Source of the DNA: Flaccisagitta enflata
Lineage: Eukaryota
Reading direction: 5' to 3'
DNA length: 64,000 bases
Assembly: GCA_965153355.1 (NCBI GenBank)
Contig: OZ231126.1
Location: 36,270,001 to 36,334,000 of the forward strand
Every line of letters starts with the position of its first letter. Within the stretch, counting starts at the first letter, position 1. The translations under genes were made by a program, and so were the position numbers. This document shows, in pieces, positions 1 through 64,000 of this stretch. The notes beneath the pieces were generated by a model. That model made no database searches and had not been told where the DNA came from. It saw only the letters and a program-made list of their open reading frames with translations.

Positions 1-1132
1 TGGTTGTACCTCGATTCTTGCCTCTAAGGGTATGGTTTTCTAATCAATATTGCTAGTGTCAGTACTTCCACCAGTACATTAGTAATCTTTGATTGTTACT
101 TTTGTGAGATATTTTGTGCATACTAAATGGTATAGGCCTGTCCGAACCTATACTAATGAGGTATGCAGTCAAGCTGATAGTTTTGTCAGGTAAGCATTTT
201 GTTTGTCAATAGTATTTACTAAAGGATAGTTGTGAGCAATCCGGAGTAAACACCATTGAAAGCTTGCAAGGCTTTCATCCTTTGTAAATAGGAGAATTCT
301 GGCCTCCTTTTGTAAGGGCAATGTTGTTTCAACTTTCATAGTTTATCATAATAGTGGGTTAAGAAGGGACGGTTGACAGAATTCAACACTATGTGATGAC
401 AGTGCAATACAATGCAGTGCAATGCATATCTCTATGTGATCCGTTCGTCTGTCTCTGGGTCCTCTGATGCAATATCGCCCCCACCCACCCACCCGCGACT
501 GGTATTGTTCGTGTATCCGGCCTTGTTCTTTCGAGTGTAACTGATCGAAAGAAAGAACAATACACCGTCCAAACGACCGATCGACCGAGTCTCTCATAGA
601 GTTGCATTATCGCAGCTAAAAACCGTTCCTCATCGGCTAATGACTAATTAAGAGGTTGAAAAACGAAGACCGTCAAAAAAGTAGAAAAAAAAAAAGAGGA
701 AAAAAACTGGGAAGAGGCGGCAAAGAAAGAATGAGAAGAAGAACAATCCATTTTCACGCGTGACAGCCGGGCCGAGTCGGAGAGTGAACATGGGGGAGGA
801 AAAAGAGAAGAATAGAGGAAATTAGATAAGTAAAGATGGAAACAGAAAAGAAAAGATGAAAATACTGAAGAAAAGATGCAAATACAGAAGAAAAGATGAA
901 AATACTAAAGAAAAGATGGAAATAGAAAAGAAAAGATAAAACAACTGAAGAGAAGAGGAGAAGAAAAAAAAAGAAGGAAAAGAAAGCCGTTGAAAAGCTT
1001 CTTTTTCTGAATGGAAAGGAGCAAATGGAAAGGAGCGTGCGTTAGTGCCAGTCAATTTTCATGACGTCATCGACGGCGCGTAAACGGGTGAAAAAAAACT
1101 GCAATCTAGGCAAATGCGTGTCAGAAGAAAAA

Positions 1133-1237
<105 letters not shown>

Positions 1238-2348
1238 GTGCATGTTGACGTGTCTCACCGTGTGTGTAACTAGCTTGCCTATTTGTCTGAAGGATAGTGA
1301 GAGATGCAGTGGAGATAACGCAAAAATGAGATGTTAAGATTTGTGTCACCAATCAGTGGGAAAGTAATGATTCTAAAATGGCTCCACAGAAAAGTTCAAC
1401 ATACTCCCGACTCTGGAGTCCCGAGTGGCAACCGGCAACATTTGACGATGGCAAGATTGCAAATGGCAAAAAATCTTGAGCGGGTTTCATGGTAAAACGT
1501 TGAAACGGCACTTGTAAGAAGGCGTTTGGTTACTTGGTCTGATCCCTGCAGCAAATCAAGCCGCAGATTTATTTGATTTATTTATGACGTATCCTGGAAA
1601 TGGTGAGAAAAAAAACGGTAGGAAAAAAGTCGATGAAACCAAATTTGTCCGCTGCCTACACGCGTTTTATTGCTTGGCTGTAATAGCTGCTCACACGCTA
1701 CATTCGCTGCTCGTTTCATGGGCGGTTAGTCAGTCAATGCGTTCATCCCGACCGTGCGTTCCTCCGCCTGTCGGTAACATTTCTAGTTTCCGAGCGCTGT
1801 TTGCGTCACTTCCCATGTTAAAAGTAAGCGACTATTAGAATTGCCCCAGTTCCTCGTTGCGGTGATCAGTTGGAATTATTAGCTCATTGCAAATGGAGCA
1901 CATTCTTGTGAAAACTGCATGGTTTCTTTTTTTTTCTGAGATTGATCACATAATTCATTTTTAGCCTCCTTTTCGTTGGTCGATTGGTCGTTAGAATTCA
2001 AATTAACTATCTTAAACTACATCACAACCATTCTAAACTTAACCATTTCTCCTGGAAACGCGGCCAAGGTGAATCTGCCTTGTCGCTTTTTTTTTCCTTG
2101 TTATTTTCAAAAGTCCTGAGTATCTTTACTAGTCTATCGACTATCTGTTCCTTGTTAAAACTCAACTTTGCACGATGCACTTCTTTCCATCTTTTAATCC
2201 ATTTTTTCTCCGCTCATCCTTTTTTTCCCCGATTCACAACCGCAAAATCCATGGGAACCAATCTAAACTCCCGAGGCGAGATTCAATTTGTAGATGGAAG
2301 GTAGACTTACGCATGCGGCATAAGTGAAATACGGTGGGTAATCAAAGT

Positions 2349-2539
<191 letters not shown>

Positions 2540-2772
2540 GCGCGCGCGCACGCACGCCCACACTCATATACAAGGCGGCAGACGTTCTCTGTTGTTACTC
2601 CCACCGCAAAGACAAGCTGAATCAAAGGAGCATAAACAGACATGTTGTTTTAGTCTTTAAACACTATTTCAAGAGAATCCGCGGGGTGAGTTTGCAAGGA
2701 GGAATATCGTAAATGGCTTCCTGTGTCCAAACGTGTTTTAACTGTCAATCGCCGGTAAATGCCAGTGATCGC

Positions 2773-2992
2773 TTTTTAGATGCGTCCACGCATCTCTATA
2801 AGAGGCTTTGTCCGTCCGTCCGTCCGTCGGTTGGTTGGTCCGTGGTGATCGAGTTGAGAATGATGGAAATGCATAGAATCTTGTAAATATCTCAGATTAT
2901 TGCATCATTTCACAAGGTTGATGCAATATTGCATCATTCTTAACACGCTAAGCCGCATGCGGACGCATCGTTGTACCCCCGCGGTACTTGTT
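2773..2992 (+). mobile_element. DINE-1/HINE-like non-autonomous Helentron (family A, GATGCGTCC subtype)
   Basis: T-run, then 5' subTIR with adjacent inverted repeat (agatgcgtccacgcatct), (GTCC)n, 3' subTIR ggacgcatc, short hairpin and CTTGTT end. Confidence 0.75.
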
Positions 2993-3060
2993 ATGACACG
3001 AAGCACTAGAGACTGTTGCACAGTCATCCCTCACCGCTTGATTAGGAATAAACAAATAAA

Positions 3061-3495
3061 AGGCGTCACCAACATATGGACCGACTGACGTCATCAACGT
3101 ATGGACCGACTGACGTCATCAACGCAGGAACCGACTGACGTCATCAACGTATGGACCGACTGAAGTCATAGACGTAGGAACCGACTGAAGTCATAAACAT
3201 AGGAACCGACTGAAGTCATCAACGTAGGAACCGACTGACGTCATCAATGTAGGAACCGACTGACGTCATCAACGTAGGAACCGACTGACGTCACCAACGT
3301 GCAGACTGACTGACATCACCAATGTGTGAACCGACTGACGTCATCAACGCAGGAACCGACTGAAGTCACAAACGTGCAGACTGACTGACATCACCAATGT
3401 GTGAACCGACTGACGTCATCAACGTAGGAACCGACTGACGTCACCAACGTGCAGACCAACTAACATTGCCAATATGTGAACCGACTGACATAACC
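3061..3495. repeat. 25 bp minisatellite, ~17 units, with a 75 bp higher-order repeat
   Basis: Unit ~ggaaccgactgacgtcatcaacgta; a three-unit block recurs at 3261, 3336 and 3411. Confidence 0.92.
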
Positions 3496-4050
3496 AGCTT
3501 ATAAGAAAAGATGTAACTGCCTAGATCCCCGTTGTTAGACTTCGCCATTTGATACCGGGTTTTTCTTTTCAAACTTCCCAGTAAACAATTAACGTAATAT
3601 CTGCCAATTTTGTGTCGTTTTCTTGAGTGGAATCAAACTTCGCGCGAAGAATTAGACCGCGGAAGCTGGTTTTAAGTTCAAAGAACTCTTGCAACGAAAT
3701 CAAATCTTTTGCGAACATGAGAAGGAATTGGAAAAGTGCATTGATAGCCATCTATTCATTTTTTGAACCGTGTTTGAGTTTAAAAAGCAGTCAATTGTTT
3801 CTTATTATAGTTATATTCATAGAGTTCTAGCAGAGGTACCAGTCGTGGATAGTCAATGAGGGTCCACAAGGCCCTCTTCAGTGTACAATACATTCATCTA
3901 GTTTGGGCCAAGTGAGTAATACTGTCTCTCCTTCTATGGCCCATTAATGATTAATACTGGATAAGTAAGTAAGCGCAGAAACATCGCTTAGATGTCTATT
4001 CTCACGTTTATTGTTCGCTGTTAAGCAGAAAATGCGTTATTGACATTTGT

Positions 4051-4193
4051 TTTTAGTCGCGTGCACGCGACTCTATAACCCACTCTGTCCGTCTGTCGGT
4101 CGGTCCGTCTGTCGGTCACGCTTAGCTTTTCTTAGCTTTTTCGCCGCTCCTGCCCACCCGCACGCGACTTCGGCTCGTGTATACGGCCTTGTT
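4051..4193 (+). mobile_element. DINE-1/HINE-like element (family A, AGTCGCGTG subtype)
   Basis: ttttagtcgcgtgcacgcgact (subTIR plus IR), GTCY microsatellite, 3' cacgcgact, hairpin, ggccttgtt end. Confidence 0.8.
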
Positions 4194-4414
4194 CTTAGGA
4201 ATTGCTGATCCAGGGGGCTCTCCGGTTACGTTGATGAGTTTATGTCGCGCCACCCAAGATCCTTTTCTTCTTTCTCCTCCTTCCCCCCCCTTCATTCTCC
4301 TCCTCTTTCTTCTTCTCCATGTTCCTCCTTTGAGACGCTGTTTTCTCGCAGTCAAAACATTTTCAAGATTTTCCGCATTCGTGTTTTAAATGAAAGAAAA
4401 TGGATTTTTTATTC

Positions 4415-4642
4415 TTTTTAGTTGCGGACACGCAACTCTATAAGAGGCTTTGTCCGTCTGTCCGTCGGTCCGTCCGTCCGTTGGTCCGTCTGTTGGTCCG
4501 GATAGTGGCCCAACAAGAGACGATATCATATCACTCAGTACGCGGTCGTCTCATGGTCACAATCGCACACCCAACCCTCCCGAATTACTGCCCCTGCCCA
4601 CCCTCAAGCAACTACTTATTGATCCGGTATCTTGCCTCGATT
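4415..4642 (+). mobile_element. DINE-1/HINE-like element (family A, AGTTGCGGAC subtype), degenerate 3' end
   Basis: 5' end tttttagttgcggacacgcaactctataagaggctttgtccgtc matches the copy at 56253. Confidence 0.7.
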
Positions 4643-4712
4643 AGAGTATCCAAGCACTGATTATCAACCAGTTGTGGTCTCAATAATTGTGTAACAGGTG
4701 AAATATTTTAGT

Positions 4713-4954
4713 TTTTAGTCGCGTGCTACGCAACTCAACGCCCCGCTTTGTCGGTCCGTCGGTCGATTGGTCGGTCAGTCGGTCGGTCTGTCTGTCGGTC
4801 CGTCACAATTTTACTTTTGTTATCCATTTTATCCCTCAAGTCATTTTAAGTCATTTTAGAGTATATTAAGTCATTTTAAGTCATTCTAAGTCATTCTAAG
4901 TCATGCTAAGTCATTCTGTAAGCCTCGTAGGTGTTGGGGCTGTTGGCCTTGTTT
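4713..4954 (+). mobile_element. DINE-1/HINE-like element with central 10 bp (TAAGTCATTY)n array
   Basis: tttttagtcgcgtgctacgcaact start, (GGTC)n, tandem array at 4838-4915, ggccttgttt end. An inverted relative lies at 52365-52574. Confidence 0.72.
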
Positions 4955-5040
4955 AAGACGTGGCCACTACTGACTGTCTCATTTTTGATACTCTTTTCTT
5001 TTCGAGATTTTTTTTCTTCGAATTTTTTTGTGCTTCTTCT

Positions 5041-5230
5041 TCTTGTGCTCCTTCTTCTTCTTCTTCTTCTTCTTCTTCTTCTTCTTCTTCTTCTTCTTCT
5101 TCTTCTTCTTCTTCTTCTTCTTCTTCTTCTTCTTCTTCTCCTTCTTTGCCTCCTTCTTCTTCTTATTTCTCTCCTTCTTCCTCTTCTTCTCCTTCGTCGT
5201 TTCTTCTTCTTCCAATCATCTTCTTCTTCC
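5041..5230. repeat. (CTT)n microsatellite
   Basis: Directly visible. Confidence 0.93.
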
Positions 5231-5598
5231 TTGTTCTTTGCTTTCTTTCAAATTTGCTCAAAGTCTTTGGCATCGAGAGGAAAACATTTTCTTGTTTGTT
5301 TCGCCCGCTTCTCGGCGCCGCCCGTCCGATCCTCATTGAAATGTTAAAGCTAACAAAAGAGCAAATCGACAAATTCAGTCAAATGTGCCAGAGCAGGACT
5401 CTAAGTATCGCTTCTTGGCAAAACCCAACCAAAATTTTCCATCGAGAAAAAGAAACATGACTTTTATTTCTTTATCTTAGTCTGCCATTCCCTCCCCTCC
5501 CCCCCCCCCCACGGTTCTCTCTCTGTCTGTCTCTGTCTCTGTCTGTCTGTCTGTCTCTCTGCCTTTTCTTTCTTTCTCTCTCTCTCTCTCTCTCACAC

Positions 5599-5688
<90 letters not shown>

Positions 5689-5969
5689 ACTTTTCCCTGA
5701 AGCGTTCTTCTTCGTTTTTGTGCACTGATATGTCGCTTGCATGACGAAATCATAAATCACGCGACTCTACTTGCAGCTGCAGAAAAAAAATTTCACGGGT
5801 GCGATACAATATTGGCATCCAGTTTTTCTTCATATCATTCATCATAACCACTAAAAGCAAAAGAAAAAGAAAAGAAAATATTTGGGGTTGGAGGCAACCC
5901 TCGCAATTAATGATGTCGAGTTTAGCTACAGCGTGTGCGACTGTGTGCGACTGTGTGAGACTGTGTTTG

Positions 5970-6150
<181 letters not shown>

Positions 6151-6667
6151 GTTCGAGTGAATGTGCGCCTGATCGCGTGTGAGCATGCGCCTGTGCTTGT
6201 TCATGAGCGGCAGTGCGACCTTGTCCCCGGTTTTTGTCAGTCCATTTTTTACCCCAAGTTTCCCGGGGGGTGATCTTCCTCTCATTTTTCTTATCAGTGG
6301 TATCTTTTTTTTACTCCATCGAAGAAGAAAAGCTTAAGGGGGACTTTTCCCCTTTTTTCCAACGTATGTTTCATGTTTGTATACACACTTGGGGGTTTTG
6401 TTTAAAAAAGAAGGAGTCGAGGAAAAAAAGTTTATCAAAGAAAGACATAGCCAGCGCCCGACGGTAAAAATCCAACACAACTCTGCCTATTGGACTTTTT
6501 TGTTGTCACTGCCTCGTATAGCCAAAGAAATTTATCTCAGCGAAAAATTACAAATTAAATGTCGGTACACAAAACGTTGTGCGCTTACTGCGGAGATGTT
6601 GAGAGATACGCCAGGCCAGGGTGTGGTCCCTGCATCTTTCTCCCTCTGTTCGTCTGTCCATTTATTG

Positions 6668-6881
<214 letters not shown>

Positions 6882-7039
6882 GTTTTCTCCTTTTACTCCC
6901 GCTTTCTCTCAATCTCTGAGAATAATGATGTTGGGTTAGTACACACAATATTTTCCTTTTCGCTGTCGCCCTTTTGTTTGTCTTTTAAGTTCGCTCGTTC
7001 CTCTTGTTCGAGTCATCCACATTCCATATCTATGAACGC

Positions 7040-7084
7040 TTATGGCGATGGACGTTCATAAGTTATGAACGTCCATCGCCATAA
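7040..7084. repeat. Perfect 22 bp inverted repeat with 1 nt loop
   Basis: ttatggcgatggacgttcataa-g-ttatgaacgtccatcgccataa. Confidence 0.9.
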
Positions 7085-7677
7085 CGCTTTTTGGTTGCTT
7101 TACATATGGGGTAAGCGAAATAGTGTTTTGTAAGCATTCCAAGAGGAATTCAGAAAAGTGGCAAACCCAAAAATACCGTCAACCAGATCTTAATGGTGGA
7201 TTATTCATATCCTGCTCCGACCGATTTGATTTGATTTTTTATGTAACCAATAAAATGAATTATTGAAAAAACAAAATTATAGGGCTCCGAACTTGTATTA
7301 CTTGCTATGGAAATTCTGTGGCCAGCGGGTCCATCGAGTTTCATTTGTATACGTATGACAAATATTTGTCCTTGCAACGTGAAAGTGGTCTTCAAAGGAA
7401 AAGTAATATCGAGATAAAAATAAATGGACGTAAAATAAACGAAACTCGTCGGGAGCTCCAAGTGCCGCCGACAGAAACGACGTCGCCGCGGTGGCGAACC
7501 CTAGTGAGCAGACCAGAGTTCTCTCCTACTCTTTTTTTTTCTCCACCGCGACGGAACAAAAGAGTAAACATTCGAGTGAAAACAAATGGCCATCACTTCC
7601 TCCTCACCCTCCTTCTCACCCTCCTCCTCTCCCACCTCCTCTGCCTCCTCATCCTCCTCTTGACAAGGAGGAAACCG

Positions 7678-8241
7678 AAACTAGTCATCCAAGGATCGCA
7701 CATGGTCAGCGGTACCCGATGCCCTGCTGGGAGTGATCCAGTGAAGAAGTGGAGTGAGAGCAGGGCAGCGGCCCCAAAGGGCCAATGTCCTGTAGAACAC
7801 AGGGGGGAATTTCCATACGTCCTGAGGGGGCATATTTCAGGCCTTAGATGACTGATTTAGGCCGCTGAAGGCATATTTGAAGGCTGGAGGGCATAATCAA
7901 GGCTTGGAGAGCCGATCTGAGGTTTGGAGGGCAAATTTAAGCCATGGAGGGCTGATTTTATGCTTGGAGGGCTAATTGAGGGTCTGGAAGGCAGATTTGA
8001 GGTCTGGAGGTCAGATTTGAGGTGGGGGGCTGATCTGAAGCCTGGAAAGCTGATTTGAGGCCTGGGGGGCTAAATTGAGGGCTGGGAGGGCAAATTTGAG
8101 GGCTGGGAGGGCAAATTTGAGGCCAATGGGGGGGACGGACGGAAGGACGGACGGACGGAAGGACGGACGGACGGACGGACGTATGGAAATTCCCCCCTGT
8201 GTTCTACAGGACATCGGCCCTTTGGGGCCGCTGCCCAAAAA
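7678..8241 (-). mobile_element. HINE-like element family B (long ~60 bp subterminal IRs, 21 bp central array)
   Basis: On the - strand: ttttgggcagcggccccaaagggccgatgtcctgtagaacacagggg..., (GTCC)n, 21 bp tandem array, inverted subTIR, then a tail ending gatgactagttt. Ends are near-identical to those at 49006-49601. Confidence 0.8.
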
Positions 8242-8479
8242 GGGGGGAAAAGGTCACAGGCATTGCCTGCCAGGAAAGTTTCGAGAAGAGTGAAAAGGTT
8301 TTGAAGGGCACACAACTTGAAAGAATGATGTGAAGAGCGCGGAAACTGCGCGCCAGGGCATTTTTTTTGAAGGGGAGGGTATTTGTATCTATCGATACTT
8401 AATTCCATTCGCTTTATAAGATGGCGAGATGGATTCGATTGATAAGGAATGAGATCTTTACAGTTTAACCTCTCAGTTC

Positions 8480-8584
<105 letters not shown>

Positions 8585-8624
8585 CCAGTTATATATATGA
8601 TCATGTAGATTCCAAATCAAGTCA

Positions 8625-8715
8625 TTATACATTATACATTATACATTATACATTATACATTATACATTATACATTATACATTATACATTATACATTATAC
8701 ATTATACATTATACA
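8625..8715. repeat. (ATTATAC)n heptamer tandem repeat, ~13 copies
   Basis: Directly visible. Confidence 0.93.
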
Positions 8716-8943
8716 ATAAAGAGGAACCTCGCAAATGAACAATTCAACATGAGACCTTTAGTGGGTGATTTTCGCGAGAAGGTTGATCGATTTGCCTTGT
8801 GCTATCAAGGGTTTGCCGTTTTCATGTAGTGTTTCATGTATCCTAACTCATAAAGACCTAAGTTTGGGAGAGGAGGTAGTTGATCGTTTGCCGTGTGATA
8901 TCCGGGGATAAGGAAGCAAATTGCCATTGTCAACTGGGTGGTA

Positions 8944-9120
8944 CAGTTGAGCCCCGCTCCAACGGACCCGCTTTTAACAGAATTCCGCGTGTAACAGATA
9001 TCAATTTTTGATCCCTTCAACCTGTTTTCTTTTATTTCCTATATAGGCTATAACAGAATTCCGCTTCTAACAGATCAAATTTGTTGGTCCCCTGAAATCT
9101 GTTAGAGCGGGGTTTAACTG
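8944..9120. mobile_element. Tc1/mariner (pogo-like) MITE
   Basis: TA|cagttgagccccgctc ... gagcggggtttaactg|TA. A degenerate relative lies at 53721-53820. Confidence 0.75.
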
Positions 9121-9780
9121 TACTTGCAAACTATGGAAGCGTCTCTGACCATGCTGGTGTGTAGGCAACCAGCGTTCCAACTGCGAGATTTCAGGCTGCT
9201 GTTTCCACCGCTTCCGCATCTCAGGAGATATCATCAGTTTGGACTTGAAGAAAATTGAGAACCAAAGTTCTTTTTTTATTTGCTAAACCCTCCGCAATCA
9301 GCGTTTGCTGTTCGGCTCATGTCGTTTACCTACATTTATTTCCTAGATTAGGCCGCGGAAAGAAACATTCACTGCCCTTGCATCCCCAATTCTCCTCCCA
9401 CCTCCCCCACCCGGGGGTATCCCCCATCCCCCTCCACACAAAAATATCATTTCTTATATGTAACTGAACTTAGACAAGCATTCTATCAAAAACAAAATCA
9501 TTATTTAGTCCATCAGAGCGAGAAATGAAATGAATGTGCACATGCAAACGACGTTCTGGGTTGCGGGTCTGTCCGCCAGGAGAGTAGAAAATAAGACCGA
9601 GCAGGTTAGATACATAAGCCGGGAGGATAGAATGACGTTTGCGTGATCAACAGACAGTTTGACCGCCAGAGAGAGTCTCATACAGACAAGCGTTGACGCA
9701 TGGATAGATTGAAGGTAAGAAAGAAAGTGAGAAAAAAGGAAAGAAGGAAAGAAAAAAGAAAAAAAGAAAAAAGAAAAAAA

Positions 9781-9936
<156 letters not shown>

Positions 9937-9963
9937 AAGAAAGAAAGAGAGAAAGAAAGAAAG

Positions 9964-10418
9964 AAATAGTCGCAAAAGCGTTAGATGGTCAGCGGTACCC
10001 GTGCCCTGCTTAAGTAAGATGTGGTTGAAGTTGAAGGGGGAGCAGGGCAGCGGCCCCAAAGGGGTCGATGACCTATGCTTTCACACATATGGGGAATTTT
10101 CTCCTCCTCCTTCTCCTTCTTCTCTGCACCCCCCTCCCTCCAGCCTCCATGCCCATATCTCAGCCTGGAGGCCCATATCCCAGCCTTGAGGCCCAAATCC
10201 CAGCCATGAGGCCCAAATCCCTAGAAAGTGGAATCTGGGCCTTGGGGTAAGGATTTGGGCCTTGAGGGTGGGATTTGGGCCTCATGGCTGGGATTTGGGC
10301 CTCAAGGCTGGGATATGGGCCTCCAGGCTGAGATATGGGCCTGGAGGCTGGGGGAAGGGGGGTACGAAGAAGAAGGAGAAGGAGAAAATTCCCCATATGT
10401 GTGAAAGCATAGGTCATC
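9964..10418 (-). mobile_element. HINE-like element family B (GACCTATGC subtype) embedded in (GAAA)n
   Basis: 3' tail atagtcgcaaaagcgttagatggtcagcggtacc is shared with 23171, 42487 and 47682. Central 20 bp array switches orientation. Flanked on both sides by (GAAA)n. Confidence 0.78.
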
Positions 10419-10483
10419 GAAAAAAGAAAGAAAGAAAGAAAGAAAGAAAAAAAGAAAGAAAGGAAGAAAGAAAGAAAGAAGGA

Positions 10484-10595
<112 letters not shown>

Positions 10596-11311
10596 AAGAA
10601 AGTAAGAAAGAGTAAGAATCGAGTGAGAAGAAAAATGAATTGAGAAAATGGGAGTAAGAATAATTTAGTTGAAGCAAATGAGAGGAAGGAAGAAATTCAA
10701 CTTGAAAATTGAACAAATTCGAACCTAACGGTTCCTCTCCTCCGAATACAGTGTTAAACGGCTCACAGAAAAGAAGGAAAAAGAGAAGAAAAGAAACTTA
10801 TTAGAAATACTGCGGTGGAAACTTTTAGAAGAAGGGGGATTAGGTGTAATAGAGACGTGAAGGGCAGATGGGCGATGTTTTACGTAGGTTCTTTTTGGGG
10901 TGGGTCGTTGGATTGATAAAGAAGCGACAATGTGGGACATGGATAAGGTTAGTAAAGTGAAAATAAGGGGTTTGAGGTTTGTGGGTGGTTGGTGTAGGGA
11001 GGTCCTGATGAGTGGTGTTTTTCAGTACGATTTGACGATGCCATTAGGTGGTTAGGGCGTCGGAGGATCTCAATCGAGGCACATCCCAATGGGTAGTGTT
11101 TTTTTATACACGGGGGGGGGGGGGTTAGGAGGGGTTGTAAGTCTATAAGGGTCAGGCTGGAGAAGATCAGAGGGGAACGATCCGAGCTGAGAAAAGGGCG
11201 GAGACAGTTATGTGCTCCTTCTATCCCGAATTCAATCGAGCTGAGATTTTCTCAAAATTTTCAATTTCTTCATCCCTCGCTCAACTTAGCTTTCTTTCCT
11301 CTCTCTCTCTC

Positions 11312-11952
11312 TTTTTTGGGCAGCGACCCCGAAGGGGACGAAGTCCTGTAGAACACAGGGGGACTTTCGTTCGTCCGTCCGTTCGTTCGTTCGTTAGTCC
11401 GTCCCCCCTCTCAGGCCCCTCAAGCCTCAAATCTGGCCTCTCAGGCCTCAAATCTGGCCTCTCAGGCCTCAAATCTGGCCTCTCAGGCCTCAAATCTGGC
11501 CTCTCAGGCCTCAAATTCAACCTCTCAGGCCTCAAATTTGGCCTCTCAAGCCTCAAATTAGGCCTCTCAGACCTCAAATCCAAATTCTCAGGCCTCACAC
11601 ATGGCCTCTCAGGCCTCAAATTAGGCCTCTCAGGCCTCAAATCAGCAATCTAAGGCTCAGTTTATTGCTCTCAGGCTTCAAATTAGTCCTCTAATTTCAA
11701 GCCTTGATCCAGCTCTCCCAAGCCTCAAGTCAGCCCGCTCAAGCTTCCAATTGGCATTCTTAGGCCTTATATCAACCTTCTTAGACCTCAGTTTAGGCTC
11801 TTGAAGACCTTCGCTCAGCCCTCTATAGCATCTCATCCCCTTTCTCAGGCAGGACGAACGAAAGTCCCCCTGTGTTCTACAGGACTTCGTCCCCTTCGGG
11901 GCCGCTGCCCTGCTTCCCCCTCCCTCCAATTCACAATCACTCAAAGCAGGGC

Positions 11953-11954
<2 letters not shown>
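11312..11954 (+). mobile_element. HINE-like element family B (21 bp array), 3' tail cut by (TC)n
   Basis: tttgggcagcgaccccgaaggggacgaagtcctgtagaacacagggggact ... inverted copy at 11851-11910; array unit ggcctctcaggcctcaaatct. Confidence 0.8.
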
Positions 11955-12042
<88 letters not shown>

Positions 12043-12740
12043 ATTTTATTTTATTTTTTTTTTTGCATCAGGACGTTTTCCTTTCTTTGAGATATCTAGT
12101 TTATCGGAACCATTTTTCGGTAGTCTTAAAGGCACTAACTTTTCTGGCTCAAAAAATTCTTTTTCCTTTTTGTGTGTGTGTCATTTATCAGTATTGCTTT
12201 CCTCTTTCTTCCTTCTCTTTCTTTAACCCAATTGTTGTTTTTTTCTTTCGTCTTTCTTCTGAGCTTGTTTACGAGGTTTTGAATGAATTGATTTCCTGGC
12301 ACGATTTTTCATGTTCAATTGATTAACTAAAGTTAGATGTTCATACATAGCATGCACATAGACGACGATCATTGCCTCGAAAAGCTTAGACCTGGGTGAG
12401 TTCATGGGAGGGCCAAAAACGGGGGAAAAAGCGTGACTTGTCAGAAGTGTCAGGCAACTGTATTCTGGTTCTGGAAAAGCGCACTAAAGATCTGTTGTGA
12501 GCTGGGTTTCGATTTTCAACGCCGATCCAAAACATTCAACCGATTACGAGTCAATTTGATGTCGTTCGTCATTAGAAAGAGCGTACGCACTCTGGTTGGA
12601 GAATAGTTTAAAGATATTCTATTTTCCAGTTCCAGGGGGGTGAAGATACCGATCGACGGACCGACATAGCTGCGTGTCCGCGACTAAAAACAACGGAAAA
12701 AGTAACTACCAAAACAAAAGAGAGAAAGAAAAAGCGAAAG

Positions 12741-13333
<593 letters not shown>

Positions 13334-13687
13334 GAGAGCCACTAAAGAGAAGATGGGAAATTGGGAAAGCGGAAATGATTGTTATCGATTTCTCCCTTTT
13401 TGCGGGAGAAAGAAGTGACGAAAATGGCATCTAATGGAAAATAAGGAAGGAAAGAGATAACCCACGCAAAAGAGGTTCGGGCTTTTTTTGTCTTCTCGTT
13501 ATTACACCTCTTTACACGGGAAACCGCCCAAGGAAATGAGGAAATCTTCTTTTATAGCCATCTGTCGGTCTGTCAGTCCGTCGGTCCTTTTCCGCCTCTT
13601 TCCTTCTCCAAACATTCTTGTTATCAGTTCGTCTGTCTGTCTCCAACGTTTCTGCTTGTCTCTGTCTGTCTCTCAGTCCTTCTGTCG

Positions 13688-14015
<328 letters not shown>

Positions 14016-14167
14016 CTCTCTCTCCTTCACATTTTTGTACTCGTCAAATCTTTGGCGCACGTCTTAGGAATTAAGGGATAACACCCTCGACAACGATATT
14101 CGCTCGTGTTCGCGTGTCCCGTTGAATGACACTCAGAAACACAATATTAGAAACAGACACAGCATAC

Positions 14168-14305
<138 letters not shown>

Positions 14306-14780
14306 TACATACAGACAGAGAAAGTTCGATAGCGGACAGATAGACGTAGACTGAAAACGACAAATATGGACAGAGACAGAGACATAGGATTAGAAGCCAT
14401 GCTACAGTGGGAAAGACCTAGTAGCAAGTAAGCGACAGCACAATCGGCTGAATTCTGAAAGAAATACGTGTCTATGTGGTGGGTCACATGTTCATCACGC
14501 ATGTACATACCGGGAAAGCAACATGGAGACAGACGGGACAGAACAGCTAATACCGAGCAGGGAGTAGGGTATGATGAATGCTCAAGCCTTTAGGGAGAGT
14601 CTTGGTTTCTATTATGAAAGGAAAGATGTATAGCAATGACAAAATAACAAGAGAAGAAACGAAACTAGGTCTGCGACGTGTCTCGAGAGGGATCGCGTGC
14701 ATAAGAAGCACATGAAGCCGTGTATGCCGTGCACAAAAAAAAGAAGGAAGAGGAAGTGGAAAATGAGAAAAACAGAGAAA

Positions 14781-14816
<36 letters not shown>

Positions 14817-14863
14817 AATAAAGAAAGAAAGAAAAATAGAAAGAAAGAAAGAAAGAAAGATTA

Positions 14864-15145
14864 CAGGTGTGTATAAAGTTGAGTTTCCCCCCTCCCTTTG
14901 TGGGGGGGAGGAATCAAAGGGTAGAATCAAAAGCTAGAAAAACGAAATTTTTTGAATATTTAACACTTTTGGTAGTTCCAAATGGTTGTTTCTGATTACT
15001 ACAACACATTTTAACACTATTTGAACCTAAAATATACTGTTTTATTGCTTTGTGGGGAAGAAAATCATATAATTAGTAACGCAATGCGGGGAAGACAGAC
15101 AGGGGGGGAATAAAAACAAAAGCCGGTCAATTATATACACCCCTG
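14864..15145. mobile_element. Possible small TIR MITE (CAGG termini)
   Basis: caggtgtgtataaagttga ... tcaattatatacacccctg imperfect TIR; no clean TSD. Confidence 0.4.
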
Positions 15146-15594
15146 AGAAAGAAAGAAACAAACAAAGAAAAAGAAACAAAGAAACAAAGAAAGAAAGAAA
15201 GAGAGAAAGAAAGAAAAGAAACATAGATGAAAAGAATAACATGGACGCGTGACTCTGGGCATTGCGTGATATCCTTTTTATGTCATTACGGAAGAGATGA
15301 TAAGGAAAGCGTGATCACTGATCAATCACTGATTAATTTGCGTTAGTTTTGGATCTGTGTGGGCCGTGCAAGCGCGAGCTATGAAGCACGAGTCCCAAAG
15401 GAGGAGATCGACATCTGGTCGACCGCTGCATGATTACCTCGAAGGGAGCAAAGAGGTTCAGAAAAAGAAAAGAAGAAGAAAAAAGAAAACAATAAAATCA
15501 ATAAAGAGGAAATTTGTTAGAAGAAGAGGACGATTGAATTGGGACGAAATAGAGGAGAGAAAACGTGAGTTATAACAGCCTGGAAAATCTTAGA

Positions 15595-15790
<196 letters not shown>

Positions 15791-15940
15791 GCGATATGAG
15801 TGGGCGGGAGTGGAAAACAGAAAGAGAGTGATCGTTTTTGATGATGAACCCCATCTGGTGGCGTGTTTTCTCTTCTTCCTCCTTAACTGATAAGCACGCC
15901 CTCTTTGCCTTTAAAAGATGATGAGCTTTTGAATATTTTT

Positions 15941-16066
<126 letters not shown>

Positions 16067-17029
16067 TCTCTCTCTCTCTCTCTCTCTTTCATTTTTTTTT
16101 CTTTCCTTTTTTTGAGCACAGATTTGACTGTGCGGCGTCTTAGCTTTTTCGCAACCGAGCTGAAAAAAAAAAATGCGGATTTCAATGACAAGATTACAAA
16201 AAAAAAAAATTTCAAGGAGACCCCGAATTAGCTGCCCTTCCCACACAGACTGCCCCTTTCCTAACAAAGAGTGAACGGGCAAACTTAGTATGGAAACCGC
16301 GCGGTGCGTGTTGATATGGTTTAGATACGTCAGTTTTGTAATATTGTCGAATCTCACGCTGCCTAGCCTTAGCTCCGCTCTTGTGTCCGCTCTTGCTTTT
16401 ACTATAAAACCAGTGGACATTTTTGTTGCAATACCGTTAGCCGTTAGGTTAACTGCTTCCTGCCATAATGGAAGCGGTCAAAATAAAATTTTCTGGATTA
16501 GGTTAAGACGGGATGTTTCAGACCAGTCGATATATCCTCGCGTAATTAGATGCGTCCTCGTATCTCTAGATATGTCATGCCCGTCCATTGCCCTGGTCTA
16601 ATGCACAGGTAAGAGGGTAGTTTTTCCAAATCCAATCTTTGAGGGAGTTTCTATTCATAACATACATATCTTATCATATCATAACATATCTTATCATATC
16701 ATATCATATCTTAAACTTAACGCATTGATTTAGGCATCTCTTTGCCGTATTTTGGTTATCATTCGTTTGATACACGGACTCCGGGTTCGATGCTTCGCTA
16801 ACAACTGTAAGAAAAAATCACACTAACAAAAATGTAGCCAAGAAAAAGCTATAGGGTGCAAAGGGGGAAAGTATGATTGAGCCTCTAGTCTAAATGAAAA
16901 CTGTGATTGAGTTCTTTTGGGTGAAGGTGAAGTGCTACACTTTCGACATTAATGAACATGCTCTGCGTGGAAAAGTTTTCAAAAGCAGAACGAAAGTAAA
17001 TTTACTTGCAACCTGCAAGTCAAGAATCG

Positions 17030-17257
<228 letters not shown>

Positions 17258-17268
17258 TAGAAGGGAAG

Positions 17269-17347
<79 letters not shown>

Positions 17348-17553
17348 CAGAGAGACAGAGAGACAGAGAGACAGAGTGACAGAGGCAAAGACAGAGACAG
17401 AGACAGAGACAGAGAGACGGAGACATAGACAGAGACAAAGAGACAGAGACAGAGACAGAGAGACTGACAGAGACAGAGACAGAGTGACAAAGACAGTGAC
17501 AGAGAGAGGGGTGAATTAGTGTCAAAATGTGTTTCGGTTCTTCTTTCATCCTC

Positions 17554-17597
17554 TTTTTAGATGCGTCCTCGCATCTCTATAAGAGGGTGTGTCCCTG

Positions 17598-17637
<40 letters not shown>

Positions 17638-19364
17638 ACGCGAAAATTTCAAAACACGATTTTCAAGGTTTTCTCTTCATTTCTCTTCATGAATCTTCTT
17701 GTCTCTTATATTTCTACTGTCTCTTATATTTCTAATGTCTCTTTCATCTCTTTCGTCTCTTTTGTCTCTTCTGTCTCTTATGTCTCCTATATGTCTCTTA
17801 TATCTCCTATGTCTGTTATTTCTCTTATGTATCTTAGGTCTCTTATGTCTCTTATGTCTCTTATGTCTCTTTGTCTCTTTTGTCTCCTAAACGTCTCCTA
17901 AACGTCTCCTATATGTCTCTTATGTCATATATGACTCTCATATGTCTCTTTTGTCTCTTATGTCTGTTATGTCTCTTATATCTCTTATGTCTCTTATGTC
18001 TGTTATGGCAGTTTCTCCTATAAACTGGGCCGGCCAAAATCAAGCGCCTGATTGAGTTAACATTGAAAAAAATAACATAATTTAATGATAGTTGCATCTA
18101 TCAGCTTGAACTTTTGATTCCAGGCTCAGAATTTGATACTATTTTTATTCATACTGAAAAAATCACTTAAAGTCTTAAACTGTGTTTAATTATATGAATT
18201 TTTATGAAAAACAGTGTGACATAAGTGTGACAAGGTGTTAACTCGATAGGACATTTTTTTAAAAATCAATATCTCCGGCTAGAATTGACATAAAGGTCTG
18301 AAATTTGGCGTGTAACCTGGGTTATGTCTTTACTGAATAGGGGGGGAAAATGAATTTTTCCATCACGCTTAAAGTATGTTGTTTTGTGTATAGCATATTG
18401 TTATATCAAAATTCAATGTTTTATCATTTTTGACAAATCAACTATGAGTGAACTTTTTCCATAGTAAATGACCACCAATCACAATGAAATATTTTATGTT
18501 TCTTTAGGAATAGCAGTGGTACAAAAATGACCCATAGTCGGATAGGCTTGACATTTTCTTGGTGTCTTTATCATAGTAGATATGAAGTGTGACACAAGTG
18601 TGACAGGGAAAATAGGCTTATTTGGCTCTACTTTTGGCCACCTAACCTATCAAAATCTTGACTATGATGCATGTGTGTTGGACACTTGGTTCCAGGAGAT
18701 GTATCAGAACAGTTATCATTATGAACAAAATAATTAATGGGAGGAAACTGTGTTTTTCTGCCTACCAAATCATGTTTTTCAGCTGGCCCACTTTATAGGA
18801 GAAATTGCCTTATGTCTCTTATATCTCTTATGTCTCTTATATCTCTTATATCTCATATGTCTCTTATATCTCTTATATCTCTGAGGCCTCTTATGTCTCT
18901 TATGTCTCTTCATGTCCTTTCATGTCTTTATATGTCTCTTATGTCTCCTCATGTTTCCTCATGCTTCCTCATGTCTCTTCATGTCTCTTCATATCTCTCC
19001 ATGTCTCTCCAAGTCCCTTCATTTCTCTTCGTGAGGATGAGGCGGGGGGCGTGGGGATAGAGGGGAGGCGTGGGGGGGAGGCGTGGGGGGGACGGGTGGA
19101 GGAAGGGGAGGGTAGGCGTGGGGGGGACGGGTGGAGAGGTGTGGGGGGAGGCGTGGGGGAGGGGGTGGTGAGGTGGGGGGGAGGGAGGGGTGGAGAAGCA
19201 TGGGGGGGAGAGGAATCAGTTTATATTTTTCTCTTTATCTCGATATTTCTGAATCTTTATATTTTCATATCATTATATCTTAATATCTTTATATCTCAAT
19301 AATTTGTATGATAATATCTTACGTCAAAAGAGGACGCATCTATTGGACATCTCTTGGCCTTGTT
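17554..19364 (+). mobile_element. DINE-1/HINE-like element with 9 bp (ATGTCTCTT)n array and G-rich tract, split by a nested MITE
   Basis: tttttagatgcgtcctcgcatct ... aggacgcatctattggacatctcttggccttgttt. An uninterrupted inverted copy lies at 34409-35193. Confidence 0.85.
18007..18809. mobile_element. TIR MITE with 4 bp TTAT target duplication
   Basis: TTAT|ggcagtttctcctataaactgggcc ... ggcccactttataggagaaattgcc|TTAT; 803 bp. Confidence 0.8.
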
Positions 19365-19626
19365 TTTTTTTTTGACAAGCGGGCAACATCCCAAAAAAAG
19401 ATTTCGGGGGAAAATGGGAACATTTCCAAGCTATCGTGAAGGGAGAAATGTTTCAAGTTGGCAATTGACTGAAAACAACGACCTATCAACAACATCACTT
19501 GACAACATTTCTCGGCTATCAACAATAGCTCACGACAATCGAAAATGCGACAATAAGAGGCTAAAAAAAAAAAAAAAACTAAGGACGTTGGTGTATGTAT
19601 AGCGATACCAGCACAACAAGATTGAC

Positions 19627-19761
<135 letters not shown>

Positions 19762-21417
19762 ATGCCCATGCTCTGGCCGGCCCTATTGGGCACATTGTTA
19801 ATTTTTCTCTGCTCTCAGAGGCAGTCCCCTCAAGCTTCAAGGACGCTAGAGTTAGCCCTATATTTAAGAAGGGATCGAGATTGGATCCGTCGAATTATAG
19901 GCCTGTGAGTATATTAAATGCCATGTCCAAAGTTCTTGAGAGGGCCGTCAGTGAGCAGTTTGTACAGTATTTGGAAAAGAACAAATTATTGACAAAGTCT
20001 CAATCTGGCTTTCGTAGTAAATTTTCGACTGACACTTGTATTATTGGGCTGACAGATTACATAAGGGGCGAAATTGCGAAAGGGCGTGTTGTTGGTATGG
20101 TTTTGCTCGACCTCCAAAAAGCCTTTGATTGTGTCGACCATGGAATATTGTTACGTAAACTGGAGGGTATGGGCGTGGGGTGTACTGATTGGTTCCGGTC
20201 GTATCTCACTGGCAGGCGTCAGTGTGTCTCAGTCGGCGGAGAAAGTTCAGATTTCCTCGAGGTAACCTGTGGGGTACCTCAGGGAAGCATCCTCGGCCCC
20301 ATACTTTTCCTGTGCTATATTAATGATATGGCGGCCGGTTTGAATTGTAAGGTTTCCCTTTACGCTGATGACAGCACACTGATTGCCTCTGGTGCAACGG
20401 GTAGTGAATTAGCGGCATATTTATCGGGAGAGCTTAAAAGTTGCCGAGATTGGATGACAGACAACAAATTGTCACTCCATCTTGGAAAGACAGAATGTAT
20501 GGTCTTTGGATCAAAGCGCAAACTTAAGTCGCTCGGAGATTTTCAGATTCAATGCGGTGATACTATTGTTGAAAAAGTGGAGACGGTCAAATATCTTGGC
20601 TTTTTATTGGATGAGCAGTTAAGCGGCGTTGCACATGTCAAGACAAGCATTAAAAAGATCTCGTCTAGATTGGCATTTCTTTACAGGAATAAACAACTAC
20701 TGAACTCTTCAGTTCGCAAGACTCTTTGCTCTGCATTAGTACAACCATACTTTGATTACTGCTGCTCATCCTGGTACAACAGCGTGACAATGGAATGTAA
20801 GAAAAAGCTTGATGTTTTACAACGCAAAATGATTCGCTTTATTCTCGATCTTGATTTTCGTGCACATGTTGATTGTACTCATTTGAAATGTCTGGGATGG
20901 CTCAATGTGTCGGATCGGGCTAAATATTTTAGATTGCTACATGTCTTTCGTATTAATTCGAATCAATCGCCTGAGTATCTCATGGAAAACTTCACGCGTG
21001 TTAATGCAATCCATGGTCATAGTACACGAGGTAGTGCAGCCAACTTTTTTGTTCCGAAAATTGGTAGTACGGAAATTCTTAAAAGGAGCTTTTTTTTCAG
21101 TGGTATTAACGACTGGAACTCACTTCCTCTTACTATTAAATCTATACGTAGTGAAAAGTCTTTCAAATCTAGTTTAAAGGCATACATGGCTGCTATGTAT
21201 TGACTACGATTTTATTTTTCCTCTTTTTTGCTTGATACTAATCGAGTTTTTATCCTTTTTAACTTTTAAGATTTACCAGTTTATCATGCTATAATTAGTC
21301 GCGGACTCCAATGGAAATAAGTTAATACTTTTTTGGGCCATCCGCAGATTCGACTATTTTGTACTTGGTGATTGATAATCTTGTACGGTCTAATCTAAAT
21401 ACATTACATTACATTAC
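19762..21417 (+). mobile_element. 5'-truncated non-LTR retrotransposon, CR1/L2 group (Crack/Daphne-like)
   Basis: RT reading frame, ~200 bp 3' UTR with a possible gcgga...tccgc stem (21301-21345), and an (ACATT)n tail at ~21401-21417. Flanked by (CAA)n on both sides. Confidence 0.88.
19764..21203 (+). CDS. Reverse transcriptase (LINE ORF2, N-terminally truncated, endonuclease missing)
   Basis: Open frame from the junction: FKDARVSPIFKKG..DPSNYRPVSIL, QSGFR, LDLQKAFD, GVPQGSILGP, YADD, KYLG and C-terminal WNSLP; no stops or frameshifts. No native start codon. Confidence 0.9.
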   Translation, partial: AHALAGPIGHIVNFSLLSEAVPSSFKDARVSPIFKKGSRLDPSNYRPVSILNAMSKVLERAVSEQFVQYLEKNKLLTKSQSGFRSKFSTDTCIIGLTDYIRGEIAKGRVVGMVLLDLQKAFDCVDHGILLRKLEGMGVGCTDWFRSYLTGRRQCVSVGGESSDFLEVTCGVPQGSILGPILFLCYINDMAAGLNCKVSLYADDSTLIASGATGSELAAYLSGELKSCRDWMTDNKLSLHLGKTECMVFGSKRKLKSLGDFQIQCGDTIVEKVETVKYLGFLLDEQLSGVAHVKTSIKKISSRLAFLYRNKQLLNSSVRKTLCSALVQPYFDYCCSSWYNSVTMECKKKLDVLQRKMIRFILDLDFRAHVDCTHLKCLGWLNVSDRAKYFRLLHVFRINSNQSPEYLMENFTRVNAIHGHSTRGSAANFFVPKIGSTEILKRSFFFSGINDWNSLPLTIKSIRSEKSFKSSLKAYMAAMY

Positions 21418-21834
<417 letters not shown>

Positions 21835-21868
21835 TCTTCACCTTCATCAATTGTCACGAAACGATATA

Positions 21869-22844
21869 ACTATGGCAAAATAAAAAAGCGAACGAATTTT
21901 GAGAGAGCAAAAACATAAGAAGATGTTGACCAATTTGCACAAAATTTACAGGCAATGATAACTATGATTTGGACTATGTCTGGTTATAATTTCATCAAAA
22001 TCCGTTGAATACTTTAGCCGTTATCACGTTTTTACTGAAGTCACCTCTTTTTTTGACTGCCAGAGATGACATTTATCCTAAATCAAAATAATTCCATTTT
22101 TAGTAAAATTAGCATTGTGCAAAAAGTTTTGGGAGTTTTGTTATGATTTTTGAATTGTAGTCTGATGGTGCTATTTACTAATACTAGGCAAAATTCGCTT
22201 CTACTCAGATAAAGTCTAGTGGGGTAGATATTGGTTGATTGTAAGCTTGCTCAGGATAAGAAATATTCAGCTACCTGTAAGAATATTTTTGCAATTTGTT
22301 AGACTAAATATGCTTCCATCTTCACAAAAATTTTACTGGAGATTACTGATATGTACAAAAGTTACCGGTTAAAAAATTATGATAATCGGTAAAAAACTAT
22401 GGCCATAGCATTACTTTATATTTCAGGTTTCATCTTCATTAACTTCATTCTTAAACCCATAAAAATTTTTTTTTTGGAAAATTTGCTGTTTCTGCTAAAA
22501 TAATCGGAGTTTCGTTATGAAATTTTTACCACAGTCTGCTAACAATGTGGTCTACTTCCACTTCAAATTTCATCAAAATCGGTTTAGATTTAGTGTGGTT
22601 TTTTAAAATTTGTTTTTTCATTCTTTGAATATTCTTACGTGTGTATGTTGAATTTCTGATCATCGGACAAGCACTTTTTAAAAATCTATAATTCCTAAAC
22701 TATTTTTAGCAGGACATCGATTTTTTCAGTGATGCTTAATAATACCAAAAAGTAACTCCAGTAAAAATTTCAGCACACTGGGTGAATTTTCAAAGGATTT
22801 ATAGGCAAAAGAAGTAACTGTTCGCTTTTTTTTTTTGCCATAGT
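21869..22844. mobile_element. TA-flanked TIR element (Tc1/mariner-like MITE)
   Basis: TA|actatggcaaaataaaaaagcgaac ... gttcgcttttttttttgccatagt|TA; AT-rich non-coding interior. Confidence 0.7.
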
Positions 22845-23103
22845 TAGTCCAGATACAGACAAGGGGAATTTTTTCTAGAAAACGTATATCCATTATCCAG
22901 TAGCTTTTTATGTATATATGCCACGATACAGGAGGAAGAAGGAGAAGTAGGGAGGGGAAAAATGCCGAAACGATAAAAGAGCGATTATGATCTCCGCTTG
23001 CCATCGTTCTTCCCATTCGCCATTTCCCGTCGTTATACGATCAGCCTCCTCCTTTTCCTTCTTTCCTTATTTCATTTCTTCTTGGGCTTTCGTTTTTTTT
23101 TTC

Positions 23104-24858
23104 TTTTGGGCAGCGGCCCCGAAGGAGCCGATGACCTATGCTCTCACACATATGGGATATTTCCTCCTCCTTTTTGGGCAGCGGCCCTAAAGGGGTCGAT
23201 GACCTATGCTTTCACACATATGGGAAATTTTCTCCTTCTCCTCCTCCGTCCGTCCGTACCCCCCAGCTTTGAGGCCCAAATTCTAGTCCGGAGACCCAAA
23301 TCCCAGTCTTGTGGCCCGAATTCTATCCAAAAGGCCCAAATCCTAGCCTCTAGGCCCAAATTCTAGCCTGAGGACCCAAATCCCAGCCTTGAGGCCCAAA
23401 TCTCATCCTTGAGGCTCAAATGCCAGCTGTGAGGCCTAAATCAAAGCCTCAAGGTTCATATCCCAGCCTCAAGGATGAGATTTGGTCCTCAAGGCTGGGA
23501 TTTGGGTCTTCAGGCTAGAATTTGGGCCTTGAGGCTAGGATTTGGGCCTGGATAAATTTGGGCCACAAGACTGGGATTTGGGTCTCGGACTAGAATTTGG
23601 GCCTTGAAGTCAGGGCGGGCGGCGGAGGAGGAGAAAAAATTATATGTGAAAGCATAGGTCATCGACATGGGCCGCTGCCCTGCTCCCCCTCAACTTCAAG
23701 CACAACCTATTAGGGCAGGGCACGGGTACCGCTGACCATCTAACGCTTTTGCGACTATTATTCTTCTTTTTGGGCAGCGGCCCCGAAGGGGACGAAGTCC
23801 CGTAGAACACAGGGGGACTTTCGTTTGTTCGTTTGTTCGTTCGTTTGTTCGTTCGTTCATTCGTTCGTTCGTTTGTTCGTTCGTTCGTTCGTTTGTCCGT
23901 CCGTTCGTCCCCCCCTCATTGGGCCCCTCAGGATTTAAATCTGGCCTCTGAGACCTCAAATCTGGCCTCTCAGGCATCAAATCCAGCCTCTCAGACCTCA
24001 AATCCAGCCTCTCAGGCCTCAAATCCAGCCTCCCAGGCCTCAAATCCAACCTCTCAGGCTTCAAACCTGGCCTCTCAGGCCTTAAATAAGGCTTCACAGG
24101 TCTCAAACCTGGCCTCTCAGGCCTCAAATTAGGCCTCTCAGGACTCACATCAGCTATCCACTTCTTCAGGTAGGACGAACGAAAGTCCCCCTGTGTTCTA
24201 CAGGACTTTGTCCCCTTCGAGGCCGCTGCCCTGCTTCCCCTCACTCCAAATCACAATCACTCAAAGCAGGGCAACGGGTATCGCTGACCACATATTGCCC
24301 TTGGGCGACCTGTTCTTCTTCCTCTTCCTCTTCTTCTTCTTCTTTTCCGCCCCCCGCCCCCCCCACTTTGATCCCAGTCTCGATGTTCCAAACCCAGCCT
24401 CAAGGCCACAATCCTAGCGTCAAGGCCACAATCCTAGCGTCAAGGCCCCAATCTTAGCTTAGCCTTGAGGCTCCAATTCCTGCCTCTAGGCTCAAATTGC
24501 GGCCTTAAGGCTCCAATCCTAGCTTGAGGCTCCAATCCCAGCGTCAAGGCTACAATCCCAGCTTTAAGGCTACAATCCCAGCGTTGAGGCTCCAATCCCA
24601 GCCTTGAGGCTCCAACTCCAGCCTCCAGGCTCCAATTTCGGTCTTGGGGCTGGGACCCCAGCCCTGAGGCGCGAACCTCAGCCAAGAGGCTCCAATCCTA
24701 GCTGCGTGGCTCAAATCCTAGCCTCAAAGCTCAAATCTTAGCCCAGCATAGGTCATCGGCTCCTTCGTGGCTGCTGCCCCTCTCACTTTTATATTTCAAA
24801 TACACTAACTTAGGGGCAACGGGTACAGCTGACTATCGGACACTTTTGCGATATTTTT
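23104..24858 (+). mobile_element. Head-to-tail cluster of family B HINE-like elements (partial head 23104-23170, then 23171-23760, 23767-24315 and 5'-truncated 24345-24858)
   Basis: Repeated tttgggcagcggcccc heads, 20/21 bp arrays and gggca.cgggta.cgctgacca tails. Confidence 0.8.
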
Positions 24859-25125
24859 TCTTTTTAAGGGAGGATTTTTTTCTTATGTGCCCTTTACTTT
24901 CTCTTATCTCGTCGGAATCGCAGGGGAAATCTTTAGAGATTTGATTTTTTTTTTCTGCTGTCTTTCTTTTTCTTTTTTTCTGCCTAAAAGTCTAAACCAC
25001 GCGAGTTAAAAAAAGATGTGTTTTTATCTCCATTTTTCTGTAATTTATTATTTCTAAACAAATAAAGACTCATTTGAGAGATATTCAAAAATTCTTCCCT
25101 TCCAATTCAAGATTCCCGACGTAAA

Positions 25126-25464
25126 TTTTTAGTCGCGTGCACGCGACTCTACACCTTGGTCTGTCGGTCGGTCCGTCGGTCCCGTAACGTTTCTAAATTT
25201 TTGACGTTTTTTATCATTTTTCAACATTTTTTTAGCATTTTTTAGCATTTTTTAACATTTTTTAGCATTTTTGACATTTTTGGCATTTTAACATTTTTTA
25301 ACCTTTTTTAACATTTTTTAACATTTTTTAACATTTTCTAACATTTTTTAACATTTTTTAACATTTTTTAACATTTCTTACCATTTCTTAACTTTTCATC
25401 ATTTCTGTACATTTTGTTTGTCATTTCCAGACGCACGCGACTGTTCCCCTCTTGGGCTTGTTTT
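25126..25464 (+). mobile_element. DINE-1/HINE-like element with (AACATTTTTT)n array
   Basis: tttttagtcgcgtgcacgcgact, (GGTC)n, 10 bp array, gcacgcgact, hairpin, cttgtttt end. Confidence 0.78.
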
Positions 25465-25559
25465 CATATGCGGTAAAATATATTTCTAAACATTGATGAA
25501 GATATAGAAGTACATTTTTTTGAATTCGAGTGGTATCTCCTTTCCTATCGCCGCTCTGT

Positions 25560-25605
25560 CTCTCTCTCTTTCTCTTTCTCTTTCTCTTTCTCTTTCTCTT
25601 TCTCT

Positions 25606-25659
<54 letters not shown>

Positions 25660-26215
25660 CTTTTCTTCTTTTCTTCTTCTTCTTCTTCTTCTTCTTCTTC
25701 TTCTTCTTCTTCTTCTTCTTCTTCTTCTTCTTCTTCTTCTTCGTCTTCTTCTTCTTCTTCGTCTTCTTCGTCTTCTTCGTCTTCTTCTCCTCCGTCTCCT
25801 TCCTCTTCTTCTTCTTCTTCTTCTTCTTCTTCTTCTTCTTCTTCTTCTTCTTCTTCTTCTTCTTCTTCTTCTTCTTCTTCTTTTTCTTTTTCTTTTTCTT
25901 TTTCTTTTTCTTATTCTTTTTCTTTTCCTTTTTCTTCTTCTTCTTCTTCTTATCTTTTTCTTTTTCTTTTTCTTTTTCTTTTTCTTTTTCTTTTTCTTTT
26001 TCTTTTTCTTTTTCTTTTTCTTATCGTTTTTCTTTTTCTTTTTCCTTTTTCTTCTTCTTCTTCTTCTTCTTATCTTTTTCTTTTTCTTTTTCTTTTTCTT
26101 TTTCTTTTTCTTTTTCTTTTTCTTTTTCTTCTTCTTGTTCTTATTCTTATTCTTAATCTTCTTCTTTTTCTTTTTCTTTTTCTTTTTCCTTTTCTTCTCT
26201 TTCTCTTCTTCTTCA
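25560..26215. repeat. ~650 bp polypyrimidine compound microsatellite (CT, CTT, CTTTTT)
   Basis: Directly visible. Confidence 0.93.
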
Positions 26216-26879
26216 TGTACTTGGTTTGTCTTCTTCTTTTCTCGATTTTCTCTTTATTGAAATCGACATTTGTTCCCCTTTTTTATTGAGCAGATCTTTT
26301 CTTTAGATGCGCGATGAGGGCCATTTACAGGAAAGATAGATCAGAAAAAAACTTGCAGTTTTCCCGGTATTTTCTTTTTCTAGATTGTTTTTGTTTGTTT
26401 ATTTTTTTTCTTTCAAAACGTCCGCTGTCGAGTGAGCACTTTATCTGCTTTAAATGTCAGTTCTTCGAACCTTTCCGTAGCTTCCCATCTTGCCGCATGG
26501 CTCATACGAGAACCCTCTACACTCTCATTCCCGTCCAATTATATCTTTTTTGGGTCAACACGATTTATTTTTCTCATGGGCTTCGAACCCGCGTAGTTTA
26601 CTCCCCCATATCCCTTGGGTTTTTTGTGCTTATTGGAAGATATTTGAAATCATTCTCATCGCTTTACCGACCCGTTTGCACGTAACCCAGCAATGCCTCC
26701 TGCCGTCTTCACATCCGGCTCCGGTATCATCTTTCTTTACTTTTTTTTTCCATTTCCCTCTGATTTCTCCTTCCCTTTTAAGGGTCTTTCCACCATGTTT
26801 ATCCTCGCATCTCTCGTTTGGCTTCCTTGGAGTTGGAGTTTGCCCTAGAGTCACTTTGATTCCGCCATTGAGCGTCAGC

Positions 26880-26957
26880 GGCATGTTTGTCTTCGCCATG
26901 TTTGTCTGCGCCATGTTTGTCTGTGCCACGTTTGTCTGCGCCATGTTTGTCTACGCC
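26880..26957. repeat. 15 bp tandem repeat, 5 copies (gccatgtttgtctgc)
   Basis: Directly visible. Confidence 0.85.
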
Positions 26958-27684
26958 TGTAGCATTTCGTCAGCTTAGCATTCCTTCCATATTCTACCCT
27001 TTGATGGTATCATCGAAACTATCCTGTAACGACCTACAAAAATAATATGAATTTTCCTAGAAACTCTTAGAATTGGTCTCTTTTCTTGTCGTCAGTAAAT
27101 TTAGAGCAAACCTTATAATAACATTATTTGGAGTTTTCATTTCACATTCGATTTCTTTTTATCTTATATCAAATAACTAAACATTCTCCAATTCTGACCC
27201 CGTTTATGTTCGCCTCATCGATAACGATGATGTTCCTATACTCTGTGACGCAGAAACAGTATAGGGCGGGACAAGACCCACCGTTAGGAATCAAAATAGA
27301 GGCTGGTCGGATGTACAACTTTTTTTGCGGCCTTGTTGGCAGGAAACGACCACAAATGGAGCGGATCTTCTTACTCCCCTTCATCACACCGATCATCATT
27401 TTGAGCATGCTCCTTCTGGAAGGCCTGCGGGAATTCATAACTTTTTACCTTTTCTCACGACTTTTTTTTTTTTTTTTAATCACTTTCTTTTTCTTTTTCT
27501 TTTCTTTTTTATTGCCCTTTTTTTCGTTTGCCTTCTTTTATTATTGGAGGCGGTGGAAACCTGAGACTCAAAATCCCCGCTGTTATTGCAAAGACTGTAA
27601 CGCCATCATTTCCCTCTTATCTGCTGAGAATTTTCTTGGCGATAATGTCAATTGCCCGAGAGACGATAAGGAGCAAAACGAGAG

Positions 27685-27833
<149 letters not shown>

Positions 27834-28075
27834 ATAATATGATTTAATATTTGAAAATTTTCTTCAAGCTTAAGCACACACGATCGTGATTGGAAAGCAA
27901 ACAATTGCGCTGATTGCTGATGAAAAGTCAGATTTATCTTTTTTTACGGTTTCACTTCTACCCGACAAAAAGGAGGAGAAAACCATCTGCGAGCGGCACT
28001 GAGATGGTAAAAGATGAAAAATGATAGAGTAGAATCACATTTAATGGAATGAGGATAGCATACATCAAGTAATGC

Positions 28076-28131
<56 letters not shown>

Positions 28132-28159
28132 TTACAGACACACAGACACACAGACACCC

Positions 28160-28223
<64 letters not shown>

Positions 28224-28578
28224 GGACCGATGGAAAGAAGGATGGACCGACCAACCGACCGACAAACCAACCGACCAACCTTTCGACGGAGGGAATGACT
28301 GATGGATGGAGAACGAATCCACAAAGCAACTCACAGAGTCACATTCATGGGACTTCTCTCCACACTCAACTGAGACTGTATTTCGACATTTGCAACAGCT
28401 GAGCCTTGTGGTGTTGGAGTGCGCGGCGTCGCTTCAATCGAGCGGACCAAGGTTGGGAGATGAGATTCTCCATAAAGGAAGTCTGCACCATTAGACCCAA
28501 TCACATTTCTTCTCGGTTACCCACGCTTTCATCATCATCTGCGATTTCATCTCGGCCTCTTCCAGTCGGTTGAAAATC

Positions 28579-28823
28579 TTTTTTTAGTCACTTGCTATGC
28601 GACTCTTTGAGAGGGTATGTACGAAGGTCCGTAGGTAGGAAGATAGGTAACGCGAAATTCTGGATTACGCGAAATAGGCTGAAATGACGTTTTCAGAGCG
28701 TTATGGCTCCTGTCCAGTCAAATAATAGCCCTCGCCCACCCACATAACGCCCCTGTCCTTCCGCATTACTGCCTCTGCCCACCCGCAAGCGACTTCTTAT
28801 TGGCCGTGCACCCGGCCTCGTTT
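28579..28823 (+). mobile_element. Degenerate DINE-1/HINE-like element
   Basis: tttttagtcacttgctatgcgact ... gcaagcgact..tggccgtgcacccggcctcgttt. Confidence 0.55.
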
Positions 28824-29561
28824 AGATGCGCACAAGCAACTCTACAGAACGGTCTGAGTTTGATGGTCCTGCTACCCAATCAGCGCAACTGATATTGGTC
28901 ATGTATGCTGCTTCATCAATTCCTTTTTAATAGTATAAGGGGCAGTTGAGGGAGAAGGAGTGGGTTGGTGCAGTGCTCTGAATAGGTTGGGGCTGCAATG
29001 TGGGAGGGCAGGAGCTGTAATGATCAAAAATAACTGTTTCAGCCGATTTCGCATTATCTAAAAATTCGCGTTATCAATGGACTGTCATTTATATGTTTCA
29101 TAACCGACCAACCTACGAATACACTTTCTTGTAGAGCTGCTTAGCTAGCGACTGAAAATCCGGAATTCGACCAATGTATTCTAGAATCTAGGGTCGTGAG
29201 TCGTATGACCACTCATTTACAATTATAACTCTCAAGAAGCTGGCGGGTGGCCATGGACTGCTAGTCAGCGTTTGGTGTTCAATCATGCACCATAGAGATT
29301 CGGTATGAACCAATTTCGGATATGACACACATACAAATAACTGAAGTATGCGCGATCACATACTTTCACCATACATATTTGATGTCAAAGTGCAGAGATA
29401 GTTACTGTTGTGCCACACCCCTTACTCACATCAAATTAAATAAGGAGAAACAAGTGGGGGAGCAAACCCCTGTACTTCAACATAGATAAGGAAGGGTTGG
29501 CACATATGCAAATGATAAAGTATCATAAATAATCAAATATTTCCTTCGAGACACTCAGTTG

Positions 29562-31495
29562 CTATAAGACTTTTCTCCGTGATTTAGAGGTGCCAGATTT
29601 GATATTTTGATCATAACTTGATGGTGGTTGTGGTAAAAATGACAAATTTAGGTCATTTTGGCCGCAAAATTGAGCCACTTAGCCTTAGAAATCAAACCTA
29701 AAATCCATGAGATTATAAAACTAGAGCTCAAGATCTCACTAGTGGTGCAATCCGCATGTTTCTATCATTTTTCGTTTAGATTTGAGAGCATTTCAAAGAC
29801 GAAAGGGTTTGAAGGGAAAATGGCAGCTTCAATTTCAGTGGCAATTTTGACATTTTTCACAAATTTCAATATTTTGCGGCTTTGGATGGACCAATCTGCA
29901 TAAAATTGGTGATCAAATTGAAGAGTTTTTCCTGTTCTAGCTGATGGTAAAAAAGATTTTAATCGGTATTCCCCCCAAAAAATTTTAGAGACTGTAGAAG
30001 CAGGTGCAAAAAAATCGATTTTTTTGCAAATTGGTCAATTTTGGATGAAAAATTAGGCCACTTTCAATTCATAAAAAGACTTAAAATCCATGAGCAAAAT
30101 AAAGTACTGCTCAGGAGCTAACCAGTGGTGCAATTGGCGTGTCAATATGTTTTTGCGTTTAGATTTTATACAACTTCAAAGATTAAAATACCCAAAAATT
30201 GTTATTTTGACATACCCTTAGATCTTTGAAGTTCTATAGAATCTAAATGCAAAAACATACTGACACGCCGATTGCACCACTGGTTAGCTCCTGAGCAGTA
30301 CTTTATTTTGCTCATGGATTTTAAGTCTTTTTATAAATTGGAAGTGGCCTAATTTTTCATCCAAAATTGACCAAGTTGCTAAAAAATTGACTTTTTAGCA
30401 CCTGCTTCTACAGTAGCTTGTACCGAAATGACAATAAACAATAAAATCAGAACTCTACAAGTAGTTCTTATTGTGGGGCTGTCTTGGGCTTCCAATGACA
30501 TCACTTTTGGTCTGAAAAAATTGCATCTTGCTGTCCGCGCCTTACCTTGAATTTTCCTTCAGCCTATGGGAAACCAAAAATTTCAAAGTGCTTAAATCTC
30601 TGTTTTGACTGCAGATTTGAAATCTGCAGAAAAAACTGTTAATTGAAAGTGCTTTCCTTTTTTCAATATTCCAACTAGAAGATGCTCAAAATAAGTGTCA
30701 AAGTTTGCAAAACTTACCTTTCTCTTTTATTTATATGTAAAATCGCCGAACTTACTTTTTTTTATATCTTAAAGATGAATTTTGACTATGATCCCGAAGG
30801 AATATTGAAAAAAGGAAAGCACTTTCAATTAACAGTTTTTTCTGCGGATTTCAAATCTGCAGTCAAAACAGAGATTTAAGCACTCTGAAATTTTTGGTTT
30901 CCCATAGGCTGAAAGAAAATTCAAGGTAAGGCGCGGACAGCAAGATGCAAATTTTTCAGACCAAAATTGATGCCATTAGAAGCCAAAGACAGCCCCACAA
31001 CAAGAACTACTTGTAGAATTCTGATTTTATTGCTTTTAGTCATTTAGGTACAAGCTATTCTACAGTCTCTAAAAATTTTTGAGGGGAATATTGATCAAAA
31101 ATTTTTTTACCATCAGCTAGAACAGGAAAAACTCTTCAATTTGATCACCAATTTTATGCAGATTGGTCCATCCAAAGCCGCGAAATATTGAAATTTGTGG
31201 AAAATGTCAAAATTGCCACTGAAATTGAAGCCGCAATTTTCCCTTCAAACCCTTTCATCTTTTAAATGCTCTCAAATCTAAACGAAAAATGATAGAAACA
31301 TGCGGATTGCACCACTAGTGAGATCTTGAGCTCTAGTTTTATAATCTCATGGATTTTAGGTTTGATTTTTAAGGCTAAGTGGCCCAATTTTGCGGCCAAA
31401 ATGACCTAAATTAGACATTTTTACCACAACCACCATCAAGTTATGATCAAAATATCAAATCTGGCACCTCTAAATCACGGAGAAAAGTCATATTG
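29562..31495. mobile_element. Foldback element (~620 bp arms, ~38 bp loop) interrupted by a hAT-like MITE
   Basis: 29562-30183 is the reverse complement of 30222-30413 plus 31066-31495. Outer termini and TSD are not resolved. Confidence 0.85.
30414..31057. mobile_element. hAT-like long-TIR MITE, copy 1
   Basis: 8 bp TSD ttctacag; termini tagcttgtacc ... ggtacaagcta; ~255 bp arms. Confidence 0.88.
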
Positions 31496-32061
31496 CGAGT
31501 AGTTTTCAACTGTATAGACATAGTCTGTTTAAAAAAGCTGCAGGCTGGGGTGTTCAATTGATTTGATGCAAAAACCGTTGGCCCTAATGTATACCCACTC
31601 TCCCAATCCGGAAAGCATAGAATGAATAAGTGTTGCATTAAATATTAAGTCCTAAGAATCAAGAATAGGAATGAGGTGCTGCTCATTTTTCTTGTCAGGT
31701 TCAAGTTTCACTTTTGTTTAAATGTAATCTTTTGTTTCTCCACTATTTCTCAAGAGGTTGATCTTTCTTGCCGGTATCGTGAATGTCCTGACAAAACAGC
31801 ACACATTTCGCCTTAGCTGTTCGCTGCGACGCCACCATAACAAAAGTTTGTAACTAATGTTATATTAATGTCGTCTAGACATTGATATGAGGGAGCTCAC
31901 ATCTGGGATACTGGTTATGAATGCAAATTGAAAGAAGGTATGCATGTGTGATGCTTGTTCCCCAAAGGGTAGATACACTTTTTTTTATAAGAGACCAGTT
32001 TATAAGAGACATGAGCCTGAGATTTGCCAAAATTTTAAGAACAAAATAAGAGAATGCCCAG

Positions 32062-32704
32062 TAGCCTGTACTGAATTGACTAAAACCAAAAAAATCGAAA
32101 TTCTACGAGCAGTTCATGTTGTGGAGCTGTCTTGGGCTTCTATTGTCATCATTTTCAGCTTCAAAAGTTTACATCTTGCTTTCCGCGCCTTACCTTGAAC
32201 TTCCCATAAGTCAATAGGAAACTAAAAATTTCAAATTGCTCATATCAAAATTTTGACTGCAGATTTGAAATCTGCATGAAAAACTGTCTGTTGAAAGTGC
32301 TTTTCTTTTTGCCAAATTCCCTTGGGATCATTATCAAAATCCACGCTAAAGATTTTTAAAGAAGGTAAGTTCAATGATTTTACAAAGAAATTAAAAGGAA
32401 AGATATGTTTCGCGATATTTGACAGCACTTTTGACCACCTTCTAATTGGAATATCAAAAAAAGGAAAACACTTTCAATTGTCAGTTTTTTCTGCAGATTC
32501 CAAATCTGCAGTCAGAATTGGAATTTGAGAACTTTGAAATTTTGGATTTCCTATAGGGGTAGGGATTATAGAAGGTAAGGCGCGGCCACCTAAAAGTAGA
32601 ATTTTAACGCCAATATTAATTTCAATAGAAGCCTGAGAGTCCCACAACATGATCTGCTCGTAGAATATCAATTTTATTGCTTTTTGTCATTAAGGTACAA
32701 GCTA
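32062..32704. mobile_element. hAT-like long-TIR MITE, copy 2
   Basis: 8 bp TSD atgcccag; termini tagcctgtac ... gtacaagcta; homologous to 30414-31057 and almost the same length. Confidence 0.85.
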
Positions 32705-33024
32705 ATGCCCAGGCTGAGATTCAGCTTCGGCCATTTTCAAAAACAATTTTATTCAAGTTTCTTATCTAAAAAATGAATTTAATTCAAATTTTTCAGAAAT
32801 ATAGGTTGTTTATCTTTAAAAATGATTTCATTTCTTAGTTTGCCTATGAAATCAGGCATTATATTAAAAAAAATATAACAATTATTAAGTTTAAGATACA
32901 ACTGCTCTAAATAAGGTATTTTCATACAATTTAGACATTCATGAACATCGAACAAATTAAGAGCACTTTAAGAAAATTTCAAGCTGAAAACAGACAAAAA
33001 TTTAAGAACACCCAGGCTGAATTC

Positions 33025-33402
33025 AAACAAGGTCAACAAACCTTAGTCGCGTGGTGATAAAGGTAATTAGGGTAATTAAGGTAATTAAGGTAATAAAGGT
33101 AATAAAGGTAAAAAAGGTAATAAAGGTAATAACTGTTCCCTTAAGTACCATAATAATACAAGTACCTTTAATAATACAAGTACCTTTATTAAAGGTAATC
33201 ACAGTGCCCTTAAGTACCTTAAGTACGGTGCCCTTAAGTACCTTAAGTACCCCAAAGTACCCTAAAGTACCCTTAGGTACCCTTATGTACACTAAAGTAC
33301 CTTTAAAATGAAGATTTAAGCTTTATTTCAAAAATGTTACGTTACGTTACCGACCGACTAACCGACATAGCGGCTTCTAGAGTCGCGTTCACGCGACTTA
33401 AA
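33025..33402 (-). mobile_element. DINE-1/HINE-like element with 9 bp and ~10 bp arrays
   Basis: On +: aaacaagg...agtcgcgtg, (AAGGTAATW)n and (AAGTACCYT)n arrays, (CCGA)n, agtcgcgttcacgcgacttaaa. Confidence 0.75.
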
Positions 33403-33640
33403 GCTGTCTCTTATATAAAAAAAAAAAGTGTAATGGGATATGTCATTACTCAACTGGCACTCAACTTAAATGAGCTAACTACCCCGTATTTGCAAGTTTT
33501 AATGACATCTACAGTAACTACATAGAGATGGAACAGGATACGAGTCCAATACCATAAGTTTACTGATAGTTTATGTGATAATGGCCAACGTAGCCAGAAT
33601 GCAAAGTATTTGATAATTAATCATCACAAAAAAGTTAATA

Positions 33641-34251
33641 CCATCTAGCTCATAAATATACGGACAGCTGGAGAAAAATAAGCATTTTGGCTCACTGTCT
33701 GAAAAATATGTTCAAATAAATTAAATTTTAGTCATCATAGGGTATTTTGATCCAACAAGTGCTTCTGTTTCGAGTTTCTATCTGATTGGTCTATGATTTT
33801 TTAATTCAAATCAGTGTATCCTGAATTTCTTAAAAAATAACAAAAAACATTGATTTCTTTTTCATTTTCTTTTGATAAAAGATAATTTTGGAGAAATATA
33901 TTAAATTGCTGCCTTCAATTTTTTTTCAACACAAAAGAAATTTGGTAAAAATGTGATCTAATGAGGTCAAGCAGAATGATTTTTGCCAATCCATTTGGAT
34001 TTAAGAGCTGTTTCTATAAAGTTGTCCGTTGTCAATATGAACTGAAAATCTCTGAATTTGACTTCGGTAAGATGACTGTTTTTCTTTAAAACACTGTCAT
34101 TTCCAAACGGATTGAGCCACTGAGCTCTGCTTGGTCTTGAATGGAAGACTTATTGTCATAGTTTGTTGATCTGCTCTCATTTTTGTATTGAATATTGAAA
34201 TTTAGCTGCTATGAACATGAGTAGGTGTCCGTATATTTATGAGCTAGATAG
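33641..34251. mobile_element. Tc1/mariner-like MITE
   Basis: TA|ccatctagctcataaatatacggaca ... tgtccgtatatttatgagctagatag|TA. Confidence 0.78.
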
Positions 34252-34407
34252 TAGAAACTTTTTTTTCCGAGACACAGTTGCAGTCGATGCTCATTTCCAT
34301 TTTTGAGAATTGGTCACATTCTGACGTTATGGCAATGTACTGACAATTTTGGACATCTTGGCTGAAATACCCTATTCGTCAATTGAATCACGTTTGCATC
34401 TGAACAC

Positions 34408-36292
34408 TAAACAAGGCCAAGAGATGTCCAATAGATGCGTCCTCTTTAGATGTAAGATATTTTCATACAAATTATTAAGATATAAAGATATTAAGATATA
34501 ATGATATGAAAATATAAAGATACAGAGATAAATACAAAAATATAAACTGATTCCTCCCTTTCCCCCACCCCCCCCTCCTCCCCACCCTCCCCCCACGCCC
34601 CCCCACCCCCTCACGCCCCCCAACGCCTTCCCACCCCCCACGCCTCCCCACCCCCCAACACCTGCACGCCTTCCCACCCCCCCCACACCTCCCCACGCCC
34701 CCCACGCCTCCCCACCCCTCCCCCGCCTTATCCTCACAAAGAGACATGAAGGGACTTGGAGAGACATAAAGAGACATGAAGAGACATGAGGAAACATGAG
34801 GAGACATAAGAGACATATAGAGAAATGAAGAGACATGAGAGACATAAGAGACCTAAGAGACATAAGAGACATAAGAGATGTAAGTGATATAAGAGGCATA
34901 AGAGATATATGAGACATAAGAGACATACAGGAGACATAAGAGACATGAGGAAACATGAGGAGACATAAGAGACATATAGAGAAATGAAGAGACATGAGAG
35001 ACATAAGAGACCTAAGAGACATAAGAGACATAAGAGATGTAAGTGATATAAGAGGCATAAGAAATATAAGAGACATGAAGAGACATGAAGAGAAATCAAG
35101 AGAAAACCGTAGAAATCGTGTTTTGAAAATTTCTTGTGACGGACGTAGGTAGGGACACACCCTCTCATAGAGATGCGAGGACGCATCTAAAAATCTCAGG
35201 ATCATGTCAAAATTACGGGATTGTACCGTCCATCCCATACTAGATGAATTTTGACACCAGGAATCCAAATCTGCAGTCAAAAATGGTGTCAGGTCAATAT
35301 TTCGATAGCCTATGGCTACAACTCTCAGGTCAAATTACTATGTAAGGTCAAATTTTCAAGTTTGAAAATTTGTCAATCTGATTGCAGATTCAAAATCCTT
35401 GGAAAAAAAACAAAATGTCTTTCTTTTCTTGAAATTTTGAGTGGAACATAGTCAAAATTAACGTCAAAGATCCAAAATAGAGTAAAATTGCTCTTTTGTC
35501 TAAATTTGACCTCATTTTGATTGATGATAATAGATACTTTCTTCACACAGTGTTTTGCCAAAATTTTGAATCTACTATCTAGGAAATAAGTTTGGAAGCA
35601 CCTTTAGAGAAAAATATCTCCAATCTTGTCTCTGTGCATAAAACCGTTTAGAAATGCCAATACATTGAAGTTGATCATGCACAATGACAAAAAAAAAAGA
35701 TTTTTTTTTCTCCTACCTTTCCATTATTGAATTGCTTTCAAATCTTACCAAATGATGATAGAAACATGCAGATTGCACCGATGGTTAGCTCTTGAGCTCA
35801 AGTTTTATTATCTCATGGATTTTTGGTCAGATTACAAAAGGGAAGTAGCCCAATTTTGCAGCAATAATGATCAAGATATATCATTTTTACCACAACCACC
35901 TCTTAGTTGTGATAAATAAACTAAACTAGCGGTTCCTCAATTAGATTGAAGATTGCTTTTCTCCTTTGTTCTAATTAGCATGAATATAGAAATAACCAGA
36001 AAATAGTCAGGTTCATGAGTTTAGAGTGTATAAGGGGAAAACATACTACAAACCCCAAGTGCTTCCAAACTTTTTTCCTAGATAGTACAATCAGATTGAC
36101 AAATTTCCAATTTTGAAAATTTGACCTTAAATAGAATTTTGACCTGAGAAATGTAGCCGTAGCCTATCGGAATATTGACCTGAGACCATTTTTTACTGCA
36201 GATTTGGATTCCTGGGGTCAAAATTGGTCTACACTGTAGTACGGGATGAACGGGAAAACCCAAGAATTTTGACATGATCCTGATATTTTTTA
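34408..36292. mobile_element. Mutator-like long-TIR element with 10 bp TSD; a HINE is inserted in its left terminus
   Basis: atctgaacac direct repeat at 34398-34407 and 36293-36302; ~200 bp IR 35190-35385 vs 36088-36292. Confidence 0.72.
34409..35193 (-). mobile_element. DINE-1/HINE-like element, same family as 17554-19364
   Basis: Reverse-complement match of both termini, the (AAGAGACAT)n array and the C-rich tract. Confidence 0.85.
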
Positions 36293-36468
36293 ATCTGAAC
36301 ACCGCAGTACTACATTAAGGTTCGGCTAAAATTCTACCTAAATACCACCGTACAAATTTGGTGGTACAATACTGGGACTGTATGTGCTATGTACAAGGTA
36401 AGAAATTCAGTGTTCAAAAGGATGTGATGAATTTATCCAAAATAACGACGGATTATGGCAAGAAACAA

Positions 36469-37057
36469 CACGCCACGGGGGAGGCTTTCATAGGTCAAGA
36501 AAAATTCTTGGTCATAATGGCGAGTGGTTTGGGCCTCACGAAGGTTTACTTTATCACCTCATACCAAAACGATTTTTTTTTTGCTCCAAAATGGCATAAA
36601 ATAGTACTAAATGATGACAGGTTGGCGTGTATTTATGCATGAATGTGTCTTAGTGCCAGAAAATCATCATTTGCCCATTTTTTTACCATAGCGGCAGTTT
36701 GGACCCAAAAAACTGTCAAAAATGCTATTTTTACGGCTTTTTACGGCAAATTTTGCGGCACAAAATGATATTAAATGATGACAGGTTGGCTTGTATTTAT
36801 GCATGAATGTGTCTTAGTGCCAGATAATCATTGTTTGCCCATTTTTTGACCATAGCAGCAGTTTTGAACAAAAAAACTGTCAAAAATGCCAATTTTACGG
36901 CTTTTTACGGCATTTTACAGCATTTTTAAAAGAATTTTGAAGCAAAAAAATTTTCATTTTGGTATGAAGTGATAAAGTAAGCCTTCCTAAGGCCCAAACC
37001 ACTCACCATTATGACTGAGAATTTTGATTGACCTATGAAAGCCTCCCCCGTGGCGTG
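36469..37057. mobile_element. CAC...GTG TIR MITE with 4 bp TSD (Chapaev-like)
   Basis: ACAA|cacgccacgggggaggctttcataggtcaa ... ttgacctatgaaagcctcccccgtggcgtg|ACAA; ~125 bp TIR; internal ~164 bp tandem duplication. Confidence 0.78.
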
Positions 37058-37237
37058 ACAATCAGCAGTCTCGATCACTCAAGTCTCAACCTTGTCAAGC
37101 AAGGAATTAGGGAATTTTACCCGCTCAGATTTCCGAGCGTGCGTACGTGCACTTTGGCCTAAGGCGAGCGTGTACAAAGTGCGCATGCAAATTGCAAGCG
37201 AAAGCGAGGGCAGCAGCAGCGGAGGACACTGCATCCG

Positions 37238-37356
<119 letters not shown>

Positions 37357-37870
37357 GCATTTGGATAAGACGCGTCCTTCCATTGCCGTCACGTGACCTG
37401 TACTGCAGATGGTAGCGGTCTGAAGTCGACTGTATCGTTGATGATGATGATATTGTTGTTGTCATTCTGCCGGTCTCTCCCTCTCTCTGTTTCCTCTCCC
37501 ATCTCTGCCTCGTTTCGATGCCATTTGATGATTGTCAAAAGCGTTGTTTAAACACGCGACATGTGACGTTTCGCTTGTCGGTCGATGTGCAATATCTCTC
37601 GCATAGCCTCTTCTCGTTCGGTTGATTTTGCCACTTTTGTATATGGTGGAATAGAGTCGTGTCGGCCTCGAGCTGCGTCGTCATCGTAGGAAGTAGCAGA
37701 GGAAACCCCTATTGGTTCTGCCACACTGGAATAACACTGCCGTTCCATGCCATGAATTCAATTTTCATCTAATAAGATACAATCAATAACACAAGTCGTT
37801 TGGTGAACACTACAATACATACCTACTGCCATACCAAACGAGATCTTTCTGTGGCTTTACAAAAGGCATT

Positions 37871-37974
<104 letters not shown>

Positions 37975-37981
37975 CGCGCCT

Positions 37982-38587
37982 ATGATGGAAGAGACGATGA
38001 ACACGTTAAATTCCACTTGGTCCCGTTTCCATCTTTTCGTCGGATCCTTGGCCAAAGACATGGACGAGCCATTGGGGGATCTGATGGCCTCCGCATCGGC
38101 CGCCTTCACTTCCTCCTACACATCCGCTTCTTCTTCGGCGACTTCCTTCGCCAACGCGGCGTCGACTTCCTTCCACTCCCAACTGGAGTCGGCGTCGTCT
38201 TTTTGGCGATGGGCGTTGAGCGTTTCCGACCCGCGCGTCGTCGATTGGCCTTTGATGTCGTCTCCGTGGCCAACCGCGTTACTCACCCTCACTTACCTCG
38301 TCATCGTCGCCGTCGGTCCCAAGTTCATGGAGAATCGGAAACCGTTGGATCTCCGTTGGTTGATGGTGACTTACAATTTGTCGATGGTGGTGCTTTGTAC
38401 CTACATTTGGGTGGAAATCACCGTCGGCGCTTTGAGACGGAACTACAGTTGGATTTGTCAACCGGTTGTCCACGATCCTCATCCCGAAGAACTGAGAATC
38501 GCGGGAGGACTTTGGTGGTTCTTTGTCTCCAAGGCCATCGAATTTCTCGACACTTTTATTTTCCTTCTTAGAAAAAAATCCTCCCAG
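37982..38587 (+). CDS. ELOVL4: Very-long-chain fatty acid elongase, ELOVL4-like, coding exon 1
   Basis: SDPRVVDWPLMSSPWP, GPKFMENRKP, WWFFVSKAIEFLDTFIFLLRKK; phase-0 donor cag|GTAAAG at 38588. The exact start Met is uncertain (several in-frame ATGs). Confidence 0.9.
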
Positions 38588-38914
38588 GTAAAGAATTTAA
38601 AACACACACGCACAACCGATCTGTTCTTGTTTTCTTTACCGTTTCACCTGGTTCATGCAATCATGCATAAATCTCTAGTCTCTGAGGCCATTTCGTCAGG
38701 CGATCTGCTGTAAGTGGTTGGTTCTTTAAAAAAGGGCAATTACTCATCGATCATCGTTCCTGAAACTTACCTCAATCCCCTGATTATTCCCTTTTTTCCC
38801 CTTTTGTACGTTCTTTTGTTATTTAATCCATAATTTTTTTTCTTCTTATGATTTTCTTTCTATGCTTTTTCTTCATTTCTCTCTTGAACTATTTTTTCTC
38901 TCTTTCTTTTCTTT

Positions 38915-39097
<183 letters not shown>

Positions 39098-39200
39098 CTC
39101 TTGAACAATTTTTTTCTCTCTTTCTTTTCATTTCTTTCTTTCTTTCTTTCTTTCTTTCTTACTTTCTTTATTTTTCCTTTTCTTTCTTTCATTTTTTTTC

Positions 39201-39303
<103 letters not shown>

Positions 39304-39314
39304 CAACAACTCAG

Positions 39315-39773
39315 GTGACATTCTTGCACGTCTACCACCACGCCACGATGTTCTTCTTTTGGTGGATCGGGATCAAGTGGGTCGCTTCCGGTCAAACCTT
39401 CTTCGGCCCCATCATCAACTCCATCGTCCACTCGGTCATGTACACTTACTACGGTCTGGCCGCCATCCCGAGCATGAGACGCCATCTGTGGTGGAAGAAA
39501 TACATGACTTGGCTGCAGTTTTTCCAGTTCGGCATCGGCCTGGTTTGGGGCGGAAACACGATTCGTCTCAACTGCGGCGTGCCGCGTTGGATGCAGTGGG
39601 CGTCGCTCGTCTACGGCGTCTCCATCATCGCGCTCTTTGTCAATTACTACATGCAAACTTATCACAGAGGAATCTGGCGAAGAGCTTTGGGGAAATTTTT
39701 GAAGGGAAGATCGGATGGGGTAAAAACCGAAGATGAGGGGACGGCCGCGGTGGTGGAAAAGAAGAAGGATTGA
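39315..39773 (+). CDS. ELOVL4: Very-long-chain fatty acid elongase, ELOVL4-like, coding exon 2
   Basis: Acceptor ctcAG|gtg after a (TC)n tract; VTFLHVYHH histidine box, WWIGIKWV, NSIVHSVMYTYY, LWWKKYMTWLQ; C-terminal KKKD di-lysine ER-retrieval motif. Spliced protein is 354 aa. Confidence 0.92.
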   Translation: MTFLHVYHHATMFFFWWIGIKWVASGQTFFGPIINSIVHSVMYTYYGLAAIPSMRRHLWWKKYMTWLQFFQFGIGLVWGGNTIRLNCGVPRWMQWASLVYGVSIIALFVNYYMQTYHRGIWRRALGKFLKGRSDGVKTEDEGTAAVVEKKKD

Positions 39774-39829
39774 ATGGAATTCCCAGTCTTTGATTGTTCT
39801 TTTTTCATCAAAGAATGGATCAATGACTA

Positions 39830-39955
39830 AATGAATAAATGAATGAATGAATGAATGATTGAATGATTGAATGAATGAATGAATGATTGAATGAATAAAT
39901 AAATGAATGAATGAATGAATGATTGAATAAATGAATGAATGATTGAATGAATGAA
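39830..39955. repeat. (GAAT)n tract in the elongase 3' region, containing AATAAA motifs
   Basis: Directly visible. Confidence 0.8.
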
Positions 39956-40008
39956 TTAGGGGAGGAAACTGATGAACTCATTGTAAATCATATTTATTAC
40001 TTCAATAT

Positions 40009-40073
<65 letters not shown>

Positions 40074-40898
40074 CTTGATCCATCTTGTTCCATTTTGACT
40101 CGCAATTTTTCCATTTTTCTTTATTTAAATTGAATATTATTTCCGTTGAGTCACTAATTTTTAAAAGCGTCAACTTTCAAATTCAATTATCATTTTATTG
40201 TTACGTTGCCTTACATGATTTACGAAAAGCCAATCATCGTTTCTCGGCCAAGAATCTTGTTTAAATCATGACCCATTTAGTTACAATACTGGATAATGGC
40301 ATTACGTTCTCAGCCAACACTCACCTCTACATTACGCCTATCTGGATGCGTAGAATGGTGGAAATGACCCAATGCACCCTGTTTATTTTATTTTTGATTT
40401 TTATTTATTTTATTTTTTTGCGAAAATGAGTCATTGTATTATCTAAACATCAATGAGAAACCGTATTTAGGGTCCTAGGTAGTGAAATATACGAAAATAA
40501 TAAAAGGTTTTCTTAGGGATTATTAAGGAAATTCCCACATTCTAATTTCTTCATTTATTTCTTACAGACCCTAAATATGGTTTTTGATTGATTTTTTTTA
40601 TTTTTTGGCAAATAAAAAGATAACCAGAGCGCATCAATTATTTTCATTATTCTGTGTCTCGGCATCCTGACAAGCGTACTCTACATACTCGTCAAGAATT
40701 CCGGGCCTTAACTTTTTTGTCTTTATTTTTCCCCACATAATTTTTCTAACCATCTTCAGTTTTTTTGTTTTCAAAGCCCATATTTTTTTAGGATTGTGTC
40801 AATAACTCTACAGTGTCTTTCTAACTTTTTCTATATGAATATCAAAAAATAAAATTCGAGCGTAATTTTGTCGAGTTCTCTTTTATACAGAAGAATAA

Positions 40899-41501
40899 CT
40901 ACCCGAATTTAAAAAAACGCAAGTTTCTCATTGAAGTGATTGAATAAGACTATCTTTTCCTTCTGAGCAGCATTTTGTAAGCTGGTTTGGTTTATTTGAT
41001 GTTCCATGGATCATACCCAAGAGTTTGTCTTCAGAATCAAGCTGATGCGGAGAAATCGCCATGCAAAAGTGACATATACTTTATAAGTTTTTGCCTTTGA
41101 TTTTCAGTTAAGAGTCCATGATGATTTTAAAGGTTTTATTGTAACTAATCATATTCGCTGCTTCATTTTTCATCACAGACATTGAGGAACTCAAATACAA
41201 AAACTATGAAAGCAGACAGCATGGGTTAAACAATGTCTGATTCCTCATGGCGGTGCAATTACTCCATCACCCTCACCCCAAAATAATTTTTTTTTCCCTC
41301 TGACTGCATTTTCAAATTTGGACCCCTGCACCTTCTTTTGAGTATAACTTCTAAACGAATAAAGCTACAGATGTGGGATTGCGCTCAAACGAAAGCCCTT
41401 GAAAAAAGCTTTAATCTGGTCACCGATAAATCATGTCTCAAGCGAACCAAAGGCGCATAAATGAGCCACAGAAAAACTTGCGTTTTTTTTAATTCGGGTA
41501 G
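40899..41501. mobile_element. Tc1/mariner-like MITE
   Basis: ctacccgaatttaaaaaaacgcaagttt ... aaacttgcgttttttttaattcgggtag|TA; the left TA is not intact. Confidence 0.68.
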
Positions 41502-42486
41502 TACAAATACAAATACGGTCAATACACCGATGCTTAATCACTCTGTTGATAAACACCTGTCAGGTAAATAAGCCAGTTGAATTACATGACAGTATGAAAG
41601 AAAGGAGAAATAAGAAAAAATCAGTTTTTCGTAAGTTATTTTGTCTGTCATTACTAACATATTACATTAGAGTAAAAGAGAATATCATCTTTCCGGAAGC
41701 CGGTATGATCCTGTAATTGAATACACCTCAGCTTTCCAGTTTTCCAATGACGAATTGCTTAAATTGAAATGAAAATTCATTCAACGGGTTCTGTTAAGTT
41801 GAGAGGTTCATCAGAAGGCGGATGTCGCGCGGTCGGAAGTCATGATTGTTAAGCACTTAATTTCCCAAATTCTTACGGGCTGATTAAGATTTCGTCATAC
41901 TAAATTTCACAATGCTAGAATCTTAGAACATAAAACGAAAATGTCATCGGCATGATGATTGGTAGCATGGATGAGATGACGCAGATTGTTAAGCAGAGAA
42001 TTGACGTCTTAGACGGGATTACCAGACTTTGGGCATTATCAAATGAAGGCAAAAGTGTACTTTCAGATCTGTGCCAGTTTCCGCGATGACTACTTGTCAG
42101 TCAATTGCGTTGCGCTTATTGACGTAACGTCATGCGTAAGCCTAATTCGTCACCAGGGCATCAATAACGTCATACTCAATTGGGAGTTCAACACTGTCCC
42201 TCTTAAACGTCAATTACGCTCCAATTAACAGAAAGTTAGTTAATTGCATAATTGGTTAGTGTCTCTCCGAATGACGTGTATTGGCTTTGCGCAAATCGTA
42301 TGAGGTGATTGGTCAACAGGCGCAATCATCCAAAAACTTAAAAAGTATCTCGAATGCGTTATGATGTAACACTTTTCATTGCATTTCTACAAAACGAGAA
42401 GATGTTCAGCCGGTTTCAGTCCAGTTTCCGCTTTCCGTATTTTCTCTGTTTATCGCCCCCTCCCCCCTTTGTCAAGCGCCCTCTCC

Positions 42487-42926
42487 CTTTTTGGGCAGCG
42501 GCCCCAAAGGGGTCGATGGCCTATGCTTTCACACAGGGGGGTTTTCTCCTTCTCCTCCTTTGTACCCCCCCCAACCTCCAGGCCCATATGTAAGCCTCAA
42601 GGCCCATATCCCAGCCCTGAGGCCCAAATCACAGTCTTGAGGCCCAAATCCCAACAGCAATGCCCAAATCCTATCTTGAGGCCAAAATCCCAGCCTCGAG
42701 GGATTTGGGCCTCAAGACTGGGATATGGGCCTCAAGGCTTAGATATGGGTCTGGAGGTTGGGGGAGGGGGGACGGAGGAGGAGGAGAAGGAGAAAATTCT
42801 CCTGTGTGAAAGCATAGGTCATTGACCCTTTTGGGGCCGATGCCCTGCTCCCCCTTCAACTTCAAACACAACATGCTTAGGCAGAGTAGGGGTACCGCTG
42901 ACCATCTAAGGCTTTTGCGACTATTT
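42487..42926 (+). mobile_element. HINE-like element family B (GACCTATGC subtype, palindromic central array)
   Basis: ttttgggcagcggccccaaaggggtcgatggcctatgc ... ggtaccgctgaccatctaaggcttttgcgactattt. Confidence 0.8.
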
Positions 42927-43027
42927 CACTTCCCAAATTAGGGTCAGATAAGAAATCATGAGAGGAAATTTTAAGTGCTATGGATTTTTGATTATTTAGT
43001 AGAGTTTTAAATGTTTTATTGTCAATA

Positions 43028-43634
43028 ACAGGATGAGCAAAAAAATTTGCACAACTCTGATAAAGAAATGAAAAATAATGCAATGTAGAGCAAATACCAT
43101 CATGATATGAATTGAATACTTAATTTTAGTAATCAATAATACTAATGAACCAATACAATTGACTATAGGCTATAAATATGGTCTGGCAAATGAATTATTA
43201 TCATGGTCACATATTGTCTATGTGCCATGATTTTGACTGTTCCCTTTATCAAGTGGTATGATTATTTTTTTCATTTTGTGAGATATATCTAAGCCCCTTG
43301 ACCCAATTATCAATTGTTATGACTATCTGACATCAAGGTTACAAGTTGTGTATGACAATGACTTGCAGAGGATGCCAAGCAGGAGAAAAACACTGGACTG
43401 AGTAAAGTTTCCATCCCTTTAAATTTGGCCGGTAAAATTCATGCAAAATCTGACTGTGTGGTTCAACTTTGATGCCTCCCAATGGCAACAGAAATTTGAA
43501 AAGTGAATGACGGCCCATACTACTGTCCAGTAGGACTTATTGTGGGGTTATGGTTCAAATTTCATCTTATCAGGGCACCTAGAAGTGCTGATTCTATACC
43601 CATATGTTTGTGCAAAAATTTTTGCTCACCCTGT
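43028..43634. mobile_element. Tc1/mariner-like MITE
   Basis: TA|acaggatgagcaaaaaaatttgcaca ... tgtgcaaaaatttttgctcaccctgt|TA. Confidence 0.72.
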
Positions 43635-43745
43635 TAGTAATGCGAATTTTACTCTAGAATAGACTTCAAAAGAAAAACAATACTTATTATATCAATCTGC
43701 AATCTGCAAAATGAATTATTCTTTTCATGGCTGAAGGGGGCGTTA

Positions 43746-43870
43746 TTAGTCGCGTGCTACGCGACTCTACACTCCACTTTGTCGGTCCGTCCGTCGGTAC
43801 GTCCGTCCGCCACACTTTACTTTTTGCCCACCCGCACGTGACTTGGGTAGCCGTGTATCCGGCCTTGTTT
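43746..43870 (+). mobile_element. Minimal DINE-1/HINE-like element
   Basis: ttagtcgcgtgctacgcgact, (GTCC)n, cacgtgacttgggtagccgtgtatccggccttgttt. Confidence 0.78.
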
Positions 43871-44328
43871 ACTGGATAAAATGGTTATATCATTTTTCAA
43901 TGTCAAAATTGCCCGGGCGCTAAATAGAGAAAATACGGTATCTAAATTATAATTGGATTTTACGAATTTGGCGGGCCCATCTTAGGGTCACAGAAAAAAA
44001 TTGAAATCAAATTGAAAACAGGAATTAAAACGTTTTTAGAACAAAAGAACCGACTTCCTCCGGAAACATTTCGATTTGAGTAATCTGATTTACCATTTAT
44101 GACTCATCAAAAAGTTTCGGGCGAACATAGGTATCAGAGGATAGAAACCGCAAGGTACTCAAACGACAGTTCAGATAAAGTTGGTTCGATATATGATAAT
44201 TACAAAACGCCTTTCCGCCTCTGAGATTTGTTTGAGACCTGGAACTAATTCCAATTTTGTTGCTCAGCTCAGACAGAATGAAAATCGAAAGTTTGAGCTC
44301 CTAGACGCTTGAGGAAAGGTTGAAGCAC

Positions 44329-44421
44329 TGAATGAATGAATGAATGAATGAATGAATGAATGAATGAATGAATGAATGAATGAATGAATGAATGAATGAA
44401 TGAATGAATGAATGAATGAAT
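44329..44421. repeat. (GAAT)n microsatellite
   Basis: Directly visible. Confidence 0.93.
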
Positions 44422-44748
44422 AAAAGAATGCATGATGAATAAACAAAAAAATGAATAAACGAATGTATCATGGAAAGAGTCGTCTTTGGAAGCTGTATTA
44501 AGTAGATGAATGAATGAAAAAGGTCCCACAGCACAAGAAATAATGGAACTGAGTATGCAGCAAACACTTGAGATTTTTCTACTAAGAGGATGAATGTCAT
44601 GGTAGTGCTCAGCGCCGTATGGGAGTCTATGATTTTGGGGGAGCCACCACCAATTTGTGTCATGACAACTTCTTAGTGTCCCGATCAATTTAAATAGTGT
44701 ATAGACATTAGACAACAGTGATTTTAAGTGCATATGGAAGCTGTTTGT

Positions 44749-44828
<80 letters not shown>

Positions 44829-45185
44829 GGTTGTGTGTCCCAACAAGGGGCCGCCATGGCGGCCCCGGCGGCCCCTTGCCATACGGCCATGGTAGTGCTA
44901 CGACCTGTCCAACAAAATTTGCACCTGCGAAACTTAACGTTCATCCGTAGGAATCATACTTCTGAACGGCCCAGTAAGCTGAAACTTTAATTAAAGTAGC
45001 CCAAAGTTATCATGACACTACAGTTTTAATTTTATCATACTGGGTGAATTAGAAGTATGCTTTTAATAGATAGATTTAAAGTGTTGCTGGTGCAAAAATT
45101 GTTGGACAAGTGTCATGATCGGAAAATCAGAAAATCAGTGGGTCATGTGGGCCTGGTTGAGAGACTAAACGGATCTGCTTACTGC

Positions 45186-45777
45186 TTGGGCAGCGGCCCC
45201 AAAGAGCCGATGTCCTGTAGAACGCATGAATTTTCATACATCTGTACACCCTTTTTTGAGTCACTAATTCAACCCTCTGGAGCCTAAAATCAGTTCTCTC
45301 AGACCTTGAGTGCCAGCTACGGTTAATGATCAGCCCCCCTAGCCCTAATATCAGCCATGACAAGTATGAATTCTGCCTCTTCTGTCCGACTATACTATCA
45401 GCCTCCTCACGCTTAAGTCTAGCCCTTTCAGGCTTCAAATCAGCTCTTTTACACTGAAAATCCGTCCTCTCAAGTCTGAAATCTGCTTGCTCAAGCATGA
45501 AATCATCCCCCTTGGCAAAATCTAACCTAGTTCTTACATCACCTTTTGAAACAGACTATGAATTCCGCCATTTTGGATGTGATATGTGCACCCTCAGGCT
45601 CTACCTCCAAGCCTTGCCTCTCCGAGCTGTTTCATATCACTGAATTTTGAAACTACATTCGTCTCCACCTTTAGAAATTCTATGCTCTATAGGCCATCGC
45701 TCTACTCTAACTCCACAACATCAATTGAGTAGGGCATCGAGTACTGCTTACCACATGCAATCCTCGGATTACATGTT
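45186..45777 (+). mobile_element. Degenerate family B HINE-like element
   Basis: ttgggcagcggccccaaagagccgatgtcctgtagaac head, decayed 21 bp array, decayed gggcatcgagtactgcttacca tail. Confidence 0.6.
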
Positions 45778-46029
45778 ACCCCCCCCCGCCGTGTAGAACA
45801 AGGATCAATCTAAAAGGTCAAACTCCCAATCACCGTCATCGGAATTCTTTTTGTTTTTCATCACTTGAATACGACCCGGATACACGAGTTACTTCGGGTT
45901 CAAAACCTTGGGATCTAGTTGTTGGGATTTCAATCCTTATTTCTTATTCTTGGCCCCTGCATTACCATTCAGTAAAACGCCTTATTTCTCAGAATAAGTT
46001 TTGTTAAGTACCTCAGAATGGATAAGATA

Positions 46030-46572
46030 CCGGGTGGACATAAAAAAGGTAGCTCTGTATCTGAATAAAAGAAAAACGGTCTTTAACTGTTTATTATGTG
46101 AATATTTGAAAAGATGAATCTCTGAATTTGTATATATGATTGAAATATACAAATTCAAATTATGTATGATAAACCAAAATAATTTTTTTGAGCAGTATTG
46201 CTTGTTTTTAGCTAAAAGTGTTAATTAGTTATTATTAGTGTTTTGGATGTGCATCTGGTTTTTTACTTAAAAAGTCTTGGTTTTTTTAGTTTCTTAAGAC
46301 CCACTTTTATTCAACTATCTTTGTTCACAAATAAATTATGTTAAAATCATTGATTTTTAATCAAATTCAAGCAAAATTCTTTAGGTGGTCCGTAATTCAA
46401 TTCAGTTTTTTAAAGATAAAATGAAAAATATTGATCCTCATAAAAAAATGTTTATAATGGAACATGTAGGCGAAGATCATATCTAGGTAGCTAAAAAAAA
46501 TTTTTTTACTTAGGAGAAATTTTAAAAGTAATATTGAAAAAATTAAAAGCTACCTTTTTAAAGACCACCCGT
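46030..46572. mobile_element. Tc1/mariner-like MITE
   Basis: TA|ccgggtggacataaaaaaggtagct ... agctacctttttaaagaccacccgt|TA. Confidence 0.65.
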
Positions 46573-46893
46573 TACCAGTCTGGAAATCTGGCTCCGTACT
46601 TTTTCCCTGCCTTTCTTATCGAAGAATAATGGAAAACAGGTTCTTTTATCGGTTTGGTTCTATTCGGCAATGTCAAAAAAAAAAAATAGAATTTTGGTGA
46701 TCGCTGACTGGCTTATCTCTCATTCTTACAATTGTACATGACGATGTGACTCGAAGCCAAACGAATGACTATCCGTCTGAGCAAAAACCCTGTATTTTGG
46801 GGATGACCTAAGTATTTGCATTTTTTCATATTCAACAAATTTGTGTCATTGAAGTTCGGATCTAGGTAGAGAGATCAGCACTCATTTTGAAAC

Positions 46894-47105
46894 TTTTTAG
46901 TCGCGTGCACGCGACTCTACAACCCGCTTTGTCCGTCGGTCGGTCGGTCGGTCGGTCGGTTGGTCGGTCGGTCGGTCACACTTTACTTTTTTTTACGATT
47001 TTAATCTTTTGACCTCCCTGCTCCTGCCCAAATGGTCTGGTGACCTCAAATATGGCCCCTGCCCACCCGCACGCGACTTCGGTAGCCGTGTATCCGGCCT
47101 TGTTT
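46894..47105 (+). mobile_element. DINE-1/HINE-like element (family A)
   Basis: tttttagtcgcgtgcacgcgact, (GGTC)n, gcacgcgacttcggtagccgtgtatccggccttgttt. Confidence 0.82.
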
Positions 47106-47756
47106 GTCTTAGCCAGCAACTTAAAATCCCTGATAAAATTTGGAAGTCGTGCAAAGCTGTTTTCCAGATGCATGTGGGTAACTGAAAATGTCATCAGCGT
47201 TTTCACCATTTTCTGTAGCGTCTTTGATATGTGAAAAACCTCCAGATTGAAATTAACAATCAAGATTCAGGATAAATGGACTCGGTCAGCATTCTTTATT
47301 CATAGCATTGACTCAATTGACTGACTAAAATTTCTTTTTCGAGGTCCAATCGGATTATCGGAATGCTTGAGAGCGGGTCGATTCAAGTAAGGATCGAGTC
47401 TAAACGAACTGAATCGCTTTGTCAAATGACAAATTTGGACTTAAGCATGTCAAAACTAAACCCCATTCTACCAATTAGAGGCATTTCTTCTTCCTTGAAA
47501 ACTAGAGGAATTGAACTTCTTCATTCCTGCCAATTCATGGCATTTTTTTCCTCTAATTAGCCAATTTTCGGCATTTTCTCATTCTTGCCAGTATTGCAAG
47601 AGTGTTTACATCATTACGACTTCAATGGTAGACAGGGAAAACGAGGATTTTCATGGGTTCGAATCCTGCGTTTTCAGCTAGAATAGTCGCAAAAGCGTTA
47701 GATGGTCAGCGGTACCCATTGCCCCTATGTGAGTGTATGTGGGCGTGAGGTAGTTA

Positions 47757-48348
47757 CTATCTTCACAATAGAAGTCTTTACACATGTTTTAACTGATATC
47801 TCTGGTCATATTAGCCCAATCTTTAAAGAATTCGTGGCCATTTTGAAGCCCTTCAAATTTGCAAGCGATCTACGCAAACCGCATATCTCTAACTCAATGC
47901 GTTCAAAAGTTATTCAACTTTGAATGAAATACTTTAATTTCTCGTTTACCATTTTCATACTATCCTCAAATGGTACAATTTTACTCCAAATTGAATTACT
48001 TCTATACGCATTGAGCTAGACAGATGCGGTTTGCGTAGACTGCTTGCAAATTTGAAGAGCTTCATTTATGTCTCCAATTTTTCAATGATTTGTTGAGTCT
48101 TTCTGGAGCTATAAGTCTAAATGTAGCGAAGAAAGGGGATCAAAAAAATGGCGAGAATGGTCTAGAGGGCCATCACCCCAAAATACCTCAAAATGCGCTT
48201 TAAAACACTTCCCAGGCAAATGGCCGCTGTAATTCAGTCAAATGGGGCTCACACTAGATATTGATGGCGCCACAATCGATTAGTATCCATTTTCACATCA
48301 ATAAATAAACCTATCTTCAAAGTGTAAAGATTTCTATTGTGAAGAGAG
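47757..48348 (+). mobile_element. Internally deleted Tc1-like transposon
   Basis: TA TSD; 27 bp TIR ctatcttcacaatagaagtctttacac with 2 mismatches; retains the transposase C-terminus. Confidence 0.82.
48127..48264 (+). pseudogene. Tc1 transposase C-terminal remnant
   Basis: Translates as RRKGIKKMARMV*RAITPKYLKMRFKTLPRQMAAVIQSNGAHTRY*, matching the Tc1-family ending W..I....L.....SMPRR..AVI...GG.TKY*. Confidence 0.75.
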
Positions 48349-49005
48349 TAGAGGGGCAGCGGCCCCGAAGGGGCCAATGACCTATGCTGTTTTTATCTGA
48401 GCCTCAAGGCTGGAATTATGGCTTCAAGGCTGGAATTGGGATCTTGACGCTTGGAGTTGAACCTTGAGGCTTGGATTTGAGTCTTGAAGCTGGAATTATG
48501 GCCTCGAGGCTGGAATTATGGCTTCAAGACTGGAATTGGGGCTTTGAGGTTTGGATTTGAGCCTTGAGGCTGGGATTTGAGCCTCAAGGCTGGGATTTGA
48601 GCCTCGAGGCTGGGATTTGAGCCACGAGGCTGGGATTTGGGCCTCAGGGATAGAATTTGGATCTCTGGGGTGGAACATGAGCCTCACAGCTAGAATTTGG
48701 TCCTCAGGTCTAGATTTTGGGCCTCTAGGCTAGAATTTGGGCCTCAAGGCTAGAATTTGGGCCTCAAGGTTAGGATTTGGATCTCTGGGGTGGAATATGG
48801 GCCTCACAGCCAGAATTTGGGCCGCGAAGCTGGTGGGGGGGGGTACGGACGGAGGAGAAGGAGAAGAAGAAGGAGAAATTTTTGCATATGTGAAAGCATA
48901 GGTCATCGGCCCCTTCGGGGCCGCTGCCCAAAAACGGGAAGCCGCTAAAGGCCGCTGCTGTTTGTTAATGATTTGTGTTCATCAGCTTCATAGCTACATA
49001 GTATA

Positions 49006-49601
49006 AACTAGTCATCCAAGGATCGCACATGGTCAGCGGTACCCGATGCCCTGCTTGGAGTGATCAAGTGAAGTAGTGGAGAGAGAGCAGGGCAGCGGCC
49101 CCAAAGGGCCGATGTCCTGTAGGACACAGGGGGGAATTTCGAGACGTCCTGGGGTATATTAGGTCTGAGAAGATGGATAGAAGTCATTAAAGGCGGGTTT
49201 GAAGCCTGGAGGGCAGAATTAGGTTTTAAAGAGTAGATTTGAGGTTTGAGGGGCAGGCTTGAGGCCCAGAGGACAAATTTGAGGCCTAAAGAGCTGATTT
49301 GAGGCCTTGAGGGTGGATTTGGGGTATGGAGGGCTTATTTGAGGTCTGGAGGGCAGATATGAGGTGTGGAGAGCTGATTTAAGGTCTCAAGGGCTAAATT
49401 GAGGTCTGAAAGGGCTATACAGCCTATTCTGATGGCTCAGAGGGCCCAAATCAGGCCAAAATCAGGCCAAAATCAGGCCTGAGAGAGCAAAATTGAGGCC
49501 AAGGGGGGGGACGGAAGGACGGAAGGACGGAAGGACGGACATCTCGAAATTCCCCCCTGTGTCCTACAGGACATCGGCCCTTTGGGGCCGCTGCCCAAAA
49601 A
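49006..49601 (-). mobile_element. HINE-like element family B, sister of 7678-8241
   Basis: aaactagtcatccaaggatcgcacatggtcagcggtacccgatgccctgc is identical to 7678; same subTIRs. Confidence 0.82.
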
Positions 49602-50006
49602 GTACAAATCAAAACGCCATCAGATCTACTTCACTGACAAATATTTACATGCTGCGTCATACACTAACTCCACTATGAAAAACGGTCTCGAATGTTTCAC
49701 TTTCCCTCGCTATCAATGGGTTGGATGTTGAGTCGAGTGGATTTCGATTCTTTCCCCCCCACCCAGCTCGTTTGATCTTCTTCCCCAACGCGTCGAAGAA
49801 ATGATTTTTTTCCCTTAAAAATAAGCATGGAAATGGAAAATTTAGTGTAGGTAATAAAGAATAGTGTTGCAGTAGAAATACTTTCAAAAGCGAAAATTCT
49901 CATCAAGCTATCTTCCCTTATTCAGGAACCTTTGATTCTCCAACCCCAAATCCATATGGTGTGCAAGAGCTCAACGATGTACACTGCCGGGTATTTGCTT
50001 TCTCAC

Positions 50007-50202
50007 CAGTTTACACGGCGCTTTCTCTTTCCCACCCATTTGTGACATCCTTTCTTTCTGCTTTTATTTGTGCCATTTCTTTCTCCTTGCAAATTTGAGG
50101 GACGAAGTCAGAGATATGCATGCAGTACTGAAAATCTTGCTTAATGTTACAGCCGCTTTGACTCAAGCCGGGACTTAATGGTCCGACTGAAGGAAAAGGA
50201 GG

Positions 50203-50275
<73 letters not shown>

Positions 50276-51497
50276 ATACTTTTTTTTAACTCCTATCAAA
50301 TAAGGGTAAGTAACGATCAAGTCTATTGGCCTAAACGATAGGCTCCACCTACGCACTCACTCGGGTTTTTCTGCGTAAGAAGTCTCCTCCTCTCGCTTCG
50401 TTTGATTGGTCGGATATCAGGCACCTGAGAACTCTGGCATCAAAGCTCCTCCTCCATCATTTACTGATTGGTTAAGATGAAATTGTCATTAGCGTTAAGC
50501 TCCTCCTTCTTTCAGGCAGTCCTCCACCCACATCCAAAATTCTCTCGTGATCATCCGCCATTTTTGTGTGGATTGACAGTCGCAGGCTCGAGACAAGGTG
50601 TCACTCAAGCATCACTGACTTTTGGGGCTATCACTCAATTTTGGCGCTCGTCTCAATTGGTTATATCTCACCGGGGCGCAGCCAGGTGAGCGGAAGCAAG
50701 GTTCATATGCATTTTGGCGTTTCTGACTAGATTTAAAGCAAATGAGAGTGAATGCGGAAAGGGATGTTTAGGATATTGGTATAATTTGAAAGTGGTTATG
50801 ATTCAGTCTGTAGACACAACACTCCAGACTCGCCTAAAGCGCTCAATTGTTGGGGATTGAGGTTTTGCGCCCCTGTCTAATAGTATCATTAAGCTTGTGT
50901 TACGTTCAGTCTGAGTCACAAAGGCATCACTGGTAAGTGTCTTTTATTTGTTGCCTAACAATTATAATCATTCATACAACCATAACAACAGACGATGCGC
51001 CCCGTGCATTTCTTTTAAATTGATAATATCGACAACGGTCGTTAAGAAAAAACGAAAAAACGAAAACAATAACTACAATTTCAAAACCCACGACGAAGCC
51101 ATTTTTAATGATGACATGACAACAACAACTCAAATTATTACTCAACATAGGCATAGGCCTAGCAGCAGCTTCCAAACAAAGTGCATAGACAGCTGGAGCG
51201 AACGGTTTTTGAACTTTTTTTCGCGTTCATGGACCATTTTAAAAAAATATCAAGGACAACACAGTGGAATTCTCAACACAAGAATGATAACGAAATGAAC
51301 AAAATTATGCTAATAGCAGTATTGGGATGACCTATACATGCCTTCCGTTGGTATTCCTCGACCCAGTTGACGACAAGAATTTCGAAATGATGGCGATGAT
51401 TCAGTTTTTGAATTTGATTCATTCGCGCAAGAACTTGGTCAGTCCCCGGATTTGTAATGATCATGTCATTACTCACACTTTGAATTCGATTGGAATG
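50007..51497 (-). other. Putative spliced transcript of unknown function (candidate exons 51497-51477, 50722-50672, 50424-50361, 50186-50007)
   Basis: Each segment is bounded by AG and GTGAG, and the phases join into one open frame. No recognisable homology. Confidence 0.3.
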
Positions 51498-51508
51498 CTA
51501 ACGGAGGG

Positions 51509-51597
<89 letters not shown>

Positions 51598-52005
51598 TAG
51601 ACAAGATTAGCCCTTTCGGGCCTTCAGAAATTGCTAGGTAGACTATGTCTCAAGTCCTTCCTAGCGGGGATTGGATTTAGTTTTCAATTAGCAATAACCA
51701 CGCCTCAGTTGATACTTCGCTGGCTATGGTATCGCCACTGCGCAAAGCTATGGAAAGGAGGTTTTTTTCGAAGTTGATTTTTTGATAATGACAGGTTGAA
51801 AGGCAAACTTGTAATTTCGTTCTATACCCATTAGAAACTAAGAAACGAAAAAGATAATATCAAAACATTTATATAATGATCAGAGTTTATTCTAAAAGTG
51901 CCATAATGACATTTCAACCTTGATATGCAAAAGGAAAATAAATATTGAGGATGATGAGTATCGATTGCATTATGCAAATGAGGAAAGTGTGAAAACAACG
52001 AAAGA

Positions 52006-52091
<86 letters not shown>

Positions 52092-52225
52092 TGAGGAAAA
52101 AAGACGTAAGCATTGATCATTTTTCACCAAGGTTTTGTCTTCAGTCATTGCAAATCTTTTTATTTGTTAGATCAAATCGAGAGCAATTATATGTATTGAT
52201 TGCACTGAAAATCAGAGAATAATGG

Positions 52226-52812
52226 GACTGAGCCAAATAAGCTAGATCAGCTAAAATGCTCAAAATCACTCTATCAGACAACCAGCTATTCTCACTGACA
52301 TGCTTTCTTGTATTTTCATGCTCACATCAAAACATTTATTTATTTATCTCATTAACAAAAAAAAAACAAGGCCAACACCTATAAGTCGCGTGCGAGACTT
52401 ACAGATTGACTTAGAATAACTTAGTATGACTCAGTATACTCTTAAATGACTTAAAGAAATAAAATTGATAAAAAAAGTAAAAGTGTGACGAACCAACAGA
52501 CCAACCAACCGACCAACCAACGGACGGACGGATGGACAGAGCGAAATGTAAAGTTGCATGCACGCGACTAAAAACTGAACTTAATGAGCTAAGTGAGCTA
52601 GAATACTTAAAAACACCCTCACAGATGAGCAGCTATGCTCACTGACATTTTTTTTTGTATCTGCTTGCTTCAAAAATATTCATTCATTCATCACATTTGA
52701 AGTAAAAAAAAGACTGAGCTAAATGAGCTAAATGAACTGGAATGCTCAAAAGCACTCTCACAGACAAACAGCTAAGCTCATAAACATGGTCTCGTATATT
52801 TGCATGCTCAAA
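52226..52812. repeat. ~138 bp degenerate tandem repeat (3 units) interrupted by a minus-strand HINE at 52365-52574
   Basis: Units starting (g/a)actga at ~52227, ~52573 and ~52712. Confidence 0.65.
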
Positions 52813-53010
52813 CAAACATAGATACGCTCCTTTAATAATCCCTATTTTAAACATGATAAATCAAACAAAAATTTAATTTGGATTTTTTGTAAATAAATCT
52901 TTAAAAAAACATTACGCCAAAAAATATTTGGCGCCAAATGAAAAAAAATTAGCAATTTTACTTACCCTTTCAATTTCATCGGAGGCACAAATCGGTTGAT
53001 TGAGTTCCAA

Positions 53011-53628
53011 AACTTTCTCATAACCATGGCAAAAAAAAAAAAAGAGACAACTTATTTAGCTTATTTCTGCTGAGCTAACGATATGAAATATAAAAAATCC
53101 ATGGCCGTTTGAAAGATCTGCAAAAGATCTTTCAAATGCAACGTTGCTGGTAGTTCTAGCTTTATTCGTTTAGAAATGGCACAAAAATGAATGAAAACAT
53201 TGCCATATTCAATTTTGCGATTCAACTGTATTCAAAAGGTTTTGAAAAGAAGTAATTCACTTTGAGAAGCTCTAACTTCTAAACGGTTTGAGTTACAGAT
53301 CTGGGATTGGTCTTGAATGAAAGAAAATTCAAAAATCTTTGAAAATACCTTAAAGAAAAAGTTCAAAAATATTTTTTTTCTCTGTTTTTTATGAACTAAC
53401 AAAAAAGTACAGCTTTTTCAACTTGGCTTTTACAGTCTTGACCATCTACTCTTTATCCCTATGTCATTTCTAAACGAAAAAAGCTACAACAACCAGCATG
53501 GTCCCATTTTGAAGATCTTTTGAAGATCTTCAAAACGGTCATGGATTTTGCTATGTTTTTCTCATTGGATGAATGTGAAACATTGAAAAACAGTTTGTCT
53601 CTTTTTTTTTTTTTGCCATGGTTAAGAA
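53011..53628. repeat. ~170 bp imperfect inverted repeat (probable MITE interior)
   Basis: taaccatggcaaaa...tttagaaatggca vs tgtcatttctaaacg...ttttgccatggtta. Confidence 0.65.
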
Positions 53629-53946
53629 AATAAAAACCATGTTTTTCTACAATATGTCAAAAAGTCGAAGACTGACTTCGACTTTTTTCCGACAATACAA
53701 GTGACCTAGGGGTTAAGATGCAGTCAAACCCGCTCCAACAGACCCGCTTTTGATGGAATTCGGTCGATAACGGAAACTATTTTTTGGTCCCTTGAAATCT
53801 ATTTGAGCGGGATTTAACTTTATCGCCGCGCACGGATGGGCGTCCTACCATCCCCCTCCCTTCACACACCTACACTAAAACTACAGCAAAAGCATCCAAA
53901 ACGCTCGTTTTTTCACGTTTCAACTCGAGAAAGAGAGAGAGAGAGA

Positions 53947-54014
<68 letters not shown>

Positions 54015-54118
54015 CACAGAGTTAGAGACAGAGACAGACAGACAATCAGACAAAGCTGACCTCAAGGCTTGCCTGTACCTAAATGACAAAAAGCAGTAAC
54101 AGTGGAATTCCCCAGCCG

Positions 54119-54359
54119 CACCTTGATCTGGGGGCTGAGAAAAACCCGAGATGAATCTAGCATGTTTCAATAGCTTAATTTACATGAAAAGCATACTTCT
54201 AGTTAACCCAGTGAGATGAAATTTTAACTGAAGCTCTGCAAAACCATTAGCTTTCTTCATGTAAAATTCATCTCACTGGGGCAACTAGAAGTATGCTTTT
54301 CATGTAATTTAAGCTATTGAGATTCATCTTGGGTTTTTCTCAGCCCCCAGATCAAGGTG
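54119..54359. mobile_element. Transib-like palindromic MITE with RSS-like termini
   Basis: 5 bp TSD agccg (54114-54118, 54360-54364); CAC...GTG termini; ~105 bp arms; both ends read CACCTTG-12 bp-AGAAAAACC. Confidence 0.85.
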
Positions 54360-54621
54360 AGCCGGTTCGTGTTGTAGATGGGTGGAAAGATAGACACAAC
54401 CTCTGATAGGGATGCGTGGATACATCTAACAATCTTTTTGGTCGGGGAGAAAATGCGGTTGTTTCGGTTGATGGTTTGATGTAGATGGTCGTTGGCGCTG
54501 CTTTATCACCTGAGCCTCATTTCTCCCGTTAGAGCGGAAATGACCGACGATTTGTTGACACTTAACGTCCTTTCGATGTCCTTCCTCCAAAATCGAAATG
54601 TCTCTCCACTGACGACGGCGA

Positions 54622-54724
<103 letters not shown>

Positions 54725-54830
54725 GGCTCTCTCTCACTGTGGCGGAGCCCATTGCAACTTTGCTCTTTGAACTCTTTTTTTTTTCTTTCAATTCTCCGCC
54801 TCTCCAGCATCTCTACTTTTCTTTCTCCCA

Positions 54831-55575
54831 TTTTTAGTCGCTGCCTAGCGACTCTATAAGAGGGTGTGTCCCTTGGTCTGTCTGAGTGAAACAGGAAAAT
54901 TTTGATGACGCGAAATCGACTGAAAAACGGATTTCTGACCATCACAGCTCCTGCCTGGCGTCAATACAGCCCCCGCCCACTCACATACAGTAGATGTCGT
55001 CTAGACTTGGAAATACGGGGGAATTCATTACAGGAAGACAAACTAACTTAAGAGACTGATATTTGGAATATAGACTAATAAAGAGATGCTTTGTTGCCCA
55101 TGGGTGTTGGTTGCTATGGATACACATTTTCATGTATTCACGCTAAAGTATCAATATTTTGAGAAAATTTTTCAGGGAACATTGTTTAAAATAAAATTTG
55201 CCACAACTTTCCCACAGTATGTTCTGTAAGAATATTGCTAGTTTAGCCATTGCTAGGGAGCGTAACTAAGTGTGACAGCCCTGTGATGCTCCCTAGCAAC
55301 CGCCAAACCAGCGATATTCTTACAGAACATACTGTGGGAAAGTTGTAGCAAATTCTATTTTAAACAATGATATTTTAGCGTAAATACATGGAAATGTATT
55401 TCCATGGCAACCAACACCCATGGGCAATAAAGCATCCTTTTATTAGTTTATATTCCAAATATCACTCTCTTAACTTTATTTGTCTTCCTTTAATGAATTC
55501 CCCCGTATTTCCAAGTCTAGACGACCCCTGCCCACCAGCAGCGACTACGGATTGGCCGTGTATCCGGCCTTGTTT
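54831..55575 (+). mobile_element. DINE-1/HINE-like element containing a nested foldback MITE
   Basis: tttttagtcgctgcctagcgact ... gcagcgactacggattggccgtgtatccggccttgttt. Confidence 0.7.
54996..55525. mobile_element. Foldback MITE (~250 bp arms)
   Basis: gtcgtctagacttggaaatacgggggaattcatta ... taatgaattcccccgtatttccaagtctagacgac; TSD not resolved. Confidence 0.8.
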
Positions 55576-55632
55576 ATTCAGTTTCTTTCCTTCTCTTTCT
55601 TCTTTCCCTTTTTCTTTCTTTCTTTCTTTCTC

Positions 55633-55676
<44 letters not shown>

Positions 55677-55974
55677 TTTTCTCTCTTCCTTTCTTTCTTT
55701 CTTTTTCTTTCTTTCTTTCTCTCTTTCTTTCATTGGATACTTTTTTGGTGTCCTAGCAGATACCCCAGTCTGTGACTGGCTTTGAGTCTGACGTAGGAAC
55801 CATTTAATGAATGCGATGAGCAGAGATATACAATTTGTTTTACATCAGCATAGTAAGTCATCACAGTTGTCGGGCTTGGGACCGACTCAGCTCCCTCAAA
55901 CTCCTGTGTTACCTTCATGCCCGTCCCGGATTCTCTTTCTTTCTTTCTTTCTTTCTCTTTTTCCTGCTTGCTTC

Positions 55975-56017
<43 letters not shown>

Positions 56018-56106
56018 TCTTTCTTTCTTTCTTTCTTACTTTCTTTCTCTCTTCCTTTCTTTCTTTCTTTTTCTCTCTTTCTTTCTTTTTCTCTCTTTCT
56101 TTCTTA

Positions 56107-56159
<53 letters not shown>

Positions 56160-56252
56160 TTTCTTTCTTTCTTTCTTTTTCTTTCTTTCTTTCTCTCTTT
56201 CTTTCTTTCTTTCTCTGCTCGCTCGCTTGCTTACTTTCTCGCGTTCTTTCCT

Positions 56253-56407
56253 ATTTTTAGTTGCGGACACGCAACTCTATAAGAGGCTTTGTCCGTCCGT
56301 CCGTCCGTCCGTCCGTCCGTAACCATCGAGTCGAAAAGTGGGAAAACGCATATATCCGCCCCTGCCCACCTGTCCGCAACTGATGGCCGTGTATCCGGCC
56401 TTGTTTT
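56253..56407 (+). mobile_element. DINE-1/HINE-like element (AGTTGCGGAC subtype)
   Basis: tttttagttgcggacacgcaact, (GTCC)n, tgtccgcaactgatggccgtgtatccggccttgtttt. Confidence 0.82.
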
Positions 56408-56732
56408 AATTTTTATTCTCTCTTTCTTTCTCCCCTGATTTCTTCCTCTACTTCAAAATGTTATTAGATTTGTCTATGCATCCACTAGCCACTGGCTGAT
56501 CTGCCGTCCATCCATTCATCTGTCTGTTCTTCCATCCGTCCATCCCATCCATCCCGTTCATCATGTTTGAGTACGAAATGTCTGTGTAAAGATTTTTTTA
56601 TTTCACGGTGTGACGAGGTTATGAGTATGCCGTAAGGACGTCAGGACGTAAGTGCGTATGTCGTGTCCTCGTGGACGCCTCACTTTGTGATTTCATTTAC
56701 TGTTTCTCTCTTCATCATCCTCCTCCTCCTCC

Positions 56733-56814
<82 letters not shown>

Positions 56815-57326
56815 CCATGTTACATCGTTTCCTCCAAGGATGGCATCTGGTTTCTAAGCAATTGATGGTCATTTGTTGTTTGTTACTTGAATTCGGCAGT
56901 TGCCGGTAGTCGGCGCTTGACCACGATTCAAGGGCGGTGAGGACGGTGAGGAGCGCGGGAAAGAATAAAGCAAGTGTCTCATCTACTAGTAGTGCTACTG
57001 ATTTTGTTTGCCATGCTCTCCCCTTTATTTTCAGAAAAAAGTGTCTCTGACTCTGTGCGGATACTGCAATGAATTCTGCACAAACAGGCCACGGAAAAGT
57101 TCCGCTCCTTCAAAAGTTAGGTTTATCTAAACATGTACATGATAAGTACGAGTTTGTTAAGTGAGGTTTTTGAAAAATAAAGCAAACCAACCAATTAACT
57201 TCGAGTATTTCTTGAAGCCATGATCGCGTATTCACGACTTGTTTAGACGGACGCGATTAGAAAACGCATCGTTGATCATTACCGGAAAGGAGAGGGATGG
57301 GCGCAGACTGTCCAAGTCACCACACA

Positions 57327-57424
<98 letters not shown>

Positions 57425-57652
57425 TAAACTTTAACGAGTCTCATTTCTGACGTCCTCCTTTTTTTCACAGGTTTGCCCATCATATAAAAGAGAAAGACGC
57501 CGAACTTCTCGAGGTTGTCTTACTTCCGGCGCCGAGAAACGACGAGCACGCTAAATAGATGCCACTTTAAACAATGATAAGTTTATCTACTTTTTTAATA
57601 TGATTATCAAAAACCAAAAACATTAAAATAGACCGAAAAATACACCCGGACA

Positions 57653-58258
57653 ATGAGCACTAAAGTGAGCAAACCGCCGGTTTCGATCAGTCTCTCTGTG
57701 CCGGCAGCCACCGCTCCTCGACCACTGGCCGCCTCCATCCTGAGCACCTCCACCACCACCACCACCGGTTCTTCAGCGACGGCCGCATCTTCATCCACCA
57801 ACTCCCCCTCTTCTGCTTCCTCTTCCACCTCCATCTCCTCTTCCAACAAACTCTCTAACGAAAAATTGGGAATCTACAAACATCCATTATTTCCGCTTTT
57901 GGCGATTCTCTTCGAAAAGTGCGAGAAATGTACGATGCAGCCGGATTGTCCGGACGCCAAAACGGCTGACAAAGAAATCATCAACTTTATCAAAACCATC
58001 AACCGGAAATCGTCCACATCCTCCTCCTCCTCCTCCTCCTCCACCGCCTCGAAGCGCTATTTTACCGCCGACGAAGAACTGGATGACTTCATGACGAAAG
58101 CCGTTCAAGTTTTGAGAATTCATTTGATGGAATTGGAAAAAGTCAACGAACTTTGTCAAGACTTTTGCTCCAGATATATTCATTGTTTGAAAGGCAAGAT
58201 GCAAAGTGAAAATCTTCTCCGAGGGCCCGAAGAAAATCTTCCTTTAGGATTGTCACAG
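57653..58258 (+). CDS. PKNOX: PKNOX/Prep TALE homeobox protein, first coding exon (MEINOX HR1/HR2 domain)
   Basis: IYKHPLFPLLAILFEKCE ... KAVQVLRIHLMELEKVNELCQDFCSRYIHCLKGKMQSENLL; phase-0 donor cag|GTTAGA at 58259. A likely 5'UTR acceptor ttttttcacAG ends at 57470. Confidence 0.9.
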
Positions 58259-58264
58259 GTTAGA

Positions 58265-58772
<508 letters not shown>

Positions 58773-58828
58773 TCATTTTTGCTGCATTCAAAAACACTCA
58801 AATGCAACCGCCCAATTTCTATCCAAAG

Positions 58829-60532
58829 GTGTTGATGCAGTCTTCGACAAGCGATTCAAACTCTTCGCTCGTTTCTACGCCTCCGCCTTATTTCGCCTCT
58901 GACTCTGGAGAACAGCAGACGCCGAAAAATGATGCGACAGCATCTTCAGTCGAGATTGACAGAGACGACCGACCTAATCCCATCGTTCAAATCATATCCA
59001 CGCCATCGCCGGCTGCAGCGGCTGCGGCTGCCGCCGTGGCTGCGACAGGCGCCGGCGCGCCGATTTTGATCAAACACGCGTCCGTGGCGCCGATCGACGG
59101 CCACGTCAGTCCACTTTCTCCCAATCCCGTCAATGTCGCCGGCGCCTCCGCCGCCGCTGGTGGAGGCGTCTCTCTCGCAGTCGCCGCAGGTGGGCAGTTC
59201 GTTTCCGGCTCCACGGTCTTTCATATGGTTCCAACCCCTCGCGGTCTCGTGGCGCAGCCTTTGACGCTGCGCCATCCTACGACAGCCGCTACGCCGACCG
59301 TGGCGTTGCCAACGAAGAAGCCGCAGCAGCAGCAGCCGCCGCCGTCGACGTCTCCAAACGAAAATATCATTTCCGGTTCAACGCCTTTGTCGAAAATTGG
59401 CGCCCCGTTGCTGGGAAATCTCCACAGCGCATCCTCTTCTGTAACATCGGCGGCGTCTCTCTTGAATTCCTCCTCCTCATCTTCTTCCTCGTCAACTTCG
59501 CAGTCGAAATTTCACGACTTGATCGCGGCCGCTTACGGATTCTCCGACAAAGACGACGACGATTCCAACGACAACAAAAATGGTGGCAACAACAATAACA
59601 ATAACAACAATAGTAAACGCGGCGTTTTACCGAAAAAAGCCACCAACGTGATGCGATCGTGGTTGTTTCAACACATAGTTCATCCATACCCGACGGAAGA
59701 CGAGAAGAAACAAATCGCCGGACAGACCAACTTGACTTTGCTGCAAGTCAACAATTGGTTCATCAACGCCCGCAGACGCATTTTACAACCAATGTTAGAC
59801 GCTTCCAATCCCGCGGAAGCCAAGCAGAAAAAGTCTAAACCGCAAAATAACTCGAAACCGAGCGCGCAGAGGTTTTGGATCCCGGAAGTTGGTGGGCGCG
59901 GCGGTCTTAGTGGTGATGGAACTGGTGGAAGAGGCGGTGGTGGTGGTGGTAGGGTCGTAGGCGGAGGAGATGAAGATGCAGGAGGAGGAGGAAATGAGGA
60001 AAATAGCGTGGACAAAACTGCTGGAGCTCGTCGGACTGATCCGACTGATGGTGATCTTCATCACGCTACAAATAACGATGGCGAAAGAATGGATCATCAT
60101 CATCATCCTAAAGACGGCCTCGACGTCGAAAATTACGACGATGAAGTCGATGATGACGATGATGTTGACGGAGAATGCGTTATGGACTTGACTGTTTGTC
60201 CAAAAGAACGGGTGCAGAAAGATGATGTTAATGACGATGATGAGGTAGAGGAAAGGGAAAGTAGGGAACTGATGGATCAGGATAGAAATGATCACGCGCG
60301 GGAGAGTGAGGAAAAAGAAAGAGAAAACAATTTCTATGGAGAAAAGGAAAGAAGTGAAGGTGGAGGAGGAGGAGGAGGTGGAGAAGAGAGAGGCGAAAGA
60401 GGCGAAAGAGGAACTGGAGATGAGCGTCTCTTGTCGATAACGTCATCGTCACCAACTTCGCCGGCAACGAGTGAAGACTCTAATACGCCGAAGGATCTCA
60501 GCGTCAGAGACGACAGAATCTCTCATCGATGA
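58829..60532 (+). CDS. PKNOX: PKNOX/Prep TALE homeobox protein, second coding exon (homeodomain and acidic tail)
   Basis: [62 protein letters not shown] (PYP loop, Prep-type residues) at ~59615-59800. Acceptor is aAG|gtg at 58828; an in-frame alternative cAG ends at 58840. About 769 aa spliced. Confidence 0.92.
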
Positions 60533-62214
60533 GAACTGAGAAGTTTAAAAGATTGATTGATTGATTGATTGATTGATTAATTAATTGCTTGATTGATTTG
60601 TTCATTAATTGATTGATCGATTTATTTATTGAGCAAATTATTGATTGTTTAATCGATTGATTTTCTATCGATAAAAAAAAGGATGAAGTGCTTGTTTATC
60701 TTATCTTTTTTAAACTTTCACTTGCCCATGGACTGAGTGATTTTAATTGACATCACTAAAAGGGGACTTATTTATGAATTGTATTTGTTAATTGTAGACA
60801 AAATTAGTCACTGTGTTGGAAATTTGTGGACACATTTGGTGTAAGATTCTATCGGAGCATGAAAAGGGCAATTCTTTACTTGATGCAATTGTGTTGTTCA
60901 CGTGAAAGAATTGAGTATTCACTCACTCGTATCCACTCACTCAATCGACTGATTTTTTTTTCTTCCTTTGTTAATATTCTCTATTTTTTCTGTTACTGTT
61001 ATGACACAAATTTTGCACTCGTATGTACAACGTCCACACTAGTCTGTGAAATACAGCACCGATGCACATTTCTATAAATACTTAAAGTTATGTCATTGCA
61101 TACACAGAGCATATTGGCCGAATAAGTGAGCTTTCGTACGGGTTGAAACATGTGCATATAATGTCACTGATTGATGACTATTCAATATTTGTCGAAACGT
61201 CTTGTGTCTTTGACATTATATGCACATACTTCAAGTTATTTTTTATGCCTACTGTCGTGATTAATTCATTAATGTATACATGACAAATTCGTTTGGCAAC
61301 AAAAAGCTGCCGACAGAGAGTGGGCAAATGTAAATGTCTAAATTTTTCGCCGACCGTATTGCGTTATTGTTTATTCAAATTCAAATTCATTTAGCTAGTA
61401 AAGGAAGGCAACACTGCCTGTTGACCTAGCATCAATGTAAGTCAAACATTCACCCGTTCAAAACACATCCATCAAATCACAAAGGTGATGATGATTTTCG
61501 ACCAATACAAATTGACTGGATTTGTACTGATAATTGGAGGAATCGACAAGGTCGTACTGATTCTTTATTCATTCAAAGAAAAAAATGACATTATACTCAT
61601 AGAAGGCTATCTAGACAGTTGATACTCATCTTCTACTTCTAGTTTCGGTGCAGGAAGTAAACGGAATTGAGAAAGCTTCTCTTGCCCGCCAATGAGAATG
61701 AAAAGAATCAGTCTCGTCATTAACCGAGGTTATCAAAGTGAGTAAATATTAGAGTGTAGAAAAAAAAAGGTCAGTCGGTACTCGATAATGACGTCAAAGA
61801 TCGTGTATTGGATCGTGTAAAAACCAGTTTCTGTCATGAATAAGTTTGTTTGTTATGAGATTCCAAGTATTCGTCAGGAAATTGAAAGGAATTAATGATT
61901 CATATTTTTTCCCCTTTGTACGTTATTTACCTGTTTAAGTGATTAGCAAAACCTAATTTAATTCCTACAAATCGAAGGATGATTGTGCATTTTACTAACA
62001 AAATCAATTACCGGCTTTATCAATCCGAAGTATCTAATTATCCCGTAGCTATGCAGGATTTTCAGATAGATATATCCTCTGTCTTTGCATAAAAGTAATA
62101 TAGATTTAACACGGTAACGTTTGTCATCTAGTTTGGAAGCATTGTTGTCGATTTGAGAAATGAATTTGTAAATGTGTCCAAAATGCAAAAAGACAAGCAA
62201 AAAGACTCTCTCTC

Positions 62215-62320
<106 letters not shown>

Positions 62321-62535
62321 GAAAACACCATTTAGTTTTGATTAAACTTCCATCACGATCACGCATTTTGGAATCCATTGTGGATGATTTTCTTGGAAGA
62401 TGCTTTAGAACGGTACAAAACCGGTTATCTTCCCTCTCCAGTCTCCGGAAACCCTCTGACTCAGGTAATATTCCTGGTTTTGCGTGTCGTTGGATAGCGT
62501 CAATCTGGTATTTAAAGGTTGTAGGTTTCTTTGGT

Positions 62536-62633
<98 letters not shown>

Positions 62634-62884
62634 AAGAGAAAAGATGTCCCCGTGTTGGACACTGGTTCGGAGAGAGCCGAAGAAGAGAGAAAGATCCGAT
62701 CTGATGACTTGCACAATATTGGGTACAAAAAACGGGGGCGATTGGAAAATATTCCACGCGACAACGACGATGAGGATAGAGAGAGAGAGAGAGAAATGTG
62801 TTTCTGGAATCAAAACGAACGTCAACCGAGTACAACGGAAGCGGTCTTCTCCAAAACCCGGTACTGCCCCCCTCAGAAACGATG

Positions 62885-62892
62885 TATAAATA
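62885..62892 (+). promoter_or_regulatory. Candidate TATA box of the TNF-ligand gene
   Basis: TATAAATA ~180 bp upstream of the ATG at 63069; motif match only. Confidence 0.3.
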
Positions 62893-63068
62893 CGGCAACA
62901 AATCGAGGAGAAAGCTCAAATCATATAGCAAACCAAAAGTGAAAATAAGAAGAAAAAAAAGCGGAAAATCTTACGAGCAAAAACAAAAATCAAAATTTCA
63001 AGAGCAAAATATTCAAAATTTCAAGAGCTAACAACTTCGCATCAAGTATCCGCTTCTGAAACCGAATC

Positions 63069-63321
63069 ATGGCATTTACAATCTCCTCGCCAAAACTTTC
63101 ACTCCAAGATAACGTCGAGAAGCAAAAGCCGACGACAGTTGACGACGTCGCGAAATCACACGTCGAGATGGAGAAGGCGTCGACGTCGTCATCGAACTCA
63201 AGCCTCCGTCCGTGGATGCGCGCCCTTTTGTACGCTTTCGGCGCCGCTGCCTTCATTTCACTTTGCGTCATTGTCGTCATTCTCAAAATTCAACAAGACG
63301 GATTGAAGAAAGAATTAGAAG
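63069..63321 (+). CDS. TNF superfamily ligand, exon 1 (cytoplasmic tail and type II transmembrane helix)
   Basis: ATG, hydrophobic ALLYAFGAAAFISLCVIVVIL, short helical stalk, canonical phase-1 donor G|GTAAGC at 63322. Confidence 0.8.
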
Positions 63322-63704
63322 GTAAGCCACGTGAGTGAATTCCAAAATCTGGAAATTCGAAAAATCAGAACACTCACAAAATTAAGGTTATAAAATTTAA
63401 AATTATTCATATTTTTCTCTTCCCACCACCTCCATCCAGTAGCTTTAAGTATGTTCACAATTTGGCTTCACCACGGGAACTTAGAGATGATAGGATGTAA
63501 CTGTAAGTGTAAGCTACATCAAAATGTGTTTCAAATTATTGAACTGAATCTCGACAATTCAATCTATGAACTTTATTCCATTTTTTTTTCTTTTTGAAAT
63601 GTGTTTTACAAAAGATATGACTCGAATCTACAATCTAATGCTGTATCTTAAAAAACAAACAACCTAATAACTATTCGATGTTCCTATCTTCTTCATGTTG
63701 ACAG

Positions 63705-64000
63705 AATCGCCACAACTTCTTGCTCTACCGAGCTTTCGAGGGAAAAGAGCTTCGCGCGGCGCCGACTCGGAAAATGTGTGCTCCTTCAAAGGTCCGATGC
63801 CCAGCCAGATGAAAAAGCCCACATTGCAGACAGAGATCGTGGACGCGGACGCAAGTTTGGGCGGGCGCAACCTTGTTACGATCAAAGACTGGGTACCTGA
63901 TTTTTGCCCCCCTTCCAAAAATTTCGAAGTGACGGACGCGGGCATAAAGGTATTGAAAGGAGGCGTCTACTTCCTCTACTCCAACTTCGCGTTCAGTGGC
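63705..64000 (+). CDS. TNF superfamily ligand, exon 2 (furin site and start of TNF homology domain), runs off the window
   Basis: Acceptor ttcatgttgacAG; phase-1 join reads ESPQLLALPSFRGKRASRG...IKDWVPDFCPPSKNFEVTDAGIKVLKGGVYFLYSNFAFSG, matching the TNF-domain pattern W...L.V...G.Y..YSQ..F. Confidence 0.82.

Follow-up and report, generated by a model that had tools for sequence, protein, structure and literature searches.

Genomic neighbourhood of the element

The window of this study, the whole stretch of 64 kb of DNA that was analysed, contains an open LINE reverse transcriptase frame, an ELO-family gene and a PKNOX/Meis-type TALE homeobox gene (Table 1). In addition, it holds a short foldback element, which has microsatellites on both sides and precedes the homeobox gene by 3.3 kb, as counted to the first exon visible. 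The exons of the homeobox and the ELO gene reached best named identities of 45-58%, with no close named relative being present in the protein collection. For the nearest ELO clusters Arthropoda was the commonest taxon, which can serve as a lead only. An invertebrate host would be consistent with these results. The homeobox gene exhibits long runs of valine, glutamine and serine that stem from in-frame microsatellites. The microsatellite load of the entire window is extreme, and most of the long 'ORFs' result from long runs of the (CT)n, (CA)n, (GAA)n-like and trinucleotide kinds.

The best listed relatives of the LINE reverse transcriptase shared up to 77% identity over a part of the frame and 71% over its full length. 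All among the 120 listed relatives are unnamed (113 from ENA, three from JGI, two from Logan, one from Logan plus ENA and one from merc). Since most of these relatives come from metagenome assemblies of ENA, environmental data seem to contain the host lineage in abundance, although it is not annotated there. A scan of 115 ORFs (at least 80 aa, low-complexity filter with entropy above 3.6, repeat-derived frames dropped) yielded only RVT_1, ELO, Meis_PKNOX_N, Homeobox_KN and Homeodomain above the Pfam cut-offs. Hence, no transposase was found in the window, and no protein family covers the foldback element itself.

Table 1. Features of the 64-kb window, with positions counted from its first letter.
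Feature	Position	Strand	Evidence and remarks
LINE reverse transcriptase, open 483-aa frame	19752-21200	+	RVT_1 9.7e-33; upstream of the MITE
ELO-family gene	37790-39770		ELO domain; upstream of the MITE
Target-site duplication, left copy AGCCG	54114-54118	.	direct reading; empty-site contigs
Non-autonomous foldback element (MITE), 241 bp	54119-54359	.	inverted repeats, fold, pair scan, contig ends
Left 28-nt terminus	54119-54146	+	heptamer CACCTTG 54119-25, spacer 54126-37, nonamer-like AGAAAAACC 54138-46
40-nt terminal inverted repeat, left arm	54119-54158	+	98% complementary
Inner hairpin	54167-54320	.	58-nt arms 54167-54224 and 54263-54320, 93%; 38-nt loop
40-nt terminal inverted repeat, right arm	54320-54359	-	98% complementary
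Right 28-nt terminus, equal to the left on the opposite strand	54332-54359	-	0 mismatches
Target-site duplication, right copy AGCCG	54360-54364	.	direct reading; empty-site contigs
PKNOX/Meis-type TALE homeobox gene	57632-60529	+	two large exons; Meis_PKNOX_N 1e-33, Homeobox_KN 1.4e-19

Boundaries, ends and fold

The boundaries of the 241-bp element could be read directly from the sequence. Each end consists of the heptamer CACCTTG, the 12-nt spacer ATCTGGGGGCTG and the nonamer-like block AGAAAAACC, and both 28-nt ends are identical. The 28-nt terminus has exactly two exact matches in the window, with any match occurring in 0 of 100 shuffles, and no further copy with up to three mismatches was found elsewhere in the 64 kb. 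Between the 40-nt arms, position 54330 is the sole mismatch. The duplication is exactly 5 bp long, since neither it nor the inverted repeat continues into the adjacent bases. The duplicated target AGCCG contains four G or C among its five bases, compared to a G + C-content of 39% in the surrounding region, a value that refers to a single site.

As single-stranded DNA, the element is predicted to form a single long hairpin with a free energy of -103 kcal/mol (z = -21), and none of 200 shuffles folded equally well. A scan of the window for pairs of CAC and GTG with a 14-nt inverted repeat (at most two mismatches) and identical 5-mers outside detected this element alone, and nothing in each of 20 shuffles. 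An earlier note on this DNA had described a 241-bp hairpin with a 5-bp AGCCG duplication, of which each end reads CACCTTG, exactly 12 bp and AGAAAAACC. The coordinates, the inverted repeats and the fold bear out the hairpin and its duplication, and the layout of the ends holds without any mismatch between the two.

In the predicted fold, nine extra nucleotides of the left arm (54159-54167) remain unpaired with the right arm. Three positions of this stretch (54160, 54162 and 54167) are among the 12 variable sites of the element family. The region from 53500 to 55000 also gave 13 Rfam matches with E<=1. All of them stayed far below the gathering scores (for example, MIR8562 with 77.8 vs 211 bits and MIR7533 with 70.8 vs 230) and a microRNA gene was rejected, because models of long hairpins fit any foldback.

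Repetition and mobility in public sequencing runs

A search of public sequencing runs with positions 54000-54480 returned 24 runs in 15 studies. Of the sampled words, 87% were contained in X1 and 74% in X2, two runs that belong to one study of the same organism (organism A), and the remaining runs, mostly marine metagenomes, contained 20-37%. Contigs of X1, X2, X3 and X9, representing three studies, were aligned to 54040-54480 with a likeness of at least 80%. The 20 other runs, in which a fraction of 0.20-0.30 of these words was present, are no evidence of habitat or range.

The alignment comprised 1640 contigs from X1, 1369 from X2, 121 from X3 and 76 from X9. In X1 the summed contig depth amounted to 98,000-648,000 in the bins of 54115-54354, and to 116-162 (bins 54040-54069) and 132-452 (bins 54370-54480) in the flanks. 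Depth summed over contigs does not equal copy number, and these values are to be read only as a family size of hundreds to thousands of copy-equivalents. Contigs of other copies, among the 32 pieces listed, start at 54116-54121 on the left and stop at 54358-54360 on the right. Furthermore, 23 contigs of X1 diverge just before 54119, and their flanks show an agreement of 0.39 among themselves. The single copy of which the earlier note had spoken is thus true of the window but not of the sequencing runs, in which the element is highly repeated. With its 241 bp, its non-coding sequence, its inverted ends, its duplication and its high copy number, the element exhibits the features of a MITE.

Two contigs were found in which position 54113 is joined to 54360, so that 246 positions (241 + 5) are skipped and five letters fit either side. 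One of them originates from X2, the second run of organism A (depth 53, shorter side 30 letters), and the other from X3, a marine metagenome (depth 2.9, shorter side 41 letters). Both joints were called at 80% likeness and may include extra letters between the two sides. These joined contigs are the unoccupied allele with a single AGCCG, and they independently confirm the 5-bp duplication for this one insertion. As the insertion is absent from some chromosomes, it is polymorphic, and the family has been active recently. Compared to the read majority, the copy in the window differs at 54248, 54249 and 54330. At the last of these, C makes up 96-100% of the read depth and T is private to the window copy. 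At 54162, 54266 and 54273 the window copy is in the minority or near parity. From this comparison, the window copy is taken to be young.

A second hairpin repeat lies at 44907-45107; its ends start with GTCCAAC, carry no CAC and are not accompanied by a clear duplication. The inner arms of the MITE match positions 45018-45067 with 82% over 50 nt (blastn, E 1e-8). A blastn search with the element within the window had no hits other than short fragments and the inner core that both repeats have in common (44952-45067). Loose contig ends occur within the MITE at 54183/54187 and at 54228-54233, and the sharing of the core with the repeat at 44907-45107 explains why many contigs match only about 54187-54233. 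This suggests that the MITE consists of Transib-like ends around a hairpin core that is common to another repeat family.

Close to the MITE on its upstream side, the stretch from 54070 to 54099 is repetitive as well, with a summed depth of 33,000-48,000 in X1/X2 compared to about 120-160 beside it. Matches of 22 nt to this stretch at 95% are present at 31031-31052 and 32678-32699. The MITE may have landed beside or inside another repeat.

Likeness of the ends to recombination signals

The heptamer CACCTTG matches five of seven positions of CACAGTG, the consensus of the vertebrate recombination signal sequence (RSS), and likewise five of seven positions of the Transib consensus CACAATG. The nonamer-like block AGAAAAACC agrees with the vertebrate consensus ACAAAAACC at eight of nine positions and with the Transib consensus AAAAAAATC at seven of nine (by eye). 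The counts of 5/7 and 8/9 that had been put forward before against CACAGTG and ACAAAAACC were therefore correct. With the base composition of the window, a nonamer of at least 8/9 is expected by chance with P = 1.5e-4 at one fixed offset and with P = 9e-4 over six offsets (11-13 and 22-24), where the two ends, being copies of each other, enter as one observation. It is unlikely that the RSS likeness of the ends is a matter of pure chance. For published Transib ends a likeness to RSS of <10^-3 is given in the accessible part of the source (PMC1131882), and the likeness of the element is of the same order. Only one other CAC site in the window, at 58526-58553, is followed by an 8/9 nonamer at 12 nt and lies in A/C-rich low-complexity sequence. 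A second A/T-rich block of the element at 23-nt spacing (54149-54157, AGATGAATC) was rejected as a candidate, as its six of nine matches to the Transib nonamer (by eye) correspond to the chance level.

Judged by sequence, the ends show the features of a 12-RSS: a CAC, a spacer of 12 +/- 1 and an A at positions 5 and 6 of the nonamer. The run of A in the 8/9 nonamer is intact, as in the vertebrate 12-RSS, from which the heptamer differs at positions 4 and 5. Unlike a vertebrate RSS, these sequences are the ends of a multi-copy mobile element and do not lie beside an antigen-receptor segment; the neighbours are microsatellites and non-coding DNA, and none of the 115 ORFs includes an immunoglobulin-type domain.

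Within the family, variants with a share of at least 10% in the four runs were observed at none of the 56 terminal positions, compared to 12 of the 185 inner ones (Fisher one-sided p = 0.038). The whole terminus hence looks constrained, or it is simply young. Heptamer, spacer and nonamer are equally invariant, so that conservation neither sets the nonamer apart from the spacer nor marks it as a separate functional unit. The sole variant terminus, from one contig of X3, carries changes at position 6 of the heptamer, position 5 of the spacer and position 2 of the nonamer. In the same contig the 28 nt are joined straight to 54168, with the next 21 nt being absent. This single case (n = 1) hints weakly at a conserved terminal module that extends no further than the nonamer.

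Discussion

The 241-bp element is probably a non-autonomous miniature of the Transib superfamily, which would be moved in trans by a RAG1-like DDE transposase. Its boundaries, its 5-bp duplication, its empty allele and its repetition are direct observations, on which this assignment builds. According to the accessible text of the original description, duplications of 5 bp set Transib apart from all other superfamilies of eukaryotic DNA transposons; its preferred targets are GC-rich, and its ends, about 38 bp in length, consist of CACAATG, a spacer and the A-rich nonamer AAAAAAATC (PMC1131882). The same source reports that the 5′ and 3′ ends of some Transib families resemble RSS12 and RSS23, with the RSS23 spacing being commoner, and that hAT ends contain a G instead of the C at position 3 (PMC1131882). 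The element carries a duplication of 5 bp, measured for one insertion, CAC...GTG ends with the C at position 3, and a 40-nt inverted repeat with a layout of 7 + 12 + 9 that includes the A-rich block. The designation as a Transib-type MITE, under which the earlier note had introduced the element, agrees with this duplication, the GC-rich target seen at this single site, the CAC/GTG ends, the 40-nt repeat, the non-coding sequence and the high copy number. Since duplication length and end sequence are described as labile within Transib in the available part of a further source (10.64898/2026.08.26.747230), both features are supporting and not decisive. Five scans of the collections viral_contigs, metagenome_contigs and genome_contigs for the terminus (two patterns, with N at positions seen to vary) yielded 0 loci each; as most of the material in these collections comes from prokaryotes or viruses, the result does not address the abundance of the family.

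Three other explanations have to be weighed against a Transib-type miniature. The single copy in the 64-kb window would be compatible with a local palindrome or an artefact of the assembly, and yet thousands of contigs in four runs from three studies, a depth that is greater by orders of magnitude than in the flanks, and a precise empty site in two contigs refute this reading, to which practically no credence can be given. If the element belonged to another or an undescribed superfamily, for example, a CACTA/Chapaev-like one with an atypical duplication, its RSS-like layout would be coincidental. CAC ends are indeed not unique to Transib. Elements of the CACTA, Mirage and Chapaev types also begin with CAC. 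In addition, the duplication was measured at one insertion only, and the equal invariance of spacer and nonamer within the family would fit a coincidental layout as well. Nevertheless, such an assignment appears rather unlikely to us, given that the duplication is exactly 5 bp in the filled and in the empty allele, that an 8/9 nonamer at the canonical spacing has a probability of about 9e-4 over six offsets, and that 5 bp are diagnostic of Transib among the eukaryotic DNA transposons, as stated in the accessible part of PMC1131882.

It is also conceivable that the element is mobilised by a RAG-like transposon (RAG1L-RAG2L, ProtoRAG-type) instead of a solitary Transib transposase. In the consulted part of the source, RAGL transposons share the 5-bp duplications and the CAC heptamer ends with the element, and one RAGL-A family from Ptychodera flava even possesses an AT-rich nonamer-like block (10.1101/2023.08.20.553239). 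There, however, RAGL-A and RAGL-B ends exhibit a conserved adenine-rich TR2 adjoining the heptamer (10.1101/2023.08.20.553239), whereas in the element the heptamer is followed by ATCTGGGGG and no adenine-rich TR2 is present beside it. As far as the source goes, no 12-spaced ends have yet been described for RAGL transposons, and RAGL-B ends come without the A-rich nonamer, a block that the element does have. The survey of 2020, in the part available, reports no RAG-like sequences in Arthropoda (PMC7204232); this carries little weight here, as Arthropoda is no more than the commonest taxon of the nearest ELO clusters. Overall, a RAG-like partner is considered to be unlikely.

For a Transib-type miniature, a cut-and-paste mechanism can be proposed by analogy with what is established for Transib and RAG, chiefly for Hztransib; the enzyme and the way in which it would cleave are inferred, as is a function of the A-rich block. 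A transposase encoded elsewhere in the genome would bind the two identical ends of 28-40 nt and cut exactly at the CAC. At a GC-rich target, the excised element would then be inserted with a stagger of 5 bp, of which the repair would give rise to the AGCCG duplication. The likeliest role of the A-rich block, which a 12-nt spacer separates from the heptamer, is that of a Transib equivalent of the nonamer, and thereby of a putative distal binding site of the transposase, a reading that we rate as about as likely as not. Over its entire length the element is a near-perfect foldback, and for this reason both ends have probably been copied from a single end of a parent element. The symmetric 12/12 layout may hence result from the foldback origin rather than from the architecture of the parent, of which the other end may differ from the 12-spaced one. 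A 12/12 pair is a plausible substrate for a Transib enzyme, and is at the same time a pair which the 12/23 rule of vertebrate RSS disfavours.

The closest known counterparts are non-autonomous Transib families with RSS-like ends such as TransibN1-N3_AG and Transib5, which, as described in the available text (PMC1131882), likewise combine a 5-bp duplication, a GC-rich target (a single site in the case of the element), a CAC heptamer, an A-rich nonamer-like block and ends of about 38-40 nt. An RSS12-like spacing is reported there for their 5′ ends (PMC1131882), and this spacing is shared by the element. Compared by description, the element differs in being 12-spaced and identical at both ends, in being a foldback over its whole length and in its host, which is a marine animal and not an insect. 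It also deviates from the Transib consensus, with CACCTTG in place of CACAATG and with a nonamer that is nearer to the vertebrate consensus (8/9) than to AAAAAAATC (7/9, by eye). The biochemically characterised Transib is Hztransib from Helicoverpa zea, for which the accessible parts of two sources describe RAG-like cleavage at CAC, hairpins on the flanks and 5-bp duplications, a mechanism that is presumed for the element as well, and which transposes a 12/12RSS pair without RAG2 (PMC4840297; 10.64898/2026.08.26.747230). Unlike the element, Hztransib has ends with little or no likeness to a nonamer according to the text considered here (PMC4840297). As this transposon works with ends that contain no clear nonamer, the A-rich block is not a general requirement.

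The literature search found no paper on the 241-bp family, which may already be catalogued in Repbase or Dfam. The wider conclusion of the earlier note, that the element would bear on when nonamer recognition arose, is not supported as new, since RSS-like Transib ends, including 5′ ends with a 12-nt spacer, were described in 2005, as can be seen from the accessible part of that paper (PMC1131882). The current picture thus remains unchanged, as the likeness of Transib ends to RSS and the descent of the RAG1 core from Transib have both been accepted knowledge from that year on. It is improbable, on our estimate, that the partner is a Transib/RAG1-like enzyme of a protostome or another non-deuterostome with a true nonamer-binding domain of the GRPR/K type, which reads a near-canonical nonamer at 12 bp in a symmetric 12/12 arrangement. 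If such a partner did exist, bipartite recognition of the RSS type with a vertebrate-like nonamer would be placed outside and before the deuterostome RAGL-A lineage, and the element would be a very active natural substrate for testing the recognition of the nonamer.

The element is a sound observation and a good experimental substrate, and it is unsurprising to specialists. What it adds is a very abundant and apparently still mobile family of the Transib type in a marine animal lineage, with ends that are strongly RSS-like in their 12-nt spacing and in the agreement of their nonamer with the vertebrate consensus at eight of nine positions. At its own locus, the insertion is polymorphic for presence or absence and lies on the upstream side of a homeobox gene of the PKNOX/Meis type, at a distance of 3.3 kb. 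If the transposase were found, it would form together with the element a convenient natural system for studying the recognition of the distal A-rich block by Transib enzymes and the importance of the spacing.
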